A DNA stretch of 64,000 bases, taken from assembly GCA_012840345.1 (NCBI GenBank), contig DULO01000114.1, positions 2,192 through 66,191 of the forward strand. Reading direction: 5' to 3'. This document shows, one piece after another, positions 1 to 64,000 of this stretch. The notes beneath the pieces are model-generated. The model was given only the letters and a program-made list of their open reading frames with translations, ran no database searches and was not told the origin of the DNA. How positions within the stretch are numbered: position 1 is the stretch's first letter; every line of letters begins with the position of its first letter. This DNA comes from Candidatus Fermentithermobacillaceae bacterium. Its GTDB lineage: Bacteria > Bacillota > Sulfobacillia > Fermentithermobacillales > Fermentithermobacillaceae. The position numbers were made by a program, and so were the translations under genes.

Positions 1-37
1 CAGGGAGGCGTTTTTGTAGGTTCGGGGGGTGTCACCC

Positions 38-787
38 ATGATTGAGGTGCGGAATCTTTCAGTGACCTTTCTTTCGCCTTCGGGCGAAGTGGAGGCTCTT
101 TGCGATGTTTCCTTAACGATATCTGACGGGGAGATCGTGGCCATATGCGGTCCTTCCGGGGCGGGTAAGACCACACTGTTGCGGTGCCTGTCAATGCTGC
201 AGCCGCCCAGTTCCGGGCGAATACTGGTGGACGGGGAAGATGTGTCATCCCGTTCAGCGGGCGATCTCAGTCAGGCACGCCGGAAGATCGGTATGGTCTT
301 TCAGGGGTTTAACCTTCTCCGGTCTCGAACCGCCTTGCAGAATGTGATGCTCCCTCTTGAGATCCGTAAGGTCCCTCGCAAGGAGGCAATCCAAAAAGCA
401 GAGGAATACTTGGAACTTGTCCATATGAGCCACAGGCGAGACTTCTACCCGGAGGACCTCTCAGGAGGAGAGAAGCAGCGGGTATCTATCGCCAGGGCTT
501 TGGTAACCGAGCCTCGCGTGCTGATTCTGGATGAGCCCACCTCAGCGCTCGACCCCGAGACCGCTGCTTCGATAGTCCAATCACTCAAGGAAATCAACCG
601 TGCCAGGAACATCACGATACTGGTAGTCACCCATCAGATAGACGTGCTTGCTCCTATCTGTGACCGGATTACGTACCTCCGGAACGGAAGGCTGACAGAG
701 GGAACGGAGAAGCCTGAGGTAGGTTTCGGCAAGACGGCGTCCTCCGCGCCATCCGCGACTACGGTAGCTGTGGGGGGCGATGCCTGA
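38..787 (+). CDS. metN: methionine-type ABC transporter ATP-binding subunit (short form)
   Basis: Walker A GPSGAGKTT, ABC signature LSGGEKQR, Walker B LILDEPTSALD, H-loop VVTHQ. MetI- and MetQ-like genes follow. The ORF opens at GTG 29; ATG 38 gives the usual MIEV.NLS N-terminus. Confidence 0.85.
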   Translation: MIEVRNLSVTFLSPSGEVEALCDVSLTISDGEIVAICGPSGAGKTTLLRCLSMLQPPSSGRILVDGEDVSSRSAGDLSQARRKIGMVFQGFNLLRSRTALQNVMLPLEIRKVPRKEAIQKAEEYLELVHMSHRRDFYPEDLSGGEKQRVSIARALVTEPRVLILDEPTSALDPETAASIVQSLKEINRARNITILVVTHQIDVLAPICDRITYLRNGRLTEGTEKPEVGFGKTASSAPSATTVAVGGDA

Positions 788-1461
788 TGGCTTGGTTCGA
801 ATCGTTGCTCACAGGTAGAACTGGCGCGCTGCTTCTTGACGCCACCCTTGAGACTCTCGGCATGGTGCTGGTGTCCCTCGTGGGAGCGGAGGTGTTTGGG
901 CTAGTCTTGGGGACCGGGCTTATCCTCTGGCAGCCGGGAGGGCTCAAGGAGAACAAGCCTCTCTATGCGGTACTTAGCTGGGTCGTGAACATCGGCCGAT
1001 CGATTCCGTTCGTGATTCTGATGGTTTCGATCATGCCTTTTACCAAGCTCATTACCGGTACATCCATCGGCACCGTCGCGGCTATCGTGCCGCTTACTGT
1101 TTCCGCGATACCGTTCGTCGCCCGGCTTACCGAGACTGCCATGCATGGCGTGGAAATTGGCGTTATTGAGGCCTGCGTCTCGATGGGCGCCTCTTGGCAG
1201 CAGATTGTTCGATACGTTCTTGTGCCCGAATCGCTTCCGGCGTTGATAGCGGGCGCGGCTAATACGGGGATCAGCCTGATAGGATATTCAACCATGGCTG
1301 GCGCTATAGGAGGGGGTGGTCTTGGGGATCTTGCCATCAGGTACGGATATCAGCGCTGGCAACCCGACGTGATGCTGGCTTCTGTGGTGATTCTGGTTGG
1401 CATGGTCCAGGGCATGCAATTTGTCGGTGACCGTTTGGCGGCCAGATACCGGCGTCATTGA
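787..1461 (+). CDS. metI: methionine ABC transporter permease
   Basis: Multi-TM protein with an EAA-like loop (IEACVSMGASWQQIVRYVLVPESLPAL). Its start overlaps the metN stop (ATGA). Confidence 0.85.
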   Translation: MAWFESLLTGRTGALLLDATLETLGMVLVSLVGAEVFGLVLGTGLILWQPGGLKENKPLYAVLSWVVNIGRSIPFVILMVSIMPFTKLITGTSIGTVAAIVPLTVSAIPFVARLTETAMHGVEIGVIEACVSMGASWQQIVRYVLVPESLPALIAGAANTGISLIGYSTMAGAIGGGGLGDLAIRYGYQRWQPDVMLASVVILVGMVQGMQFVGDRLAARYRRH

Positions 1462-1474
1462 GTAGGCAGTCGTG

Positions 1475-1531
1475 GACAACATCGACAGCATAGACAACAC
1501 CGGCAACACCGACAGCAGCGACAGCAGTGAC
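1475..1531. repeat. imperfect 9-bp tandem repeat, about 6 copies
   Basis: gacaacatc gacagcata gacaacacc ggcaacacc gacagcagc gacagcagt gac, read directly in the metI-metQ spacer. Confidence 0.8.
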
Positions 1532-1588
1532 GCCTTCATCGCACCTTAGCAAGCCAACACACGTCTTAATAATTGGAGGAGAGACCAG

Positions 1589-2404
1589 TTGAGAACAGCG
1601 ATTACCGGAAGAACACGTTTGATCTTGGTACTAGGGCTCGTCGCTTTGCTTCTTCTTGGCGCGGCGCTTAGCGGATGCAAGAAGAGCAGCCCGATCAAGA
1701 TTGGAGCCACGTCGGTTCCCCATGCCGAAATCCTTGAGTTCGTGAAGCCCATACTGGAAGAGGAAGGCATCCAAATCGAAATCGTTGAGTTCAGCGACTA
1801 TGTGCAGCCGAACCTTCAATTGGCTGACGGTCAGCTGGCGGCTAACTTCTTCCAGCACATTCCCTACTTTGAGAGCTTCATAGCCGAACGGAACCTTGAC
1901 CTCATTTGGACGGCCAAGGTCCACATCGAACCTATGGGGGTTTATCCCGGCAAGACCAAGACCCTGGAGGACCTTGGTGATGGGGACCAGATCGGCATCC
2001 CCAATGACGTCACCAACGCGGGACGGGCCCTTGCTCTATTAGAGAAAGCCGGGCTCATCAAGCTGGCTGATGGGGTCGGAGTCAACGGTACGGTCTTGGA
2101 TATTGTGGAGAATCCGAGAAACCTTAAGATCGTCGAACTCAGCGCCGAGCTGCTTCCACGTTCGTTGGAGGATCTGGACGCGGCCGTCATCAACGGCAAC
2201 TTCGCGATCCAAGCCGGATTCTCGCCCCTAGAAGATGCTTTGTTCCTCGAGGACGGGGACTCTCCGTACGCCAACATTTTCGCCATCCGGAAAAAAGACA
2301 AGGATGACCCGGCTCTGAAGAGGATTGCTGAGGTCCTTACGAGTTCTGAGGTCAAGGAGTTCATCCTGAACAAGTACGAAGGCGGAGTAATTCCCGCGTT
2401 TTAA
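1589..2404 (+). CDS. metQ: methionine-binding lipoprotein (NlpA/MetQ family)
   Basis: Signal peptide with lipobox LSGC, then IKIGATSVPHAEILEFVKP, typical of MetQ/NlpA. TTG start 7 nt after GGAGGAG. Confidence 0.85.
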   Translation: MRTAITGRTRLILVLGLVALLLLGAALSGCKKSSPIKIGATSVPHAEILEFVKPILEEEGIQIEIVEFSDYVQPNLQLADGQLAANFFQHIPYFESFIAERNLDLIWTAKVHIEPMGVYPGKTKTLEDLGDGDQIGIPNDVTNAGRALALLEKAGLIKLADGVGVNGTVLDIVENPRNLKIVELSAELLPRSLEDLDAAVINGNFAIQAGFSPLEDALFLEDGDSPYANIFAIRKKDKDDPALKRIAEVLTSSEVKEFILNKYEGGVIPAF

Positions 2405-2411
2405 GGTCGGA

Positions 2412-2440
2412 CGGACGGAAACCGTTCCGCGTCCGGGTTT
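2412..2440 (+). terminator. possible metQ terminator hairpin
   Basis: CGGACG-GAA-ACCG-TTC-(CG)-CGTCCG stem followed by a weak GGTTTG tract. A second strong hairpin, GATGGCCGGGG-GGAA-CCCCGGCCATC, lies at 2457-2482 without a U-tract. Confidence 0.4.
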
Positions 2441-2597
2441 GAACACGTTTCACAATGATGGCCGGGGGGAACCCCGGCCATCCGCATAACAGAGGCCTAC
2501 ATACGATTTAACTCGCACCGGGTTGAACTCAAGCTTGGCTGGTTTCAAACATGGTTGCGTTTCACACACTGCCGGTCGCCCGTCGACTCAGCAATGC

Positions 2598-3126
2598 CTA
2601 CACCTTCGCGCACGGGAGTATGTCGGGGATGTCAAGAACCTCATCTTCGCCGGCACCGTACCGAATCACCAAGCCCAGCTTAACCAAGAGTCCCACGACT
2701 CCTTGGACCGTCTTCTCGTACTCCACGCCATACACTTTCTTAAACCGGTGTTCCACCTCCACTATAGCCAGCTGTTCACGCAACGACGGACGGTAATTCT
2801 TAGACTGTTGCCAAAGGATCTCGATATGATCCCACATTTCTTTTCCCTTGAGCCCGATTGCCGAGACTGTCGCAACAATCAGCAGCATGCACCCTGCTTC
2901 GGCAGGGAGACATCGAGTCCAGCCGCGGGCAACCACCTGGGTCATGAGGGTGTTTGTGAAAGCCGCCGCCGGATCCACTTGGCAGCTCGTCCGAAAACTC
3001 AGGCCGAACACCTCCAGAAACTGTCAGATTATGGGAGTTCATTCGACGCGTGGCGCCCAAGTCCTGCCACGGATGACACAATATGGGAGCACATAGAAAG
3101 AAGGCATAGACGCGTTCGCTTCCCAA
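2598..3126 (-). pseudogene. possible decayed gene remnant (family not recognised)
   Basis: No frame stays open across the roughly 750 bp between metQ and dapF. Two minus-strand ORFs in different frames overlap (2598-3011 and 2800-3126). The 137-aa frame reads like real protein (KEMWDHIEILWQQSKNYRPSLREQLAIVEVEHRFKKVYGVEYEK). The region looks locally AT-richer. Confidence 0.25.
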
Positions 3127-3229
3127 GATTTAGACTTAAAAGAGCATATGTTTCCGAAGGTCACAGTTTGGGTCGCAAGTTGGAGAGGAAGAAATCAAAG
3201 GAATTCTCGGATGGAAGGGATGCTAGCAG

Positions 3230-4108
3230 ATGGGAGCGCGCGCTAAGACAACCGGAGTGCCTTTCACCAAACTCCAAGGCCTAGGGAATGACTATCTGTA
3301 CATAGACCGTTTCTCCTATACGACCGAGCACGATTGGAACGCTTTGGCCAGGCAGATGGCGGAGAGGCATTTCGGGGCGGGTTCGGATGGGCTCATCCTC
3401 GTTGAACCCTCAGACAAAGCCGATTTCCGCATGCGGATGTTCAACTCCAATGGAGCCGAAGGCGACATGTGCGGCAACGGTCTCAGGTGTTTCGCGAGAT
3501 ACGTCTACGACAAGGGACTCACCCGCAAGACCGAGTTTGAGGTGGAGACCCGCGCGGGCATAATGCGCCCTCGCGTGAACCTCAAAGACGGCGTAATCGA
3601 GTCTATATCGGCCGATATGGGTGTGCCTCTTTTCAAGAGGTCCGAAGTGCCTCTGGCCGAGTTGGAAGGGCCTGAGCCGGTGCTGGATTTGCGGGTTGAA
3701 TCCGGTGGCCAGGTGTTCACCGGAACGGCGCTGTTCCTTGGTAACCCGCACTTTGTCATTTTCGTGGATGATGTGGCGGCCGTGGAGTTGGAGAAAGTGG
3801 GACCCGGCTTGGAGTCGCACCCCATCTTTCCCAGAAAGGCAAACATCGAGTTCATCACCGTAAAGAGCCCAACCGAGCTTGACATGCGTGTTTGGGAGCG
3901 CGGCTCGGGCATCACCTTGGCTTGCGGCACGGGAGCGTGCGCTTCTGTAGTCGCGGCGATCCTACACGGGAAGGCGGCCCGGGGAACCGAGGTTACCGTC
4001 AACCTGCCGGGCGGTCCTTTGCGGGTTGAGTGGCGCCTTGACGGCCGCGTTTGGCAGACCGGTCCCGCCGTCGAGGTATATAGCGGGGTATTCCTCCTTC
4101 AGGAGTGA
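3230..4108 (+). CDS. dapF: diaminopimelate epimerase
   Basis: GLGNDYLYID; first catalytic Cys block MFNSNGAEGDMCGNGLRCFA; second catalytic Cys block ERGSGITLACGTGACAS. Confidence 0.9.
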   Translation: MGARAKTTGVPFTKLQGLGNDYLYIDRFSYTTEHDWNALARQMAERHFGAGSDGLILVEPSDKADFRMRMFNSNGAEGDMCGNGLRCFARYVYDKGLTRKTEFEVETRAGIMRPRVNLKDGVIESISADMGVPLFKRSEVPLAELEGPEPVLDLRVESGGQVFTGTALFLGNPHFVIFVDDVAAVELEKVGPGLESHPIFPRKANIEFITVKSPTELDMRVWERGSGITLACGTGACASVVAAILHGKAARGTEVTVNLPGGPLRVEWRLDGRVWQTGPAVEVYSGVFLLQE

Positions 4109-4150
4109 TCCGCGCGGACGGCTTGCGGACAGGCAAGAACACAGAATCAG

Positions 4151-4178
4151 AGGAGGGGGCCGTTGGTGGCCCCCTCCT
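4151..4178. terminator. bidirectional terminator hairpin between convergent genes
   Basis: AGGAGGGGGCC-gttggt-GGCCCCCTCCT, a perfect 11-bp stem, between dapF (+) and the PLP enzyme gene (-). Confidence 0.6.
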
Positions 4179-4243
4179 TAATTAGTTCCGACTTCCGCCT
4201 TTAGCTCCGGCTTCCGCCGTCACTTCGGGCTACGCCGCGATTC

Positions 4244-5707
4244 CTACGAGAGGAATCCCGCGTGTTTTCCGATTATCTCCATAAGAGCCACGAGGCCCTT
4301 CACAGCCAACCGCATCTTCTCGGGGATGAGGTTGCCGTCGTCGTCGCAGGTGCCCTGGCCCGGCGAGATGAAGATGTTGCCGTCGTAGGCGATGGTCGCG
4401 ATGAGCCCCATCTGGGCGAGACCGACCTGCAGCAGGTGAGAACCGGCATACATGTCTTCGATACTGAAGATCGGGAAGCCCATGCCCTCTTTCCACGTGT
4501 CTTCGTAGTTGACCTCGACGGTCATGCTGTTGTAGGACTTGGAGATCTTGAGACCCTTCTGGAGCTTGGGATGGGCCGCCTTGAACTCCGAAGTCACGAT
4601 CTCGTACAGCTCGTCGACTTGCGAGGTGTAGAAGCCAGGATTGTCCCTGAGGTCCTTCAGCACCTGGACCTGGGTCAGGAGAGCTTCCTTGCCCGGGTCT
4701 AGCATGACGTAAGCGGCTTTGCCGTAGGACGCGGTGGTGCCGTACCTGTCTCCGTGCATGCCCAGCGCCCTGCGGATGTTGACCATCACGTCTTCCTCGC
4801 CGATGATGAGGCCGGAAGTCGCGGCTCCGGTCGCTTTGTCCATGCTGTAGACCACTACAGTGGCGCCGGTCTTGGTCGGGTTATGCCCTAGCAAGGGGAG
4901 ACCCCAAGCGTTGTCGACGACGTACGGGACGTTGAGCTTTCTCGCGAGCGCGCCGATGCCCTTTTGGAGTAGCGGGGTGCCTTCCTCGTCCTTGGCTCCG
5001 TAGCCGTATCCGGGCGTGTCGTATCCGAGGGAGGCGAAGCCTGCGAGTTCGGTTCCGACTCTGTCCGCCATCTCGGCCAGAGCATCCACCGATCCCTTGG
5101 GATCGACCTTGGTGAGCAAAGGTACGGGCCAGTACTTTATACCGTGGTTGGGGTATTCGGCACCGGCGAGAGGCACGACCACGACGTCCAGATTGTCAAG
5201 TCGTTTGCCGGAGAAACCAAACTCGCCCGCGGTTGAACCTCTTTCCGAAATGAACTCCTTGTACTTGGGCGGGTAGGGCCTGCCGTAGCCGCCCTGGTGG
5301 TGCATATGTTTCTCCAGCGGGACTATGTACCTGCTCCGGTACTTGTCGCCGCGTCCGGTGAAAGGAGGCGAGAACAGCGTGTCATAAGTGACCCACAGCG
5401 CGCCTTCGCAGGTGTTTACCGGGCACACATCGTAACCGTCGCCGTAGACATCCTTAACGATTTCCCTAATCTCATCAACCAACCGGGCTAGAGGGATGAC
5501 CTTGGTTGCTCCCTTTTCAGAGGCCTCCAGAACGTTCCTGCGCATGGGGGCCGGGCACCCCGAAATGGCTCCCGTAAGTCCAAGGTTGCCTTTTAGGTCG
5601 CCCGTGATGCCCAGGCTTTCGGCCGCTTCCTTGGCTTCGGCGTAGATCTTGGGGGTGACGGCCTGAAGGTGTTTGTACATCTGGAATTTGTACTTGAACT
5701 CCGGCAC
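4244..5707 (-). CDS. fold-type-I PLP-dependent enzyme, SelA-like
   Basis: Lysine block VVYSMDKATGAATSGLIIGEED has the same pattern as the SelA/DgaE PLP-lysine block (S.DK..GG...G.I.G). 487 aa. Substrate unknown. Confidence 0.55.
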   Translation of the reverse strand: MPEFKYKFQMYKHLQAVTPKIYAEAKEAAESLGITGDLKGNLGLTGAISGCPAPMRRNVLEASEKGATKVIPLARLVDEIREIVKDVYGDGYDVCPVNTCEGALWVTYDTLFSPPFTGRGDKYRSRYIVPLEKHMHHQGGYGRPYPPKYKEFISERGSTAGEFGFSGKRLDNLDVVVVPLAGAEYPNHGIKYWPVPLLTKVDPKGSVDALAEMADRVGTELAGFASLGYDTPGYGYGAKDEEGTPLLQKGIGALARKLNVPYVVDNAWGLPLLGHNPTKTGATVVVYSMDKATGAATSGLIIGEEDVMVNIRRALGMHGDRYGTTASYGKAAYVMLDPGKEALLTQVQVLKDLRDNPGFYTSQVDELYEIVTSEFKAAHPKLQKGLKISKSYNSMTVEVNYEDTWKEGMGFPIFSIEDMYAGSHLLQVGLAQMGLIATIAYDGNIFISPGQGTCDDDGNLIPEKMRLAVKGLVALMEIIGKHAGFLS

Positions 5708-5744
5708 TGTTTGAAACCTCCTTATTTAGTCCTTCCTGATGGCC

Positions 5745-6179
5745 CTAGTCGACCATGCGGAACAAGACTTCCATACCTACCTGGAGCCCTCTCTCTTCTC
5801 CGGACACCAGGCTTCCTCCGACCACAACGTTCATGTGGTTTGGAGCGTGACTGAGATCGAAACCCGCGAGATGGCCTACTACCTGACCGCCAATGACGAC
5901 CTGGTCGCCTCGTACCAGGACTCCGCCGTTATGGAACTCAACGAACGCCACGTACGCAACCCGGCCCACATTGGAACCGGGCGCCGCTTCCTCATCGGTG
6001 GCAATTAGCTCATGGATATCGCCTCTTAGCACAACCCGGGACGGTTGCGGGATCAAACCAAGGTTTCTATCCTGGAGGGTACCACGAAGTACGGCAACGA
6101 CGGTGCCGTGGAGATCGTTTTTTGAGGCGTAAGCGTTGACGGCAAACTTTTTTCGAACATAGGGATCTTCTGTTGTCAC
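5745..6179 (-). CDS. small protein, possibly a PTS-IIA(gut)-like beta-barrel
   Basis: 144 aa, co-directional with and 37 nt upstream of the PLP enzyme gene. GDQVVIGGQVVGHLAGFDLSHAPNHMNVVV loosely recalls the glucitol IIA fold signature. The family call is tentative. Confidence 0.3.
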   Translation of the reverse strand: MTTEDPYVRKKFAVNAYASKNDLHGTVVAVLRGTLQDRNLGLIPQPSRVVLRGDIHELIATDEEAAPGSNVGRVAYVAFVEFHNGGVLVRGDQVVIGGQVVGHLAGFDLSHAPNHMNVVVGGSLVSGEERGLQVGMEVLFRMVD

Positions 6180-6198
6180 CGATGGCCCCCCTCATCAT

Positions 6199-6309
6199 GG
6201 ATGAGCAGGATCAATATATCACACATCTCGTACGAAACTCAACAAGAGTGGATCCTGTGTGATTTGGATGATATTATTTATTAGACCTGTTCAGCAATGA
6301 TGAGCAGAT
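6199..6309. promoter_or_regulatory. divergent control region with repeated motifs (candidate operator sites)
   Basis: Direct repeat GATGAGCAG at 6200-6208 and 6299-6307. Inverted repeat ATCACACA (6218-6225) / TGTGTGAT (6256-6263). AT-rich stretch at 6265-6285. Confidence 0.35.
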
Positions 6310-6336
6310 ACTCGATCGGTGAGGTGAACGGTCACG

Positions 6337-7080
6337 ATGTACGTGTCGGAGCACGACGACCTGTTTGAAGCTCTTGCAGCGGTCGCGGAATCCAAAACGC
6401 CGTTGGGCGCTTGGAACTTAAGGAAAATATTCAGCGGGAAAGGTATTCATGTTTCTGAAGCAACGTGTGGAAGACTGCTCCGTACGATTGAAGACGCCGG
6501 TTACGTCGAATCCCAAGGACGCCGCGGCCGGGTAATAACCAACAAAGGCTTAAAAGCCTTGGAAGAGTGGCGTCAGAGGCAGGTAAGGTACAAATCACAA
6601 ATGGCGTTTGCCCAGAGCCTCCAGATAAAAGGGGCCTCCGAGCTCAAAGACGTCTTAGTTGCCCGAAAAGCGATAGAATCCGAGACTGCCTATCTGGCTG
6701 CCACTCATGCCACAGATGAGGATATAGAGAGACTTCAAAGCATCATAGAGGAGCATAAGAAAGCATACGCCACGGGCGTTCCCGCCACAGACGAAAACGC
6801 CGCTTTCCACCGCGCGGTCGCTTTCGCCGGGAAAAACAAGGTGTTGGCGGCGGCCGTCGACATCATCTACCGGCACCCTGACGTGCTGAGGGCGCTCGAG
6901 TACATCAGAAACCAAGTTGGCTCGGTACTAGTGGAAGACCATGTGCCTATTTTGGACCGCATTATCGCGAGAGACCCAGAAGGAGCCAAGCGAGAGATGC
7001 TCGCGCACATCGAGAACGTCATCAAAGACGTGGACACTTACTGGAGGGAGTGGATGAGCCCGTCGGGCGAACAAGAATGA
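6337..7080 (+). CDS. GntR/FadR-family transcriptional regulator (wHTH + FCD-like domain)
   Basis: N-terminal winged-helix-like region (SEATCGRLLRTIEDAGYVESQGRRGRVIT). The C-terminal helical domain has the FCD-type block AAFHRAVAFAGKNKVL. Confidence 0.65.
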   Translation: MYVSEHDDLFEALAAVAESKTPLGAWNLRKIFSGKGIHVSEATCGRLLRTIEDAGYVESQGRRGRVITNKGLKALEEWRQRQVRYKSQMAFAQSLQIKGASELKDVLVARKAIESETAYLAATHATDEDIERLQSIIEEHKKAYATGVPATDENAAFHRAVAFAGKNKVLAAAVDIIYRHPDVLRALEYIRNQVGSVLVEDHVPILDRIIARDPEGAKREMLAHIENVIKDVDTYWREWMSPSGEQE

Positions 7081-7313
7081 GCGTGAAAGACAGAATCATT
7101 GACGCTTGCGACATTGAGACCTTCCTGGTCTGCGATGGTGTTGAGGAAGGCAAGAAACTTGGGCTGAGGCTCATGGCCGAACTGGGCTTCTCCGACGCGG
7201 ATGTCGTTTTCTGCGAGGAAGGCGGCTCAGGTGTGCGAATACGCCTTCGGGCTTATGTTCACAGGCCGGCCAGCGTTTATAGATGGCACAGCCGTGGAGG
7301 TGAACCGTCTTGA
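7077..7313 (+). CDS. small hypothetical protein (78 aa), coupled at both ends
   Basis: Its ATG overlaps the regulator stop (ATGA). Its stop overlaps the TTG start of the mutase-like gene (TTGA). No recognisable motif. Confidence 0.4.
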   Translation: MSVKDRIIDACDIETFLVCDGVEEGKKLGLRLMAELGFSDADVVFCEEGGSGVRIRLRAYVHRPASVYRWHSRGGEPS

Positions 7314-9121
7314 CACCCAAGAAAATGCTATTGGTTCCCCTCGATCCGGTACACGACGTCGGATTGAAGTTAATCGCTCGTGCCCTACATAACGCGGGAC
7401 ACGAGACAACCATTTTGCCTCCTGATTTGTCGCTGGAAGAGATTATCTCGAAGGCCAAGGCTACCTCGCCCGATTACATCATGGTGAGCAGGACCATTAG
7501 CTACGGAACCGCGGAGGTCTTGGCCAGGTTCGTGGACCTGTGTGATGCCTCGGGGATCCGAGAACACGCCAAGCTGGTGGTCGGCGGGCTCAGCATGAGG
7601 CCTGAAATGGCCCAGGAATACGGTTTTGACGCCGGCTTTGGGCCGAACACCACCCCGGAAGAAGTGGTAGCGTGGGTGGACGGCAAGAGGATTGAAACCG
7701 CTTCAGCGCGTCATAGCCTAACGAAGCCCGACATAACCCAGGGGTATTCATACGCGTTTCGCGATACCGAAGCGGGCGAGCTCTGTTACGACATTGCCCA
7801 GACGATTCTGGAATGGGCGGGCAACAAGACCACCGCGGGAATCGAGAGGGCTAAGGTGCGTGCCGACCTCGAGGAGGCCAGGGCCCAGGGTGACGAAAGC
7901 TCAGCTAAAGAACTCCTGGCCAAGTACGCTGGCCTTACCTCGGGCGATGTCCGCAAGTGGTACGATCTCGGGATCCCTGTTCCCCACACAAGGGCGCTCA
8001 CGGCGTCTGAGATTTCGCTGATAGAGTCGCTATCATTGGAGTCGCCGCTCCCCCCGGGTCAGAAACCTCTGGAGGGCCGTACGGTTATGGTCCAGTACGG
8101 TACCGGATGCCCCGTGATGGACGCCCAGCATATCGCTCTATCCCTGGCCTGGGGAGCCCGAGGCGTGGTCCATTTTGATCCGTCTTGGGGGGCCCGGACC
8201 GAAGGATTGCTTGAGGGAGCGTGGAGCCACCAGCACGACGGTACCGTTTTGACCCTCGAAAACCTGAAACTGATAAAACGGGCTATTCACCCCGGCGCCT
8301 TGTGGCAAGTTAGGGCGCACAGGGGGTTGAACACACCGGAGACCGTGGTGCTCGCGCACCTTGCCGGTGCCGACCTCACCAAAGTGAACATAGTGTACGG
8401 AAGCTTGGGAGCCGGTTCTGACCCCGCCAGGCTGACGGTGGACGGTGTGGAAGCCATGCGTTTGGCCGCCAGGTACGGAATGCCTTTTGACGTTGTGACC
8501 AACGAAGAACTCTGCGGCGTGCCTGCCAGGAAAGCTTTCGCGGGGATGCTCATAGTGGCGACAGTGGGTCTAATGCTCGGCGGGCGTCCCGTGCTTCAAC
8601 CCCTCTTTGCCAACTCTCCTGAGGCGATGGTGAGGGGACTGTCCGAAGACAACTTCGTGGACTTCAACTACGCTAAGATGGCTGTCTTGCGGGAGATCAT
8701 CGATGCCCCCATTTGGCCCGGCGCTCCTGTCGGCTTCATGACGCAGACGCCGGACCGCTGCCAGTCAGCCACGATGACCGCTCTACACGCGGCCCTGGCT
8801 TTGAACTTGGGAGCGTCCGCCGTGACCATCGCTTCCTCTGACGAGGCTTACGCCGGCGGACCGATTTCCGCCCACGCTAGAGTGGACACCCTGAAATCCA
8901 CGGCGGCGGCGCTTCGTTTCTTCGGTTCCAGCGGCATAGGGGCGACTCCCAGGGGCGACGTTTACGCGTCAGAACTTCGAGAAGGGATCATGGAAACGCT
9001 CCGCCGCGTAAGGGAGCGTCGGGATTTCGTCGCCGCGCTCTATGAAGGGCTCTTGGGCGACAAAGACGATGGAGCTTACCCGGGGCGCGCTGGAAAAGAC
9101 ACGGTAAGAGAGATCAGGTAA
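7310..9121 (+). CDS. cobalamin-binding domain fused to a GlmE-like barrel (glutamate-mutase-like, substrate unknown)
   Basis: N-terminus reads LLVPLDPVHDVGLKLIARALHNAGHE ... IMVSRTISYG ... KLVVGG ... FGPNTTPEEVVAWV. This parallels GlmS/MutS (DCHAVGNKIL ... VSSL ... VGG ... APGTPPEV). The C-terminal ~460 aa carry GlmE-like blocks such as VTIASSDEAYAGGPISAHARVDTLKS. Confidence 0.6.
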   Translation: MTPKKMLLVPLDPVHDVGLKLIARALHNAGHETTILPPDLSLEEIISKAKATSPDYIMVSRTISYGTAEVLARFVDLCDASGIREHAKLVVGGLSMRPEMAQEYGFDAGFGPNTTPEEVVAWVDGKRIETASARHSLTKPDITQGYSYAFRDTEAGELCYDIAQTILEWAGNKTTAGIERAKVRADLEEARAQGDESSAKELLAKYAGLTSGDVRKWYDLGIPVPHTRALTASEISLIESLSLESPLPPGQKPLEGRTVMVQYGTGCPVMDAQHIALSLAWGARGVVHFDPSWGARTEGLLEGAWSHQHDGTVLTLENLKLIKRAIHPGALWQVRAHRGLNTPETVVLAHLAGADLTKVNIVYGSLGAGSDPARLTVDGVEAMRLAARYGMPFDVVTNEELCGVPARKAFAGMLIVATVGLMLGGRPVLQPLFANSPEAMVRGLSEDNFVDFNYAKMAVLREIIDAPIWPGAPVGFMTQTPDRCQSATMTALHAALALNLGASAVTIASSDEAYAGGPISAHARVDTLKSTAAALRFFGSSGIGATPRGDVYASELREGIMETLRRVRERRDFVAALYEGLLGDKDDGAYPGRAGKDTVREIR

Positions 9122-9124
9122 GCA

Positions 9125-10282
9125 GTGGCCAGGACCTTCAACGGACCGATCATAGGTATAGCGGGCACCGCCAAGAACACGGGCAAGACCACCACGTTCA
9201 ACGCGGTGACCCGCTACTTGCGTCGCATAGGCCGGGACCGTTTGCTCACCAGCATTGGTTATGACGGGGAAGACCTGGACAGCATCACAGGCTTGCCCAA
9301 GCCCAAGGTGTTCGTGGAGACGGGCGATGTCGTAGCCACCGCCCTTCCGCTGCTCCGGGCGTCTACCGCCGTCTTTGACGAGCCGGCGCTCACAGGAGTT
9401 GAGTGCGCTTTAGGACCGGTCTGTGTCGCCAAGGTTAGGGATGGCGGCAAGGTTGTGTTGGCCGGTCCCACCAGCACCAAAGACGTTGAGACGGTGCTCG
9501 GGTTCGTAAGCGCCGCTTTGCCCTCACGGGACAGGATTACGCTGCTTGATGGCGCGTTTTCCAGGATGTCTCCCATGGCTTTGTCAACCCACTTGCTGAT
9601 CGCCACAGGGGCCGCCAGGTATCAGTTCCCCGGCTTCATAAGCCAAAACATGGACGAGCTGGCCGCCGTATTCGGCCTTCCCCTGGACGAAGGGGAATGG
9701 GATTTGGTGTTGGACCACGGGCTGTTTGATGATGAAGGCGCGGAGTTGGTCTTTGAGGCTATTGAGAGTGTCTGGAAAGACCAGGCCTTCCAGGGTGCGG
9801 CTCAGGTCACTGCTCTGGCCGCGGCTGACGCTGCCCGCATGGATTCCCCCGGCATCGTTCTCCGCTGCGCGATAAACGGTGTCGTAGCTCCCTCCCCGTT
9901 GACGAGACTGTTGGAGCTGTTGGATAAGTCCCCAAGAAACATCCGTGTTACCTTCGGCTTCGCTCACCCGATTTCTCTGCTTCTCTCCGGTGACTTGAGC
10001 CTATGGCGCGGCACCATTCAAAACGCCGCGAGAGCGGGCCACAATCTCGCGGTCCGTGCGACCTCCCGTCTGTTGGGGTTCACCATAAGCCCGTACTTCC
10101 CGGTGTACGATATGGAGCGCCGCGAGTACGTGGCGTCGTACGCCTCGCCCAGAAGCTTCCTCAACGAAATCCGCAGCAGGACCTCGGTGCCTTGCACCGA
10201 CATCATCCTTGAGGGAACCCGGATCCTTGAGTCTTGGATAGACTCGGTCTCAGTGACGAAAGAGTCCCCGACCGGCGCTTGA
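9125..10282 (+). CDS. P-loop protein, DTBS/CobQ-like (SIMIBI-type) N-terminus
   Basis: IIGIAGTAKNTGKTTT P-loop near the N-terminus, then SIGYDGEDLD and LLDGAFSRMSP. This resembles the dethiobiotin synthetase / cobyrinic-acid-diamide-synthase nucleotide fold. GTG start 3 nt after the mutase stop. Confidence 0.45.
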   Translation: MARTFNGPIIGIAGTAKNTGKTTTFNAVTRYLRRIGRDRLLTSIGYDGEDLDSITGLPKPKVFVETGDVVATALPLLRASTAVFDEPALTGVECALGPVCVAKVRDGGKVVLAGPTSTKDVETVLGFVSAALPSRDRITLLDGAFSRMSPMALSTHLLIATGAARYQFPGFISQNMDELAAVFGLPLDEGEWDLVLDHGLFDDEGAELVFEAIESVWKDQAFQGAAQVTALAAADAARMDSPGIVLRCAINGVVAPSPLTRLLELLDKSPRNIRVTFGFAHPISLLLSGDLSLWRGTIQNAARAGHNLAVRATSRLLGFTISPYFPVYDMERREYVASYASPRSFLNEIRSRTSVPCTDIILEGTRILESWIDSVSVTKESPTGA

Positions 10283-10343
10283 CCCTGACCCGTTCCTACT
10301 GGTAGCATCCGCTTTAATACAAGTACGCGGGAGAGAACCAGCC

Positions 10344-11285
10344 ATGAAGATACTCGCCACAAGGCCGTGGAAAGAATGGGAAAAGCAAGCCATATCAAGA
10401 GCTGTGAAGGACGCCGAGTTCTTGGAGCCGGGGCCGGTCCCCATAGAGGAGCTTATAGAAGAAGCGGACGTACTGTTTGGATCATCCCAGGTACCTCTGG
10501 ACCGGGTCGCCAGTTCCAAGACCTTGAAACTTGTGCAGGCCCGGTCGACCGGAGCCGATAGGTTTCTAACCGAAGAGTTCAAGAAATCCAAAATCATACT
10601 GACGACCGCCAGAGGGGTTCACGCCCCTCCCGTGGCGGAACACGCCGTAGCCCTCATGATGGCCGTGGCCTACAACTTCAGGACCAACGACAAGAACCAG
10701 CGGGAGAAGACATGGGGCGAGCACTCCGTAAACCGGCTTTACGGCAAGACCGCAGGCATTTTGGGCATGGGCACTATCGGCGAAGAGATCGCCAAGCGGT
10801 GCAAAGGCCTGGACATGAACGTTATCGGTACCAGAAAGGACCCCTCGAAAGGTTCGGCCAATGTTGAGAAGGTTTTCCCGCTGGACCGCCTTCCCGAGTT
10901 TCTCGCTTCCTCAGACGTCGTCTTGTGTTCTTTGCCCGGGACGCCGGATACCTACCATTTCCTGGCCGAAAAAGAGTTTAGGGTGATGAAACCTTCCGCT
11001 CTCGTGATAAACGTCGGCCGGGGCTCCGTCATCAATGAAAAGGACCTGATAAAGGCCCTGTCAGAAGGATGGATAGCCGGAGCGGGTCTCGATGTTTTCG
11101 AGGAAGAGCCGCTTCCGCCGGATAGTCCTCTTTGGGATATGCCAAACGTGGTTATTACGCCGCATTCCGCGGGTTACGCTCCTGACAACGAGCGGAAGAT
11201 AATAGAAATCCTGATCCAAAACCTAGTAAACCTGCAAGAAGGGTTGCCGCTTGTGAATGTCGTAGACAAAGAAGCCGGGTATTAG
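10344..11285 (+). CDS. D-isomer-specific 2-hydroxyacid dehydrogenase
   Basis: NAD fold GILGMGTIGEEIAKR. Catalytic blocks INVGRGSVI (Arg), LDVFEEEP (Glu), ITPHSAG (His). Confidence 0.85.
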   Translation: MKILATRPWKEWEKQAISRAVKDAEFLEPGPVPIEELIEEADVLFGSSQVPLDRVASSKTLKLVQARSTGADRFLTEEFKKSKIILTTARGVHAPPVAEHAVALMMAVAYNFRTNDKNQREKTWGEHSVNRLYGKTAGILGMGTIGEEIAKRCKGLDMNVIGTRKDPSKGSANVEKVFPLDRLPEFLASSDVVLCSLPGTPDTYHFLAEKEFRVMKPSALVINVGRGSVINEKDLIKALSEGWIAGAGLDVFEEEPLPPDSPLWDMPNVVITPHSAGYAPDNERKIIEILIQNLVNLQEGLPLVNVVDKEAGY

Positions 11286-11331
11286 CGCGCCGGCACTAGC
11301 GCGAAACCGGCGTTCTTGCGCTTGACCTTAG

Positions 11332-11577
11332 CGGAGAATCGCCTTTTTCGAAAGGGCGTTCCGCGCGGCGCTGGGCTCAGAGCCTGAGATCGGTTCCACT
11401 GCCGCATGGTTGGACTCGGCGATCTTGAAGGACGCCGGCATCCCCACGGCGGTGTTCGGGCCTTCCGGGGAAGGGGCGCACAGCGCGTACGAAGCTGTCG
11501 ATTTCGCCTCAGTTGTGTCCGCGGCAAAGGTGCTCGCTTGCGCGGCGGCTTTATTTTGCGGGATTGACGGAAAGTGA
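11332..11577 (+). pseudogene. C-terminal remnant of an M20-family deacylase/peptidase (ArgE/DapE-like)
   Basis: Open frame without a start codon reads IAFFERAFRAALGSEPEIGSTAAWLDSAILKDAGIPTAVFGPSGEGAHSAYEAVDFASVVSAAKVLACAAALF. This is the typical last ~80 aa of M20 enzymes. The N-terminal ~300 aa are absent. Confidence 0.5.
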
Positions 11578-11590
11578 GGGGCAAGGGCCG

Positions 11591-11992
11591 GTGCTAAGGC
11601 AGAGGGTCGGAATAGACGTGGTTCCTCTGGAACGGGTCAAGAGGAGCGTTGAAGCCTCGCCCGAGAGGTATATGGCCCGCTTCCTTACCCCGTCGGAATC
11701 CGAGTACTGCCAGGGCCCCCGCCTTATCCAGCGGTTGGCGGGACGAATCGCGGCGAAAGAGGCCGTGATGAAACTCCTTGGAGACGGCTGGCCAAGGGTG
11801 GCCTGGACCGACATAGAAATACTCACTTCCGGCAAGAGACCGGAGGTTTTCTTGTCCGGCAAGGCTTTGGCGCTTGCCCGGTCGCAAGGTATGGAAAACG
11901 GCTCGCTGGACGTCTCAATAACCCATGATGGAGGAGTCGCTATCGCCGTTGCCGTGGCTTTGTTCGCGGAAGACCTCCGCGAGGAGGGGTAA
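11591..11992 (+). CDS. acpS: holo-[acyl-carrier-protein] synthase
   Basis: VGIDVVPLERV, RFLTPSESEY, RLAGRIAAKEAVMKLLG, VSITHDGGVAIAVAV. Start moved to the in-frame GTG at 11591, because the longer ORF would overlap the M20 remnant. Confidence 0.85.
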   Translation: MLRQRVGIDVVPLERVKRSVEASPERYMARFLTPSESEYCQGPRLIQRLAGRIAAKEAVMKLLGDGWPRVAWTDIEILTSGKRPEVFLSGKALALARSQGMENGSLDVSITHDGGVAIAVAVALFAEDLREEG

Positions 11993-11994
11993 GC

Positions 11995-13587
11995 ATGTAC
12001 TTGGCTTCTGTAGAGGAATCGAGAGAATTGGACAAACGGGCGGAGGCGATGGGCCTTACGACGCTGTGCCTCATGGAAAACGCGGGGCGCGGCCTGGCTT
12101 TGGGCGTAGAGAAGGTGCTTTCGGGATTGCCCGAACCGCCGGATACCCCGGGCGAGGAAAAAAGGCGCCGGATAGTTGTCTTGGCAGGCCAGGGGCAAAA
12201 CGGCGGAGACGGGTTTGTCGCGGCCCGGCACCTGTCGGCGAAAGGACATGAGGTCCGCGTCTTGTTCTTCGGCAGAGAAGAGGCCCTGCCCCGAGAAGCG
12301 GCCGCCAACTACCGCTTGCTTTCGGCTTCCTCTGTAGCGGTCAGAGCCGCTTCCGGTGTCGAGTCTTACGTCGAGTCCGCCCTCGGGTGGGCTTCCGAGT
12401 TTCGGCCGGAAGTGATTGTTGACTCGTTACTGGGTACCGGAGTGAAAGGAAACCCGCGTCCTCCTATGGACCGGGCCATAATGTGGGCCAATTCGTCCGG
12501 CATTCCCATCGTGGCCTGCGACCTGCCTTCCGGGCTTAACGCGGATACGGGCTGGCCCTATCAGCCTACCGTGAAGGCCTGCCTGACTGTCACCATGGGA
12601 CGGCCGAAGGTCGGTCTCTACTCTTACCCCGGACGGGCGTTTTGCGGGGAGATTGTGGTGGAGAACCTCGGGATGCCCGGGGAAGCGCTCGGGACTTCCA
12701 AAACGCGGGCGGTTTTCGCCGGTGATGTCACGCGCGTGTTGCCCGTGAGAGGCGAGGACCACCACAAGGGGATGTCCGGGCACGTCACCGTGATAGCCGG
12801 ATCCAAAGGCATGGCAGGGGCGGCAGTCTTGGCGGCGAAAGCGTGCCTTCGCGCGGGGGCCGGAACTGTCACTCTCTTGTGCCCCGGAGAGGTGTATCAG
12901 GTTTGCGCGTCCATGGTGCCGGAGGTCATGGTGATGCCGCTCGGGACCGGTCCTGTCTTTGAGCCCCACGAGCGGGCGCTGGATACGGTAACGGACTTCT
13001 TACGCAAGTCAGAGGCCGCGGTCATCGGCCCCGGCATAGGGAGGGGGTCCTCCCAAGAAGCGTTCTTGGCCGAGGTTTTGGGCTTGGGCGTCGAGGTCCC
13101 TTTGGTGATAGACGCCGATGCCCTGCATGCCCTCAAGTCCCTGGGAGGACTGACATATCTAGGGAGCATCCAGGGAAACTTTATCCTGACCCCGCACCCC
13201 GGAGAGCTTTCGCGCCTCATGGACATAAGCGCGGACCAGATCGCCACTGACCGGCCGGGCTGGGCGAGGCGCGCGGCCGCGTCCGGAAATGCCGTTGTAT
13301 GCCTGAAGGGTGCAGGAACATGCGTGGCGAATGCTACGGGTGAGGTGTTTATCAACACGTCCGGGGACCCGGCCATGGCTACCGCCGGCTCCGGCGATGT
13401 TCTTAGTGGAGTGATAGCCGCTCTCGCGGCCCAGGGACTGTCTTTGCTGGAGGCCGCGTGGGCAGGAGTCTTTTGGCATGGCCTAGCGGGCGAGCGCGCC
13501 AGAGCCAAAATTGGATCCTATGGGGCATTAGCGGGGGATATCAGTGATTGTCTCCCCGAAGTTCGAGGGTCCTTATCTAGGAGGTGA
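11995..13587 (+). CDS. nnr: bifunctional NAD(P)H-hydrate repair enzyme (epimerase + ADP-dependent dehydratase)
   Basis: N-terminal YjeF_N block VLAGQGQNGGDGFVAARHL. C-terminal dehydratase blocks HKGMSGHVTVIAGSKGMAGAAVLA and GDPAMATAGSGDVLSG. Confidence 0.9.
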   Translation: MYLASVEESRELDKRAEAMGLTTLCLMENAGRGLALGVEKVLSGLPEPPDTPGEEKRRRIVVLAGQGQNGGDGFVAARHLSAKGHEVRVLFFGREEALPREAAANYRLLSASSVAVRAASGVESYVESALGWASEFRPEVIVDSLLGTGVKGNPRPPMDRAIMWANSSGIPIVACDLPSGLNADTGWPYQPTVKACLTVTMGRPKVGLYSYPGRAFCGEIVVENLGMPGEALGTSKTRAVFAGDVTRVLPVRGEDHHKGMSGHVTVIAGSKGMAGAAVLAAKACLRAGAGTVTLLCPGEVYQVCASMVPEVMVMPLGTGPVFEPHERALDTVTDFLRKSEAAVIGPGIGRGSSQEAFLAEVLGLGVEVPLVIDADALHALKSLGGLTYLGSIQGNFILTPHPGELSRLMDISADQIATDRPGWARRAAASGNAVVCLKGAGTCVANATGEVFINTSGDPAMATAGSGDVLSGVIAALAAQGLSLLEAAWAGVFWHGLAGERARAKIGSYGALAGDISDCLPEVRGSLSRR

Positions 13588-13889
13588 ATGGCCCTCTCAG
13601 GTGGGGCCGGCCCAAGTTGTCCAAACTCAAGAGAGTCGTAGTGGGGCTACCGGAAGAAACCTTGGCAACTATTGACACGCTCGTATCAGGCACCAAGATT
13701 TGCAGGTCGGAACTGATTCGAGAGGCCTGCTATTTCTACATTGAGGAGCGGCGCCGCCAGACTCTGAGAGAAAAGATGAAGGCCGGATATCAAGAGATGG
13801 CTGAGCTGAATAGGCTGTTGGCTGAGGAGTTCGCGTGTGACTTCTACCTAAACTACGACGAGAGTACCTCGGGGTGGAGGAAGGCGTAA
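13584..13889 (+). CDS. ribbon-helix-helix antitoxin (EndoAI/MazE-like)
   Basis: [17 protein letters not shown]...[30 protein letters not shown] resembles the Bacillus EndoAI antitoxin. It lies immediately upstream of mazF. Confidence 0.75.
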
Positions 13890-13890
13890 C

Positions 13891-14241
13891 TTGGATCCAA
13901 CCAGAGGCGATGTGTACTTTGCCGATTTGAGCCCGGTTGTGGGGTCTGAGCAAGGAGGATTCCGGCCGGTGCTTATTATTCAGAACGACATTGGGAACAA
14001 GTACAGCCCCACCGTCATAATCTCGGCCATCACTTCGCAAATAGCCAAGGTCAGGCTCCCCACCCATGTCGAGCTTCCGGCCTCCGTGTCCGGACTGGAT
14101 AAGGATTCGGTTGTGCTCTTAGAACAAGTGAGAACCATAGACAAGCGCAGGCTGAAGCGTCGTGTGACCAAACTCGACGATGAGATAATGGCTAAGGTTG
14201 ACGAAGCTCTCGCTATCTCTCTTGGTCTAAAACCTATATAA
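13891..14241 (+). CDS. mazF: MazF/PemK-family endoribonuclease toxin
   Basis: [29 protein letters not shown]...[11 protein letters not shown]...LPTHVEL. TTG start 1 nt after the antitoxin stop. Confidence 0.9.
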
Positions 14242-14262
14242 GGCCCGCGCGGGCCTCATTTT
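14241..14262 (+). terminator. short GC hairpin after mazF
   Basis: AGGCCCGCGCGGGCCT followed by CATTTTAAG. Confidence 0.45.
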
Positions 14263-14281
14263 AAGAAATGGAGAGGAGAAC

Positions 14282-15322
14282 ATGACAGAAGACCGTTTGG
14301 GTTTTCCCACCGTCAAGCTGACCCATCTCCCGACCCCCCTGGAGGAAGCCCCCAGATTCTCGGAAGCCCTGGGAGGACCCAGAATCTTCATCAAACGAGA
14401 CGACACGACCAGTCTGGCCTTGGGAGGAAACAAGGCGAGGAAACTCGAGTTTCTCTTGGGTGACGCCCTAACTCAAGGCTGCGACGCTGTGGTGACTTGC
14501 GGGGGACCGCAGTCAAACCACGCAAGGATGACCGCGGCCGCCGCGCGAAAGCTGGGCCTTACGCCTGTGCTGGTCTTTGAGGGGGATGACCCCGGGCACA
14601 GGATGGGGAACCTTCTCTTGGACAGCCTGTTGGGCGCCGAGATGATTTTTGCCGGGGACAAGCCTACCGAGTTAGTGATGGGAGAGGTACGTGAGCGGCT
14701 CGTGAAAGAAGGCAAAAAGCCCTACATGGTCCCCATCGGAGGCTCCACCCCGTTAGGTACTTTAGGTTACTACGTATGTGCCGAAGAGATCGTAAGCCAG
14801 TGCCAGGCCATTGGGATTGAGCCCAAGGCGATATACCTGGCGGCGGGTTCTTTGGGCACTTTGTCCGGCCTATTGATAGGCAAGCTCGTACACCAGGCGC
14901 CTTTCGAGGTGTTGGGAGTAGCCGTAGGACGGACCGACGAGAGCAAGATCGAAAGAGGAGTCGAGCTCACGCTGGGTGGAGCGAGCCTTCTTTTGTCCCG
15001 CGCCTCGGACAAGCGTCTAGAGCGCCTGTCTGGGGTTACCGCGGAAGAAGTGCGTCCGCTGGTGAAAGTGCTTACCGGGCAGGTAGGTCCGGGCTACGGG
15101 ATACCGACGCCTGAATGCTTGGAAGCCATTACTCTCCTCGCTAGGACCGAAGGGATCCTCACCGACCCGGTTTACACGGGTAAAGCCCTGGCGGAACTGG
15201 TCGCCGCTGCCCGGCGGGGAGATTACCGCAAGGATGATACTGTAGTTTTCCTTCATACAGGCGGAGTGCCAGCTGACTTCGCTTACGGAGACGTCTTCTT
15301 GACAAAGGAGGAACTCAAATGA
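14282..15322 (+). CDS. D-cysteine desulfhydrase / ACC-deaminase-family PLP enzyme
   Basis: IKRDDTTSLALGGNKARKLEFLLGDAL (PLP-lysine block of this family), GGPQSNH, FLHTGG. Confidence 0.8.
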   Translation: MTEDRLGFPTVKLTHLPTPLEEAPRFSEALGGPRIFIKRDDTTSLALGGNKARKLEFLLGDALTQGCDAVVTCGGPQSNHARMTAAAARKLGLTPVLVFEGDDPGHRMGNLLLDSLLGAEMIFAGDKPTELVMGEVRERLVKEGKKPYMVPIGGSTPLGTLGYYVCAEEIVSQCQAIGIEPKAIYLAAGSLGTLSGLLIGKLVHQAPFEVLGVAVGRTDESKIERGVELTLGGASLLLSRASDKRLERLSGVTAEEVRPLVKVLTGQVGPGYGIPTPECLEAITLLARTEGILTDPVYTGKALAELVAAARRGDYRKDDTVVFLHTGGVPADFAYGDVFLTKEELK

Positions 15323-16029
15323 GGCCCGTCATCGGTATCGTGGCCAGTTATGACGAGGAAAGAGGAGTCGCGGCCTGCACCAGGACCTATATTGACTCCA
15401 TCGTTGAGGCGGGAGGAAAACCTATACTAATCCCGCTCATGCCCGACGAAGCCGCTCAGGAGATGCTGTCGGTGGTAGATGGGCTCCTGTTCCCAGGGGG
15501 TGTGGACGTGGACCCGATGCGCTACGGGGAGCGTCCGCACCAGGCGCTCGGCCGCATAAGCCCCGAACTCGATGCTTTGGAGATCCCTTTGGCCCAGAAG
15601 GCGTTGGCCATGAACATGCCGCTCTTAGGGATCTGCCGGGGCTGCCAGGTGGTCACCGTGGCTTCAGGCGGCACTCTTGTCCAAGACATTCCCAGCCAGG
15701 TTGGGGGCGCCATGAAACACAGCCAGTCGGCGCCCAGATGGTACGGGACCCATGAAGCAGTGTTGGATGAAGACTCCTTGGTCGCGAGACTGCACGGTAC
15801 CAGGCGTCTCGTTGTGAATTCATTCCACCACCAGAGCATAAAGTCCCCCGGAGATGGTTTCACGGTAACGGCCAGGGCCCTTGACGGGATAGCCGAGGCC
15901 GCCGAGGCCAAGAAGGGCTTTAGGTTGCTTATCCAGTGGCACCCCGAGTGCATGTGGGTAAAGAACAGGGTTTTCTTGGCGCCTTTCACCGCTTTGTGCA
16001 AGGCGGCCAAGGGCCAGTCGTGGGAGTAG
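15319..16029 (+). CDS. peptidase C26 / gamma-glutamyl hydrolase-type class-I amidotransferase-like protein (PuuD-like)
   Basis: Nucleophile elbow LLGICRGCQ, NSFHHQ, IQWHPE. ATGA overlap with the upstream gene. Confidence 0.8.
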   Translation: MRPVIGIVASYDEERGVAACTRTYIDSIVEAGGKPILIPLMPDEAAQEMLSVVDGLLFPGGVDVDPMRYGERPHQALGRISPELDALEIPLAQKALAMNMPLLGICRGCQVVTVASGGTLVQDIPSQVGGAMKHSQSAPRWYGTHEAVLDEDSLVARLHGTRRLVVNSFHHQSIKSPGDGFTVTARALDGIAEAAEAKKGFRLLIQWHPECMWVKNRVFLAPFTALCKAAKGQSWE

Positions 16030-16035
16030 ACAAGC

Positions 16036-17154
16036 ATGGACGGCACATCACCCAAGACTGCCAGACCTAGGTGCAGGGACCTTGGCATAACAATTGGAAG
16101 GATGTCTCCCGGGCCGAAAAACGCCATCACCGATGTTCCCCAAGTCGCGGTAGGCCACGTTACCTTGATCGATGGGGAAGGGCCTTTGGTGCCTGGGAAA
16201 GGGCCCGTTCGCACAGGGGTCACCGCTGTTCTTCCACACCGGGGGAACCTTTTCGAGGAGAAGGTCCGGGCAGCGATTCACGTCATAAACGGGTTCGGCA
16301 AAGCCACCGGCTTGGCTCAGGTCGCGGAACTAGGGGTCCTGGAAACGCCCTTGGTCTTGACCAACACCCTATCGGTCGGTACTGCGTGGGATGCTCTATG
16401 CGAGTACATGCTAACCAAGAACCCGGAGATCGGAGTCTCTACAGGCACGGTCAATCCGGTGGTGCTTGAGTGCAACGACGGCTTCCTGAACGACATACGA
16501 GGACGGCATGTACGCCGGGAACATGTGCTGGCGGCGTTGGATGGGGCCACTTGCGGCCCGGTCCAGGAAGGAAACGTTGGCGCGGGCACAGGCATGTCGT
16601 GCTTGGGCTTTAAAGGAGGAATCGGGACAGCGTCCCGGAGGCTCACCGGGGAACTGGAAGGAAACTGCCTGGGAGTCTTGGTTCTGGCCAACTTCGGTCA
16701 AGCCGAGGACCTTACCATCGCGGGAGTCCCTGTGGGGTTCGAGCTATCCAAACGGCAACATCATCCCCCCGCGCCTCCCGGGTCGATAGTGATCATCGTG
16801 GCCACGGACGCTCCGCTAAGCGATCGCCAGTTGGGCAGGGTCGCCCGGAGGTGCCAAGGGGGCCTAGCCAGAGTGGGTTCGGTTTTCCACAACGGGAGCG
16901 GCGATTTTGTGGTCGCCTTTTCAAACGCCGAAAAGGTTGGTCATCAAGGGCCCGCGATCGAGAACGCGAAGATGGTGAGGGACGACTCTTTGGAGATGGC
17001 GGGACTCTTCAGGGCAGCGGTGGAAGGCACGGAGGAAGCGGTCCTGAACGCCCTTTTCGCGGCCGACACCATGGTGGGCAGGGACGGCAACACCAGGTTA
17101 GGGCTTCCCCTTGACGAAACCGTGGAGATCTTGAAAAGCCATAGAGCTTTGTAG
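16036..17154 (+). CDS. DmpA/BapA-type (peptidase S58) aminopeptidase
   Basis: VGHVTLIDG...VRTGVTAVLPH, and the self-processing/nucleophile block PPGSIVIIVATDAPL. Confidence 0.75.
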   Translation: MDGTSPKTARPRCRDLGITIGRMSPGPKNAITDVPQVAVGHVTLIDGEGPLVPGKGPVRTGVTAVLPHRGNLFEEKVRAAIHVINGFGKATGLAQVAELGVLETPLVLTNTLSVGTAWDALCEYMLTKNPEIGVSTGTVNPVVLECNDGFLNDIRGRHVRREHVLAALDGATCGPVQEGNVGAGTGMSCLGFKGGIGTASRRLTGELEGNCLGVLVLANFGQAEDLTIAGVPVGFELSKRQHHPPAPPGSIVIIVATDAPLSDRQLGRVARRCQGGLARVGSVFHNGSGDFVVAFSNAEKVGHQGPAIENAKMVRDDSLEMAGLFRAAVEGTEEAVLNALFAADTMVGRDGNTRLGLPLDETVEILKSHRAL

Positions 17155-17244
17155 ATGCCAATTATGTCCTGTTGGAGGATAGTCCTCATCTACGTCGAAT
17201 TCTGATTTTCTATAATAAGGCGCAAAAGAAGCGAGGGACAGCCG

Positions 17245-17916
17245 ATGCCGAGAGAATCCAACCAATCGGGAGGCGGCGGCAGCGCCCCAAAGAAGAGCGT
17301 GAGCCGGCCCTCTTATTTGGGAGGGAGCAGATCCCAGACCCAAAGTCTGCCCGTCGAGACGAAGGCAGAGCCTGTCGTATCGAAACCGGCATCGGAGGAC
17401 AAGGCCCTGTACGAGTGGAAAATCTGGCTGTTTCCGAGGCGCCCCATGGTTTCAGCTATCGTGGTGCTCGTCGTACTCGGAAGCTTGGCTTTGGCGTACT
17501 GGACTTACCCGGAGCCGCTTTTCATAGCCATCATAGCGTTGATTCTTTTAAACAGGCTTGCCCTGTATCTGTTCCCGGTTAAGTACACCATCGGGGAAGT
17601 CACTGTGGGATACGAGACATTGTTGGCCAGAGACAAGAGGACTTGGGACAAGTTCTTCACCTACTACCAGTTCCCGGACGGGGTTCTCTTGGCCCACGAT
17701 ACCCGGGGTCTTAGGGGGCGTCTGAAAGAGGGGTTGTTTCTCTACTACAACCGGGACCTTTCCAATAAAGAGCAGATACTGGATCTCGTCAAAGCCCGGC
17801 TTAAACCGCCTAAGGAAGCCACGCGGGACGATCAATCGTCACCTAGTAAGGGAGGGATACTGTCCGCTTGGCGCCGGGTGAGAAGGGCCAAGCAGAGCCG
17901 GGAACGGGAAGAGTAG
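17245..17916 (+). CDS. membrane protein: disordered N-terminus, two TM helices, bacterial-PH-like domain
   Basis: TM hairpin MVSAIVVLVVLGSLALAYW / LFIAIIALILLNRLALYLF followed by about 100 aa (KYTIGEVTVGYETLLARDKRTWDKFFTY). This is the YdbS/YdbT-type arrangement. Confidence 0.45.
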   Translation: MPRESNQSGGGGSAPKKSVSRPSYLGGSRSQTQSLPVETKAEPVVSKPASEDKALYEWKIWLFPRRPMVSAIVVLVVLGSLALAYWTYPEPLFIAIIALILLNRLALYLFPVKYTIGEVTVGYETLLARDKRTWDKFFTYYQFPDGVLLAHDTRGLRGRLKEGLFLYYNRDLSNKEQILDLVKARLKPPKEATRDDQSSPSKGGILSAWRRVRRAKQSREREE

Positions 17917-17943
17917 TAATAGCATTCAGAAATGGGGGTGTAG

Positions 17944-18333
17944 GTGATGTTCAAGGCTCCTGAGCCTATAGACGCGAAGAAGCGCGACCAGATGATTGAA
18001 GCAGTGGCCCAAAGAGTTCAGCAGTTCGGAATGCTGGTGCCGGCCATTTTCTTCTTGGAGATGAACAAACCCCTAAGCTACATCGGCGCCCAAGCTATGC
18101 ACTTCTTCTCGCCCATCATCGGCGTGTTGTTTCCTACCTTTGAGGATTACGCGTACTTCCTGGAAGACCGGGAGAATGTGGAACTCCTGATACAGAAGCT
18201 CGAGAGTTTGTCGGAACAGGAAGAAGAAGCGCGGAGGCAAGCCAAGAAAGAGAAGCAACTCAAGAAGCAAGCCAAGCGTGCCAGCTTGTTGGACGAGGCT
18301 CAGCAGATGGACAAAGATTTGCCTTCTCAATGA
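17944..18333 (+). CDS. small hypothetical protein with a hydrophobic core and a Lys/Glu-rich tail
   Basis: 129 aa. FGMLVPAIFFLEMNKPLSYIGAQAMHFFSPIIGVLFP, then EQEEEARRQAKKEKQLKKQAKR. 27 nt after the previous gene. Confidence 0.45.
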   Translation: MMFKAPEPIDAKKRDQMIEAVAQRVQQFGMLVPAIFFLEMNKPLSYIGAQAMHFFSPIIGVLFPTFEDYAYFLEDRENVELLIQKLESLSEQEEEARRQAKKEKQLKKQAKRASLLDEAQQMDKDLPSQ

Positions 18334-18422
18334 AGGGATTTTGAGATCCGACAGCATATTGCAGACAAGTAGGTTTATTGCGATTTATCCTTGGCGTTGG
18401 CAGCAAGGGAGGGGGACAGTTA

Positions 18423-20273
18423 GTGCCTGAAGAAAAAGCTTTTCAGCTGGACAGGGAGATCAACTCTGTCTTGGCTACAGACTGCGGCTCCACAACGACC
18501 AAAGCGATCCTCATCGAAAAGGTCGGCGACGAATATCGCCTTATAGTTAGAGGTGAAGCCCCGACAACCGTTGAGGCTCCGTTTGAGGATGTTACCGCAG
18601 GCGCGAGAAACGCTATACGAGAAGTCGAGGAACTGACAGGAAAGACGCTACTGGACGAAAAGGGAGTCATAACCCCGAGAAGGCCCGACGGAACCGGAGT
18701 GGACATCTACATGTCCACGTCCTCGGCCGGCGGCGGCCTGCAGATGATGGTGGCCGGCGTGGTCAAAACCATGACCGCCGAATCGGCGGCAAGAGCCGCT
18801 CTTGGCGCGGGCGCCATCGTCATGGACGTTATCTCGGTGGACGATGGAAGGAAGCCCCACGAGAAGATCCAAAGGATCCGCCACCTGCGTCCCGACATGA
18901 TTCTTTTGTCAGGGGGCATTGACGGCGGCACCATCACTCACGTCGTGGAGATCGCCGAGTTGATCTCGGCGGCGGAACCCAAGCCCAGGCTGGGAATTGG
19001 GTTCAAGCTGCCGGTGATTTACGCGGGCAACAAGGACGCGAGGCCCCACATTCAATCAAGTCTGGGTCAAAAAGTGGACCTCAGGATCACGGACAACCTC
19101 CGTCCGGTTCTGGAGAAAGAAGTCTTGGGACCCGCCCGAGAAGAGATCCACAACCTGTTCATGGAGCACGTTATGGCCCAGGCTCCCGGGTACAACAAAC
19201 TCATGTCCTGGACACCGGTGCCCATCATGCCGACGCCGGGCGCGGTAGGCATTTGCATGCAGACTGCCTCGCGAGAGTATGACGTGAGCGTCATCGGCGT
19301 TGACATCGGCGGCGCCACGACTGACGTCTTCTCCGTGTTCGGCGAGTTCTTTAACCGTACCGTTTCCGCGAACTTGGGAATGAGCTACTCTATCTGCAAC
19401 GTTCTCTTGGAGGCGGGCGTCCAAAACATCTTGCGCTGGATACCGTTTAAGATAGATGAGGGCGACCTCAGGAACAGGATCCGGAACAAGATGATCCGTC
19501 CGACGACCATTCCCCAGACTCTCGATGAGCTCGTAATTGAGCAGGCGATCGCTCGCGAGGCTCTGAGGCTCGCTTTCCTCCACCACAAGAGCTTGGCTGT
19601 GGGATTGCGTGGAGTCCACAAAGAGAGGACTATCGGAGATACTTTCGAGCAGACCGGAAGCGGAGAGTCTTACATCGACCTCATGGATCTCGGCATGCTT
19701 GTCGGTTCGGGCGGCGTTTTGTCCCACGCGCCGAGACGCGCTCAGAGCGCCATGATGATGCTGGACGCTTTCCAGCCTGAGGGGCTCACAATGCTTGCGG
19801 TAGACTCGATCTTCATGACGCCCCAGCTGGGCATCTTGTCCACGATCCATCCGAAAGCCGCCATGCAAGTGTTTGAAAGGGACTGCTTGATTATTCTGGG
19901 CACCGCCATAGCTCCGGCCGGCCCGAGCGGTTCCGCCAAGCCGGGAGACTCCTGCGTGAAGGTGACTTTGGAGTGGGACGACCAGTCTGTTACCGAAGAA
20001 GTGCCTTACGGCCAGATGAAGGTTGTCCCGGTTCCCAACGGCAAGACCGCAAAGGCCGTCATCCAGCCGTCCAGGCAATTCAACGCGGGCGCCGGATACG
20101 GCCATACCGTTGAAAAGACGATCAACGGCGGAGTAGTGGGCGTCATCATTGACTGCCGCGGACGGCCGTTCACGCCTCCTGCCGACGAAGCTTCGCGCAA
20201 CGCCAAACTCTTGGAGTGGTTCAGGGCTTTGAATCTGTACCCCCAAGAATCGCTGGAAAAGTACGCTAAGTAG
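18423..20273 (+). CDS. GlmL/MutL-like ASKHA-fold protein (hydantoinase/reactivase-related)
   Basis: Phosphate-1 motif LATDCGSTTTKAILIE and second ASKHA motif VIGVDIGGATTDVFSV. Start placed at GTG 18423, 6 nt after AAGGGAGGGGGA; the ORF opens at 18378. Confidence 0.65.
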   Translation: MPEEKAFQLDREINSVLATDCGSTTTKAILIEKVGDEYRLIVRGEAPTTVEAPFEDVTAGARNAIREVEELTGKTLLDEKGVITPRRPDGTGVDIYMSTSSAGGGLQMMVAGVVKTMTAESAARAALGAGAIVMDVISVDDGRKPHEKIQRIRHLRPDMILLSGGIDGGTITHVVEIAELISAAEPKPRLGIGFKLPVIYAGNKDARPHIQSSLGQKVDLRITDNLRPVLEKEVLGPAREEIHNLFMEHVMAQAPGYNKLMSWTPVPIMPTPGAVGICMQTASREYDVSVIGVDIGGATTDVFSVFGEFFNRTVSANLGMSYSICNVLLEAGVQNILRWIPFKIDEGDLRNRIRNKMIRPTTIPQTLDELVIEQAIAREALRLAFLHHKSLAVGLRGVHKERTIGDTFEQTGSGESYIDLMDLGMLVGSGGVLSHAPRRAQSAMMMLDAFQPEGLTMLAVDSIFMTPQLGILSTIHPKAAMQVFERDCLIILGTAIAPAGPSGSAKPGDSCVKVTLEWDDQSVTEEVPYGQMKVVPVPNGKTAKAVIQPSRQFNAGAGYGHTVEKTINGGVVGVIIDCRGRPFTPPADEASRNAKLLEWFRALNLYPQESLEKYAK

Positions 20274-20287
20274 GAGGGAAGGTAGAA

Positions 20288-21409
20288 ATGGCACACGCAT
20301 ATACGCCTGGATTGAAAGTTACCGAGAGGGCCATCGTCAGGAAGACGCGCCGCCTTCCTATCCTAGGTGAAGTCCTTGTAGAGAAGGGCCAGTCCGTGTC
20401 TCCGGACACAGTGGTAGCCCGCACCAACATACCCGGCAACCCGATGACGGTTAACGTGGCTAATGTCCTGGGCGTGGAACCTGAAGATATATTGGATTTC
20501 ATGACCAAGAAGGAAGGGGACACGATCCGCAAGGATGAGATCCTGGCCAACTACAGGTCGTTCTTCGGCCTGTTCAGGCACGAAGTGAAGTCCCCCGTTG
20601 ACGGGACCGTCGAGATGATCTCCACGGTTACAGGCCAGGTTACTTTGCGCGAACCTCCTATCCCCGTGGAAGTTGACGCTTATATAGACGGCGTGGTCGA
20701 AGAAGTGCTCCCAAGGGAAGGCGTTGTCGTCAGAACTGAAGGTGCCTTCATCCAGGGCATTTTCGGAGTTGGCGGCGAGACTCAGGGTATCGTTAGGGTG
20801 GCCGTCGACGGGCCCGATGACGTTCTTGACGAGTCGTGCTTCACTCCCCAGGACAAAGGCAAAGTGATCGTAGGCGGTTCGCTGGTTACCGCCGCGGGTA
20901 TCAAGAAGGCTGCCGAGGTAGGCGCGAAAGGCGTAGTGGTAGGCGGTATCATCGATACCGACCTGATCGCTTACTTGGGACACGACATCGGAGTCGCCAT
21001 TACCGGTCACGAAGATGTACCCGTCACCTTGATTATCACTGAGGGCTTCGGCAAGATGAGGATGGCTGACCGGACTTTCCAGTTGTTTAAGGCGATTTCC
21101 GGATTTAAGGCGTCCATTAACGGAGCCACCCAGATCAGGGCGGGTGTTATGAGGCCCGAGATTATCGTCCCCGGCTTCCAGGCCACAGAGCAACTGGTCG
21201 AGCACGACCTGTCAGAGGGCTTGGTCCCCGGCACCCCGCTCCGCATCATCCGGGAACCTTACTTCGGACAGTTGGCGGAAGTTGTCGACCTGCCGCCTGA
21301 GCTTCAGGTAATCGAGACAGAGGCCAAAGTGAGAATACTTCGGGCCAAGCTCCAGGACGGTACCATCGTGACCATTCCGAGGGCCAACGTAGAGATCATC
21401 GAGAAGTAA
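20288..21409 (+). CDS. hypothetical protein with lipoyl/biotinyl-like barrel-sandwich hybrid segments
   Basis: GQSVSPDTVVARTNIPG and GDTIRKDEILANY...VKSPVDGTVEMIS resemble hybrid-barrel motifs. No attachment lysine motif (MKM) is seen. 14 nt after the GlmL-like gene, with a GGAGGGAAGG RBS. Confidence 0.45.
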   Translation: MAHAYTPGLKVTERAIVRKTRRLPILGEVLVEKGQSVSPDTVVARTNIPGNPMTVNVANVLGVEPEDILDFMTKKEGDTIRKDEILANYRSFFGLFRHEVKSPVDGTVEMISTVTGQVTLREPPIPVEVDAYIDGVVEEVLPREGVVVRTEGAFIQGIFGVGGETQGIVRVAVDGPDDVLDESCFTPQDKGKVIVGGSLVTAAGIKKAAEVGAKGVVVGGIIDTDLIAYLGHDIGVAITGHEDVPVTLIITEGFGKMRMADRTFQLFKAISGFKASINGATQIRAGVMRPEIIVPGFQATEQLVEHDLSEGLVPGTPLRIIREPYFGQLAEVVDLPPELQVIETEAKVRILRAKLQDGTIVTIPRANVEIIEK

Positions 21410-21431
21410 CTTACGCTGGAGTTAAGATCTA

Positions 21432-21465
21432 AGGGGAGAGAATGCTCTCCCCTTTTATTTGTTTT
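21432..21465 (+). terminator. rho-independent terminator
   Basis: AGGGGAGAG-aatg-CTCTCCCCT followed by TTTTATTTGTTTT. Confidence 0.85.
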
Positions 21466-21500
21466 CCATCTGGAGGGATAAAAACCTATAGTAGAGAACA

Positions 21501-22511
21501 ATGGTAACTAGGGCGCCAGCAACGAAGGGAGGCGTGCCGGGCGAAAGATTGCCCGGCCATAACCGCATGGATAGAGAACTAATCATGGAGTTCATGAAGG
21601 AAGACGTTATACCCGACCGGGCCAAGTTTGACGACTATTTGTCAGTCCTTCTGGGTGTCAGGCGGGCGTCACAGATCGTCTTGCCTGCCGAACTCCCGGA
21701 CGCGAGCGTGTTGGGCGCCACCATCGACGACAGGTTCCGCCAAAAACTCGAGGGGAAGAGGTTGCCCGGCGAGAGCATTTCCGAGTTCCTCAAGGGGAAA
21801 GTGGGAAAGCACTGGCGTAAGTCCCAGATGGCGGAGATCCGCCACCGGATGGACATATTGAAGAGTCTGTACTCGGAAGTTGTGGAGAAATCCCACTCAT
21901 ACCAGGTCTTTATGAAATGGGCGGACCGGCTCGGGTTGAAACGGAAAGAACTGGAGTCAAGACCCACGATCAGGGAAGTCTATCTTTTTACCGATCCCAA
22001 GGTAGCCGACGAGTTAACCGAGCTTCAAGACCTGCGAAAGGATATCCGCTACCAAAAGCTCAGGACCCCCGATTCATCGGCGGTTTATGCCAGGGCCTTT
22101 CCGGAAGAGCAGAACGCGGCGTACGTCAAAACGTTGGGGGCCATCTTGGGTTTTCCCGCCTGCTGCATTGACAGGTACTTGTTTGACAGGCAGAGCGGAA
22201 TACTGACCCCCGAAAGCCGGGCGTCCAACCAGTTGCTCCACCTGGAGGGACCGGACGAGTACAGTCCGTTCGCTTACTTCACCAAAGACTTCTTCCCGTG
22301 CCAGCCTGACTGTCCGGAAGCCGTCAAGATGGGAGAAAGCCTCTACAACAAGCTTCAGATGATTGACAGTTCTATTGCCGACAGGTTCAAAAAGCATCTT
22401 GAGGAAAACGCCGCTCTCATCAAGGAGTATCCGGAGTTGATCCGGAAGAAAGTCGAGATGCTGGAGCGAATTGCCGGTAGAGTCTCGGAAGGGGATAAAG
22501 TTGAGGGATAA
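21501..22511 (+). CDS. hypothetical protein with paired Cys motifs
   Basis: 336-aa ORF. GFPACCIDRY and FFPCQPDCPEA motifs lie about 60 aa apart. Start uncertain; MDRELIMEF at 21564 is an alternative. Confidence 0.5.
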   Translation: MVTRAPATKGGVPGERLPGHNRMDRELIMEFMKEDVIPDRAKFDDYLSVLLGVRRASQIVLPAELPDASVLGATIDDRFRQKLEGKRLPGESISEFLKGKVGKHWRKSQMAEIRHRMDILKSLYSEVVEKSHSYQVFMKWADRLGLKRKELESRPTIREVYLFTDPKVADELTELQDLRKDIRYQKLRTPDSSAVYARAFPEEQNAAYVKTLGAILGFPACCIDRYLFDRQSGILTPESRASNQLLHLEGPDEYSPFAYFTKDFFPCQPDCPEAVKMGESLYNKLQMIDSSIADRFKKHLEENAALIKEYPELIRKKVEMLERIAGRVSEGDKVEG

Positions 22512-23262
22512 AGGCGTAAGGCAGATCCCGCTGTTCGGCGATGAAGAGGACCTTGATGTACTAGAACCGGCTCCTGTGGCGGCGACGTCCGTGGCGAGGC
22601 CGCTTGACTTGTCTGGAGGCGATTTGCCTGGCCCCGAGCGGCTTTTCGCGGAAAAGGAGGAGCCGTGCCGCGAGAACGCGTGGGCGGGGATAAACGATCT
22701 TAAGACCCTCCGTTCCAAAGTGCTCTTGTGTAACGCTTGCCCTCTAAGAGCCGGGGCAAAGAACGTGGTATTTGGCGAAGGAAACCCGCACGCCCGTGTG
22801 ATGTTCATAGGAGAGGCCCCGGGCCAGAGCGAGGACGACTTGGGCAGGCCATTCGTAGGACGGGCGGGAAAGCTCTTGGATGCGGTCCTTGAAGAGGTTG
22901 GCCTTAGCCGCCAGGAGGTTTTCATCGCCAATATCGCCAAGTGCAGGCCGCCTCAGAACCGCCTGCCCGAACCTTTGGAAGTGAGCGCGTGCCTTCCTCA
23001 CCTAAAGGCCCAAATGCGCATCATAAGCCCCAAGTTCGTGGTGCTCCTTGGGGCATTGTCCAGCCAGACTCTTGTGGACCCGTCTCTTAGGGTAACCAGG
23101 GACAGGGGCAAGTGGTTTGAGAAAGACGGGATACACTATTTGGTCACCTTTCACCCTGCCGCCGTGTTAAGGGACGAACTGGGCAAGAGGAAGCTAGTGG
23201 TTTCGGACATGAAAAGCCTTAAGGCAAGGCTGGATCAGCTATGCCAAGAAAGAGGCTTGTGA
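22501..23262 (+). CDS. family-4 uracil-DNA glycosylase (Fe-S type) with an N-terminal extension
   Basis: CNACPL, VFGEGNPHARVMFIGEAPG, GRPFVGRAGKLLD, IANIAKCRPPQNR, TFHPAAVLR. TTG 22501 follows GGAAGGGGA; the ORF opens at 22471. Confidence 0.85.
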   Translation: MRDKGVRQIPLFGDEEDLDVLEPAPVAATSVARPLDLSGGDLPGPERLFAEKEEPCRENAWAGINDLKTLRSKVLLCNACPLRAGAKNVVFGEGNPHARVMFIGEAPGQSEDDLGRPFVGRAGKLLDAVLEEVGLSRQEVFIANIAKCRPPQNRLPEPLEVSACLPHLKAQMRIISPKFVVLLGALSSQTLVDPSLRVTRDRGKWFEKDGIHYLVTFHPAAVLRDELGKRKLVVSDMKSLKARLDQLCQERGL

Positions 23263-23744
23263 TCACCACCCGGTCTCCCTTGGAGACCAAGACCCTTGGG
23301 AGAATGCTGGGTGAGGTCCTGTCAGGCGGCGAGACCATCCTTCTGGAAGGCCCGCTTGGGGCCGGAAAGACAGTGCTCGTTCAAGGGATCGCGAAAGGCG
23401 TGGGCTATGAGGGGCCTGTTCAGAGCCCTAGTTTTGTTCTGGAGAGGGTGCACAAGGGCAGGCTTATCTTGCGCCACCTCGATCTGTATAGACTGACAGG
23501 GGAAGAAGCCATGGAGGCCGGGCTCTTGGAAGAGCCGGACCCCTCCACGGTGCTCGTAATCGAGTGGGCACGCAGGGCCGAAGGGCTTCTTTTGTGGACG
23601 ATGAGGATCGAAATAGAGTTTTTGGCCTCTTCGCCCGAGGAGAGGCGCATAGTCATTGAGCCCGCCGGACTAAAGTGGGGAGAGAAGGCTAAGCATGTCC
23701 TTGAGAAATTCAGGGGAGAACTCGCCCAAAGTACTGGCCCTTGA
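23241..23744 (+). CDS. tsaE: tRNA t6A37 biosynthesis ATPase TsaE
   Basis: LEGPLGAGKTVLVQG, SPSFVL, LRHLDLYRL. Confidence 0.85.
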   Translation: MPRKRLVITTRSPLETKTLGRMLGEVLSGGETILLEGPLGAGKTVLVQGIAKGVGYEGPVQSPSFVLERVHKGRLILRHLDLYRLTGEEAMEAGLLEEPDPSTVLVIEWARRAEGLLLWTMRIEIEFLASSPEERRIVIEPAGLKWGEKAKHVLEKFRGELAQSTGP

Positions 23745-24480
23745 GACCAGCACGGCGTTACTGGGAGCTGCCGTGGTAAGGGGCCGGGAAGTCTTGGTGG
23801 AAATCATCCTGAACAAGCCGAACCAAGGCTCGAGCGTGTTGCTCCCCATGTGTGTGGAGGCTTTGGAGCGAGCTGAGATCTCGCTAAACGATCTCTCGTG
23901 TATAGCGGTTTCCAAAGGTCCGGGCTCCTTTACCGGCCTAAGGATAGGAGTCGCGACCGCCCAAGGCCTTGCGGTGTCTCTAGAGAAGAGAATCGCGATG
24001 GTGCCAAGTTTTGAAGTCATGCTGTACCAGGCGAAGCAGTTCCGGCACGTGGTCATAGCGTCCGGCAGAGCCAAGGCACAGGCGGCTTCCGCCGGGTACT
24101 CCCGGGTTGGAAACAAGGCGAAAGGGGGCCTTGGCGTCCCCTACGGATTTGAGGAGACCATTCAAGCCGGCCCTAGAGACCTCGATGAACTTCTTAGAGA
24201 GGTGCGGAGGCTAGGAGCTAGAGAAGTGCACGTCACGGGTGACGCGGCGGAGGATTTGATCGCTCTCGGTTCTAGGTATAGGAGCGGACCCCGGCTGGTT
24301 CCGGTCGAACCATACTGGCGGTTGCCGCGTCCCGGAATAGTGGGGCTTATCGGGGCAAGGATGTTTTCAGAGGGCATGGTTGTGGAAGCGGACGAAGCGG
24401 TCCCTGATTATTACCGGAAATCTCAGGCGGAAGTGATATCCGGCCGAAAAGCCGTCCCGACCGGAAGAAAGCGCGGGTGA
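23695..24480 (+). CDS. tsaB: tRNA t6A37 biosynthesis protein TsaB
   Basis: VLALETSTALLGAAVV, GPGSFTGLRIGVATAQGLA. The start may lie downstream of 23695, since there is a 50-nt overlap with tsaE. Confidence 0.85.
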   Translation: MSLRNSGENSPKVLALETSTALLGAAVVRGREVLVEIILNKPNQGSSVLLPMCVEALERAEISLNDLSCIAVSKGPGSFTGLRIGVATAQGLAVSLEKRIAMVPSFEVMLYQAKQFRHVVIASGRAKAQAASAGYSRVGNKAKGGLGVPYGFEETIQAGPRDLDELLREVRRLGAREVHVTGDAAEDLIALGSRYRSGPRLVPVEPYWRLPRPGIVGLIGARMFSEGMVVEADEAVPDYYRKSQAEVISGRKAVPTGRKRG

Positions 24481-24486
24481 AGGCCA

Positions 24487-24987
24487 ATGAAGGAAGTCCT
24501 AGATATCACGATTGAGCCGATGCGAGTATCTGATCTTGACCGGGTGTTGGAGATCGAGGCGGTGTCCTACCCGACCCCCTGGTCGAGGCGGGCCTTCCAG
24601 TCCGAACTCACCGAAAACTCTTACGCCCACTACTTCGTAGCCCGGCACAACGGAGAGATAGTGGGCTACGTGGGGATGTGGACCATTCTGGAAGAAGCTC
24701 ACATCACCAACATCGCCGTGCATCCCGACTTCCGGCGCAAAGGCGTGGGCCGGAGGATGCTTCTGGCTATGTTCGAGGAAGCCAAGAGATACGGCTGCAC
24801 GAGGATGACCCTGGAAGTTAGGGTATCCAACTACTCGGCCCAGGCCCTATACAAGGAACTGGGCTTCGTGAACCGCGGCATCCGCAAAGGCTATTACAGC
24901 GACACCAATGAAGACGCCTACATCATGTGGAAGGATGACCTGGGTCCGGCCAGACCCAAGGAAGAACGTCTCAGGTGGATGTATTGA
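24487..24987 (+). CDS. rimI: ribosomal-protein-alanine N-acetyltransferase (GNAT)
   Basis: HITNIAVHPDFRRKGVGRRML, LEVRVSNYSAQALYKELGF. Position between tsaB and tsaD. Confidence 0.8.
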   Translation: MKEVLDITIEPMRVSDLDRVLEIEAVSYPTPWSRRAFQSELTENSYAHYFVARHNGEIVGYVGMWTILEEAHITNIAVHPDFRRKGVGRRMLLAMFEEAKRYGCTRMTLEVRVSNYSAQALYKELGFVNRGIRKGYYSDTNEDAYIMWKDDLGPARPKEERLRWMY

Positions 24988-25897
24988 GCCGGGACTTAAG
25001 AGCGGCGGCTTTTTCGATGTCTTCCTTGGCGGCTTTCGCGGCCGAGAGCACTGCCAGACTCATGACCTCAGGGTCGGGTTCCGCGTCTTTCTTTTGGTAG
25101 GCGAAGATTATGCTTCGAGACGCGGACACTATGGCGCCAGTGCCTCCCGGGTTGAACGCTTCCACCACATCGCCGGCGGTCCCGCCCTGCGCGCCGTATC
25201 CCGGTACCAGAAAAACAGTTCGCGGCATGAGCTTCCTGAGGATACCCAGCTCCTGTGGGTATGTGGCTCCGCATACAGCGCCGATGTTGGAGTACCCGCA
25301 CTCTCCCACGTTGTGAGCTCCGGCCTCATCCACCGCTTCGGCCACTTTGGAGTAAAGCGTCCTGCCGTCGGACATGAGCGCGTCCTGGAAAGCGCCCGAA
25401 CCGGGGTTTGAGGTTTTGACCAGGACGAACAATCCCGTTTCCGACGAGTTCGCGGCTTGAATGAAGGGCTCCAGCGTGTCGGGCCCCAGGTAAGGATTGA
25501 CCGTAAGCGCGTCTACGCGCAGCCAGGCATTTGGTCCAAGGTAAGCTTCGGCGTACGCGTGGGCCGTGTTTCCGATGTCTCCTCGTTTGGCGTCAAAGAT
25601 TACCGGGATGCCCCGCGACCGGGCCCCGTCAACCAGCCGCTTAAGGACCTCCAACCCCGGGATCCCCATGCTCTCGAAAAACGCGGCTTGGGGCTTAACG
25701 GCGCAGGCGGTTTCCGCCGCCGCCTCCAAAGCCATGAAACAGAACTTCTCGAGGATGTACGACATGTCCCGGCGCGGGAACGCTTTTAGCAGAAGAGAAT
25801 CGTGCCCAAAGAGGCGCCGCGGGTCCGGGTCAACGCCGATCACGAGATGGGAATTTAGGCGCGTTACGCGCTCATGGAGCCTGTCCGCGAAATGCAT
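24971..25897 (-). CDS. pyrF: orotidine-5'-phosphate decarboxylase, type 2
   Basis: VIGVDPDP, KPQAAFFE, VIFDAKRGDIGNTA. Start set at ATG 25897, preceded by AAGGAGGGG; the ORF opens at 25942. Confidence 0.85.
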   Translation of the reverse strand: MHFADRLHERVTRLNSHLVIGVDPDPRRLFGHDSLLLKAFPRRDMSYILEKFCFMALEAAAETACAVKPQAAFFESMGIPGLEVLKRLVDGARSRGIPVIFDAKRGDIGNTAHAYAEAYLGPNAWLRVDALTVNPYLGPDTLEPFIQAANSSETGLFVLVKTSNPGSGAFQDALMSDGRTLYSKVAEAVDEAGAHNVGECGYSNIGAVCGATYPQELGILRKLMPRTVFLVPGYGAQGGTAGDVVEAFNPGGTGAIVSASRSIIFAYQKKDAEPDPEVMSLAVLSAAKAAKEDIEKAAALKSRLNTST

Positions 25898-26030
25898 GGG
25901 GTCCCCTCCTTGTTGTCGGTAAGCCCAGGAGTGCTTCATCACAGAAGGAATAGAGCCTATCCTGAGGAAAAGTATATTCTCTTGTAAGTCCCAGCGAAAG
26001 GCAAAAAAGAATCACGGGTGGCGAAGACCA

Positions 26031-27053
26031 TTGTTAATCTTAGGGATCGACACTTCCTGCGACGACACCTCGGTAGCCGTGGTGAAAGACGGGAAAACGG
26101 TCCTTTCCAACGTGGTATCATCCCAGGTGAACCTCCATGCCAAGTACGGCGGCGTGGTGCCTGAGATCGCCTCAAGGAGGCACCTGGAAACCATTTCGAC
26201 AGCCTTATCGGAAGCGCTCTCGCGATCGGGCGTTACTCTTAAGGACTTAGATTGCGTGGCGGTAACCAACGGTCCAGGTCTTTTGGGAGCCCTTTTGGTC
26301 GGAGTATCCTTCGCCAAGAGCTTGGCTTTGGGCCTTGGAGTGCCCGTCATCGGCGTCCAACACCTTGAAGGGCACATTATGGCCAACTTCCTGCGTCCGG
26401 ACTGGCCCCCGTTTCCCCTCCTAAACCTGGTGGTTTCAGGAGGCCATTCCGACCTCATCCTCCTTGAGAAGTCGGGAGTCTACGAGATCTTGGGAGAGAC
26501 GAGGGACGACGCGGCAGGCGAGGTGTTTGACAAGGTCGCCAGGGAGCTGGGGCTGCCGTTTCCGGGCGGTCCCTACCTGGATAAAGTCGCCGAGGAAGGA
26601 GACCCTCAGGCTTTCCGGTTCCCCCATCCAAAGCTGGAGGGGAGGCAGACCGACTACAGCTTCAGCGGGCTCAAGACAAGGGCGTTGCAGGAGTACCGGG
26701 CATGCGGGAACCTTGAGGAGCGCGTCCCCGACTTGGCGGCCAGCTTTCGAAGCGCGGTGGTCAGGGAACTCCTGTACCACGTGCCTTCTCTGTTGAGAGA
26801 ATCCGGGGCGAAAGCCTTTGCCGTATGCGGAGGGGTCGCCGCCAACAGCCTCTTGCGCAAGGAAGCGGCGAAACTGGCGCGGCGCGTGGGGGTGCCCTTG
26901 TTCATTCCTCCGAAAGAGTTGTGTACCGACAATGGGGCCATGATAGCCGCGGCCGCCTTCCACCGCCTTTTGGCCGGGAAAGTGGATGGCCCTGAGCTGA
27001 GCGCCGAATCAGACCTGCCGCTTACATCTTGGGCCGCGAAAGGTGGACAGTAG
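26031..27053 (+). CDS. tsaD: tRNA N6-adenosine threonylcarbamoyltransferase
   Basis: ILGIDTSCDDTSVAVV, QHLEGHI, VSGGHS, GGVAANSLLR. Confidence 0.92.
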   Translation: MLILGIDTSCDDTSVAVVKDGKTVLSNVVSSQVNLHAKYGGVVPEIASRRHLETISTALSEALSRSGVTLKDLDCVAVTNGPGLLGALLVGVSFAKSLALGLGVPVIGVQHLEGHIMANFLRPDWPPFPLLNLVVSGGHSDLILLEKSGVYEILGETRDDAAGEVFDKVARELGLPFPGGPYLDKVAEEGDPQAFRFPHPKLEGRQTDYSFSGLKTRALQEYRACGNLEERVPDLAASFRSAVVRELLYHVPSLLRESGAKAFAVCGGVAANSLLRKEAAKLARRVGVPLFIPPKELCTDNGAMIAAAAFHRLLAGKVDGPELSAESDLPLTSWAAKGGQ

Positions 27054-28410
27054 GAACTTGACGTCTTCGGACCGGGAACTCAGCGAAAGACCCTCTATGG
27101 AGGCCCTCTTGTACCAGGCTCTGAAGGAGGGCGTCCTGCCCATAACGTCTGTGTGCAACATGGGATGCGTGTTCTGTTCTAACCGCTACAACCCTAAGTC
27201 TTGTGAAGTGTTTTCCATCGGTCCGAGGGACCTGGAAGACATTGAGGAGACCATCCCGTGGTTGCAAGGAGCACCAGGCGCCATCGTCATCGGCGAGTCT
27301 GTCACCAGGATTAACGAAGGGGAGCCCCTTACGCACCCTCATTTCATGACCATCGTGGAAAAAGTGAGGGATGCCTATCCGGAAAAACCTATCCGCGTGA
27401 CAACCAACGCGTCCCTTCTAAGTCCCGAGAAGTCTCGCAGGCTGGCTTCTCTGGGTGTGGAACTCATCATCTCCCTGAATACCGTCGGGAAACGGAAAGA
27501 GGTCATGGCCGATCCCGAACCCGAGGTGACTCTCAGGAACGTAAGCGCGCTTAACGGAGTCATCAAACTTGAGGGAAGCATCGTCGCCCTTCCGTTCGTT
27601 ACGGGCTGGGATGACCTCCGGGAGACGTGCCGCTTTCTAAAGGATTCGGGCGCTATCTCGATCCGTCTCTTGGCTCCGGGTTTTTCCGCCGCCCACCCCC
27701 TTTTCAAGGAGATGCCCAGCTCAACTTGGGAAGAGTGCAGGCGCTTCGCCGGAGAAATGACCCGGGCACTCGGGATCCCCGTCTTGTTCGAGCCTCCCGT
27801 GCTGCGGGATTTGTGCGCGCGGGTGGAGGCTGTAATGGAGGGCACTCCGGCTAAAGCCGCCGGCATGCGGGCAGGAGACATCATCACTAGGGTAGCCGGG
27901 ATCCAGGTGGATTCGAGGAAAGACGCGTTTGAGTTGGCGCGGGAACGGGAGAATCCCAAGATCACGCTGCTCCGGGATGGCGGTCAGATCGAAGTGGCTT
28001 TGGCCAAGCCCAGGAGGACCTCGCCCGGGTTTGTAGTGTACGAAGACCTTGACCTGCGCGCGTTCTCTGCGTGGGCCGCGCGAGCGGGTTTCGGGCGCAA
28101 GGCGCCGCCCCTCATCTTGACATCATCCCTGGCCAGGCCGTTGATTTCTGCGGCTTTGGAGAGCCGCGGACTGGAAGCCCAGGTGGTAACGGTCAGGAGC
28201 AGGTACTTTGGGGGCAACATACAGGCCGGGGGACTCCTGACGGTGGGCGATTTTCTGGCGGCGTACAACAACGCGTTAAGAGACCTGAAACCGCCTTCTA
28301 CCGTCACTTTGCCCAAGAGGGCGTTTGATGCCTGGGGCAGGGATCTTGAGGGAGTAAGCTACAAGCGTTTCACAGAAGAGACGGGCTGTCAGGTCGTGTT
28401 GGCTGGATAG
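27043..28410 (+). CDS. radical SAM protein with an internal PDZ-like domain and a DUF512-like C-terminus
   Basis: CNMGCVFC (CxxxCxxC) near the N-terminus; GTPAKAAGMRAGDIITRVAG at about residue 270; C-terminal RSRYFGGNIQAGGLLTVGD. Confidence 0.7.
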   Translation: MDSRNLTSSDRELSERPSMEALLYQALKEGVLPITSVCNMGCVFCSNRYNPKSCEVFSIGPRDLEDIEETIPWLQGAPGAIVIGESVTRINEGEPLTHPHFMTIVEKVRDAYPEKPIRVTTNASLLSPEKSRRLASLGVELIISLNTVGKRKEVMADPEPEVTLRNVSALNGVIKLEGSIVALPFVTGWDDLRETCRFLKDSGAISIRLLAPGFSAAHPLFKEMPSSTWEECRRFAGEMTRALGIPVLFEPPVLRDLCARVEAVMEGTPAKAAGMRAGDIITRVAGIQVDSRKDAFELARERENPKITLLRDGGQIEVALAKPRRTSPGFVVYEDLDLRAFSAWAARAGFGRKAPPLILTSSLARPLISAALESRGLEAQVVTVRSRYFGGNIQAGGLLTVGDFLAAYNNALRDLKPPSTVTLPKRAFDAWGRDLEGVSYKRFTEETGCQVVLAG

Positions 28411-28485
28411 TCCGAGGGCAGGATTTTCCAGCCGGGTTAAAGAATACCCCGATCCGTTAGAGAGGACGGTTTCTGGGTACAGGAG

Positions 28486-29559
28486 GTGTCAAATCTGAGC
28501 TTCAACGTAAAAGAGTTCTTGAAAAAAGCATCCATGGCTTACGGCGTTTCGGGACACGAGTTTTACAACGCCGCTTCCGTCGTGGAAGAGGCGATGACAG
28601 GGCTAGTCGATGAGATCCGCCGCGACCCTCTTCACAACATCATCGGGTACAGGAAGGGTGACGGCGAGGGCCATCGTCCCAAGGTCATGCTGGCCGGACA
28701 CATGGACGAGATCGGGCTCCTGGTAAAGAAAATCGAGGAGCGAGGGTTCCTCAGGGTTACGGGAATCGGAGTGGATCCCAGGGTTCTTCCGGGACATGAA
28801 GTCATCGTGTACGGAAGGCGCCCTTTGACCGGGCTGGTCGGCGTCAAACCTCCGCACCTGATAGCTCCCGAGAACGCCATGAAGGCCCAGAAGATGGAAG
28901 ACCTGTTCATCGACCTTGGATTGCCGGAGGAAGAGGTCCGGAAGCTGGTCCGGGTAGGCGACGTGGTCACCTACAAGCGCCAGGTAACCGAACTTCAGGG
29001 CGACGTCTTGTCGGGCAAGTCAATGGACGACAGGGCAGGAGTCGGGGTAATCCTTGTTTGCCTTGACGAACTCAGGAAGTACAAGGTACCGGCGGACGTT
29101 TACGGAGTAGCCACCACTCAAGAGGAAGTCGGGCTAAGGGGCGCGACGGTGGCTACGTACGGGATCAAGCCGGACATCGGTATCGCTATCGACGTCTGCC
29201 ACGCCGAGACACCAGGAGTGCCCGAGTGGAGGACATCCCAGTTGGGCAAGGGCCCCGCGATAGCGACGGGCGGGAACATCCACCCGAAGGTGTTCCAAGG
29301 GCTCAAAAAGGCAGCGGAAGAGCTGGGCATACCCGTCCAGACCGAAGTGGCTCCCGGACCGACAGGGACGGACGCTTGGGCCATGCAGGTTTCGGGCGAA
29401 GGCGTAGCTACCGGGCTGGTTTCCATACCGCTCAGGTACATGCACACTTCCGTCGAGACCCTATCTGTTGGAGACGTGGAGAAAGCCGGCCGGCTCCTGG
29501 CCAAGTTCATCGCCGCTTGCGATGAGGCTTTCGTAAAGGAGTTGACAACATGGAACTGA
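28486..29559 (+). CDS. M42-family aminopeptidase (TET/FrvX/YsdC-like), paralog 1
   Basis: AGHMDEIGLLV, MDDRAGVGV, TTQEEVGLRGA, LRYMHTSVE. Start uncertain: AGGAGG overlaps GTG 28486, and CTG 28495 or TTG 28519 are alternatives. Confidence 0.8.
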   Translation: MSNLSFNVKEFLKKASMAYGVSGHEFYNAASVVEEAMTGLVDEIRRDPLHNIIGYRKGDGEGHRPKVMLAGHMDEIGLLVKKIEERGFLRVTGIGVDPRVLPGHEVIVYGRRPLTGLVGVKPPHLIAPENAMKAQKMEDLFIDLGLPEEEVRKLVRVGDVVTYKRQVTELQGDVLSGKSMDDRAGVGVILVCLDELRKYKVPADVYGVATTQEEVGLRGATVATYGIKPDIGIAIDVCHAETPGVPEWRTSQLGKGPAIATGGNIHPKVFQGLKKAAEELGIPVQTEVAPGPTGTDAWAMQVSGEGVATGLVSIPLRYMHTSVETLSVGDVEKAGRLLAKFIAACDEAFVKELTTWN

Positions 29560-30566
29560 GGGAGCTTACCTCCTTGGTCGGGGTCTCCGGCAACGAGGAC
29601 GAAGTCAGACGGGCCATAATGCGGGAACTGGAAGCCATGGGAGTCTCCTACGAGACGGATACGATGGGCAACATCATCGCCCGCAAGGGAGACAAGGGCC
29701 CGAGGCTTATGGTCGATGCCCACATGGATGAAGTCGGGCTCATCATAGTGCATATCGAGAAGAGCGGTTTCCTCAGGTTCTATCCCATTGGGGTCCCCGC
29801 GGCCGTGCTGCCTTCCAAGAGAGTGCTGGTGGGCAAAGACAAGGTTCCGGGAGTAATCGGGGCCAAGGCAATCCATCTGCAGGAACGCAGAGAACGGGAT
29901 TCGGTCATTCCCGTGGACCAACTCACCATAGACATCGGCGCTAAGTCCAAAGAAGAGGCCGAGCGCAAGGTCAAAGTCGGGGATTACGCGGTCTTCGACA
30001 CCGAGTACGAAGAGCTTTCGCCCGGCATCATCAAGGCGAAAGCCCTGGACGACCGGGTGGGCTGCGCACTGCTCCTGGAGCTTCTCAAAGAACCGTGGGA
30101 GAACGTTCAGGTCTACGCCGTGTTCTCAACCCAAGAGGAGCTTGGTATCCGGGGAGCCAAAGTGGCGTCTTACAGGGTCAATCCCGATATGGGGATCGCC
30201 CTGGAAGGCACCGTATGCGCCGATATCCCCGGGACCGACCCTGAAGGTTATGCCACGCAGATCGGCAAGGGAGCGGTCTTGTCGGTGATGGACCGCGGCA
30301 CCATAACCCACAAGGGGATGTTGAACCAGCTCGTCAAACTCGCCACTGAGAACCAAATACCGTTCCAGTACAGGGAGGCTACCTCCGGAGGCAACGACGC
30401 CATGGCGATTCACCAGGCCAGGGCGGGATGCCCTGTGGCGGCCATTTCTGTGCCGTGCCGGTACATACACTCGCCCTTCTCGGTTATGTCTATGGCCGAT
30501 TTTGAAGCCGCGAGGAAGCTGTTGATAGCCTTCGTGAAGAGCGTTGAAGGAGGTTTCAGGCCGTGA
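29550..30566 (+). CDS. M42-family aminopeptidase, paralog 2
   Basis: DAHMDEVGLII, LDDRVGCAL, STQEELGIRGA, CRYIHSPFS. Confidence 0.8.
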   Translation: MELRELTSLVGVSGNEDEVRRAIMRELEAMGVSYETDTMGNIIARKGDKGPRLMVDAHMDEVGLIIVHIEKSGFLRFYPIGVPAAVLPSKRVLVGKDKVPGVIGAKAIHLQERRERDSVIPVDQLTIDIGAKSKEEAERKVKVGDYAVFDTEYEELSPGIIKAKALDDRVGCALLLELLKEPWENVQVYAVFSTQEELGIRGAKVASYRVNPDMGIALEGTVCADIPGTDPEGYATQIGKGAVLSVMDRGTITHKGMLNQLVKLATENQIPFQYREATSGGNDAMAIHQARAGCPVAAISVPCRYIHSPFSVMSMADFEAARKLLIAFVKSVEGGFRP

Positions 30567-31555
30567 AGACCCTGTTGACCAAACTTACCGAGGCCTACGG
30601 ACCTTCGGGTTCAGAGGGCCCTGTCAGAGAACTTATACGGAAAGAAGTCGAGCCCTACGTAGACGAGATCAGGGTTGACGCTTTGGGGAACCTGATCTGC
30701 CTAAAGAAGGGCACCGGAGGCAAGAAAGTCCTTCTGGACGCCCACATGGACGAGATCGGGCTCATGGTTACCCATATAGACAAGGACGGCTTCTTGCGCT
30801 ACGGGACCATAGGCGGGGTTAACCCGTTCATCTCGTTGGGGCAGAGAGTCTACTTTGAGAACGGTACTTTCGGAGTTATCGGTTCTGAGAGAGTGGACGA
30901 CCCCAAGGACCTGAAGACCGAGAAACTCTTCGTCGATATCGGCGCCAAGAACAAGGAAGAAGCTTCCGCCAAGGTCAAGGTTGGGGACAGCGCCGCCTTC
31001 TTCCAGCCGGCGGTGTGCCTCGGCTCCCGCTTTGTGGCCAAAGCCCTTGACGACAGGGCGGCATGCGCAGTCTTGATCGAAACCCTAAAGCGGGTCGGGG
31101 AAACGGCCCACGATATCTACGCGGTGTTCGCGACTCAAGAAGAAGTGGGGCTCCGGGGAGCACGTGTGGCTGCCTTCGGTATAGAGCCCGACGTGGGCAT
31201 AGCGATTGATGTTACACGCACCGGCGACACTCCCAAGAGCATCACCATGGACGTTTCCTTGGGGGCCGGCGCCGCCATCAAGGTCAAAGACTCGAGCCTT
31301 ATCTGCACTCCGGCGCTCCGGGATTACATGGTCAAGATGGCCCAGGAAAAAGGCATAAGGTACCAGATGGAGGTGCTTGAGGCGGGAGGAACCGACTCAG
31401 GCGCCATCCAGATGACCAAGGCGGGTATCCCCGCGGGCGTCATTTCGATCCCGTGCAGGTACATCCACAGCCCATGCGAGATGGTAGACCTGGACGACGT
31501 GGAGGAGTGTGTGAAGCTCACCGTCGCGTTGTGCCAAAGCCCGTTGGAGTTCTAG
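30563..31555 (+). CDS. M42-family aminopeptidase, paralog 3
   Basis: DAHMDEIGLMV, LDDRAACAV, ATQEEVGLRGA, CRYIHSPCE. Confidence 0.8.
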   Translation: MKTLLTKLTEAYGPSGSEGPVRELIRKEVEPYVDEIRVDALGNLICLKKGTGGKKVLLDAHMDEIGLMVTHIDKDGFLRYGTIGGVNPFISLGQRVYFENGTFGVIGSERVDDPKDLKTEKLFVDIGAKNKEEASAKVKVGDSAAFFQPAVCLGSRFVAKALDDRAACAVLIETLKRVGETAHDIYAVFATQEEVGLRGARVAAFGIEPDVGIAIDVTRTGDTPKSITMDVSLGAGAAIKVKDSSLICTPALRDYMVKMAQEKGIRYQMEVLEAGGTDSGAIQMTKAGIPAGVISIPCRYIHSPCEMVDLDDVEECVKLTVALCQSPLEF

Positions 31556-31567
31556 GATCCGTCAAAC

Positions 31568-31621
31568 ATCGCCCATCTGTCCGGACAATGAGGAAGTTAT
31601 CTGCCCAGATAGATGGGCGAT
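31568..31621 (+). other. long-stem hairpin between the M42 genes and tldD
   Basis: ATCGCCCATCTGTC (31568-31581) pairs with GATAGATGGGCGAT (31608-31621), including one G-U pair, around a 26-nt loop. No U-tract. Confidence 0.4.
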
Positions 31622-31656
31622 CTGATCCCAAAACCCGTCACAAAGGAGGTCGGGCC

Positions 31657-33093
31657 TTGATCATAGAGCTGGAAAAGGCATTGGGGCTTGCTCAGAAACT
31701 GGGGGCCGAGTACGCCGACGCCCGATACGTCACGATAACCCAGGCGCCGGTCAGCGTTTCCAGCGACGGCGCCCCCAAAGCGGCCCACTACAAGAGTTCG
31801 GGGTTGGGTTTGCGAGTACTCGTTGACGGAGCGTGGGGGTTCGCCGCCACACCGTATTTGGATCCGCGCAGCATAGAGAAAGTGGCCGACGAGGCCGTGA
31901 GAATAGCCGCCGCGTCGGCCCGGCACAAGCGCGGCGACGGGGTATCCCTGTCTCCCTTGCCGCCCATCCGCGCCAAGAGGCAGACTCCCCACAAGAAAGA
32001 CCCCCTTCTGGTAAAGGCAGAGGACAAGGTCCGCCTCTTGAAAGAGGTTCTGGACAGGGCGAAAAAAGTGCCGGGAGTGACCCGGGCGAGCGCCTCCATA
32101 ATGAGCTACAAGGAAGAGAAGGAGTTCATGTCCACTGACGGGAGGCGCGTTGAACAAACTTCCATTCACACAGGCGCCTCTCTGACGGTCATGGCTAGGG
32201 GAACCGGGGATGTCCAATCCCGTTCCTTTTCCGACTACCAAGACGCCGGGTACGAGTTTGTGGAAAGCCTGGATCTGGCGCAAAAAGCCGAGACCCTGGG
32301 CGAAGAGGCCGTAGCGTTACTGAAAGCCCCGGTGTGTCCGCAAGGAGTCACGGACCTGGTCATGGGCGGCCAAATGGTTGCCCTTCAAATACACGAGTCC
32401 TGCGGGCACCCCGTGGAGCTTGACCGCGTGCTTGGGCAGGAAGCGACTTTCGCCGGCACATCGTTCTTGACTACCGACAAGAAGGGGAATTACCGCTACG
32501 GTTCTCCGTGCGTGAATATCGTCGCCGACGCCACCGCTCCGGGCGGACTTGGCACTTTCGGCTTCGATGACGAAGGGGTAGAAGCCCAACGCGTCGACCT
32601 GGTGTCCGAAGGGGTGTTCGTGGATTACCTTACGTCGAGGGAGCTGGCGCCCAGGTTGGGGCAGGAATCCAACGGCACCATGCGGGCCGTGGGGTGGAAC
32701 AACATACCGCTCGTCCGCATGACCAACATCAACCTGGAGCCGGGGGATTGGACCCTCAAGGAGATCATCAAAGACACAAAGGAAGGCGTGTTTGTAGAGA
32801 CGCCCAAGAGCTGGAGCCTGGATGATAAGCGCCTGAACTTCCATTTCGGTCAGGAAATCGCTTACGAGATCAAAGACGGTTCGTTAGGCAAGATGCTCAA
32901 GAACCCTGCCTATACAGGAGTAACCCCTGAGTTCTGGGGTTCGTGCGACGCGGTCGCCGGCAAGGAGAAAGAAGAATGGCATATTTGGGGGACGCCCGGC
33001 TGCGCCAAGGGCGAGCCCGTACAGGTAATCCACGTGGGGCACGGTGCCGCGCCCGCCCGTTTTAGGAAAGTAAGGGTAGGTGTTGGGGAGTGA
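31657..33093 (+). CDS. tldD: metalloprotease TldD (peptidase U62)
   Basis: IHESCGHPVELD (HExxxH of TldD). Start set at TTG 31657, 7 nt after AAAGGAGG. The annotated ORF start at 31453 would overlap the preceding gene by about 100 nt. Confidence 0.85.
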   Translation: MIIELEKALGLAQKLGAEYADARYVTITQAPVSVSSDGAPKAAHYKSSGLGLRVLVDGAWGFAATPYLDPRSIEKVADEAVRIAAASARHKRGDGVSLSPLPPIRAKRQTPHKKDPLLVKAEDKVRLLKEVLDRAKKVPGVTRASASIMSYKEEKEFMSTDGRRVEQTSIHTGASLTVMARGTGDVQSRSFSDYQDAGYEFVESLDLAQKAETLGEEAVALLKAPVCPQGVTDLVMGGQMVALQIHESCGHPVELDRVLGQEATFAGTSFLTTDKKGNYRYGSPCVNIVADATAPGGLGTFGFDDEGVEAQRVDLVSEGVFVDYLTSRELAPRLGQESNGTMRAVGWNNIPLVRMTNINLEPGDWTLKEIIKDTKEGVFVETPKSWSLDDKRLNFHFGQEIAYEIKDGSLGKMLKNPAYTGVTPEFWGSCDAVAGKEKEEWHIWGTPGCAKGEPVQVIHVGHGAAPARFRKVRVGVGE

Positions 33094-34433
33094 TAGGCAA
33101 GGAAGACGTCGTGAAAGTCTTGGAGAAGGCCGTTTCGCTGGCCAAGGGATTTGACCTTGAAGTCTCTCTCAACGCCGAGGATTTGAGCCTTACCCGCTTC
33201 TACGAGAACCACATTCACCAGAACCTAAGGCGTCAAGATCATGTGTTGACGGTGAGGGTGATAAAGGACAGGAAGATAGGGGTAGCTCAAGCCAACCTGC
33301 TGGATGACGGTTCCCTCCGGTCGGCTGTCATGTCGGCTTTGGAGAACGCGGAGGTGGCCGGAGAAGAAGAGGATTTTCCCGGGCTCCCCAAACCTCAGGA
33401 GATCAAAGAGATGGCTTCTTACGTACCGGCCACCGCTTCGTACAGACCCGCGGACAGGGCGGAAGCCTGCGGCATTGTCATATCCATGGCGAAGGCCAAG
33501 GGCCTAGAGGCGGCGGGAAGCTTTGCTACCGTTGCCCGTGAGACGGCCGTGGCCAACACTCTGGGAGTACGGGCGTACCACGCGTCCACGGAAGCGTTCT
33601 TCCGGTGCATAGTCCAGTCGGGGCCAAACACCGGTTACGCTGACCGGCTTACAAGGGACGTAAGGGAAATCACCTTTGAGGATGTGGCCAGGGAAGCCAT
33701 AGAAAAGGCCACCCTGTATCCCGACGCCAAGGACCTTCCTCCCGGGAGGTACGACACGATCTTCCTCGAGTACGCTTTAGCCGACCTGATCCGGTTCCTT
33801 GGCATGTACTCCTTTGGAGCCGAAGCCAAGCAGCAAGGCCGGAGCTTCATGGCAAGCCGGATGGGACAAAAGGTCATGGGCGGCAACATAACCATATGGG
33901 ACGATGGGTTGGATGGGCGAGGCTTGGCCGTGCCCTTTGATTCCGAGGGCGTGCCCAAGAAGAAAGTCGTCCTCATAGACAAAGGAGTTGCCGCCGGGGT
34001 CGTGTACGACTCAAGGACAGCGGCCAAAGACGGCGTCAAAAGCACCGGCCACGCCGGGCCGTCCGAAGGCCGTTTCGGCCCCTTGCCCGGGAATATGTTC
34101 TTAGCGGAAGGCGAGTCTACTTTGGATGAGATGATCGCGAACACCTCCCGGGGACTTTTGGTGACTAGGTTCCACTACACTCACTGTCCCGAACCGGTGC
34201 GTGTGATAGCCACCGGCACGACCAGGGACGGCACTTTCTTGATCGAGGGCGGCCGCATCGTGGCCAGAGTCAAGAACCTGCGCTTTACAGAATCCATGGT
34301 CGAAGCTTTCAGCCGCGTGGAATCCATATCCAAGTCATCCCGACTTACCAGAGACTGGTGGGGCACCTTCAGCTCGGTGCTTCCCGCGGTGAAAATCAAG
34401 GAGTTTACGTTTACCGGAGCCACGTCGTTCTAG
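33090..34433 (+). CDS. pmbA: TldE/PmbA partner protein (U62 family, no HExxxH)
   Basis: U62-like length and C-terminal blocks (LLVTRFHYTH, TGTTRDGTFLIEGG). 4-nt overlap with tldD. Confidence 0.8.
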   Translation: MIGKEDVVKVLEKAVSLAKGFDLEVSLNAEDLSLTRFYENHIHQNLRRQDHVLTVRVIKDRKIGVAQANLLDDGSLRSAVMSALENAEVAGEEEDFPGLPKPQEIKEMASYVPATASYRPADRAEACGIVISMAKAKGLEAAGSFATVARETAVANTLGVRAYHASTEAFFRCIVQSGPNTGYADRLTRDVREITFEDVAREAIEKATLYPDAKDLPPGRYDTIFLEYALADLIRFLGMYSFGAEAKQQGRSFMASRMGQKVMGGNITIWDDGLDGRGLAVPFDSEGVPKKKVVLIDKGVAAGVVYDSRTAAKDGVKSTGHAGPSEGRFGPLPGNMFLAEGESTLDEMIANTSRGLLVTRFHYTHCPEPVRVIATGTTRDGTFLIEGGRIVARVKNLRFTESMVEAFSRVESISKSSRLTRDWWGTFSSVLPAVKIKEFTFTGATSF

Positions 34434-34468
34434 GTACCGTGAGTATCCTAGAACCGTTACGAAAGATG

Positions 34469-34502
34469 CCCCCGGAGCACACTAGTGTCCGGGGGTGTTT
34501 TC
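34469..34502 (+). terminator. rho-independent terminator after pmbA
   Basis: CCCCCGGA-11 nt-TCCGGGGG followed by TGTTTTC. Confidence 0.7.
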
Positions 34503-35318
34503 ATGAGAGGGATGAGCGAAAAGCTGATAGCCGGCGCGGTCCTGGTGGCCTTGATCGCCGCTTTCGCGTACTTCACGAATCCTACCGTCCAAGAGAGGCG
34601 AGCGTTGGAACAGGTCCGCCTAAAGGGCGGTTCGGAGAGGGACAATAGGCCGGTAGGTGAGATCGACCTCGTGAGGCTGTACCCCGACATTGTCTTGAGG
34701 CTGGGCCCTACCGATACCAAGACCGTGGCTTTGACCTTCGACGATGGGCCCGACATGCAGTATACGCCGCAGGTCCTTGACGTTCTTAGGGACAAAGGAG
34801 TAAAGGCTACCTTCTTCCTCATTGGAAACCGGGTGGAAGAGTACCCGGACGTGGCCAAGAGGATCGTTCAGGAAGGCCACCTGGTGGGAAACCACACCTA
34901 TTCCCACCCGGAGATCATGAAAGCCGGGGGCGAGCTCCTTAAGAGAGAACTGGCCCTCACTGAGCAAGCCCTGGCCAAAATAGGAGCGACGGGTTCGGGT
35001 CTGTTCCGCCCGCCTTACGGGGCGATTTCCCCGAATCTCGTTGAAGAGGCGGCCGCCTTAGGATACAGGGTAGCCATGTGGTCTGTGGATTCTTTGGACT
35101 GGCGGGGGTTGCCAAAGGACATGGTGGTCGCAAAGGTGATGGAAATGATGAGTCCGGGGGCGGTTGTCCTTCAGCACTCGTCGGGAGGGCCCGGAGAGGA
35201 CCTGTCAGGCTCGGTTCAGGCCCTCCCCGAGATCATTGACACCTTGAGGGAACAAGGTTACCGGTTCGTCAGGCTGGACGAGATGTTTCCCGCTGTCCCA
35301 GCGTCAAATCCCCAGTGA
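34503..35318 (+). CDS. polysaccharide deacetylase (NodB homology domain)
   Basis: VALTFDDGPD, ATFFLIGN, GNHTYSHP, RPPYG. Start moved to ATG 34503, because 34485 lies inside the upstream terminator. Confidence 0.85.
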   Translation: MRGMSEKLIAGAVLVALIAAFAYFTNPTVQERRALEQVRLKGGSERDNRPVGEIDLVRLYPDIVLRLGPTDTKTVALTFDDGPDMQYTPQVLDVLRDKGVKATFFLIGNRVEEYPDVAKRIVQEGHLVGNHTYSHPEIMKAGGELLKRELALTEQALAKIGATGSGLFRPPYGAISPNLVEEAAALGYRVAMWSVDSLDWRGLPKDMVVAKVMEMMSPGAVVLQHSSGGPGEDLSGSVQALPEIIDTLREQGYRFVRLDEMFPAVPASNPQ

Positions 35319-37610
35319 CGAGCCGGTCGGGTTGAAGTACCGTTCGATGGCCCGGTACAGTCCGGTGGCGGCCAGTTCCCAAGTGTTCGGGCTCCTAAGG
35401 TACGCTTCCTCGGTGTAATTCGAGATGTACATGACTTCTACCAGCACCGCGGGGCACTGGGCCTCCCTGACCACGAATAAGTCAGAATCCCTGACGCCCC
35501 TGTTGAGCGTCCCCAGTACCGGGCAGAGGTAGTTCTGTATAAGCCCGGCAAGCCTGCGGGATTCTTTGGCGTTCAGGGTCCTGTCGCAAACGTAGGTGGT
35601 GGTTCCCCTCGCGTTCCGGTCCACGGCCGAGTCGTTGTGAATTGAGATGAACAGGTCGGCGTTCTTGGACCACGCGGCGCGTCTAGCCAAGGAACCTGAG
35701 TATTCGTCCAGTCCCGGGACCCAACCTTCAGGCGCGGGGGTAGCGTCGTAAAGCCCGTGCCTCGTCATGATAACTACCGCCCCCTGCTTTCGGAGCAGGT
35801 CGGTGAGCTGTCTCGCGATTTCCCAGTTCACGTCGCGCTCACGGAGCCCTGTTGGTCCTATGGCGCCCGGATCGTCTGTCTCATGACCGGGGTCGATGAC
35901 TATTACCTTGCCCGCGAGTCCTGGCTTCAAAAACTTGGCCGTAAGCGAGTTGGACGTGCGTGTCAGCACGTAGGGAGCGTTCTCAGGGGTGTTGATAGTC
36001 ACGCTGGTCCCCCCGTCCCTCGCGCTTACTCCCGAGAGTTTCACCGAGTCTCCCAGGCCGTTCGCTTGACCGCCCGTGTAGGTCGCTCCGGGGATGAACA
36101 AGTCTAGAGTGTTTCCGTTTCTTACGACGTCGGGCCAAGCGTAACCCACGGTGTCTATGGTCACTATTTCAGCGTCTGTTCCTGAGCTTACGGAGATGCC
36201 GGTGACCGCCGGTACAAACTCAAGCACTACTTTGCCCGGGGTGTTTTGTTTGACCCTGTAGTTGGGCTTGTCCAAGAGCCTCACGGTAACATCGCTGGAC
36301 TTTACTTCGATGCTCTCAAACTCGTAGGCGTTTATGGGCAAGCGGGTGTCAACGCCGAAGAAAGAGGATGTGCTTACGATTACGGACTTCCCGTCGCTGC
36401 CCGGCAATACCGCGGCGGACGCGAAGTTGCCCGTTACTGTCAGGGATCTGACAGATCCTGAGGCATCGGCGACCACTGAAAAGCCCGTCGCCTTTTGGTT
36501 CGCTGATGCGTTTGTTAGGTAGGCGGCTACCCACCCTGTTACCCCTCTGGGGGATACCGCTCTTACCCAATCGCCTTGTCGCTCGATGAACCGCAGGACA
36601 TCGCCTTTTTGCAACATGCCTATGACCCCGTAGGTTAACCCCGGTCCTGACCTGAAGTTCACATCTGTGGCGGTGACGGTCACAGTGGAATACTTCCCGA
36701 TGCTCCACGAAGTCTCCGAAATTCCAAAGGAAAGAGAGCTGTCTTTGGCCGAGGTTACTACGGCCGATGGGCCGTACACCCATCCGCCGACTCCCTGAGA
36801 GGTGAGCACCGCGATGTACGCTCCACGGCAGCCCACAAGCTTGGCGGTCTCGCCCTTGCGCAAGGTGGCGAGAGTTTCAGAACCAACCATGGCGCTGTGG
36901 GTGACCTTGAGGGAGCTCCCTGACGGAGACACCAGAAGATCGGTCGCCTGGATATCCACGGGCTTCCTGTATTCCAAGACCAGCAGGTCTTCCCTAATCC
37001 AGCCGTATCCGCCTTCACCCAAGGTGACTCTGACCCATTCGCCCCGTTTGGCTTCGGCGGGGAGCACCGTGCCGGCTTGCACCATGAGTTTCACAGGATA
37101 TGTGGTGGATGGGCCTTGCCGGACGTTCACGTCGGTTTTTGTGATTCTTGCCGAAATACCTCGGGACGCTAAGTCGACATCCACAAGCCAACCTGCTATG
37201 TAGCCTTCCCGCGAGTCAAGATTTATCCTGTACCAGCCATTTTGTGATCCTAGTATTTGGACGCGCTTCCCCTGGAGGACTTGTCCCATCCACGGGTACG
37301 AAGTGTCCGGACCTGTCCTTACGTTGCACACATCTCCCTGAACTATCGCCTCAAACCCGGCGAAATCGGAGGGAACCGGGGATGCGGGGGAGTCGGCTGA
37401 GGCGATTGAAGGTTTTAGGGACATGAGTAGGGACAAACAAAGCATTAGGGCGAACATCCTGCCCGGCAATGGTTTGTTGTAGAGCTGTCGTTTGCTTGTT
37501 TTCAAGGCAGTCACCCCGGACCATTCTTTTCTGCAACTGGAACTCATTTCTTGCAGTATGACGTTATTCCTGCGGTGCTTGTTCCGCTGTCTTACGGGTT
37601 TCGACAACAC
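35304..37610 (-). CDS. N-acetylmuramoyl-L-alanine amidase (Amidase_3) with four SH3b-like repeats
   Basis: C-terminal VIVIDPGHETDDPGAIGP...FISIHNDS...EVMYISN. The N-terminal half carries four repeats of the type TDVNVRQGPSTTYP...GEWVRV...GWI. Signal-like MFALMLCLSLLMSL..ASA. Start uncertain (37610, 37547 or 37457). Confidence 0.8.
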   Translation of the reverse strand: MLSKPVRQRNKHRRNNVILQEMSSSCRKEWSGVTALKTSKRQLYNKPLPGRMFALMLCLSLLMSLKPSIASADSPASPVPSDFAGFEAIVQGDVCNVRTGPDTSYPWMGQVLQGKRVQILGSQNGWYRINLDSREGYIAGWLVDVDLASRGISARITKTDVNVRQGPSTTYPVKLMVQAGTVLPAEAKRGEWVRVTLGEGGYGWIREDLLVLEYRKPVDIQATDLLVSPSGSSLKVTHSAMVGSETLATLRKGETAKLVGCRGAYIAVLTSQGVGGWVYGPSAVVTSAKDSSLSFGISETSWSIGKYSTVTVTATDVNFRSGPGLTYGVIGMLQKGDVLRFIERQGDWVRAVSPRGVTGWVAAYLTNASANQKATGFSVVADASGSVRSLTVTGNFASAAVLPGSDGKSVIVSTSSFFGVDTRLPINAYEFESIEVKSSDVTVRLLDKPNYRVKQNTPGKVVLEFVPAVTGISVSSGTDAEIVTIDTVGYAWPDVVRNGNTLDLFIPGATYTGGQANGLGDSVKLSGVSARDGGTSVTINTPENAPYVLTRTSNSLTAKFLKPGLAGKVIVIDPGHETDDPGAIGPTGLRERDVNWEIARQLTDLLRKQGAVVIMTRHGLYDATPAPEGWVPGLDEYSGSLARRAAWSKNADLFISIHNDSAVDRNARGTTTYVCDRTLNAKESRRLAGLIQNYLCPVLGTLNRGVRDSDLFVVREAQCPAVLVEVMYISNYTEEAYLRSPNTWELAATGLYRAIERYFNPTGSSLGI

Positions 37611-37654
37611 TCACATTATCGTAATTCCATAGGGCAATGAGGACAAAAAGCGGC

Positions 37655-37680
37655 AAAAAAGGAAAAAGGGCTCCGGAGCC
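37655..37680 (-). terminator. terminator after iscU (minus strand)
   Basis: On the minus strand: GGCTCCGGAGCC followed by CTTTTTCCTTTTTTGCC. Confidence 0.6.
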
Positions 37681-37713
37681 ATCGTGTCCAAAGCCCTTTC
37701 GATCTAAGCTGTC

Positions 37714-38097
37714 TTACGCCCCGGAGTTCGCCGGATGCTTGGCGCGGTAGTCCTCGATGGCCTTATGAAGGGCGTCCGCCGCCAGATTTGAACAGTGCAT
37801 TTTCTGGGCCGGAAGACCTCCCAAGGCTTCCGCTACCGCCTTGTTGGAGACTTCCATGGCCTCATCCAAGGTCAGGCCCTTGACCAGTTCAGTTACCATG
37901 GAACTTGTCGCGATTGCCGCGCCGCACCCAAAAGTGCGGAACTTGATATCGGCGATCTTCCCGTCCTCAACCCGGATGGTGATGCGCATGACATCGCCGC
38001 AAACCGGGTTTCCAACTTGGCCCGCCCCGTCGGCGTCCTGGATTTCTCCCACATTTCTGGGGTTCATGAAGTGGTCCATGACCTTGTCGTTATACAT
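37714..38097 (-). CDS. iscU: Fe-S cluster scaffold protein
   Basis: GNPVCGDVM, FGCGAAIATSS, HCSNLAADAL (three conserved Cys). Confidence 0.9.
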   Translation of the reverse strand: MYNDKVMDHFMNPRNVGEIQDADGAGQVGNPVCGDVMRITIRVEDGKIADIKFRTFGCGAAIATSSMVTELVKGLTLDEAMEVSNKAVAEALGGLPAQKMHCSNLAADALHKAIEDYRAKHPANSGA

Positions 38098-38136
38098 AGA
38101 AACCCACGCCTTTCTGGGAATCCAAATGTCTTTGCC

Positions 38137-39321
38137 TTACCGAAAAACCGACATGTCCCGCAACTTGGACACGATCGGCGGCAATACTGAGATGACGTAA
38201 TCTATATCTTCTTCCGAGTTTCCTTTGCCGAGGGTCATCCGCACGGAGCCGTGGGCAAGTTCGTGAGGCAGGCCCATGGCCAGGAGCACGTGAGAAGGTT
38301 CCAAGGAACCCGACGTGCAGGCCGAGCCTGACGACGCGCCGATCCCCATCAAGTCCAGGTTTAGGAGAATTGACTCTCCTTCTATAAACTTGAAGCTTAT
38401 GTTGACGTGGTGGGGCAGCCTGATGGTGGGATGGCCGTTTAGCACCGTGTCCGGGATGGAATCGAGGATGCCTCCGATCAGGCGGTCCCTAAGCCGGGTA
38501 AGCCTCAACGATTCTTCCGGCATCTCCTCTTTGGCGAGGCGGCACGCTTCCCCAAAACCGACGATGCCGGGCACGTTTTCCGTTCCCGCCCTAAGGCCGC
38601 GCTCATGGCTTCCGCCTGTAGCTTGCGGGCTGAGCCTTACGCCTTTGCGCACGTATAGGGCTCCGACTCCCTTGGGGCCGTACATCTTGTGGCTGGACAT
38701 GGTCAGCAAATCGATGTTCATATCGGAAACGTCGATAGGTATCTTACCGGCGCTCTGGACGGCATCCACGTGAAACGTCACACCGTGCCTTCGCGCTATC
38801 TGACCTATCTCTCTTACCGGTTCTATGGTGCCGACTTCGTTTTGGCCGTGCATGATCGTGATAAGTATGGTCTCGTCGGTGATGGCTTTCTCCACGTCTT
38901 CCGGGTCGATCATGCCGTACTTGTCCACGGGCAGGTAGGTGACCTTAAACCCCTCTTTTTCCAGGGTTTCGCACGTGTGGAGCACCGCGTGGTGTTCTAC
39001 GGACGAGGTAATCAGGTGGTTTCCTTTCGAGCGCTTGTGCCAGGCCGTACCCCGTATGGCCAGGTTGTCGGCTTCGGTTCCCCCTGAGGTGAAAATGATC
39101 TCTTGGGGAGCCGCGCCGATTAAGGACGCGACCTTGGCCCTGGCGTCCTCAACAGCCGCCCTTGCTTCCCTGCCCCAGCGGTGGATGCTGGACGGGTTTC
39201 CGAACTGGCCCGCGAAGTAGGGCATCATGGCTCCCATCACTTCGGCCCTTACCGGAGTGGTAGCTGAATGGTCCAGGTAAACCCGGCGAACGCCGGCTTT
39301 GTTCTCAGAATCAGAAGTCAT
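38137..39321 (-). CDS. iscS: cysteine desulfurase (NifS/IscS type)
   Basis: PLP-lysine block SSHKMYGPKGVGALY and catalytic Cys loop SSGSACTSG. Confidence 0.9.
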   Translation of the reverse strand: MTSDSENKAGVRRVYLDHSATTPVRAEVMGAMMPYFAGQFGNPSSIHRWGREARAAVEDARAKVASLIGAAPQEIIFTSGGTEADNLAIRGTAWHKRSKGNHLITSSVEHHAVLHTCETLEKEGFKVTYLPVDKYGMIDPEDVEKAITDETILITIMHGQNEVGTIEPVREIGQIARRHGVTFHVDAVQSAGKIPIDVSDMNIDLLTMSSHKMYGPKGVGALYVRKGVRLSPQATGGSHERGLRAGTENVPGIVGFGEACRLAKEEMPEESLRLTRLRDRLIGGILDSIPDTVLNGHPTIRLPHHVNISFKFIEGESILLNLDLMGIGASSGSACTSGSLEPSHVLLAMGLPHELAHGSVRMTLGKGNSEEDIDYVISVLPPIVSKLRDMSVFR

Positions 39322-39365
39322 ATCGCTTGAAGCCTCCTTAGCTCCGACAGACTATCGCCAAACCG

Positions 39366-39773
39366 TCACTCTTGGAGAAGGTCTTCGAGAGTAACCGAAT
39401 CGAGAACAGAATCAATGGCTTCTCCGACTTTCCGCCACACCCGTCGAGCCTGGCAGTTATCCGGGCACTCATCGGGCACATCTCCTTCGCCCGCGCATTT
39501 TACGGGTACTACCGGGCCTTCCACGGTCCTTACTATGTTCCCCACGGTGATCTGGCTCGGGGGGAGCGCCAAGGTGTATCCCCCGCCGAAGCCGCGCCTG
39601 CTTTCGACCAGTCCGGCGTCTCTTAGGGGACGAACGATCTGTTCCAGGTAGCCCGGGGAGACCTTTTGGACTCCTGCGATGTCTGCCAAGGAACAAAAGG
39701 AGTCTCCGGCTCGAGCCAACTCGTACATGAGGAGCACGGCGTAGTGTCCGCGAGTGGAAAGCCGAAAAGGCAT
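39366..39773 (-). CDS. Rrf2-family transcriptional regulator (IscR/CymR-like)
   Basis: STRGHYAVLLMYELA wHTH start. Three clustered Cys (VKCAGEGDVPDECPDNCQ). Heads the iscS-iscU operon. Confidence 0.8.
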   Translation of the reverse strand: MPFRLSTRGHYAVLLMYELARAGDSFCSLADIAGVQKVSPGYLEQIVRPLRDAGLVESRRGFGGGYTLALPPSQITVGNIVRTVEGPVVPVKCAGEGDVPDECPDNCQARRVWRKVGEAIDSVLDSVTLEDLLQE

Positions 39774-39797
39774 TTGGCCGCCTCCCTTTCTCCTTAT

Positions 39798-39826
39798 ACT
39801 AATCCTATTATTATAGTAGGATTAGT
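39798..39826. promoter_or_regulatory. perfect 10-bp inverted repeat, candidate Rrf2 operator
   Basis: ACTAATCCTA-ttattatag-TAGGATTAGT, 25 nt upstream of the Rrf2 start codon in an AT-rich spacer. Confidence 0.5.
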
Positions 39827-39936
39827 TCCAGTCAAGGGGTAAGCGCCTTTGAGAAACGGGGTTTTCAGGAGGTATTATACATCTAGTAAGCGAAACCTAG
39901 TGGTGTCCCAAATCAGGATTAAGTGGGGGTCTCGCT

Positions 39937-41394
39937 GTGATGATGGATGAGAAGTCCCTCCGGGAAATTGTGAAAAACCTTGAGAAAGAAGCGAAAAACC
40001 GGCCCAAGGACATGGGTATCCGGCTTCAGCTTGCCTTGTCCTACATGAAACTGGGAGAAGCCGACAAGGGATCGGAGGAACTCTCCTATGTCATCGCGGA
40101 GGACCCGAAAAACGTTGATGCCCACTACTACTTCGGGATCCTGAGCGCGGATCAAGGCGATATCGAAAAAGCTCTGGAGTACTTTCAGGAGACGGTCAAG
40201 CTGGACCCTAAACACGGACCGGCCCATTACTTCTTGGGAAAGGTCCTCGCTTTGAAGGGCGACCTGCCGGGCGCGCTCAAGGCGACGGAGACCGCCAGGG
40301 ATGTGGCCCCGAACAACGTTTTGGCCCGAAACCAGCTGGGAGAGCTCTACATAGCAGCCGGACGGGTCCAAGACGCGGTTTCCGAGTGGACCAAGGCGCT
40401 TGAGTTGGACCCGTCAAACCTGCAAGCCCTCCATAACCTCGGCGCGGCTTACACCGACCGCAAAGACTACGATAAAGCCTTGGAGTACTTGACCAGGGCG
40501 GAAAACCTAGGTTCCGAAAACCCCGGGCTTTTCTACAACTTGGGGCTATGCCATTTGGGCCTGGAACGCACTGACAAAGCGGTCTCGTATCTGCGCAAGG
40601 CCTACGAACTTCAGCCGGGGAACTCCTCAACGTTGATCACACTGGGTGAAGCTCAAGTCTCGGCGGGGGACCTGGACGGGGCCATGGAAACGTGGCAGGA
40701 AGCCCTCAAGGTTAATCCAAACGAAATCGCGGCCACCTACAACTTGGGGCTGGCCCACTTGCAGAAGGGCGATAAAGAAAAAGCCCGAGAACTGTGGCAG
40801 CAGTGTTTGTCTCAAGACCCGGGCTACGTCATGGCCCACCGAAACCTGGCAACTTTGGCGGTCATAGACGGCGATTACGATGAGGCCGTCAACCACTGGC
40901 TCGCGGTCAAGAAGGCCGAGCCCCAGTCGGTCGAGGCGGATCTGGCGTTAGCCGAGTTGTTCTTCCGGAAAGGGGACTACGGGCAGTCATCCCAGATAAT
41001 CACCTACCTTTTGAAAAGGCTGGACGAATCCGGGGAAGTGTCGAATAAGCGTTTGATAGTGTCAGTGACCGAACTCCTTCACGGAGCCGTCCTCTTGGCT
41101 CAAGGCAAGGACAGAGACGGTGTGTCCAAGTGGGTCCAGTCGATGAGACACAACCCCAATTTCGCGCTTGATAACGGCGGCTTTATCGCGAGGTGCGTTT
41201 GGCCCGAACTGATCCGGAACGCCGAGAAAGCCGCCAGGAGTGAGGACGAAGAAAAGGCCGTGGGTCTGGTAAAGAGCTTTGTTAAGGAAGATACCTTGCC
41301 GCCCTCGGGACACCGCGACGAAAAAGTCGCTAAAGAGGGCGAAAAGGAAGGCAAGAAGGGAGCCCGCTCGTGGTTTTTCAGGGGAAAGAAGTAA
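39937..41394 (+). CDS. TPR-repeat protein
   Basis: Many 34-aa repeats of the type A..NLG.AY...G.Y.KA.E...KA.ELDP. Lys/Glu-rich tail. Confidence 0.8.
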   Translation: MMMDEKSLREIVKNLEKEAKNRPKDMGIRLQLALSYMKLGEADKGSEELSYVIAEDPKNVDAHYYFGILSADQGDIEKALEYFQETVKLDPKHGPAHYFLGKVLALKGDLPGALKATETARDVAPNNVLARNQLGELYIAAGRVQDAVSEWTKALELDPSNLQALHNLGAAYTDRKDYDKALEYLTRAENLGSENPGLFYNLGLCHLGLERTDKAVSYLRKAYELQPGNSSTLITLGEAQVSAGDLDGAMETWQEALKVNPNEIAATYNLGLAHLQKGDKEKARELWQQCLSQDPGYVMAHRNLATLAVIDGDYDEAVNHWLAVKKAEPQSVEADLALAELFFRKGDYGQSSQIITYLLKRLDESGEVSNKRLIVSVTELLHGAVLLAQGKDRDGVSKWVQSMRHNPNFALDNGGFIARCVWPELIRNAEKAARSEDEEKAVGLVKSFVKEDTLPPSGHRDEKVAKEGEKEGKKGARSWFFRGKK

Positions 41395-42230
41395 AAGAAA
41401 AGGGTTCTTTAGAAAACATCCAGGTCATCGCCCTTGTGGGTCCAAGCGGCACGGGAAAGTCCCACAGGGCCATGGCGGTCGCCCAAGAATGGGGTTGCGA
41501 CGCCCTGATTGACGACGGCCTCCTTATCGCCGGCTCGCGGGTTTTGGCGGGAAGATCGGCAAAGAGAGAGGAGACGAGGACGGCCGCCATCCGCAGGGCT
41601 ATCTTCTCGACCCCGGGGCATGTTTTGGAAGTAAGAGACGCGCTGGAAGACCTATCTCCCTCCAGGATCTTGATTCTGGGCACGTCAATGACCATGGTGG
41701 ACCGGATAGCGTCCAGGCTTGGGCTTCCGCGTCCCATGGAGTACATCAACATCAAGGACTTGGCTACAAGCGAAGAGATCGATAGGGCCTTGTGGCAGAG
41801 ACGGCGGGAAGGAAAGCACGTTATCCCCGCCCCGGCTTTTGAGGTGAAGAAGACCTTTTCCGGCTACCTGGTGGACCCCCTTCAGATGTTCATAAGGTCC
41901 AGGGAGCAACGGTTCGTGCCCGCCGAAAGGTCCGTCGTCAGGCCCACTTACAGTTATTTCGGCCACTTCTACATCGCCGACGCGGTGGTGATGCAGATCG
42001 CCCAGAAGATCTGCATGGAAGTGGAGGGCGTTAAGCGCGTACTCAAGGTAATGGTGCTTGCCACGGGGGAAGGGACCATCATAGACGTGGAACTGGTCCT
42101 AGGTTACGGGACCAAGGTCTTCGAGGTAATGAGGGCCGTTCAGCGCGCGCTCAAGGAAAAGCTGGAGTATCTCACCGGCATATACCTGGAAAGAGTAGAC
42201 ATTTCCACCAAGAAAATAAGCCTTGAATGA
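41370..42230 (+). CDS. P-loop (HprK-like?) domain fused to an Asp23/Gls24-type domain
   Basis: ALVGPSGTGKSHRAMAVAQEWGCDALIDDGLLI recalls the HPr-kinase P-loop plus DD block. The C-terminal YIADAVVMQIAQKICMEVEGVKRV...IDVELVLGYGTKVFEVMRAVQRALKEKLEYLTG matches the Asp23 pattern. Confidence 0.5.
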   Translation: MVFQGKEVKEKGSLENIQVIALVGPSGTGKSHRAMAVAQEWGCDALIDDGLLIAGSRVLAGRSAKREETRTAAIRRAIFSTPGHVLEVRDALEDLSPSRILILGTSMTMVDRIASRLGLPRPMEYINIKDLATSEEIDRALWQRRREGKHVIPAPAFEVKKTFSGYLVDPLQMFIRSREQRFVPAERSVVRPTYSYFGHFYIADAVVMQIAQKICMEVEGVKRVLKVMVLATGEGTIIDVELVLGYGTKVFEVMRAVQRALKEKLEYLTGIYLERVDISTKKISLE

Positions 42231-42290
42231 AAGAGGGTAAACAAGCAAGACGCACGTTAGGCCGAAATAGATGTGAGGAAGGGGGAGAAG

Positions 42291-43631
42291 ATGAAGCCCG
42301 GCTACAGCCTGCAGTTGTTGCAGAGCCAGAGGCTCAGCCTCACGCCTGAGTTAAGACAGGCGATTATGGTCCTGCAGATGAACGCCTTGGAGTTGACCGA
42401 GTTCTTAAGGGCACAAGCGGAAGACAACCCGCTTCTGGAGGTCAACGAGGATAGTTGGGATGAGAGTCTTCCGGAACCTGAGATCCTTCAAGAACCTTCC
42501 GATCCCGCGCTAGATGAGAGTTATTTCCCGCAAGAACCTCGATACTCGGACGCCCGCGAAAGATTGACGGAAACCCGTATAAGTTTGAGACAACATCTAA
42601 TGTCCCAACTGGGGCTCATGCCTCTTACCGAAAAAGAGTACGACGCGTGCGAGTTTGTCGTGGGGAACATTGACGACAACGGCTACTTGGTCGCTTCGGA
42701 AGAAGAAATCGCCATATCTTCCGGTTTTCCGGTCTCGCTCATCTCCAAAGTGTCGGAGATCGTTCGGACGCTGGACCCGTCGGGAGTAGGCGCCAGAAAC
42801 CTCAAAGAATGCCTCTTAATCCAGGCAAAAGACAGGGCGGAATCGCCCTTGGTGTTGGCGTTGATTGAGAGGCACCTTGAGGATCTGGGAGCGGGGCGGT
42901 ACAAGAAGATCGCCAAAGAGGAAAACGTTCCCCTCAAAGATGTTTTGGCCGCCCGCGAAGTCGTGCTCAGCCTTGATCCTAAGCCCGGGTCGCGGTTTTC
43001 CACCCAAAAGCCTGGGTACGTGGTGCCCGACGTATATGTCGAGCGGGAAGGAGACCGGCTTCTCGTCCGTTACAATGAAAAAGCCGTGCCTCGCGTTCGC
43101 TACAATGCTTACTATATGAGGCTACTGGAATCAGGGGACGCCGACACCAGGGCATACCTTGCGGACAGGCTTCGCCGGGCCAAGGCCCTCGTAGGCAGCA
43201 TACAGGAGAGGCGCGCTACGATGCTTCGAGTGATGAACTGCCTTATCTCCCACCAGAAACGCTTTTTCACAGAAGGTCCGCTGCAAGTCCGCCCTCTCAC
43301 CTTGAGAGAGATAGCTTCCGAACTCTCAATGCATGAGTCAACCGTAAGCCGCTCCCTATCAAACAAGTTCATAGGCACTCCGTTTGGAACGTTCCCGTGC
43401 AAGATGCTCTTGAGCTCCAGAGTACAATCAAATGGAGAAGATATATCTCAGCACGCCGTAAAGAAACTGGTACAAGAAATGGTGATGGCCGAAGACCCCA
43501 GAAACCCCCTTTCTGACCAGCAGATCGCGGAGAACTTGTCTCGATTGGGCCTTAAGGTGGCCAGGCGTACCGTCGCCAAGTACCGCGCGATGCTCGGCAT
43601 TCAACCCTCAAACAGGCGCCGCAAGGCCTGA
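42291..43631 (+). CDS. rpoN: RNA polymerase sigma-54 factor
   Basis: Region I LQSQRLSLTPELRQAIMVLQM, HTH ESTVSRSLSNKF, RpoN box ARRTVAKYR. ATG 42291 follows GGAAGGGGGAG. Confidence 0.92.
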   Translation: MKPGYSLQLLQSQRLSLTPELRQAIMVLQMNALELTEFLRAQAEDNPLLEVNEDSWDESLPEPEILQEPSDPALDESYFPQEPRYSDARERLTETRISLRQHLMSQLGLMPLTEKEYDACEFVVGNIDDNGYLVASEEEIAISSGFPVSLISKVSEIVRTLDPSGVGARNLKECLLIQAKDRAESPLVLALIERHLEDLGAGRYKKIAKEENVPLKDVLAAREVVLSLDPKPGSRFSTQKPGYVVPDVYVEREGDRLLVRYNEKAVPRVRYNAYYMRLLESGDADTRAYLADRLRRAKALVGSIQERRATMLRVMNCLISHQKRFFTEGPLQVRPLTLREIASELSMHESTVSRSLSNKFIGTPFGTFPCKMLLSSRVQSNGEDISQHAVKKLVQEMVMAEDPRNPLSDQQIAENLSRLGLKVARRTVAKYRAMLGIQPSNRRRKA

Positions 43632-43698
43632 TTGCCGTACACTTCGCTATTTGTGAATCGAATCACTAACTTAAGCATTGTCCGAACTGGCGAATTGT

Positions 43699-43728
43699 TT
43701 GACGGAACACGTCGTAAGCGGCTAGAAT
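43699..43728 (+). promoter_or_regulatory. possible sigma-70-type promoter for the rnf operon
   Basis: TTGACG, an 18-nt spacer, then TAGAAT, about 45 nt upstream of rnfC. Confidence 0.3.
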
Positions 43729-43773
43729 ATTGGTTGTGCCATATGAAACAAACACCTTTAAAACTGCGATGAG

Positions 43774-45129
43774 GTGGTGCTGGTGGTCAACCTGAAACGT
43801 GGTTCGGGCGGGATAGCGGTTCCTGAGAAGAAGGAACTGTCATCGTCGGCCAAGATTGTCGACGCTGGCCTTCCCAATGAGCTCGTTTTGTTCCTGTCGC
43901 AGCATACGGGCGCTCCCGCAAGCGCTCTGGTTAAGGCCGGCGACTCAGTGAAAAGGGGGCAACTTGTGGCCTCTACCCAGGGCGCGGTGAGCGCTGCCGT
44001 TCACGCCCCCACCTCGGGCAAAGTGAAGGCCGTGGAAGACCGCTATCACCCGGTACAGGGCAGGTTGTGTCAGGCCATCGTTCTTGAGCCCGACGGCTTG
44101 AACGAACTGGACGAGTCGGTTAGACCGAGAGCGAGCGCCGTAGAAGACATCACCAAGGAAGACTTGGTAGCCCTGGCAAGGGAGATAGGGCTGGTCGGTT
44201 TGGGCGGCGCGGCGTTTCCCACCGCGGTCAAACTGACTCCACCGCCCAATAAGCCAATTGATACCTATCTGTTGAACGGCATAGAGTGCGAGCCGTACTT
44301 AACCGCTGATGACAGGATCATGGTCGAGGAGCCCCACGATGTCGTGTTCGGTTTTAGGGCTCTAATGAAATCGGCTGGAGTCAAACGCGGGATCGTTTGT
44401 ATTGAAGACAACAAGCCGGAGGCCATAGAGGCGATGCGGGAAGCCATAAAGCCCTTCGGCGAGTTGGAACTGGCTGTGGTGCCTACTCGCTACCCGCGGG
44501 GAGGAGAAAAGCAGCTAATACAGGTCGTGCTGGGGCGGGAAGTTCCGCCGCCTCCGGGATTGCCCTTGGATGTCGGCGTTATCGTTTCAAACGTCGGCAC
44601 CGCGTACGCCATGGCACAGGCTGTCCAAAAAGGGCTTCCGCTGGTGGAGCGCATTGTGACCGTGACAGGAGAGGGTGTGAAGACACCCTGTAATTTTAGG
44701 TCGCTGATCGGCACGCCGGTTTCGTACCTTATAGAGCTGGCCGGCGGTTTTTCAGGACCCGTAGGCAAGGTAATCATGGGCGGTCCCATGATGGGGGTTT
44801 CCCTAAAGGATCTTAACGCGCCCATAGTCAAAGGAACTTCCGGGCTGGTAGTGCTCCAAAGAGGACAGATCAAGCGGGAAAAGGTTTTGCCGTGCATTAA
44901 GTGCGGAAGATGTGTCGAGGCTTGCCCGATGGGACTCCTGCCTGTCTGGATAGCGGCTTGTTCCGACAGCGGCTACCTGGAGGACGCGGAGAAGTACCGG
45001 GCCATGGACTGCATAGAGTGCGGCTGTTGCGCCTACGAGTGCCCGTCCAAGAGGCCTTTGGTACAGTCCATTAAGTTGGCGAAGAATCGAATCACGGCAA
45101 AGCGCAGGGCTTTGGCTGCCAAGAAGTAG
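43774..45129 (+). CDS. rnfC: Rnf complex subunit C
   Basis: GLVGLGGAAFPT nucleotide-binding block and two ferredoxin motifs, CIKCGRCVEACP and CIECGCCAYECP. Start is GTG 43774 or 43783. Confidence 0.9.
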   Translation: MVLVVNLKRGSGGIAVPEKKELSSSAKIVDAGLPNELVLFLSQHTGAPASALVKAGDSVKRGQLVASTQGAVSAAVHAPTSGKVKAVEDRYHPVQGRLCQAIVLEPDGLNELDESVRPRASAVEDITKEDLVALAREIGLVGLGGAAFPTAVKLTPPPNKPIDTYLLNGIECEPYLTADDRIMVEEPHDVVFGFRALMKSAGVKRGIVCIEDNKPEAIEAMREAIKPFGELELAVVPTRYPRGGEKQLIQVVLGREVPPPPGLPLDVGVIVSNVGTAYAMAQAVQKGLPLVERIVTVTGEGVKTPCNFRSLIGTPVSYLIELAGGFSGPVGKVIMGGPMMGVSLKDLNAPIVKGTSGLVVLQRGQIKREKVLPCIKCGRCVEACPMGLLPVWIAACSDSGYLEDAEKYRAMDCIECGCCAYECPSKRPLVQSIKLAKNRITAKRRALAAKK

Positions 45130-45159
45130 TTGGCGGAAACGAAGGACGGAGGGTAACGG

Positions 45160-46143
45160 ATGGGAGAGAAACTTATCGTAACGCCATCTCCTCACATAAA
45201 GAGTCCGCGCACGGTTAAGGGAGTAATGCTCGGCGTCGTCATATCGCTCCTGCCCGCGTGCGTGGGGGCAGTGGTGTTGTTCGGCATGAACGCGCTCCTA
45301 ATCCTCATCACCTCGGTGGTCTCCGCGGTGGTGGCTGAAGCTTTGTGGCAGCGCGCGACCAAACAAGAGATAACTGTCGGGGATTTCTCCGCGGTCATTA
45401 CCGGCTTGCTGTTGGCTATGACCCTTCCGCCGGGCGTGCCTTTGTACGTCCCCGCGGTGGGTTCCGTCTTCGCGATAGTGATCGCTAAACAGATATTCGG
45501 CGGATTGGGCTCTAATTTTGTGAACCCCGCCTTGGCGGGCAGGGCTTTTGTCCTCGCCGCTTGGCCGATGAGCGTGGCCGGCGCGTGGCTTAATCCCTTG
45601 ACTCATGACGCGGTATCTTCACCCACGCCCTTGGCGGTCCTAAAAGGCGGCGGGACCAACATCCCGGGATTGTGGGATCTATTGATTGGCAACAGGACTG
45701 GGTCTTTGGGGGAGACCTCGATCATCCTGTTGCTCTTGGGCGGACTGTTTCTTCTGGTCACCAAGATAATTGACTGGAGGACGCCCGTTGGTTTCCTAGG
45801 TACCTTGTTTGTGGGGACATGGATTTTTGGAAAGCCCGGAGCTTTGTTCCAAGGGGACGGACTAAGCGCCATCCTCTTGGGGGGAGCGGTCCTGGGGGCG
45901 TTTTTCATGGCGACCGACTACGTGACTTCGCCGGTTACCCCGAAGGGACGTTTGATTTTCGGCATCGGCGCCGGTCTTGTGACCCTCCTCATAAGGTTGT
46001 GGGGGGGCTACCCTGAGGGCGTGACTTACGGAATTCTGTTCATGAATCTCATGACTCCCATCATAGACAGGTTTGTGGTTCCGAAGTACTACGGGTACGA
46101 GCACGACGCGCGCGCCCGAAAATCCGCCGAAGGCAAGAGGTGA
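45160..46143 (+). CDS. rnfD: Rnf complex subunit D
   Basis: Polytopic NqrB/RnfD-type membrane protein (SPHIKS.., FGGLGSNFVNPALAGRAF, FMATDYVTSP). Candidate flavinylation segment HDAVSSPTPL. Confidence 0.88.
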   Translation: MGEKLIVTPSPHIKSPRTVKGVMLGVVISLLPACVGAVVLFGMNALLILITSVVSAVVAEALWQRATKQEITVGDFSAVITGLLLAMTLPPGVPLYVPAVGSVFAIVIAKQIFGGLGSNFVNPALAGRAFVLAAWPMSVAGAWLNPLTHDAVSSPTPLAVLKGGGTNIPGLWDLLIGNRTGSLGETSIILLLLGGLFLLVTKIIDWRTPVGFLGTLFVGTWIFGKPGALFQGDGLSAILLGGAVLGAFFMATDYVTSPVTPKGRLIFGIGAGLVTLLIRLWGGYPEGVTYGILFMNLMTPIIDRFVVPKYYGYEHDARARKSAEGKR

Positions 46144-46150
46144 TATCAGA

Positions 46151-46774
46151 GTGAAAAGGTCTCTGCTGCATGAGTTCACGAAAGGCTTCATAGAGGAGAA
46201 CGCCACGTTTCGAATGGTAATCGGAATGTGCCCCACTCTGGCCGTCACCACTTCGGTGAAAAACGGGTTTTGGATGGGAGTGGCCGTCATCTTTGTGTTG
46301 ACGTTCTCCAACGTGTTCGTGTCTTTGCTCAGGAAAATGATTCCTGACCAGATCCGTATTCCTATTTTCGTTATCCTGATAGCCACTCCGGTGGTTATTG
46401 TGGAGCTCTTGATGAGGGCTTATCTGCCCGCCATGTACGAGATCCTGGGCGTGTTTGTCCCGCTCATCGTGGTCAACTGCATCATTATCGCGAGGGCGGA
46501 AGCGTTCGCCTACAAGGAATCGGTTCTCAGGTCGTTCTTGGACGGGCTGGGTATCGGCGCCGGGTTTACCTGCAATCTCATGATTATCGGCGGCATCAGA
46601 GAGTTCTTGGGAACGGGTCAGATCGCGTTGGGTTCCTTTGTATTTCCCAGCGTGAAGTTGTTTGAGCCCCTTGTGGTCATGTTGACGCCTCCCGGAGGCT
46701 TCATGACCTTAGGACTCCTTATGGCTATCTTGAACATCGCCGTGGCTAGATCGGCGCAGAAGAAGGCTCATTAA
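46151..46774 (+). CDS. rnfE: Rnf complex subunit E
   Basis: NATFRMVIGMCPTLAVTTS, PLIVVNCIIIARAEAFA (NqrD/RnfE type). GTG 46151 lies 7 nt after AGAGGTGA. The ORF extension back to 46073 overlaps rnfD. Confidence 0.88.
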   Translation: MKRSLLHEFTKGFIEENATFRMVIGMCPTLAVTTSVKNGFWMGVAVIFVLTFSNVFVSLLRKMIPDQIRIPIFVILIATPVVIVELLMRAYLPAMYEILGVFVPLIVVNCIIIARAEAFAYKESVLRSFLDGLGIGAGFTCNLMIIGGIREFLGTGQIALGSFVFPSVKLFEPLVVMLTPPGGFMTLGLLMAILNIAVARSAQKKAH

Positions 46775-46781
46775 CGGAGGG

Positions 46782-47375
46782 ATGACCTTGAAATTCATCT
46801 CAATAATGCTCGGGGGCATATTGATCCAGAACTTCGTGTTCATGCAGTATCTCGGGCTCTGCCCGTTTCTCGGCCTCTCCGAGCAGATGGATACGGCGCT
46901 CGGTATGTCGGGCGCGGTCATTTTCGTGATGACCTTCGCGTCGACCGTAGCCGCCGCGTTCGAGCAGTTCATTCTGGTGCCTTTGCACCTCGAGTATATG
47001 AGGACGATAGCTTATATCCTGGTCATCGCCGGTTTCGTACAGTTGGTCGAGATATTCCTGAAGAAAACGGTGCCGTCCCTTTACAAGGCTTTGGGCATCT
47101 ATCTTCCTCTCATCACCACCAACTGCGCGGTTTTGGGCGTGGCCCTCTTGAACGCCCGTCAGAGTTATGGTGTATTGTGGGGCACCGTCAACGGGCTCGC
47201 GGGAGCTTTGGGTTGGAGCGTGGCTATCATCATATTCGCGGGAATCCGCGAGAGATGGAAGTTCATGAATATACCGGGAACCCTTAAGGGCTTCCCTCTG
47301 GCGCTGGTGGCGACGTCTCTTATGGCCCTGTCTTTCCAGGGGTTCTCCAGACTATTCGCGAGCGTGCTTAAGTAA
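46782..47375 (+). CDS. rnfA: Rnf complex subunit A
   Basis: QNFVFMQYLGLCPFLG, LPLITTNCAVLGVALL (NqrE/RnfA type). Confidence 0.9.
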   Translation: MTLKFISIMLGGILIQNFVFMQYLGLCPFLGLSEQMDTALGMSGAVIFVMTFASTVAAAFEQFILVPLHLEYMRTIAYILVIAGFVQLVEIFLKKTVPSLYKALGIYLPLITTNCAVLGVALLNARQSYGVLWGTVNGLAGALGWSVAIIIFAGIRERWKFMNIPGTLKGFPLALVATSLMALSFQGFSRLFASVLK

Positions 47376-47390
47376 GGGGGGGACATCGAA

Positions 47391-48197
47391 ATGCTCGAAG
47401 CAGGTGTGTTTTTGGGCCTCGCGGGGCTCAGTATCGGCTTGCTCTTGGCTTTAGCCGCCAAGAAGTTCAAGGTTGAAGAGGATGCACGGGTCAGCGCGAT
47501 CATTTCGGTCCTTCCCGGAGCCAACTGCGGTGGTTGCGGGTATCCCGGATGCGCCGGTTTCGCCGCCGCTGTCGCGGAGGGCAAGGCTCCTGTCAGTGGT
47601 TGTATCGTGGGAGGAAATCCTGTAGCCGAGAAGATATCGGAGATCATGGGGGTAGCGGCTCAATCGGTTTCTCCTCTTGTCGCGGTGGTCTACTGTCAAG
47701 GAGACAACGAGCAGGCAGCAAAGATCGCCGAGTACGAAGGGATAACCGACTGCGCGGCCCTGAATATGCTGGGCGGCGACAAGGAATGCACTTACGGATG
47801 CCTTGGACTCGGTTCGTGCGTTAGGGCCTGCAAGTTCGACGCCATGTACATGAACGACAAAGGCCTTCCCGTGGTAATTACAGAGAAGTGCACCGGGTGC
47901 GGCGCTTGCGTTAGAGCCTGCCCCAGGGGCGTTATTGACCTCGCTCCCGCTGACAAAGAGGTCCACGTCAGGTGCAGGTCCTATGACAAGGGTCCGGTCG
48001 TCCGCAAGTACTGCAAAGTCGGATGCATAGCTTGCACCGCTTGCGTAAGGGCGTGCCCTCAGAAGGCCATCACCATGGATCGTGGGACCTTGGCCAAGAT
48101 CGACTATTCCCTGTGCGACAACTGCGGCATTTGCTCGACCAAGTGCCCGGTGAAGACTATATCCTATCCCAAGAAGGCCGCGGAGAAAGCTTCGTAG
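47391..48197 (+). CDS. rnfB: Rnf complex subunit B (poly-ferredoxin form)
   Basis: N-terminal TM helix, CGGCGYPGCAGFA, then four CxxCxxCxxxCP motifs. Confidence 0.9.
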   Translation: MLEAGVFLGLAGLSIGLLLALAAKKFKVEEDARVSAIISVLPGANCGGCGYPGCAGFAAAVAEGKAPVSGCIVGGNPVAEKISEIMGVAAQSVSPLVAVVYCQGDNEQAAKIAEYEGITDCAALNMLGGDKECTYGCLGLGSCVRACKFDAMYMNDKGLPVVITEKCTGCGACVRACPRGVIDLAPADKEVHVRCRSYDKGPVVRKYCKVGCIACTACVRACPQKAITMDRGTLAKIDYSLCDNCGICSTKCPVKTISYPKKAAEKAS

Positions 48198-48222
48198 CGT
48201 AGCTTTCTCAAAAGACTAATCC

Positions 48223-48260
48223 ACCGCCGGAACCACGGGTTCCGGCGGTTTTTCGTTTTC
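48223..48260 (+). terminator. rho-independent terminator after rnfB
   Basis: ACCGCCGGAACC-acg-GGTTCCGGCGGT (12-bp stem) followed by TTTTCGTTTTC. Confidence 0.9.
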
Positions 48261-48563
48261 CCGTGGGGAACAGCCGGGCCTATTTCATCGTCCATTTCAT
48301 AGATGGGCACCTATCATCTTGAACCCGAGCTTCAAACAAATACCATACAAGGCTCCCTCCATATGCGGGGTAGCCGGGCTCGATTTGTGCCGGAGCGTCC
48401 CGAAATATGGTGACAAAGGGCTTGTAGACCAGTTCGAGTTCAAATAGTATTGCAGGTAGAGATAGTTGTACGATGCAGGTCAAACCTTTTTGTGGGAACC
48501 CACGAGGGTATGAACCCTGTGCAAGACGGGAACAAATAATGGTATAATCTGGGAGGACGTCTC

Positions 48564-48809
48564 ATGCGAAGACAGACTCGAACGTGGTTGCTCGTCGTTG
48601 CTCTGACAGCCGGCGCCATTGTCGGAAGCGTGATCGGCGAGGCTCTAAGAGACGCGGTGCCGGTTTTGTCTAAAGGGTTCACGGTGGGGCTAGAGCCTCC
48701 TCTTGTGCTTGACTTGAACGTGCTCTCATTTTCGTTTGGGTTCCAACTCCACCTAAATCTCGCGGGAGCAATCGTCGTTCTCTTGTTAGTCCTCCTTCTC
48801 GGGCGGTGA
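48564..48809 (+). CDS. small two-TM membrane protein (DUF4321-like, from memory)
   Basis: 81 aa, hydrophobic N- and C-terminal helices, GGGAGGA RBS. It sits directly upstream of maf, as in many Clostridia. Confidence 0.5.
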   Translation: MRRQTRTWLLVVALTAGAIVGSVIGEALRDAVPVLSKGFTVGLEPPLVLDLNVLSFSFGFQLHLNLAGAIVVLLLVLLLGR

Positions 48810-49400
48810 ATTCCCATAAGACTCGTACTTGCTTCGGAGTCGGCTAGGAGGAGGTCTTTGCTGGAAGGAGTGGGCATCGTCCCACTGGTGGTGCCTTCGC
48901 ACGTCGACGAAGACCTTAAAGAAGACCTAAGCCCCGAACAACTGGTTGTGAGCTTGGCAAGGAAGAAGGTAGAGGCTGTAAAGGAACTCTACCCCAACGA
49001 CTACGTATTGGGAGCCGATACGGTGGTCTATCTCGGGAACGAGGTCCTGGGCAAGCCGAAGGACAAGCGGGAAGCCGAAGACATGCTTAGGCGGTTATCC
49101 GGAAAAGCCCATACGGTGTATACGGGCGTCGCCTTATACGATCCCCGTATAGAGGACCTCCGGACCGGTTTTGACCGTACTTGTGTCAAGATGCGGGACT
49201 TGGAAGAAGAGGACATCAGATGGTACGTTGAGACCGGCGAACCTATGGACAAGGCAGGAGCTTACGCCCTGCAAGGGGCCGGCGCTTTTCTGATTGAGAG
49301 GATCGAAGGGGACTACACAGGGGTGATCGGGCTTCCGCTTCCGAAAGTCCTGGATCTATTGAAAGAAGCAGGGGTGAAGCTCTCTCACCTTACGGCATAG
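48810..49400 (+). CDS. maf: Maf-family nucleoside-triphosphate pyrophosphatase
   Basis: GADTVV, GKP.D...A, GAYALQGAGAFLIERIEGDY.GVIGLPL. The conserved N-terminal LVLASESARRRSLL lies upstream of the only canonical start (TTG 48858), so the start is ambiguous (see findings). Confidence 0.8.
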   Translation: MPIRLVLASESARRRSLLEGVGIVPLVVPSHVDEDLKEDLSPEQLVVSLARKKVEAVKELYPNDYVLGADTVVYLGNEVLGKPKDKREAEDMLRRLSGKAHTVYTGVALYDPRIEDLRTGFDRTCVKMRDLEEEDIRWYVETGEPMDKAGAYALQGAGAFLIERIEGDYTGVIGLPLPKVLDLLKEAGVKLSHLTA

Positions 49401-49462
49401 CGGCGGGTATTTGGGCTGCGAAGGGCGCGGCACAGGAGGAATACCCGATAGCGAAAGAACGA

Positions 49463-50158
49463 TTGACAATTAGGGACTGGCCGGAAGGAGACAAGCCGCG
49501 AGAAAGGCTGGAGCGGCTTGGCGCCCAGTACCTTTCCGACGCGGAGATACTCGCCATCCTCTTGGGCACCGGCAGTTCGTCTGAGACGGCGCTGGGGCTT
49601 GCCCAAAGGATACTGGCCAAAAGCGAGGAACAGTGCGGAACGAGTCTGGGGTTTCTCTTGAGGTGGTCCCAGGACGAACTCAAAGGGATAGCCGGAGTTG
49701 GCCCGGCTAAGGCAGCCAGGTTGGCCGCGGCCGTGGAGATCGGGCGCAGGCTAAGCCAGCAAGGGATGGAAAAGCGGTTTTCGGTCACGAGAGGGAAAGA
49801 AGTGTTCGAGTACATAAGGCTTGAGGCCGAAAACCTGGACAGAGAGCATTTCTGGATCCTGACCCTAAACTCACGGAACCAGATAACCGGAAAGGACCTC
49901 GTTTCGGTGGGCAGTTTGGACGCGGCGATAGTGCACCCGCGAGAGATATTCAAGTGCTGCATCAAGAAAAGCGCGGCGGCCATCATCTTGGTCCATAACC
50001 ACCCCAGCGGGGATCCGGAACCGAGCGATGACGATATGGACATTACGAGGCGTTTAATAGAGGCAGGAAAGCTCCTGGGAATCCATGTTCTCGATCACGT
50101 CGTGGTCGGCAGGGGCAAATACCACAGTATGAGGGAGTCGTGTCCCGGCTGGTTCTAA
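49463..50158 (+). CDS. radC: RadC-family JAB/MPN-domain protein
   Basis: HhH-like GIAGVGPAKAARL and JAMM motif LVHNHPSGDPEPSDDD. Confidence 0.85.
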   Translation: MTIRDWPEGDKPRERLERLGAQYLSDAEILAILLGTGSSSETALGLAQRILAKSEEQCGTSLGFLLRWSQDELKGIAGVGPAKAARLAAAVEIGRRLSQQGMEKRFSVTRGKEVFEYIRLEAENLDREHFWILTLNSRNQITGKDLVSVGSLDAAIVHPREIFKCCIKKSAAAIILVHNHPSGDPEPSDDDMDITRRLIEAGKLLGIHVLDHVVVGRGKYHSMRESCPGWF

Positions 50159-50197
50159 TTAAGAGTCCATTCGAACGTTTAAAGGAGAGTGTGTACG

Positions 50198-51232
50198 GTG
50201 CAGTTTCTCTACAACTACCTCAGCAGGGACATCGGCATTGACCTTGGTACTGCCAACACCTTGGTCTATGTGAGGGGTAGAGGGATCGTCTTGATGGAGC
50301 CGTCGGTTGTGGCCATTAACGCCGACTCAAAGGAAGTGTTGGCGGTGGGCACCGAGGCGAAGCAGATGATCGGACGCACCCCCGGGAACATCGTAGCCGT
50401 TCGCCCCATGAAGGACGGAGTGATCGCGGACTTTGACATAACCCAGGCGATGATGCGCCACTTCATCCGCAAGGCCCAAAGGAGGCGCATCTTAAAGCCG
50501 TTTGTCTTGGTAGCTGTGCCGTCCGGCTGCACCGAAGTTGAACGGAGGGCCGTAATTGACGCGGCGGAGTCGGCGGGAGCCCGTGACGCCGAGACGGTTC
50601 CCGAACCCATGGCAGCCGCGGCTGGATCCGGCCTTCCCGTAAACGAGCCTACAGGCAACATGATAGTCGACATCGGAGGGGGCACCTGTGAGGTCGCGGT
50701 GATCTCCTTGGAGGGTATAGTCACCTCCAAGTCCATCCGTGTGGCAGGCGACGAGATGGACGAAGCGATCGTCAACTACGTGAAGAAGGCGTACAACCTG
50801 CTCATAGGCGAGAGAACCGCCGAGGACGTCAAGATGACTATAGGATCCGCGTTTGACCTGGACGAGGAACTGACCGCCGAGATCAGGGGCCGGGACTTGG
50901 TGACAGGTCTCCCCCGGACGATCACCGTGGATTCCAAGGAGATCCGCAGGGCGTTGTCCGAGCCTGTGAGCGCTATAGTAGACGCCATCAAAGAGACTTT
51001 GGAGCGGACTCCGCCCGAGCTGGCCGCAGACATTATGGACCGCGGCATCGTCATGTCAGGCGGAGGTTCTATGCTGAAAGGCCTGGACAAGCTGGTTTCC
51101 CAGGAAACCGGCATGCCTGTGCACATAGTCGACACCCCGTTGGGAGCCGTCGCCCGGGGAACTGGGGCCATGTTGGAGGACCAGGTTATGCTTCGCAAGG
51201 TCTTGGCATCTTCCAGGCGGGCGAAGCAATAA
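50198..51232 (+). CDS. mreB: rod-shape-determining actin homolog
   Basis: [46 protein letters not shown] 50198 lies 10 nt after AAAGGAG. Confidence 0.92.
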
Positions 51233-51262
51233 GAGACGAGAAGCGCAAAGGGATGGGAAGAC

Positions 51263-52075
51263 GTGAGGCGGCACTTTCCGTATAAGAAGGTCATTACTCT
51301 CGCACTGTTGGTCGCTGCCTCAGTCTTCCTGATGAACCTAACAGGAAAGCCTCTGGAGGGACCTTCTTTTTGGGAGTCCTTGTTGTACCGCCTGGGAAGT
51401 CCCTTTTACAAAGCCTTCTCCTCGGTCAGGGACCGCTACACCGTATGGAGCACCGCCTTCCAAGACAAGCTCGCCCTCTTGGCCCAAAACGAGAGCCTCA
51501 AAGCCGAGTTGGAAGCCATTGAAGCGCTTAAGGCGGAACTCGCAGAAGCAAAAAAGGAAAACGAACGCCTAAGGGACCTGCTTAATTTCGTGGAAACGGC
51601 CCCGGGCAGGTATGAGGTCGCGAAGGTTGTGGGCAGGAACCCGTCCAAGTGGTTCTCAACCATAGGCATTTCTAAAGGCGCTTTGGACGGAGTCGAGGTG
51701 GATTGCGCCGTGGTTTCACGAAGCGGACTGGTCGGCAGGGTGATTTCGGTGGAGGACCACTACTCTACCGTCTTGCTTATCACCGATCCGGAAAGCGGCG
51801 TGGGCGCCTTGGTGGAACGTTCCAGGGATTATGGGGTCACGCTCGGCGGGAGCGGACCGACAACCCTAGTGTTCAGGCTTTTTTCCAAGGACACCGATGT
51901 CCAGACAGGCGACAAGATACTGACATCCGGAGTAGGCAGCAAGTACCCGTCCGGGCTCCTTATCGGAGAAGTGGTTTCTGTCTATGTTCCCCAGCCGGGG
52001 CTGGTCAAAGAGGCTGTGGTTAGGCCGGCGACCGACCTGGAACACCTGGAAGAAGTCATGGTGTTGCTACCATGA
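51263..52075 (+). CDS. mreC: rod-shape-determining protein MreC
   Basis: N-terminal TM helix, coiled coil (NESLKAELEAIEALKAELAEAKKENERLRDLL), beta-domain GLVGRVISV...TSG.GSKYPSGLLIGEV. Confidence 0.85.
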   Translation: MRRHFPYKKVITLALLVAASVFLMNLTGKPLEGPSFWESLLYRLGSPFYKAFSSVRDRYTVWSTAFQDKLALLAQNESLKAELEAIEALKAELAEAKKENERLRDLLNFVETAPGRYEVAKVVGRNPSKWFSTIGISKGALDGVEVDCAVVSRSGLVGRVISVEDHYSTVLLITDPESGVGALVERSRDYGVTLGGSGPTTLVFRLFSKDTDVQTGDKILTSGVGSKYPSGLLIGEVVSVYVPQPGLVKEAVVRPATDLEHLEEVMVLLP

Positions 52076-52602
52076 CTAGGCGCGAACTGTTTACCATCCT
52101 CACAGCGCTGGTTTTGTCTCCTGTGTTGAAAGCCTTGGAGTTTTCTGTTTTCCCGGCAGTCAACCGGCCCGACTTTCTTACCGTCTTGGCGGTCACAATC
52201 GGGCTTTCTTGCAACGGGTGGGTTGCTCTTCCGGGCGGTTTCTTGATAGGCCTTTTGGAGGACCTCACAATCTTGAGAGCGCCGGGCGCCCGGGCGGTCT
52301 CCCTGGCGGTAGCCGCGGCGACGGCATCTTCTCTCCGAAGGTTCTTGAGTCCGGAAGCTCTGCCGTCTCGAGTCCTCATCGCTTTGCTGGGCAACCTTGC
52401 CGGAGACTTAACCTGTTACGGGCTCTTAAGGCTTATGGATATCAGGATCGGTTTTCAGTATTTCGGCACGGTCTTGGGGTTTTCACTGGTATGGTCCGCC
52501 GCGGCTCTATTGCCTGTCGGGTTTGTGGTGAAGAGAGTCGTCAACTTAATCTTTGCCTTGTTCCCCGATGACAGCGACCAGGATAGGAGGGCATGGGCGT
52601 GA
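52072..52602 (+). CDS. mreD: rod-shape-determining protein MreD
   Basis: Small polytopic membrane protein immediately after mreC, with a 4-nt overlap. Confidence 0.7.
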   Translation: MTRRELFTILTALVLSPVLKALEFSVFPAVNRPDFLTVLAVTIGLSCNGWVALPGGFLIGLLEDLTILRAPGARAVSLAVAAATASSLRRFLSPEALPSRVLIALLGNLAGDLTCYGLLRLMDIRIGFQYFGTVLGFSLVWSAAALLPVGFVVKRVVNLIFALFPDDSDQDRRAWA

Positions 52603-54428
52603 ACGACTTGCCTTCTCCGGAGCTTAAGGGGAGACGGGATACGTTCCTCATCTTAATAGCGGCGGCCTTCTTAATTTTGACAGCCCAGTTGTTCAACTTG
52701 CAGGTAGTGCAGGGCGAAAAATACCTGCTCCTATCCGAGGAGAACTACATGCGCATCACACCTATCCCCGCGCCCAGGGGCAACATTTTTGACGCCAACG
52801 GGGAACCGCTGGTGACAAACCGCCCGTCTTTTTCCGTGTTTTACTGGTACCTGGACTCGGAGAAAGCCAAAGAGACCCTTCCCAGGCTTTGCTCGATCTT
52901 GGGCCAGGATGTGGCGGAAGCGGAAAAGCAGATACAGAAGTACGCCGGCAGGTATTTCGAGCCGATACCCATAGCCAGAGACATAACTCCTGAACAGTAC
53001 ACGGCCATCGTCGAAGACGCTCCCAACTTGCCGGGAGTCTTCATTGAGGCAGAACCTATCAGGTACTACCCGGGCAACGAGCTCGCTTCTCCGGTCTTGG
53101 GGTACGTGAGCGAGATAAGCGCCGCGCAGCTGAAGGACCCGCGGTGGAAGGATTACAAGATAGGCGACACCATAGGGCAGCAGGGACTTGAGGCGTACTA
53201 CGAGGAGTATCTTAGGGGCAAAGACGGCGGATACCAGGTTGAGGTGGACTACAGGGGGCGTCCTACCGGAAACGTGGGGGCTGGGATAGAACCTGTTCCG
53301 GGATACGACCTTTACCTGAATCTGGACAAGAACATACAGGCAGCCGCCGAAGAGGCGGCGAAGAGAACTCTCGAGGAGCGACCGAAGGCCAAGGCCGTGT
53401 CGGTTGTGGTGCTTGACGTAAAAACGGGCGCGGTCAAGGCCATGGTGTCCTACCCTGGGTTTAACGCGAACCGTCTGGTGACCGGGATTTCCCAAGCGGA
53501 GTTGGACGAGCTGCTCGAGACAAACCAATGGCGGTTTGCCAATCTCGCCACCACAGGCCTTTATCCGCCGGGTTCAACGTTTAAGATAGTCTCAGCTATC
53601 GCCGCTTTGGCGGAAGGGGCGGTGACTCCGCAAGAAACCATATACGATCCGGGATACCATCCCATGGTTCCCTCTTTGCCGTGCAACAGGGCAGGGGGAC
53701 ACGGAGCCGTCAACATTGTGGACGCGCTCAAGTACTCATGTAACGTGTATTTTTATGAAGTCGGCCGGCGGCTCGGAGTCGACGCTATGGCTAAGTACGC
53801 CACGGCGTTGGGGCTGGGTTCAAAGACCGGAATCGACCTCTTGGGAGAAAACTACGGGACCGTCCCCTCCTCGGAATGGAAGGCCAACGCGTACGCGGAC
53901 GGCCGGGTCGCGCAGCCTGAAGTCCTTTTCGCCGAGCACATGATGGCGGCCATGGGGCAAGTGTTTCACCTGGATACACCGATCCAGATGGCGTCGGTCA
54001 CCCAGTCGATAGCCAACAACGGCGTCCGGATGAAACCGCGCTTGGCTTATAAGGTGCAGGATGCCGAGGGGAATCTGATCGCCGAGTTCCCGGCTGAGAT
54101 AAGCGGCGTGCTCCAAGTAGACCAGTCGGTTCTGGACACCGTGAAGAGGGGCATGTACGAAGTTACCTCCTCACCTCAAGGCACCGCTTACTGGGCTTTT
54201 TGGGACCTACCCATCAAAGTGGCAGGGAAAACCGGTACAGCAGAGAATCCTCTGGGAGAGAATCATGCTTGGTTTGTCGGCTTTGGACCTTACGAGGATC
54301 CGGAGATTGCCGTGGCGGTTGTCGTGGACCAAGGCGGCGGCGGATCGGCGGTTGCCGCTCCCATCGCCAGAGCCGTGTTTGATGCTTACTTCGCCGAGAA
54401 GACAGAAGAGGTTCCGGTTACTCCATGA
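52593..54428 (+). CDS. mrdA: penicillin-binding protein 2 (elongation transpeptidase)
   Basis: PAPRGNIFD dimerisation-domain start. Transpeptidase motifs GSTFK (SxxK), YSCN (SxN), GKTGTA (KTG). Confidence 0.88.
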   Translation: MGVNDLPSPELKGRRDTFLILIAAAFLILTAQLFNLQVVQGEKYLLLSEENYMRITPIPAPRGNIFDANGEPLVTNRPSFSVFYWYLDSEKAKETLPRLCSILGQDVAEAEKQIQKYAGRYFEPIPIARDITPEQYTAIVEDAPNLPGVFIEAEPIRYYPGNELASPVLGYVSEISAAQLKDPRWKDYKIGDTIGQQGLEAYYEEYLRGKDGGYQVEVDYRGRPTGNVGAGIEPVPGYDLYLNLDKNIQAAAEEAAKRTLEERPKAKAVSVVVLDVKTGAVKAMVSYPGFNANRLVTGISQAELDELLETNQWRFANLATTGLYPPGSTFKIVSAIAALAEGAVTPQETIYDPGYHPMVPSLPCNRAGGHGAVNIVDALKYSCNVYFYEVGRRLGVDAMAKYATALGLGSKTGIDLLGENYGTVPSSEWKANAYADGRVAQPEVLFAEHMMAAMGQVFHLDTPIQMASVTQSIANNGVRMKPRLAYKVQDAEGNLIAEFPAEISGVLQVDQSVLDTVKRGMYEVTSSPQGTAYWAFWDLPIKVAGKTGTAENPLGENHAWFVGFGPYEDPEIAVAVVVDQGGGGSAVAAPIARAVFDAYFAEKTEEVPVTP

Positions 54429-54453
54429 CATGTCGCAGGCGGGGGTGTAAAAC

Positions 54454-55191
54454 GTGGCAGACAAGCAAGATGTCTCTTTCAAAGGAGTAAAAGAAGGGCT
54501 TTACCTCACGCTCAACGGAAACCAAGATTTCAACGTGCTCAAAGAATTGCTTTCTGAGCGGCTTAAGAGCGCTGAGTTCTTTTTTCAGGGGTCAGACGTG
54601 ATTCTGGATACAGGAGATACCCCGTTTTCTCTTGAACAGATATTGGAGATCCAGCAGATTCTCGCGTATCCTTACGGGCTCCGGCTAAAGAAGGTGGTAC
54701 GGGCTGAGACCGGACAGGCTCCGAAGGAAAGAGAGCCTAAAGCCAAGCCCAAGAGGCAAGAGCCTCCCAAGGTCCGGTCCGAGCGCAATGAGGAGCCGAG
54801 GGAACCCGTTACAAAGAGTCCGGTTTCCTACGGGAAGCTGCCCGAAACCCTCTTGTACCGGGGTACCTTGCGGTCGGGTCAACGCATCGCCTATGAGGGA
54901 AACGTTGTTATAGTGGGAGACGTTAACCCGGGGGCTGAAGTCAAGGCGACCGGGGACATCGTGGTTATGGGTTCCCTCAGGGGGCTAGCCCACGCGGGCG
55001 CCTCAGGCGACAGCGGAGTGGCCGTGGTGGCGTTCAGCTTGGCTCCCACACAGTTGCGGATAGCCGACGTTATTGGACGACCTCCCGAGGGAGGCGCGGG
55101 TGTAGCCAGGGAGCCGGAAGTGGCGAGGCTTAAGGATGGTATTATTGTTGTTGAGCCGTTAGAGGGTACCCGATGGGAGGGAGAGCGTTGA
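54454..55191 (+). CDS. minC: septum site-determining protein MinC
   Basis: C-terminal beta-helix block RSGQRIAYEGNVVIVGDVNPGAEVKATGDIVVMGSLRGLAHAG. Pro/Lys/Glu-rich linker. Confidence 0.85.
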   Translation: MADKQDVSFKGVKEGLYLTLNGNQDFNVLKELLSERLKSAEFFFQGSDVILDTGDTPFSLEQILEIQQILAYPYGLRLKKVVRAETGQAPKEREPKAKPKRQEPPKVRSERNEEPREPVTKSPVSYGKLPETLLYRGTLRSGQRIAYEGNVVIVGDVNPGAEVKATGDIVVMGSLRGLAHAGASGDSGVAVVAFSLAPTQLRIADVIGRPPEGGAGVAREPEVARLKDGIIVVEPLEGTRWEGER

Positions 55192-55982
55192 GTGAGACTA
55201 TAGTGATCACGTCAGGCAAAGGCGGAGTAGGCAAGACCACCACTTGCGCGAACCTGGGTGTAGCGTTGGCCATCCAAGGCTGCAAAGTTGTTATGGTGGA
55301 TGCCGACATCGGCCTGCGCAATTTGGATGTGGTCATGGGTTTGGAAAACAGGATCGTCTATGACCTGGTCGATGTGGTCGAGGGCTACTGTAGGTTGAGA
55401 CAAGCCCTGATCAAGGACAAGCGTGTGGACGGATTGTTCCTCCTGCCCGCGGCCCAGACCAAGGATAAGAACGCGGTTAGCCCGGAACAGATGAAGGAGC
55501 TGATGATGGCCCTCAAGGAGGAGCACGACTTCGTTCTCGTGGACTGTCCCGCAGGCATTGAACAGGGGTTCAAGAACGCAATCGCCGGCGCCGACTCCGC
55601 GGTGATCGTCACAACTCCGGAAGTATCCGCGGTAAGGGACGCCGACAGGATCACCGGGCTGCTTGAGGCTTCTGGGTTCTCCAAACCAGAGCTTATCATC
55701 AACCGGTTGAAGCCGAAGATGGTCGCCAGGGGGGACATGATGGATATCCCCGATATTCTGGATATCCTCGCCATCGACTTGGTAGGAGTAGTCCCCGACG
55801 ATGAATACATAGTGGTCTCAACTAACCGGGGCGAGCCTGCCGTGCTTCAGGAATCGTCAAGGGCGGGGCAGGCGTACAGGAACATCGCGCGCAGGCTTAT
55901 GGGCGAACAAGTTCCGTTTATGGACCTAACAGAGAAAGAAAGCGTGTGGGAGAAGATTAAGCGCATGGTCAAATTAGGTTAG
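55188..55982 (+). CDS. minD: septum site-determining ATPase MinD
   Basis: Deviant Walker A SGKGGVGKTT; C-terminal amphipathic helix KIKRMVKLG. TTG 55188 follows GGGAGGGAGAG and overlaps the minC stop (TTGA). Confidence 0.92.
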   Translation: MSETIVITSGKGGVGKTTTCANLGVALAIQGCKVVMVDADIGLRNLDVVMGLENRIVYDLVDVVEGYCRLRQALIKDKRVDGLFLLPAAQTKDKNAVSPEQMKELMMALKEEHDFVLVDCPAGIEQGFKNAIAGADSAVIVTTPEVSAVRDADRITGLLEASGFSKPELIINRLKPKMVARGDMMDIPDILDILAIDLVGVVPDDEYIVVSTNRGEPAVLQESSRAGQAYRNIARRLMGEQVPFMDLTEKESVWEKIKRMVKLG

Positions 55983-55993
55983 GGGGGATAGCC

Positions 55994-56278
55994 ATGCTGA
56001 ACTGGTTCGGGAGGAAACAGGCTCCGAAAGATGTGGCAAAGGACAGGTTAAGGCTGGTGTTGATGCAGGACCGGCTCGCGGTGGCTCCCCAGACCATGGA
56101 GCAAATGAGGGACGACGTGATCCTTGCCATATCCAAGTATGTAGAGATAGACCGGTCTGGCATAGAGTTTACCTGGAAGGATATAGACAGAAAGAGGGCG
56201 CTTGTGGCCAGCATACCGGTGATATCGGTGAAAAGAGGCGGGATTTCCAACGATAGAACTGCCCAGCGTTCGTATTGA
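55994..56278 (+). CDS. minE: cell-division topological specificity factor MinE
   Basis: AKDRLRLVLMQDR, then the topological specificity domain. Follows minD. Confidence 0.85.
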   Translation: MLNWFGRKQAPKDVAKDRLRLVLMQDRLAVAPQTMEQMRDDVILAISKYVEIDRSGIEFTWKDIDRKRALVASIPVISVKRGGISNDRTAQRSY

Positions 56279-56309
56279 GCGCAGGATTGTCAGGCGTATC
56301 GACGCGTAC

Positions 56310-57392
56310 TTGCTTATCGCCGTACTGCTGTTGGACGCTCTTTCGCTTCCTCTGATAGACAGCGCGACCCACTCATCCGGCGGGCACTACTGGATGAAAA
56401 AGCAAGCCGTGTTGGTGGGCTTGTCTTTATTTGCCCTCGCTTTGGGTACGTTCATCAACTACCGCGACATGGTCAACATCTCGCCGTGGATTTACGGAGC
56501 GACGATAGCGCTGTTGGTGCTGGTGCTGTTCATCGGGGATGAAGTCTTGGGGGCAAGAAGGTGGATCGACCTGGGTCTTTTTCCCTTGCAGCCATCGGAG
56601 CTCGCGAAAGTGGCTGTGGTGTTGTTCGGTGCACGGCTCTTGTCGCGCTGGGAGGACCCCCCCGAGAATTTCTGGGATTTCGTCATGTATTACGCGTGGT
56701 TCGTCCCGGCCTTGCTCCTCATCATGAAGCAGCCCGACCTCGGGACGTCGTTGGTGCTTGTGGCTGTGAGCACCGGGATGCTGTACTTCAGCGGGACTCC
56801 GGGAATCAAAATCTTGAGGCTGGGGTTCTTGGCATTGTTGGTCTTGGCTCTTCTTTTGGCGGCGAACCGCTATCTGGGGCTGCCGCTTCCCCTAAAAGAC
56901 TACCAAATCAAGAGGATTACCACCCTCTTTAACCCCCAACAGGATCCGCTCGGCACAGGCTACCAGGTGCTTCAGTCCAAGATAGCCATAGGTTCGGGCA
57001 TGTTGTGGGGCAAAGGATTGGGTAAAGGCACTCAGAACCGCTTGGATTTCATCCCTGAGCAGCACACAGACTTCATCTTCTCGGTGGTCGGAGAGGAACT
57101 GGGGTTTTTCAGGACCCTCCTCGTCTTGGGGCTCTACTTGATTATCCTCATCAGGTGCCTGATCGCCTGCGTTACCGCCGCCGACAAGGAAGGTACGTTG
57201 GTCACCGCTGGCATACTGTCCATGTTCCTGTTCCACTTGGTGGTGAACCTGGGAATGACCATGGGCATCATGCCTGTAACGGGAGTCCCTCTTCCATTCT
57301 TGAGCCACGGTGGGTCCGCCTTGCTGGTCAACTCGTTTGCGGTGGGGCTCGTCCTCAATGTAGGATGGAACAGGCACAAGATTTTGTTCTAG
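56310..57392 (+). CDS. rodA: SEDS-family peptidoglycan glycosyltransferase RodA
   Basis: QPSELAKV, PDLGT, EQHTDFIF, GVPLPFLSHGGSALL. Confidence 0.88.
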   Translation: MLIAVLLLDALSLPLIDSATHSSGGHYWMKKQAVLVGLSLFALALGTFINYRDMVNISPWIYGATIALLVLVLFIGDEVLGARRWIDLGLFPLQPSELAKVAVVLFGARLLSRWEDPPENFWDFVMYYAWFVPALLLIMKQPDLGTSLVLVAVSTGMLYFSGTPGIKILRLGFLALLVLALLLAANRYLGLPLPLKDYQIKRITTLFNPQQDPLGTGYQVLQSKIAIGSGMLWGKGLGKGTQNRLDFIPEQHTDFIFSVVGEELGFFRTLLVLGLYLIILIRCLIACVTAADKEGTLVTAGILSMFLFHLVVNLGMTMGIMPVTGVPLPFLSHGGSALLVNSFAVGLVLNVGWNRHKILF

Positions 57393-57413
57393 CCGGAAGT
57401 TGGGGGAACAGCA

Positions 57414-57845
57414 GTGCGAGAGATAGGCAGAGTTGTATCAGTGGAAGGCGGCAGGATCACGGTGTCGGTCAGGAGGACAGACGCCTGCGAGCGGTGCGGC
57501 AAGTGTTCTCACGCCCACGTAAGGTTCGGAAACGATAACGATATCATCGTTGAAGCCATACCTGTGGGAGACGTGCAGCCGGGGGAGCTTGTCGAGCTTG
57601 AGATGGAGGGGCGCGACTACGTGAGACTTTCCTTTATCGTCTACATGGTGCCTCTCTTGAGCGCTTTCGGCGGGTTCGGCCTAGGTTGGATTCTGGGCGG
57701 GATGCTTCAGAGTCCAGTAATATGGGGCACGGTCTTGGGCATCGCGGGTCTGGCGTTGTCTTTCTTCTGGGTCAACCAGTACGATAAAGGAGCCCAGAAA
57801 ACGGGCCGCTATCTCCCACTCGCGCGCCCCATCCGGGACATCTAG
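57414..57845 (+). CDS. RseC/MucC-family protein (SoxR-reducing-system-type)
   Basis: IGRVVSVEGGRITVSVRRTDACERCGKC N-terminal domain followed by two TM helices. Confidence 0.65.
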   Translation: MREIGRVVSVEGGRITVSVRRTDACERCGKCSHAHVRFGNDNDIIVEAIPVGDVQPGELVELEMEGRDYVRLSFIVYMVPLLSAFGGFGLGWILGGMLQSPVIWGTVLGIAGLALSFFWVNQYDKGAQKTGRYLPLARPIRDI

Positions 57846-59438
57846 CTAGCCTGTCTGCCCGGCTATCTCGTGACTAAGCCTCGGGTTCCCGTTCAACTTT
57901 GGCATGTACCCTTCATCGGCCAAGGCGGAGATGAGCTGGTCGTAGGCAGCCCTGTTGACTACCAGGCAGCACGGCCCAACTTTTCCCTTGAGGTGAGGCC
58001 GGATTTTGGGGGATAGGAGCAGCTCATCGGCCAGTTCCTCGGTGTCGCACTTTAGCAGTATCGCTTCCTCAAACTCAATGCGCCCGTAAGACGTTCCCCA
58101 ATGAGCGATGGAATAAGCGACGTTTTGAGGGATAGGTGTCTTTGAATTCTCCTCCAGAAACTTGGAGATGGTCTCCGGAGTATGGGACAAAAGCAACCCC
58201 CTGTAGACCGAGTTCCGGGTGAGCTTGAACACCATCATCTGATCTTGCTTTAGGAGCTCAGCAAACCCGTCTATCGTCCAAAGAGTTCGCGGTGCGATGG
58301 TAGAGGGCACAAATACCTCGAAGTTGGGTTGCACGTACACGTACCGGTCGAAGGGTTCCTCAGGGTATGGGGCTGAGCCAAATAAAGCCCTTCCCGTAGC
58401 CGTCGGTCTCAAGAAAAGCCCGTTGATTGAGGACGCCACTTCCAGCCCGCCCAAGTACTCCAGGATGTCCACCAAGTTTCGCTCGACCCGCAGGTTAAGC
58501 CCGTGGGACGAGTGGCTGGTAGACAGGGTGTTCATTTCGTTGAGTAGGGCTTCCAGCGAAAGGATAGAGTCCTCAGGAGACCTCATGATCACCCACAAGA
58601 GGGTCTGGAGGTCGGTGTCCTGCTGGATGTAGGTCTGACGCCAGTATTCGTAAAGGTCCCTGCGCCAAGACTCGTAGGGCGTTTCTATCCAGGACAGAGC
58701 CTTTTGGTTCAGGCACAAAGTCCCGCTTCTTTCTTCCACCATGCCCTTGGACTTGGCGAAGTAGAGCAGGAGAGCGAGCCTGGGAGGATAGCGCACGGGA
58801 AACAGCGTCTCATCCAACGGCGCGGCTTCTTCTTCAATGAGGCTTTGTATGTCGGTTTGTGCCTTCTTAAAGATGTTCCCGGACTGGGTAAGCCTGACCT
58901 CGCTCTTGCGCAGGTAGGACAAGAACAGGCATATGTGCCTTAAAGGCATGGCGAAGTCGCACCTGCGCCTCGGGGAGAACCTCATGTTGTCCACAGCGGC
59001 GGACTTGTACAGGTCTTTCAGGAAGAAGTCGGCCAGGACTTCCCTGAGGTCCGAAGCTACATAGTAGATGTGACGGTATCCTTCCCTGCGGGTGAAGACC
59101 AGCCCGCGGGAAATGAGAGCCTCGATGACCTTGGCCCCGTTGCGCCTCCACTTGCGCGAGAGTTGGTTCAGCTTTTGATGGCACTGCTCGACGACTACCC
59201 CTTGTCCCCCCGCGGCAATGGTTATGAGTCTTAAGGCAAGCATTTCTTCCTGGTTTAGCCCGTTCATGGCGACCAGAGCGTTGGCCGGCACCAAGAGGTG
59301 GGCGGCTATTCTCCCGCAAAGGTCGGCTCCCGGCTTTCCCTCAGGTACTCCCGGTTTCGTAGGAGGAATCCCGTAGAAGGCGGCGATTCCCCGGACCCGT
59401 TCCAAAGAGGTAGAGCAGAGCGCGTCATAGAGTTTCAT
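57846..59438 (-). CDS. XPB-associated protein (bacterial helicase-partner family)
   Basis: 530-aa protein whose ATG overlaps the XPB stop (ATGA). No catalytic motif recognised. Its position downstream of XPB matches the pair I recall from actinobacteria. Confidence 0.5.
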   Translation of the reverse strand: MKLYDALCSTSLERVRGIAAFYGIPPTKPGVPEGKPGADLCGRIAAHLLVPANALVAMNGLNQEEMLALRLITIAAGGQGVVVEQCHQKLNQLSRKWRRNGAKVIEALISRGLVFTRREGYRHIYYVASDLREVLADFFLKDLYKSAAVDNMRFSPRRRCDFAMPLRHICLFLSYLRKSEVRLTQSGNIFKKAQTDIQSLIEEEAAPLDETLFPVRYPPRLALLLYFAKSKGMVEERSGTLCLNQKALSWIETPYESWRRDLYEYWRQTYIQQDTDLQTLLWVIMRSPEDSILSLEALLNEMNTLSTSHSSHGLNLRVERNLVDILEYLGGLEVASSINGLFLRPTATGRALFGSAPYPEEPFDRYVYVQPNFEVFVPSTIAPRTLWTIDGFAELLKQDQMMVFKLTRNSVYRGLLLSHTPETISKFLEENSKTPIPQNVAYSIAHWGTSYGRIEFEEAILLKCDTEELADELLLSPKIRPHLKGKVGPCCLVVNRAAYDQLISALADEGYMPKLNGNPRLSHEIAGQTG

Positions 59439-61141
59439 CGCGTGTTCATCTCCCGGGCGTCCGCCTCTATAAAGTGTTGGGCCTCCCAAATGGTGTACTT
59501 GTACCCTTGTTCTGTTAGGAATAGCTGCCTCTTTTGCGAGAACTCCTGGTCCTTGGTGTTCCGCGTGACCAGCGAGTAAAAGACGGCGCAGTCGCCTTGC
59601 GGTTTTGGCCTGAGCAATCTCCCGAGCCGCTGGGCTTCTTCCTGGCGGGAGCCAAACGTGCCGGACACCTGAATCGCCACGCTGGCGTCAGGCAGGTCTA
59701 CGGCGAAGTTCGCGACCTTGGACACTACCAGCGTCTTCAGCCGGCCCTCTTTGAAGGCTTGGTACAGAGCTTCCCGCTCGGCGTTGGGAGTCTGCCCGCA
59801 GAGAAGCGGGGCGCCCAACTCAGTGGATATGCCTTCTAACTGGTCTAGATACTGGCCGATAACAAGGACCTGGTCATCCTGATGCCGCTTGAGGATATGC
59901 TTTAGGATCTCAAGTTTCCTCGGGTTGGTAGCCGCTATGCGGTACTTGTCGCGCTCATCGGCGACGGCGTATTCCAGGCGGTCCTCAGAGCTCAGGTCCA
60001 CCCGGATCTCGTGGCAGAGGGCCTGGGCTATCCAGTTTTGTTCCTCAAGTTCTTTCCACGGCTTGTCGAATTTCTTGGGCCCGATCAAGCTAAAGACCTC
60101 GTCCTCCCGCCCGTCTTCCCGGACCAGGGTGGCGGTGAGGCCCAACCTTCTTCTGGCCTGAAGGTCCGCCGTAATCCGGAACACCGGCGCGGGCAAGAGG
60201 TGAACTTCGTCGTAAATAATGAGTCCCCAGTTGCGCTTATCGAAAAGCTCGAAGTGGGGGTATTCGGGTTTTCCGCCCCTCTTTCGATACGTGAGTATCT
60301 GGTAGGTGGAAACCGTCACCGGGCCGATTTCCTTGCATTCACCGCTGTATTCTTTCACCATGTCAGGGGACAGGTCGGTCTTGTCCAGAAGCTCTGAAAT
60401 CCATTGCCGGAGCGCCACGACGTTCGTGGTGAGGATGAGGGTCTGCATGCCGACTTTCTCCATGACTCCCATCCCGACGATGGTCTTGCCGGCGCCGCAC
60501 GGGAGCACAATTACTCCGCTTCCTCCCCGCGCGCTGCCGCCGGCCCAAAAGGCTTCACAGGCGGCCTTTTGGTAGGGCCGCAGCGAGTACTTGCGCTCTC
60601 CGTTGGAGGTGTAACCGAAACGGATAGGCAGCGGGTCACCCGCTTTGTACCCGGCAAGGTCTTCGCACGGGTAACCCATTTTTATGAGGGCTTGTTTTAG
60701 AGGGCCCCGGGCGTTCTGCCGTATGACCAGGGTTCCGTCGGACAATATCTCTTCGATGAACGGGGCCGTCTTATCGGATCTCTTGACTTCCTCCAGCACA
60801 AAGACATCTTTGGACCTTAAGAGCAACCGGTCTTCTTCGCTGTGCAGGGTCAAGACGCCGTACTTGCCCATCGTGTCGGCGATAAACGCCTTAATGTTCG
60901 AGGGAACTTCGTACTTTGACACGGCCGAGAGGGCCTCAATCACTTCTTCTGACGTAAGCCCGCAGGAAGCCGCGTTCCAAAGAGACAGAGGGGAAAGCCG
61001 GTAAGTGTGTATGTATTCAGGGCTCTTCACCAGGTCGGAGAAGCGCATGAGGCTGTCCCTGGCTTCCTCAAAAGCCGGGTTGTCTACCTCAAGCAAGATG
61101 GTGCCGTCGCTCTGAACTACCGCCGGTGTTCCCTTAACCAT
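59435..61141 (-). CDS. XPB/ERCC3(Rad25)-type SF2 DNA helicase
   Basis: XPB-type N-terminal domain (ILLEVDNPAFEEARDSLMRFSDLVKSPEYIHTYRLSPLSLWNA). Motif I LPCGAGKT, motif II YDEVH, motif III GLTAT followed by RED (LVREDGRED), motif VI QRLGRLLR. Confidence 0.8.
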   Translation of the reverse strand: MVKGTPAVVQSDGTILLEVDNPAFEEARDSLMRFSDLVKSPEYIHTYRLSPLSLWNAASCGLTSEEVIEALSAVSKYEVPSNIKAFIADTMGKYGVLTLHSEEDRLLLRSKDVFVLEEVKRSDKTAPFIEEILSDGTLVIRQNARGPLKQALIKMGYPCEDLAGYKAGDPLPIRFGYTSNGERKYSLRPYQKAACEAFWAGGSARGGSGVIVLPCGAGKTIVGMGVMEKVGMQTLILTTNVVALRQWISELLDKTDLSPDMVKEYSGECKEIGPVTVSTYQILTYRKRGGKPEYPHFELFDKRNWGLIIYDEVHLLPAPVFRITADLQARRRLGLTATLVREDGREDEVFSLIGPKKFDKPWKELEEQNWIAQALCHEIRVDLSSEDRLEYAVADERDKYRIAATNPRKLEILKHILKRHQDDQVLVIGQYLDQLEGISTELGAPLLCGQTPNAEREALYQAFKEGRLKTLVVSKVANFAVDLPDASVAIQVSGTFGSRQEEAQRLGRLLRPKPQGDCAVFYSLVTRNTKDQEFSQKRQLFLTEQGYKYTIWEAQHFIEADAREMNTR

Positions 61142-61339
61142 GCTTCCTCCTAATTAGAGTGAAAAACTATCTTAACAAAACACCTGTCCAAACTACAACT
61201 ATTCTTCGTCCGGCGCGAGACTCCTGCTAGAGGTTAGGGCTTTCCCTAAGGCGGGGACTTGGGCACGCCCTTGACCTGCCATGGCTTGGATCAATCCGCT
61301 ATAATTGGACTGTTACATATTGATCGCGGCGGTGTTTTG

Positions 61340-63304
61340 ATGACAAAGACAAACTCGAAAGACGCGGTTAGCGAAGCAAAAGAGCGGGTCCTTCTTGGGT
61401 TGAACCCGAGGCAAGTGGAGGCGGCCACCCACGTCGAAGGACCCCTTTTAATACTGGCCGGCGCGGGAAGCGGCAAGACGACGGTGCTTACCAGGAGAGT
61501 CGCGTACATAATCGCGTCGGGATGGGAACCTTGGTCGATCCTTGCCATCACGTTTACCAACAAGGCGGCCAACGAACTGAAAACCCGGATAGCGGCTCTC
61601 TTGGGAGAGCAGGGCGAGGGCGTATGGGCCATGACTTTCCATTCCTTCTGCGCCAGGGTCCTCCGTGCCGAGTTTCCGGGGATAGGAAGGTCAGGCCGCT
61701 TTTCCATAGCCGACGACTCGGACCAGCTAAAAGTCATGAAGGCGTGCCTTAAAGAGTTGAACCTTTCTGAGAAACAATACCCTCCCAGGGGCATACTCCA
61801 CGCCATTTCCAACGCCAAAGACGAACTCATGGGACCGGACGAATACGCCGCTCGAGCTTCTACTTTCTACGAGACCAAGGTGGCTCAAGCGTACTCTCTG
61901 TATAAACGGAAGCTCTTGGAGATGGACGCTCTGGACTTTGACGATCTCCTTATGGAGACCGTGCTCCTGTTCCGGGGAAACCCGCGTATCTTGCAAAAGT
62001 ACCAAGAGAGATTCCAGCACATTCTCGTGGACGAGTATCAGGACACCAACAGGGCCCAGTACGAGCTAACCAAACTCCTGGCGGCGTCTCACAGGCGGAT
62101 TGCCGTGGTGGGCGACGATGACCAAAGCATCTACACTTTCCGCGGAGCCGATATTCGCAACATATTGGATTTTGAGAGAGACTATCCTGAATGCAAAGTG
62201 GTCAAGCTTGAGCAGAACTACCGGTCTACCCAGGTTATCTTGGACGGCGCCTTCAATGTGGTGAAGCACAACCTCGAACGTAAGGACAAAAGGCTTTGGA
62301 CTTCAAAGAAAGGCGGATTGCCCATCACTGTGTACGCGGGTCAGAGCGCCGAAGACGAAGCCAGATTCGTCGTTTCCGAAATCGAGCGGCTTGTTGGCGA
62401 GGGGCTCCCCCTCTCTTCATGCGCCATACTGTACCGAACCCACGCCCAGTCGAGGTCTTTTGAAGAAGCCTTTATAAACGCCGGCGTGCCTTACACAGTG
62501 CTTGCGGGCTTCAGATTTTACGAGCGGAAGCACATACGCGATGCCGTGAGTTACTTGAGGCTTCTCGCGTACCCCAAAGACAGGCTTTCCTTGGAGCGCG
62601 TGGCGAACGAGCCTCCGCGCGGGCTGGGGCCGGCCGCCATCGAAAAGATAGTCCGTTACGCTCAAGAACAAGATGTCGGGCTGGTAGACGCTATGTGTTC
62701 GGCCGAATCTATCAAGGGGCTCACAAGGCCTCAGAAGAAAGGCGCCTTGGAACTGGGAACTGCCCTAATGGAAATGCGTAGAGCCGCTTCGTCTTTGCCT
62801 TTGGGCCAGCTGCTCCACGATACCCTCGAAAAAACCGGTTATCTGGAAGCTCTCCGGAATGAAGGCACCTCTGAGAGCCAGTCCCGTCTCGAGGACCTCT
62901 CCGAGTTAATGGGGTCGCTCCGGCAGTACGACGAAATGGAAAACCCGCTTTACAGTTTCTTGGAGAACTGTTCTTTGGCGTCCGACCAAGACTCGTACGA
63001 TGAGAAGAAAGAGTCTTGCGTTATGGGCACCCTTCACTCCGCCAAGGGATTAGAGTTTGAGGCCGTGTTTTTGGTCGGACTGGAAGAGGGACTCCTGCCT
63101 CACTCCAGGGCGCTCTTGGATGAGAGGCAGCTTGAGGAAGAACGTCGTCTCATGTACGTTGGAATGACCAGGGCCAAACTCAGGCTGTACCTCACCTTCG
63201 CGTTTGCCCGGAATGGTTACCTCGGGCCGACCCGTACCCGTGTGTCAAGGTTCATTTCAGAGATCCCCAGGGAGCTTTTGGAAGTCCGCACTTGGGAAGA
63301 CTGA
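61340..63304 (+). CDS. pcrA: ATP-dependent DNA helicase PcrA/UvrD
   Basis: LNPRQVEAA, AGAGSGKTT, VDEYQDTN, YRS, GTLHSAKGLEF, VGMTRA. ATG 61340 chosen; the ORF opens at 61259. Confidence 0.9.
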   Translation: MTKTNSKDAVSEAKERVLLGLNPRQVEAATHVEGPLLILAGAGSGKTTVLTRRVAYIIASGWEPWSILAITFTNKAANELKTRIAALLGEQGEGVWAMTFHSFCARVLRAEFPGIGRSGRFSIADDSDQLKVMKACLKELNLSEKQYPPRGILHAISNAKDELMGPDEYAARASTFYETKVAQAYSLYKRKLLEMDALDFDDLLMETVLLFRGNPRILQKYQERFQHILVDEYQDTNRAQYELTKLLAASHRRIAVVGDDDQSIYTFRGADIRNILDFERDYPECKVVKLEQNYRSTQVILDGAFNVVKHNLERKDKRLWTSKKGGLPITVYAGQSAEDEARFVVSEIERLVGEGLPLSSCAILYRTHAQSRSFEEAFINAGVPYTVLAGFRFYERKHIRDAVSYLRLLAYPKDRLSLERVANEPPRGLGPAAIEKIVRYAQEQDVGLVDAMCSAESIKGLTRPQKKGALELGTALMEMRRAASSLPLGQLLHDTLEKTGYLEALRNEGTSESQSRLEDLSELMGSLRQYDEMENPLYSFLENCSLASDQDSYDEKKESCVMGTLHSAKGLEFEAVFLVGLEEGLLPHSRALLDERQLEEERRLMYVGMTRAKLRLYLTFAFARNGYLGPTRTRVSRFISEIPRELLEVRTWED

Positions 63305-63307
63305 TAA

Positions 63308-64000
<693 letters not shown>

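Follow-up and report, generated by a model that had tools for sequence, protein, structure and literature searches.

A conserved, uncharacterised gene set for a cobalamin enzyme and a PLP enzyme under an FCD-type regulator in anaerobic Firmicutes

The analysed stretch of DNA (the window, 64,000 nucleotides of contig DULO01000114.1 from a Candidatus Fermentithermobacillaceae bacterium) contains two divergent gene units around one regulator, and the question is whether these seven genes belong together and which reaction they may serve. All seven ORFs claimed in a previous sequence-only reading were found where it had placed them, in agreement with independent gene calls, and products of 247, 78, 603 and 385 aa were identical in independent gene calls on metagenome contigs (Table 1). 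The locus is a functional unit and, as that reading had supposed, an uncharacterised and functionally linked one, with a cobalamin enzyme and a fold-type-I PLP enzyme under an FCD regulator. The arrangement of the seven genes is far beyond chance. Close homologues were found for each ORF, and synteny of the set extends over dozens of species.

Table 1. Features of the locus and its surroundings, in window positions.
Feature	Position	Strand	Remarks
Hairpin, 11 bp, G+C-rich	4151..4178	.	Between convergent dapF and PLP-enzyme gene; sequence read
PLP487, divergent fold-type-I PLP enzyme, 487 aa	4244..5707	-	Lysine motif YSMDKATG
DUF6917 protein, 144 aa, all-beta	5745..6179	-	PF21891, 6e-43
Candidate operator, perfect palindrome CTCATCATGGATGAG	6191..6205	.	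12 nt upstream of DUF6917 start codon
Second site, imperfect, TTCAGCAATGATGAG	6290..6304	.	~30 nt upstream of regulator ATG
Regulator, 247 aa, FCD effector domain and RNase-R-type winged helix	6337..7080	+	PF07729 2e-24; PF08461 1e-7
Small subunit s, 78 aa from its ATG	7077..7313	+	38-76% identity, 16 invariant residues
B12 Rossmann and TIM barrel fusion, 603 aa	7310..9121	+	KamE-type B12 domain, KamD-like barrel
KamB-type P-loop protein, 385 aa	9125..10282	+	NF052386 2.6e-40, under cut-off
D-2-hydroxyacid dehydrogenase, 313 aa	10344..11285	+	PF02826 1e-60; NCBIfam matches under cut-offs
M20 remnant, ArgE/DapE-type deacylase, C-terminal ~80 aa	11332..11577	+	Pfam/NCBIfam profile matches
GlmL-family gene	18378-20273		8 kb downstream of locus

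Direct reading of the sequence bore out that the first three junctions of the right unit overlap or lie 3 nt apart. The stop codon of the regulator gene overlaps the ATG of the 78-aa ORF (ATGA, 7077-7080), whose own stop overlaps the TTG start of the 603-aa gene (TTGA, 7310-7313; preceded by GGAGG at 7297-7301), and the TAA of the latter (9119-9121) is followed by the GTG start of the 385-aa gene at 9125. At the left border, the hairpin formerly read as a bidirectional terminator is present and likely marks the transcript end in both directions, as judged from its sequence, although the terminator scan was negative because the hairpin has no T-run. At the right border, the M20 gene was indeed a remnant; in the relatives L006 and L011 the full-length gene (383-386 aa) occupies this position and is translationally coupled to the D-2-hydroxyacid dehydrogenase gene.

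The core set, comprising DUF6917, the PLP enzyme, the FCD regulator, and the 78-aa, 603-aa B12 and P-loop proteins, was found repeatedly in more than 100 Bacillota species. In the gene-neighbourhood comparison, orthologues were clustered and not scattered, and canonical glutamate-fermentation genes were not seen beside the mutase orthologues. Among 48 B12-anchored loci with full flanks, the small ORF was present in 100%, the FCD regulator in 92%, PLP487 and KamB in 85% each, DUF6917 in 69%, RidA in 62%, and a GidA-like flavoprotein in 56%; the last two, usual partners elsewhere, were not found within the 64-kb window. A minimal operon, FCD-s-B12-PLP487, also occurs, and modules of DUF6917, PLP487, flavoprotein and transporter stand alone. 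Recurring neighbours encode ProC-type reductases, M20 deacylases and a dedicated membrane protein of 462 aa. The D-2-hydroxyacid dehydrogenase, previously counted as a core member, occurred in one of the 48 loci and was confined to the window and its closest relatives (L006, L007, L011, L095); it is an addition to the right-hand operon peculiar to this lineage.

The 603-aa protein consists of an N-terminal His-on B12 Rossmann domain (H15 in PLDPVHDVG), a helical linker and a KamD-like TIM barrel, in this order, and is presumed to be the catalytic subunit of an AdoCbl radical isomerase. Its earlier label, GlmS+GlmE-like, had to be given up: in Foldseek searches the barrel was matched best by KamD (E 5.8e-16), second by OraE (E 4.6e-10) and then by GlmE (E 3.7e-9, TM 0.50), the B12 domain was closest to KamE (hhalign 99%), and the Pfam GlmE family (Met_asp_mut_E) gave no match. 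The hhalign match of the barrel to KamD was colinear over 405 columns; phmmer, run against 1.84 billion representative proteins, gave the barrel no sequence relatives beyond its own family, and none among GlmE proteins. A fused glutamate mutase running the methylaspartate pathway would be an AdoCbl mutase that needs no PLP and works on a free acid, and it shares with the 603-aa protein the His-on binding, the TIM barrel and an arginine-rich pocket. To this may be added the significance of the GlmE match, weak matches to GlmS models, the GlmL-family gene downstream, and a pathway end in pyruvate, with PFOR belonging to the regulon. We nevertheless hold a glutamate mutase to be very improbable, as GlmE is outscored by KamD and OraE, the accessory protein is of the KamB type and not GlmL, the GlmL-like gene is syntenic in the closest relatives only, and genes for methylaspartase, mesaconase and citramalate lyase were not found among the recurrent neighbours. 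The earlier statement that glutamate-mutase partners are absent (no methylaspartase gene, no glmL between S and E) needs a correction in that a GlmL-family gene lies 8 kb downstream.

With lysine 5,6-aminomutase KamD/KamE and its reactivase KamB/KamC (Clostridium sticklandii, Thermoanaerobacter tengcongensis; PDB 1xrs, 8t0v, 9q1a), the right unit has in common the His-on B12 Rossmann domain with the KamE motif GFDAGFGP, the KamD barrel motifs TG, GA(T/R)TEG, GLxxPE, YG and AP..P..F.T, a small N-terminal KamE-like module, and a KamB-type P-loop accessory protein. The parts are rearranged, in that the KamE Rossmann domain is fused ahead of the KamD barrel, whereas the N-terminal part of KamE is a separate protein of 78 aa, the alignment of which to KamE residues 40-76 (hhalign probability 69%, E 4e-5) indicates that the two are probably homologous. 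The 385-aa protein, first described as DTBS/CobQ-like, proved homologous to genuine KamB (hhalign probability 100%, E 5e-62); it carries an invariant Walker A motif (GTAKNTGKTT) and is presumed to serve the B12 enzyme as a chaperone or reactivase subunit. Of the lysine aminomutase partners reported as absent, one is therefore present as this KamB-type protein, while the KamC ATPase was not found beside the cluster, no kamA, kdd or kce genes were seen adjoining orthologues of the cluster genes, and kal is likewise lacking here. D-ornithine 4,5-aminomutase OraS/OraE also pairs a small subunit with a large B12/TIM-barrel subunit, but OraE begins with the barrel and ends with the B12 domain, and its PLP is bound by K629. 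We see little probability that the 603-aa protein is a corrinoid methyl carrier or a B12 sensor and no radical AdoCbl enzyme: its B12 domain also matches corrinoid proteins of methyltransferase systems (1e-7 to 1e-5), but the barrel is of the KamD/OraE/GlmE/MCM type, the partner is a KamB-type reactivase, and methyltransferase and RamA-type activase genes were not found among the recurrent neighbours.

The PLP-site residues of lysine 5,6-aminomutase were taken from PMC3958899, and their numbering was checked. In this profile alignment (probability 64%, columns N299 and E341 of low confidence), the Schiff-base lysine K144beta pairs with the invariant L26, and the lysine loop is deleted from the 603-aa family; R184 aligns with D290, S238 (the serine at the pyridine nitrogen) with R338, and R268 with Ala/Gly, and G187-S189 fall into a 9-aa deletion. 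D298 and K370, the ligands of the substrate, are likewise missing or replaced, and the PLP-stacking tyrosine Y263, here Y363, is the sole PLP-site residue retained. On the basis of the alignment, then, the aminomutase PLP ligands are missing (Schiff-base lysine, phosphate loop, pyridine-nitrogen serine), and invariant Arg, Asp and His residues have been gained in the former PLP pocket. These two changes leave room for the earlier suggestion that an amino or hydroxy dicarboxylic acid is rearranged.

PLP may still be used, since all four components derive from an aminomutase system that depends on PLP, and the stacking tyrosine is kept. A true PLP- and AdoCbl-dependent diamino-acid aminomutase (ornithine, lysine or 2,4-diaminobutyrate type) would have its PLP anchored anew, possibly by the invariant K358, five residues before that tyrosine; the flavoprotein and RidA would stand in for the NAD-dependent diamino-acid dehydrogenase, and DUF6917 with PLP487 for the OrtA/OrtB-type cleavage enzyme. 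The logic is similar to that of the ornithine oxidative degradation cluster (Ord, OrtA/OrtB), where oxidation comes after a radical isomerase, and then a PLP enzyme of one small and one large chain. Descent of the whole system from KamDE/KamB, DUF6917 and PLP487 as a small-plus-large PLP pair, the suitability of RidA for imine hydrolysis, and ArgE/DapE- and DoeB-like M20 deacylases, ProC and a class-III aminotransferase in the vicinity are all consistent with it. The loss of the Schiff-base lysine, all three phosphate ligands, the pyridine-nitrogen serine and the substrate ligands argues against it, as do the NCBIfam OrtA/OrtB and Ord models, which show no sequence similarity here, so that a diamino-acid aminomutase appears unlikely, if the strongest of the alternatives.

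In the left unit, K291 of PLP487 (the lysine of its motif) is invariant, and homologues occur in 367 species. No Pfam match was obtained; known families match over residues ~250-310 only, around the PLP-lysine segment, and all far under family cut-offs (O-acetylhomoserine sulfhydrylase 2e-6, DgaE 2e-4, SelA-like). The association with RidA recalls eliminating lyases that release enamines (DgaE/SelA-like, Cys/Met-metabolism type), from which PLP487 differs by ~100 extra residues and by DUF6917 as an obligate neighbour. In nearly all loci DUF6917 adjoins PLP487, and in Desulfovirgula it is fused to RidA; it is probably the small partner of the PLP enzyme. Its AF2 model (pLDDT 90.9) found no match in a PDB fold search (best E 0.21).

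The regulator was earlier assigned to the FadR/GntR type, which holds for its FCD (FadR-type C-terminal) domain but not for the winged helix, which is RNase-R-type and not a GntR HTH. As in LldR, PdhR and NanR, the FCD effector domain is accompanied by a palindromic site overlapping the promoter-proximal region. Operons of the gene set are marked by the 15-bp palindrome CTCATC-N3-GATGAG, a candidate operator of the FCD regulator. Cluster loci totalling 2.93 Mb contained 141 perfect sites, and control (kam) loci totalling 1.29 Mb contained none. The GT-N-AC core typical of GntR-family operators is absent from it. In the window, the perfect site lies just downstream of a -10-like box, and relatives have TTCACCAYTGATGAG in place of the imperfect site. 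The palindrome is common to both units, even in genomes where these are 110 kb apart, and also stands ahead of PFOR (L037), OFOR (L121, L124) and ABC binding-protein genes.

Another reading is a biosynthetic role, in which the genes would provide a second way of making 2-oxobutyrate/isoleucine or an amino acid of the aspartate family. In its favour, genes of that family (dapF, thrC, hom, thrB, ask) lie next to the cluster in four separate lineages, and the flanks contain housekeeping genes (acpS, nnr, scpAB). A dedicated regulator of a kind that usually accompanies catabolic genes, dedicated importers, ABC binding proteins, PFOR and OFOR in the regulon, the patchy taxonomic spread (183 of ~185,000 species), and two cluster copies on one contig make biosynthesis improbable.

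The best explanation of the whole, in which we place about even confidence, is an FCD-controlled catabolic module with an AdoCbl isomerase lacking the aminomutase-type PLP site. Homologies, architecture, co-occurrence and the shared palindrome were observed directly, whereas the cofactors used, the sequence of steps, the class of substrate and the end product are inferred as follows. An FCD-family repressor would bind CTCATC-N3-GATGAG and govern both divergent units, which jointly would break down a small nitrogen-containing acid, probably an amino acid or diamino acid and partly derived from N-acyl or peptide hydrolysis. The right unit would encode an adenosylcobalamin radical isomerase, a rearranged descendant of lysine 5,6-aminomutase, made up of the 78-aa subunit, the KamE-type/KamD-type fusion and the KamB-type chaperone. 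As its barrel is without the aminomutase PLP ligands, a 1,2-rearrangement would proceed with no PLP site of the aminomutase type, the pocket now being lined by the invariant Arg, Asp and His. DUF6917 and the fold-type-I enzyme of the left unit, joined in most other genomes by RidA and the GidA-like flavoprotein, would then deaminate or cleave the rearranged product to a pyruvate-type 2-oxoacid and ammonia. Such an end product is suggested, from few lineages, by the pyruvate/2-oxoacid:ferredoxin oxidoreductases in the regulon of other genomes; the 2-oxoacid would be taken up by the D-2-hydroxyacid dehydrogenase in the window and by PFOR or OFOR elsewhere.

The gene set is widely conserved but uncharacterised in anaerobic Firmicutes and, being built around a lysine aminomutase descendant that has lost its vitamin B6 site, it probably performs a B12 reaction and a breakdown pathway described by nobody so far.

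All seven genes proposed in the sequence-only reading were found at their expected places (see table), and the 247-, 78-, 603- and 385-aa products were identical in independent gene calls from biogas-fermenter metagenome contigs. Direct reading of the sequence upheld the tight junctions of the right-hand unit. The proposed M20 gene remnant was also recovered, and arose by deletion from an ArgE/DapE-type deacylase gene that is still intact in two close relatives (L006 and L011), where it overlaps acpS and shows translational coupling to the dehydrogenase gene. The lineage of the window carries a stable variant of the cluster: dapF, then PLP487 and DUF6917 on the reverse strand, followed on the forward strand by the FCD regulator, the small ORF, the B12 enzyme, the KamB-like protein, the dehydrogenase (HADH), in some cases the M20 gene, acpS and nnr. 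Rfam identified no riboswitch or other RNA within the window, and only unrelated T-boxes in seven related loci.

Positions of the features discussed; an L number marks a related locus from another genome, all other positions refer to the window
Feature	Position	Strand	Description
Methionine-type ABC transporter	29-2404		ATPase, permease, NlpA/MetQ lipoprotein; upstream of dapF
Aspartate-family genes	3230-4108; L003:1776-2996; L126:3770-8376; L145:7151-9372; L011:4461-5573		
Hairpin	4151-4178		11 bp, G+C, without T-run
PLP487	4244-5707	-	487-aa fold-type-I PLP enzyme
DUF6917	5745-6179	-	144 aa
DUF6917-RidA fusion	L003:4013-4918		Desulfovirgula
Perfect palindrome CTCATCATGGATGAG	6191-6205		Divergent intergenic region
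Imperfect palindrome copy	6290-6304		Divergent intergenic region
FCD regulator	6337-7080	+	247 aa
Regulator/small ORF junction	7077-7080		ATGA overlap
Small ORF	7077-7313	+	78 aa
Small ORF/B12 gene junction	7310-7313		TTGA overlap, GGAGG ahead of it
B12 enzyme	7310-9121	+	603 aa
Cobalt-ligand motif	7337-7357		Residues 10-16 of B12 enzyme
KamB-like P-loop protein	9125-10282	+	385 aa; GTG start at 9125 after 3-nt gap
HADH	10344-11285	+	313-aa D-2-hydroxyacid dehydrogenase
M20 remnant	11332-11577	+	C-terminal ~80 aa of ArgE/DapE-type gene
Intact ArgE/DapE-type deacylase gene	L006:9258-10409; L011:13906-15066		
Three-gene block past nnr	14282-17154		
GlmL/MutL-family protein	18378-20273		631 aa, 8 kb downstream of cluster
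Conserved protein	20288-21409		373 aa, after GlmL-family gene
Na+/Ca2+-exchanger-family proteins	L004:485-1489; L067:13509-14513; L113:6439-7395		Beside or inside clusters

The B12 system is a rearranged set of KamE N-terminus, KamE Rossmann domain fused to KamD, and KamB, and not, as first read, a GlmS+GlmE fusion with a DTBS-like protein, because profile-profile comparison (hhalign) against genuine kam loci of the order kamA-kamB-kamC-kamD-kamE matched the P-loop protein to KamB (probability 100%, E 5e-62), the B12 domain to KamE (99%, E 3.5e-18), the 78-aa ORF to KamE residues 40-76 (69%, E 4e-5), and the C-terminal domain to KamD residues 27-496 over 405 colinear columns (64%, E 6.5e-5). 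The N-terminus of the 603-aa protein is a B12-binding domain (PF02310, 1.9e-15) with its best matches in KamE, the beta subunit of lysine 5,6-aminomutase. It is of the base-off/His-on type, with H15-D-V-G invariant and S60 and G92-G93 retained. The cobalt-ligand motif is invariantly L-D-P-V-H-D-V-G; Pro replaces the usual Asp at position -2 of the His, with an Asp at -3 instead, so that D-P-V-H-D-V-G is one residue longer than the usual DxHxxG.

The AF2 model of the 603-aa protein (pLDDT 81.8), searched with Foldseek against PDB, was closest to KamD (1xrs_A, E 5.8e-16, TM 0.65), followed by OraE (3kow, E 4.6e-10), GlmE (E 3.7e-9, TM 0.50) and, weaker still, methylmalonyl-CoA mutases. The GlmE identity fell accordingly, since the structure match is weaker than that to KamD and the Pfam Met_asp_mut_E family was not matched. 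With the C-terminal domain as phmmer query, only its own family came up among 1.84 billion representative proteins (one full-length representative and fragments), with no GlmE relatives, and a profile search of the barrel domain against PDB sequences gave zero matches; the link of the barrel to KamD is visible only by fold and profile-profile comparison. For the P-loop protein, KamB was the sole family match, at a score of 138 bits below the NCBIfam cut-off of 210 bits, and the former label of DTBS/CobQ-like found no Pfam or NCBIfam match to those families. PDB sequence and profile searches with this protein and the small ORF gave nothing useful.

The PLP ligands listed for lysine 5,6-aminomutase (5,6-LAM; PMC3958899) were located by alignment to Caloramator KamD, the numbering of which is identical. 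The Schiff-base lysine K144beta (K629 in OraE), 11 residues past the cobalt-ligand His, corresponds to an invariant L26, and the lysine loop MNMKGYAGHYGLERYEM is deleted in the 603-aa family. R184 is replaced by an invariant D290, S238 by an invariant R338, R268 by Ala or Gly, and K370 by W469, while G187-Q188-S189 fall within a 9-residue deletion and Y236 is deleted. Y263 is the sole PLP ligand kept (Y363); the columns of N299 and E341 are aligned with low confidence. Because the ligand residues are replaced or deleted in the alignment, the aminomutase PLP site is not conserved in the 603-aa family. The only candidate seen for an alternative Schiff base is the invariant K358, five residues before Y363.

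The B12 system thus stands apart from the aminomutases KamDE and OraSE by lacking their defining PLP features, and from glutamate mutase by lacking the features of GlmE and GlmL, and it was assigned to neither family because the defining features of both fail. It would work like a class-III/class-I adenosylcobalamin (AdoCbl) isomerase with a dedicated chaperone. For the lysine fermentation pathway, BLAST queries with KamA, Kdd and Kce gave zero matches in the window and related loci, and KamC, a MutS-type ATPase, was absent from the window and 160 related loci. PLP487, of the same length as KamC, was ruled out as its equivalent on lack of similarity in hhalign. Methylaspartase and GlmL are both absent from the cluster, in agreement with the sequence-only reading. 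The GlmL/MutL family comprises accessory proteins of B12 mutases, and the member downstream in the window (PF13941, 5e-123; below the NCBIfam GlmL cut-offs) was considered as the missing ATPase partner and rejected as a general one, because it lies near the cluster in the closest relatives only. The pair it forms with the gene for the 373-aa protein is likewise syntenic in these relatives only.

PLP487 had no Pfam match, and resembles fold-type-I PLP enzymes (O-acetylhomoserine sulfhydrylase, DgaE, SelA-like) over residues ~250-310 only, the same short segment being matched in a profile search against PDB. Its DNAWG...YSMDKA residues are invariant and align to the PLP-lysine segments of O-acetylhomoserine (OAH) sulfhydrylase and DgaE, in keeping with the fold-type-I signature of an S-x-x-K PLP-lysine segment after a D-x-A/W motif. 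No full-length match to the SelA/DgaE family was found: TIGR01437 scored 23.7 bits, over residues 254-313 only, against a cut-off of 385. DUF6917 (PF21891) was modelled by AF2 as an all-beta protein (pLDDT 90.9) without a solved-structure match in PDB by Foldseek (best E 0.21), which leaves a PTS EIIA-Gut-like barrel unsupported; in Desulfovirgula it is fused to RidA. The regulator carries an FCD domain (2e-24), and its N-terminal domain matches the RNase-R winged helix (PF08461), not GntR (PF00392). The D-2-hydroxyacid dehydrogenase is, as proposed, a clear member of its family (PF02826, 1e-60; PF00389, 9e-8), and reached no NCBIfam equivalog cut-off.

The B12 gene was found in 183 GTDB species, from which 79 loci were fetched, and PLP487 in 367 species. 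Partners were counted within 10 kb of the B12 gene in those 48 B12-anchored loci that extend 7 kb or more to either side: the small ORF was present in 100%, the FCD regulator in 92%, PLP487 and the KamB-like protein each in 85%, DUF6917 in 69%, RidA in 62%, a GidA-like flavoprotein in 56%, a 462-aa membrane protein in 23%, and a 2-hydroxyacid dehydrogenase in 2%. The flavoprotein had remote MnmG/TrmFO matches only, and the membrane protein matched no family; homologues of RidA and of the flavoprotein were not found in the 64-kb window. DUF6917 and PLP487 were adjacent nearly always. The gene content ranged from a minimal operon of FCD regulator, small ORF, B12 enzyme and PLP487 to stand-alone modules of DUF6917, PLP487, flavoprotein and transporter, e.g. 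a second copy in Heliorestis, and in Fermentithermobacillus the two units are 110 kb apart.

The cluster is duplicated, in full or in part, within ~20 kb in L041, in L129, and on one contig of Desulfosporosinus sp. OT (L037 and L044); the B12 paralogues of duplicate clusters are equidistant from the window protein, at 54-55% identity, and an oxaloacetate-decarboxylase alpha-like gene lies between the copies in L041. Membrane proteins of the TerC family (L003, L039), like those of the Na+/Ca2+-exchanger family, are repeatedly found within clusters or next to them. Four separate lineages have aspartate-family genes (dapF and thrC; ask; hom-thrC-thrB-ask; hom-thrB) next to the cluster or to the DUF6917-PLP487 module. 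The block past nnr in the window encodes a D-cysteine desulfhydrase/CuyA-like PLP enzyme, peptidase C26 and a DmpA-type peptidase S58, and is syntenic in L007 and L011; its D-amino-acid or peptide flavour might relate to the substrate of the cluster. The methionine-type transporter is probably unrelated to the cluster.

Each of the two palindromes in the window lies directly downstream of a -10-like box. The perfect form, CTCATC-N3-GATGAG, occurred at 141 sites in 2.93 Mb of cluster loci (108 of the 162 loci), and at 0 sites in 1.29 Mb of kam control loci, with ~0.2 expected by chance. In more than 100 species this 15-bp palindrome is found upstream of cluster operons, directly preceding the DUF6917/RidA-PLP487 operon, the s-B12 operon (small ORF and B12 gene), the regulator or the transporter, and in split genomes it precedes both units; it is the candidate operator of the FCD regulator. 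It also precedes a 1207-aa PFOR (L037), OFOR subunits (L121, L124), ABC binding proteins (L038, L124) and TerC (L039). A true ProC is present in the L039 cluster, and a ProC-like reductase in that of Tepidanaerobacter. On these data, an aminomutase-descended AdoCbl isomerase is coupled with a PLP enzyme in one regulon, which usually also contains an enamine/imine deaminase and a flavoprotein and is completed by lineage-specific 2-oxoacid enzymes, the D-2-hydroxyacid dehydrogenase in the window and PFOR/OFOR elsewhere.

In the proposed catabolic pathway, a radical 1,2-rearrangement would yield a nitrogenous acid open to PLP-dependent elimination or cleavage, which in turn would release a pyruvate-type 2-oxoacid and ammonia, and the 2-oxoacid would then be oxidised or reduced. 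The recurrent M20 deacylases, the aspartate-family genes of four lineages, and the D-amino-acid and peptide genes adjoining the window cluster hint at amino-acid or diamino-acid substrates. The small ORF and the 603-aa protein may form a new class of AdoCbl isomerase, an aminomutase descendant without the aminomutase PLP site that catalyses a rearrangement new to B12 enzymes; the regulon (DUF6917/PLP enzyme, RidA, GidA-like flavoprotein, dedicated importer, PFOR) may constitute an undescribed anaerobic pathway from a nitrogenous acid to pyruvate or another 2-oxoacid; and DUF6917 may be a PLP-enzyme subunit of new fold. We hold this reading tentatively, at slightly short of an even chance.

Pfam, NCBIfam (June 2026) and the source annotations contain no description of the 603-aa family, which is labelled at source as cobalamin B12-binding domain-containing protein or mis-assigned as a methylmalonyl-CoA mutase subunit, and our literature search found no paper describing the family or its system. 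Owing to its clear KamDE/KamB ancestry, rearranged architecture, rebuilt active-site pocket, missing annotation and defined regulon, the family offers a candidate, open to direct test, for a new B12 reaction and fermentation route. Only about a dozen AdoCbl isomerase reactions are known, each of which has taught new radical chemistry. The operator is a handle on the inducer, and thereby on the substrate. The carriers, which include Tepidanaerobacter, Desulfotomaculum-type sulfate reducers, heliobacteria and Fermentithermobacillaceae, are relevant to biogas digesters and to subsurface carbon and nitrogen turnover, and their 603-aa family would show how a PLP-dependent radical enzyme loses or relocates its second cofactor.

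Follow-up and report, generated by a model that had tools for sequence, protein, structure and literature searches.

The window, the whole stretch of 64,000 nucleotides analysed here, carries a compact gene cluster centred on a protein that joins a cobalamin-binding domain to a barrel. The operon is tight, with stop codons overlapping start codons: the stop of the GntR/FCD-family regulator gene overlaps the start of the small-subunit gene (ATGA), and that gene's stop in turn overlaps the large subunit's TTG start (TTGA). The neighbourhood is kept across 83 loci. Its components, together with the domains of the large subunit, are as follows.

4244-5707, reverse strand: PLP-dependent enzyme of fold-type I, DgaE/SelA-like, 487 aa (68 of 83 loci, 56-88% identity)
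5745-6179, reverse strand: DUF6917 protein, 144 aa, transcribed divergently (Pfam PF21891, 6e-43; 56 of 83 loci)
6192-6208, unstranded: operator-like site 1, TCATCATGGATGAGCAG, with the palindromic core CTCATC-ATG-GATGAG at 6191-6205
6291-6307, unstranded: operator-like site 2, TCAGCAATGATGAGCAG, upstream of the operon encoding the GntR regulator, small subunit, large subunit and KamB-type protein
6337-7080, forward strand: GntR/FCD-family transcription regulator (Pfam FCD, 2.3e-24; 71 of 83 loci)
7077-7313, forward strand: small subunit, 78 aa, beta-alpha-beta-beta, homolog of the KamE N-terminal or OraE 'OAM_dimer' module
7310-9121, forward strand: large subunit, 603 aa, TTG start 7 nt past a GGAGGTG Shine-Dalgarno sequence
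7310-7678, forward strand: Rossmann domain of the large subunit, residues 1-123, KamE-like (VSxT and GFDAGFGP motifs), from Pfam, NCBIfam and PDB matches
7337-7363, forward strand: His-ligand motif P-L-D-P-V-H-D-V-G, residues 10-18, with H15 at 7352-7354
7766-8071, forward strand: helical domain, residues 153-254, collinear with the KamD N-terminal helical domain (AF2 secondary structure, hhalign)
8072-8929, forward strand: (beta/alpha)8 barrel, residues 255-540 (AF2, Foldseek, hhalign)
9125-10282, forward strand: KamB-type P-loop protein, 385 aa, Walker A GTAKNTGKTT (NCBIfam reactivase_KamB)
10344-11285, forward strand: D-2-hydroxyacid dehydrogenase (Pfam 2-Hacid_dh_C, 1e-60), 61 nt downstream of the KamB-like gene

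The large subunit combines an N-terminal B12-binding Rossmann domain, a KamD-like helical domain and a (beta/alpha)8 barrel in one chain, and its AF2 model reaches a pLDDT of 86.7 and a pTM of 0.84. The open reading frame proposed in an earlier note is confirmed at 603 aa, with its Shine-Dalgarno sequence and TTG start. More than 1000 family members are found at E<=1e-3, distributed over approximately 190 species of anaerobic Bacillota and annotated only as 'cobalamin B12-binding domain-containing protein'. Literature searches on KamB and the reactivases, DUF6917, new AdoCbl families and Tepidanaerobacter turned up no account of this family. Judged from its sequence, the large subunit is probably part of a previously uncharacterised vitamin-B12 radical enzyme.

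The Rossmann domain matches the Pfam B12-binding model (PF02310) over residues 11-118 with an E-value of 1.9e-15 and 57.2 bits, against a curated cut-off of 32.1, and NCBIfam Lys_5_6_beta at 1.5e-14. In a PDB search it is nearer to KamE (9q1a/8t0v, 6e-12) than to GlmS (3e-5). Among 117 homologs, no variation occurs at P10, D12, P13, V14, H15, D16 or K20, and G18 is present in 116. The DxHxxG motif, with Asp two residues ahead of the His, is absent from the large subunit, which reads D12-P13-V14-H15-D16-x-G18 and retains the His and the Gly. The shifted Asp is a real feature and a signature of the family, because alignment to canonical corrinoid proteins and GlmS places P13 on the canonical Asp column, with D12 one residue upstream, and because the motif is invariant across homologs. 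The observation of the earlier note that the Asp lies one residue further from the His is therefore borne out, and the His is not lost in orthologs (H15 in 117/117). By these matches, the domain is a cobalamin binder of the predicted base-off/His-on type.

The C-terminal 460 aa have no Pfam or NCBIfam match at E<=1, Met_asp_mut_E and Lys-AminoMut_A included. A 52-sequence profile of this part retrieved nothing from the PDB, with no GlmE match at E<=10, and an exhaustive HMMER profile run against 1.84 billion representatives recovered nothing beyond family members and fragments, with no bridge to KamD, OraE, GlmE or Mgm. Since the barrel is without sequence-detectable outside relatives, it represents a family of its own and not the ortholog of any known mutase. 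At the level of structure, the best Foldseek match of the large subunit is KamD (1xrs_A, 7.7e-15, TM 0.65), followed by OraE (4.7e-10) and, in third place, GlmE (2.3e-9, TM 0.52); the fusion of a B12 domain with a substrate barrel of the AdoCbl-isomerase class, as described earlier, is upheld by these matches and by PF02310. An hhalign alignment with KamD extends from residue 2 to about residue 500 and scores 37.4, whereas column shuffles give a mean of 16.3 (sd 3.1, max 27.3); in it, the helical domain aligns to KamD residues 15-150, the 'TT.VER..R' block included. The residue mapping onto KamD derives from this weak alignment (hhalign probability 24-34%), which is stable only from beta-1 to beta-4 and ambiguous in the loop following beta-2 and past beta-5. 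Including OraE in the KamD profile brought no gain in probability and made the alignment unstable past beta-5. The barrel is thus of the KamD/OraE type at the level of the predicted fold and by a profile similarity that is weak but exceeds the null.

Invariant residues cluster at the ends of the barrel strands: Q262-YGTG, H288/D290, R296, R335/H337/R338, K358/N360/Y363, E399/E400, W469/G475 and D511-E512-A513, the last of which follows a predicted strand at 505-507. E512 is equated with OAM E338, KamD E411 and GlmE E330 by manual alignment, in a stretch where hhalign is unstable; the equivalence of OAM E338 and KamD E411 is given by HMMER.

The small subunit is encoded directly upstream of the large subunit at 79 of the 83 loci. 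It has no Pfam match, and a PDB profile search gave no significant match; compared directly with the KamE N-terminus by hhalign, it scores 28.6 (E 1e-4), and none of 30 shuffles scored as high. Its AF2 model, predicted from a 7-sequence alignment, has a pLDDT of 82. When this model was compared with 350,542 PDB chains by Foldseek, the top six matches were all OraE or KamE, the best being OAM_dimer (E 4e-3), and superposition on 8t0v_C yields TM values of 0.60/0.56 and an rmsd of 2.1 A. An apparent natural split of KamE (L084/L086) was dismissed, being an artefact of an assembly gap or a frameshift.

Directly downstream of the large subunit, at 71 of the 83 loci, lies the KamB-type gene, and about 10 loci are without KamB. 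The protein in the window matches NCBIfam reactivase_KamB at 2.6e-40 and 138 bits, under the cut-off of 210, which the T. syntrophicus ortholog exceeds with 242 bits; the window's protein shares 35% identity with KamB from a canonical lysine-fermentation cluster (E 3e-21). No PDB relative was found by sequence. KamC, the MutS_V ATPase partner of KamB, was found neither in the window nor in 82 of the 83 loci. From its family assignment, the KamB-type protein is presumed to be a reactivase or cofactor-exchange factor. The enzyme is therefore not single-chain, as had been described: two conserved partners flank the large subunit. A GlmL-family gene at 18378-20273 (18.4 kb), 9 kb downstream, was rejected as a candidate chaperone; it lies near the large-subunit family in only 2 of 83 loci and is not a conserved neighbour.

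Lysine 5,6-aminomutase (KamDE with KamBC; 1XRS, 8T0V, 9Q1A) provides the closest comparison. KamD is the best structural match to the barrel and helical domain and is collinear over its full length, the Rossmann domain is nearest to KamE (VSxT, GxDAGFGP), the small subunit folds like the N-terminal module of KamE, and a KamB homolog adjoins. The stacking Tyr, the E-D/E-E pair past beta-5 and, by manual alignment, the Glu past beta-8 are also retained. In contrast to KamDE, the Rossmann domain here is N-terminal to the KamD part, the KamE N-module is a separate 78-aa protein, DxHxxG has become DxxHDxG, and K144beta, S238, R184, S189, R268, N299 and K370 are all replaced. Moreover, identity is about 15%, Pfam Lys-AminoMut_A gives no match, KamC is missing, and no lysine-fermentation genes (kamA, kdd, kce) lie nearby.

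D-ornithine 4,5-aminomutase (OraSE; 3KOW-3KP1) is the second-best structural match (E 4.7e-10) and offers a precedent for a barrel and Rossmann domain in one chain with a small extra subunit. Its OAM_dimer module is the best fold match to the small subunit, and its 'P-D-E-G' past beta-8 resembles 'S-D-E-A' here. However, OraE has the order barrel, OAM_dimer, Rossmann, whereas the present enzyme has Rossmann, helical domain, barrel, with the OAM_dimer module detached. K629 is replaced, as are the substrate ligands (E81 by Q262, Y160 by A336, H182 by K358, H225 by E400 and R297 by G/W), and no ord or ort genes are found nearby.

In the aminomutases, PLP is held in the barrel by S238, Y263, N299, R184, S189 and R268 (PMC3958899), the full list of ligands having been drawn from PMC3958899 and PMC9105233. 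The site of the Schiff-base Lys (K144beta or K629, cobalt-ligand His+11) corresponds to L26, a position occupied by Leu in 112 of the 117 homologs and by Ile in the remaining 5; here, KamE DAHTVGIDAIMNMKGYAGH and the large subunit PVHDVGLKLIARALHNAGH align without a gap. In the barrel, where the alignment is of modest confidence, S238 is replaced by R338, R184 by D290 and R268 by A/G368, S189 is deleted or Ala, and N299 falls on a gap or L401. All three phosphate-binding side chains (R184, S189, R268) are lost, six of seven PLP side-chain ligands are replaced, and the stacking Tyr (Y263, here Y363) is the sole ligand retained. The aminomutase PLP site has thus probably been lost and the enzyme is probably PLP-independent.

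The favoured reading, held with reasonable rather than high confidence, is that the protein is the large subunit of an uncharacterised adenosylcobalamin-dependent radical isomerase, descended from the lysine/ornithine aminomutases with its modules re-partitioned and probably PLP-independent. In this re-partition, the small subunit would represent the OAM_dimer/KamE-N module, and the large subunit would unite a KamE-type Rossmann domain, a KamD-type helical domain and the TIM barrel.

The strongest competing explanation, though an unlikely one, is a true PLP- and AdoCbl-dependent aminomutase acting on a new amino acid, in which PLP would form a Schiff base on barrel K358, with R338 at the pyridine N as in fold-type III enzymes (alanine racemase). 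The architecture, the small subunit and the KamB partner each conform to the aminomutase type, the neighbourhood (PLP lyase, RidA) resembles that of an amino-acid pathway, and pairing of the pyridine N with an Arg has precedent among PLP enzymes (PMC9105233). In addition, the invariant K358 sits near the former PLP pocket, five residues ahead of the retained Y363. K358, however, aligns with OAM H182, a ligand of the substrate carboxylate and not of PLP (PMC3958899), and the Lys that defines the aminomutase Rossmann domain is Leu or Ile in 117/117 homologs; the phosphate-binding side chains and N299 described for the aminomutases (PMC3958899) are gone.

The observation made in the earlier note largely stands, but the kinship with glutamate mutase drawn there holds only in part. 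It is improbable that the protein belongs to the glutamate mutase (methylaspartate mutase) family as a GlmS+GlmE fusion whose substrate has changed. A more distant relationship is real, in that GlmS is matched at 3e-5 by sequence and the GlmE fold at 2.3e-9 by Foldseek, but both halves are nearer to KamE (6e-12) and KamD (8e-15), and KamD and OraE fit the structure better (TM 0.65 vs 0.52). The GlmE block order claimed for the C-terminal ~460 aa finds no support in sequence statistics: Met_asp_mut_E (PF06368), GlmE and TIGR01503-type models are not matched, and hhalign against a single GlmE sequence gives no signal (probability 0.3%). One quoted block, VTIASSDEAY, is a plausible counterpart of the GlmE strand beta-8 and its ribose-contact Glu, with 'x-E-A' matching GlmE K326-E330, yet this Glu is shared by GlmE E330, OraE E338 and KamD E411 and is not specific to GlmE. 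By strand-end position, compared manually by eye, R296 and R338 could match R100 and R149 of the GlmE arginine claw, in which case the third claw residue, R66, would be replaced by Gly/Thr and E171 by N360.

Glutamate mutase itself (GlmS/GlmE/GlmL; 1CCW, 1I9C, 6H9E) shares with the present protein the enzyme class, the Rossmann and TIM barrel folds and, by manual alignment, the Glu past beta-8 (GlmE E330). It binds its substrate through charged side chains and without PLP, as is also proposed for the present enzyme, and with the PLP site lost, chemistry of this kind becomes plausible. Nevertheless, it is only the third-best structural match, with no sequence-level signal for the barrel, and it consists of separate polypeptides, has the canonical DxHxxG and employs the GlmL chaperone in place of KamB. 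In the family studied here, the Rossmann motifs are KamE-type, the accessory proteins are of the KamB and OAM_dimer types, and the GlmL-family gene is no conserved neighbour. The suggestion that the substrate is other than glutamate is very probably correct.

2-Methyleneglutarate mutase (Mgm) of Eubacterium barkeri is a single-chain non-CoA carbon-skeleton mutase of ~610 aa with a barrel and a C-terminal B12 domain. The large subunit likewise carries both domains on one polypeptide; unlike in Mgm, no nicotinate-fermentation genes lie nearby, and Mgm is not among the barrel relatives found by HMMER. Finally, a non-isomerase corrinoid protein that reuses the barrel for methyl transfer or for cobalamin handling or sensing is very improbable: the Rossmann domain does match methyltransferase corrinoid proteins (1y80 at 6e-7, MtgC at 2.7e-7), and the non-canonical Asp could change the His-Asp relay, but Foldseek matches to corrinoid proteins and photoreceptors span only the ~125-residue Rossmann domain, long barrel-spanning matches occur only with AdoCbl isomerases (KamD, OraE, GlmE, IcmF, MCM), an aminomutase-type reactivase homolog adjoins, and the putative ribose-contact Glu past beta-8 is invariant.

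For the preferred PLP-independent isomerase, a catalytic sequence can be proposed. Cobalamin would be bound base-off/His-on through H15 of the P-x-D-P-V-H-D-x-G loop, and substrate binding would cause the Rossmann domain to shut over the mouth of the barrel. E512, past beta-8, would then touch the adenosyl ribose and promote Co-C homolysis, after which the 5'-deoxyadenosyl radical would take a hydrogen from the substrate and a 1,2-shift would follow. Because the PLP-anchoring Lys is missing and six of seven PLP ligands are replaced, the substrate is probably held directly, as in glutamate mutase, by a predicted invariant polar pocket formed by Q262, R296, R335, H337, R338, K358, N360 and E399/E400. 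Most likely, the substrate is a small anionic carboxylate, for instance an amino acid or a hydroxy acid. Damaged cofactor may be exchanged by the KamB-like P-loop protein.

The surrounding genes suggest a metabolic context. The DgaE/SelA-like enzyme matches the NCBIfam DgaE family at 1.9e-5 (1.3e-13 for the T. syntrophicus ortholog), its Schiff-base motif S-x-D-K (YSMDK) is conserved in 58 homologs, and its PDB matches around the Lys are PLP enzymes of Cys/Met metabolism. RidA and a flavoenzyme join the cluster in other genomes, and the window's own genome is without these two neighbours. The D-2-hydroxyacid dehydrogenase, found near the cluster at only 3 loci and hence lineage-specific, possibly reduces a 2-oxoacid product. 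Outside the core, most neighbour families are housekeeping genes kept in synteny (PBP5, cytidylate kinase, LigD, QRPTase-like). Through its product or substrate, the isomerase would in most genomes be linked to the DgaE-like PLP lyase, RidA and the flavoenzyme. A more specific proposal, offered tentatively, is that an aminomutase minus its PLP site performs an undescribed, PLP-independent 1,2-rearrangement on a small carboxylate bearing an amino or hydroxy group as the first step of an unrecognised fermentation or catabolic route in thermophilic and syntrophic anaerobic Bacillota, running from the mutase through the DgaE-like PLP lyase and RidA to the flavoenzyme or 2-oxoacid reductase.

By our count, about a dozen AdoCbl-dependent enzyme families are known, those added in the last two decades being acyl-CoA mutase variants. 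The present family is large, tightly conserved and entirely unannotated, and it unites the aminomutase architecture in a third, permuted arrangement with loss of the PLP site and a non-canonical His-loop. Its confirmation would extend B12 radical chemistry by a new reaction and show a two-cofactor enzyme shedding one cofactor, and it would assign a function to DUF6917 and the DgaE-like PLP family in organisms important to anaerobic digestion and syntrophic acetate oxidation. It also calls for caution in annotation, as the names 'methylmalonyl-CoA mutase cobalamin-binding subunit', 'D-lysine 5,6-aminomutase beta subunit' and 'KamB' on relatives and neighbours would wrongly imply lysine fermentation.

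The cluster may form one GntR/FCD regulon. An Rfam scan of the window revealed no cobalamin riboswitch or other Rfam family, general searches of the intergenic region for inverted repeats and promoters were uninformative, and the operator-like motif was detected solely by comparison of loci. This 17-nt motif, TCAnCAnnGATGAGnAG, occurs twice in the window, where 0.02 occurrences are expected. Across the loci, 61 exact copies are present in 54 of 83 (about 0.05 expected), mostly upstream of cluster genes, and at 25 loci the motif lies upstream of the DUF6917 gene.

The open reading frame at 7310-9121 on the plus strand, singled out in the earlier note, is confirmed and encodes a protein of 603 residues, the large subunit. 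A GGAGGTG Shine-Dalgarno sequence precedes its TTG start by 7 nt, and the start codon shares bases with the stop of a small upstream ORF (TTGA). The genes around it are as follows.

4244-5707, minus strand: PLP487, a DgaE/SelA-like PLP enzyme
5745-6179, minus strand: DUF6917 protein
6337-7080, plus strand: GntR/FCD regulator
7077-7313, plus strand: small subunit, 78 aa, directly upstream of the large subunit
7310-9121, plus strand: large subunit, 603 aa
9125-10282, plus strand: KamB homolog

B12-binding (PF02310) is the sole Pfam family matched by the large subunit, at residues 11-118 (57 bits, E 1.9e-15, above the curated cut-off). An alignment of the N-terminus with canonical corrinoid proteins and GlmS places P13 in the Asp column of DxHxxG and D12 one position before it, as the earlier reading of a shifted His motif had it. 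The 117 full-length homologs all share P10, D12, P13, V14, H15, D16 and K20, and 116 of them have G18; loss of the ligand His (H15) was looked for, and the residue is kept in all 117. This invariance indicates that the P-x-D-P-V-H-D-x-G signature is real and no chance variant. The N-terminus had been likened block for block to GlmS, which is indeed a relative (3e-5), but KamE, the beta subunit of lysine 5,6-aminomutase, is much nearer (6e-12 in the PDB; NCBIfam Lys_5_6_beta, 1.5e-14), and the motifs V-S-x-T and G-[FY]-D-A-G-F-G-P are common to KamE and the large subunit.

The C-terminal 460 residues match neither Met_asp_mut_E (PF06368) nor any NCBIfam model, and no PDB chain is matched at E<=10 even by a 52-sequence profile. 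Searching 1.84 billion cluster representatives exhaustively with an HMMER profile returned only the family itself, as one full-length representative and fragments. The family is therefore sequence-isolated, and it is tight (at least 50% identity) though populous, with more than 1000 members at E<=1e-3 in a 5.8-billion collection, where the fullest name is 'cobalamin B12-binding domain-containing protein'. Among 185,579 GTDB species genomes, 187 contain a relative; all 79 listed loci with a lineage label come from Bacillota, spanning Fermentithermobacillaceae, Tepidanaerobacter, Desulfotomaculum/Desulfosporosinus, Peptococcaceae, Heliorestis and Selenomonadales.

In a confident AlphaFold2 model (52 homologs; pLDDT 86.7, pTM 0.84), residues 1-123 form a Rossmann domain, which a linker joins to a helical domain at 153-254, and a beta/alpha repeat follows at 255-540. 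A Foldseek search with this model against 350,542 PDB chains gives as best match KamD, the alpha subunit of lysine 5,6-aminomutase (1xrs_A; E 7.7e-15, TM 0.65 over 524 columns), followed by OraE of ornithine 4,5-aminomutase (E 4.7e-10) and GlmE (E 2.3e-9, TM 0.52), with IcmF and methylmalonyl-CoA mutase among the weaker matches. Profile-profile alignment to KamD sequences, recovered from PDB alignments and one canonical lysine-fermentation locus, stays collinear between KamD residues 2 and about 500. It scores 37.4, whereas 40 controls with shuffled columns average 16.3 +/- 3.1 (maximum 27.3) and the template in reverse gives 14.4; the same test gives GlmE a probability of 0.3%. Because of this ranking, the KamD collinearity and the low GlmE probability, the barrel is placed in the AdoCbl-isomerase class with the aminomutases as nearest kin. 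The class had thus been guessed correctly, while the claimed GlmE block order finds no statistical support.

The single GlmE block quoted earlier plausibly does correspond, to strand beta-8 and the Glu on the adenosyl ribose, but this match is class-wide rather than GlmE-specific. The block reads 'KTPHE330A' in GlmE, 'TPDE338G' in OraE (PMC4413051) and 'LTE411A' in KamD (HMMER alignment), and its plausible counterpart here, aligned manually, is the invariant 'SSDE512A' past the predicted strand 505-507. A review has proposed Glu341 as the 5,6-LAM counterpart of OAM Glu338 (PMC3958899), whereas HMMER, aligning KamD and OraE, sets the OAM 'PDEG' on KamD 'TE411A'. Past about residue 190, the index of the PDB OraE chain in that alignment trails the published numbering by 3.

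Filing the large subunit as an aminomutase was considered and rejected. The aminomutase Schiff-base lysine lies 11 residues past the cobalt-ligand His (K144beta, K629; PMC3958899). The KamE segment ...DAHTVGIDAIMNMKGYAGH..., read from locus DNA, aligns without gaps to ...PVHDVGLKLIARALHNAGH... of the window protein, and the lysine position is Leu in 112 and Ile in 5 of the 117 homologs. In 5,6-LAM, the barrel binds PLP through S238 at the pyridine N, Y263 by stacking, N299, and the phosphate ligands R184, S189 and R268 (PMC3958899, PMC9105233). Where an hhalign alignment is stable, these residues map respectively to R338 (invariant), Y363 (kept), a gap or L401, D290 (invariant), a deleted loop or Ala, and Ala/Gly368. 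The OAM substrate ligands are likewise replaced (E81 by Q262, Y160 by A336, H182 by K358, H225 by E400, R297 by G475 or W469). One of seven PLP ligands thus survives in a mapping of modest confidence (probability 24-34%; ambiguous after beta-2 and beyond beta-5), and the protein is for this reason not classed as an aminomutase.

Given the loss of PLP ligands, the substrate is probably bound directly, as in glutamate mutase, by the invariant polar residues at strand ends (Q262, R296, R335, H337, R338, K358, N360, E399, E400). Two of these residues would also serve an alternative in which PLP is bound differently, K358 forming the Schiff base and R338 facing N1 in the manner of fold-type III enzymes; this rival is less likely but carries some weight.

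Contrary to the earlier claim, the enzyme is not 'single-chain', since an aminomutase-type small ORF lies directly upstream in 79 of 83 loci. The small subunit has no Pfam or PDB sequence match, but it is linked to the aminomutases by three results: its profile aligns gaplessly to the KamE N-terminal module (score 28.6, E 1e-4, reached by 0 of 30 shuffles), its AF2 model is confident (pLDDT 82, beta-alpha-beta-beta), and the top six Foldseek matches in the whole PDB are OraE and KamE (TM 0.60/0.56 and rmsd 2.1 A to 8t0v_C). Together with the Rossmann, helical and barrel domains of the large subunit, this match means that all three structural modules of KamDE and OraSE are present, partitioned a third way: [OAM_dimer] + [Rossmann - helical - barrel], in contrast to [helical + barrel] + [OAM_dimer + Rossmann] in KamDE and OraS + [barrel - OAM_dimer - Rossmann] in OraSE. 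Two canonical lysine-fermentation loci have kamE called as separate OAM_dimer and B12 genes (L084, 7582-8384; L086, 1529-2337); a natural split was rejected there, as a run of N (L084) and a poly-A-tract frameshift (L086) mark these calls as artefacts.

The KamB homolog carries a Walker A motif (GTAKNTGKTT). It matches the NCBIfam model for the 'lysine 5,6-aminomutase reactivase subunit KamB' (2.6e-40, below cut-off) and shares 35% identity (E 3e-21) with the KamB encoded in a genuine kce-kdd-kamA-kamB-kamC-kamD-kamE cluster; its T. syntrophicus ortholog scores 242 bits against a curated cut-off of 210. The KamC partner (MutS_V ATPase) was looked for and is absent.

The neighbourhood was compared across 83 related loci by tblastn and all-against-all clustering.

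Conserved neighbours of the large subunit (counts out of 84 include the window)
Small ORF, ~78 aa, directly upstream: 79/83
KamB-like protein, 360-385 aa, directly downstream: 71/83
GntR/FCD regulator, ~250 aa: 71/83
PLP487, PLP-like, 487 aa, 56-88% identical: 68/83
DUF6917, ~144 aa: 56/83
FAD oxidoreductase, ~427 aa: 45/84
RidA-family deaminase, ~155 aa: 41/84

Conservation of PLP487 is on par with that of the B12 protein (52-87%). Its T. syntrophicus ortholog matches the NCBIfam DgaE family at 1.3e-13, its YSMDK lysine motif is conserved, and RidA accompanies it in other genomes. The D-2-hydroxyacid dehydrogenase, DapF and GlmL-family genes of the window are not conserved neighbours across the 83 loci. 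A Fermentithermobacillaceae subclade (L008, L013, L015-L020, L022, L023, L025) keeps GntR-small-large-KamB, lacks PLP487 and DUF6917 within 10 kb, and has a QRPTase-like gene about 3.5 kb downstream. In loci L035, L041, L061, L066, L067, L069, L072, L073, L081 and L082, which are without a KamB homolog, the gene immediately after the large subunit is PLP487 or DUF6917. Desulfosporosinus sp. OT carries two paralogous copies of the cluster (L036, L043) about 17 kb apart on one contig (NZ_AGAF01000043.1), each with DUF6917, PLP487, small, large and KamB-like genes, which suggests duplication, perhaps with diverged substrate specificity.

The window's GntR, small-subunit, large-subunit and KamB-like genes are packed tightly into one operon, the first three joined by ATGA and TTGA overlaps and the last following after 3 nt; DUF6917 and PLP487 diverge from it. 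Comparison of divergent intergenic regions from 12 loci yielded the motif TCAnCAnnGATGAGnAG, with the palindromic core CTCATC-N3-GATGAG. The 64-kb window contains just two copies, at 6192-6208 and 6291-6307, against 0.02 expected, and both fall within the 157-bp divergent intergenic region. The 83 related loci contain 61 copies, spread over 54 of them, where about 0.05 would be expected in 1.5 Mb of sequence; most sit no more than 200 nt upstream of a cluster gene, namely DUF6917 in 25 cases, GntR in 6, the small subunit in 4, and RidA and PLP487 in 2 each. The motif is presumably the operator of the GntR/FCD regulator, and sharing it would link the genes for the PLP enzyme, DUF6917 and RidA to the function of the B12 enzyme. 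The usual ligands of FCD-type regulators are small carboxylates. Across the whole window (1-64000), every Rfam family stays below its gathering score, so no cobalamin riboswitch lies near the B12 operon.

The nearest known systems are, in order, KamDE/KamBC and OraSE, which share fold, modules and reactivase with this family, and GlmSE, which shares its probable PLP independence; all three differ from it in domain order, His-loop motif and active-site residues. The proposal of a fused GlmS+GlmE-like mutase therefore keeps its enzyme class and its 'different substrate' but yields to KamE/KamD as nearest family, and the observation was largely correct, more than chance. The literature searched holds no description of the B12 family or DUF6917. 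By sequence and model, the large subunit appears to be a new family within the AdoCbl isomerases, without an assigned reaction. A populous, unannotated, permuted and apparently PLP-less aminomutase descendant, known here from computation alone, would surprise a B12 enzymologist.

The large subunit combines a cobalamin-binding domain bearing an invariant His with an AdoCbl-isomerase barrel, has as partners a clamp subunit of aminomutase type and a homolog of the reactivase, and is, as the shared motif indicates, probably co-regulated with the DgaE/SelA-like PLP enzyme. AdoCbl would be bound base-off/His-on via H15, the domain would then close over the barrel, and E512 would help Co-C homolysis, after which a hydrogen would be abstracted from a small carboxylate substrate and a 1,2-shift would follow. 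The PLP lyase may handle the isomer afterwards, or may have acted beforehand; RidA would hydrolyse its enamine/imine product to a 2-oxoacid, which could be converted onward by the flavoenzyme or, in the window's lineage, by the D-2-hydroxyacid dehydrogenase.

Further genes of the window are listed here.

13584-13889 and 13891-14241, plus strand: MazE(RHH)/MazF(PemK)-type toxin-antitoxin pair, between a YjeF-family gene and a PLP enzyme gene
14282-17154, plus strand: CuyA/D-cysteine-desulfhydrase-family PLP enzyme, peptidase C26, S58/DmpA peptidase
18378-20273, plus strand: GlmL/MutL-family protein, 631 aa (PF13941, 5e-123; NCBIfam GlmL, 5.9e-64, below cut-off)

The GlmL/MutL-family protein extends ~130 aa at its C-terminus past the model match (residues 31-503). 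No mutase gene lies beside it, and Pfam matches none of the flanking ORFs (17245-17916, 17944-18333, 20288-21409). Since only 2 close relatives have it near the B12 family, the protein probably has no connection with that family. In the three-gene row, the PLP enzyme matches NCBIfam CuyA at 3e-97, below cut-off, and the peptidase C26 is of the gamma-glutamyl hydrolase type; the row suggests a separate amino-acid/peptide catabolic set.
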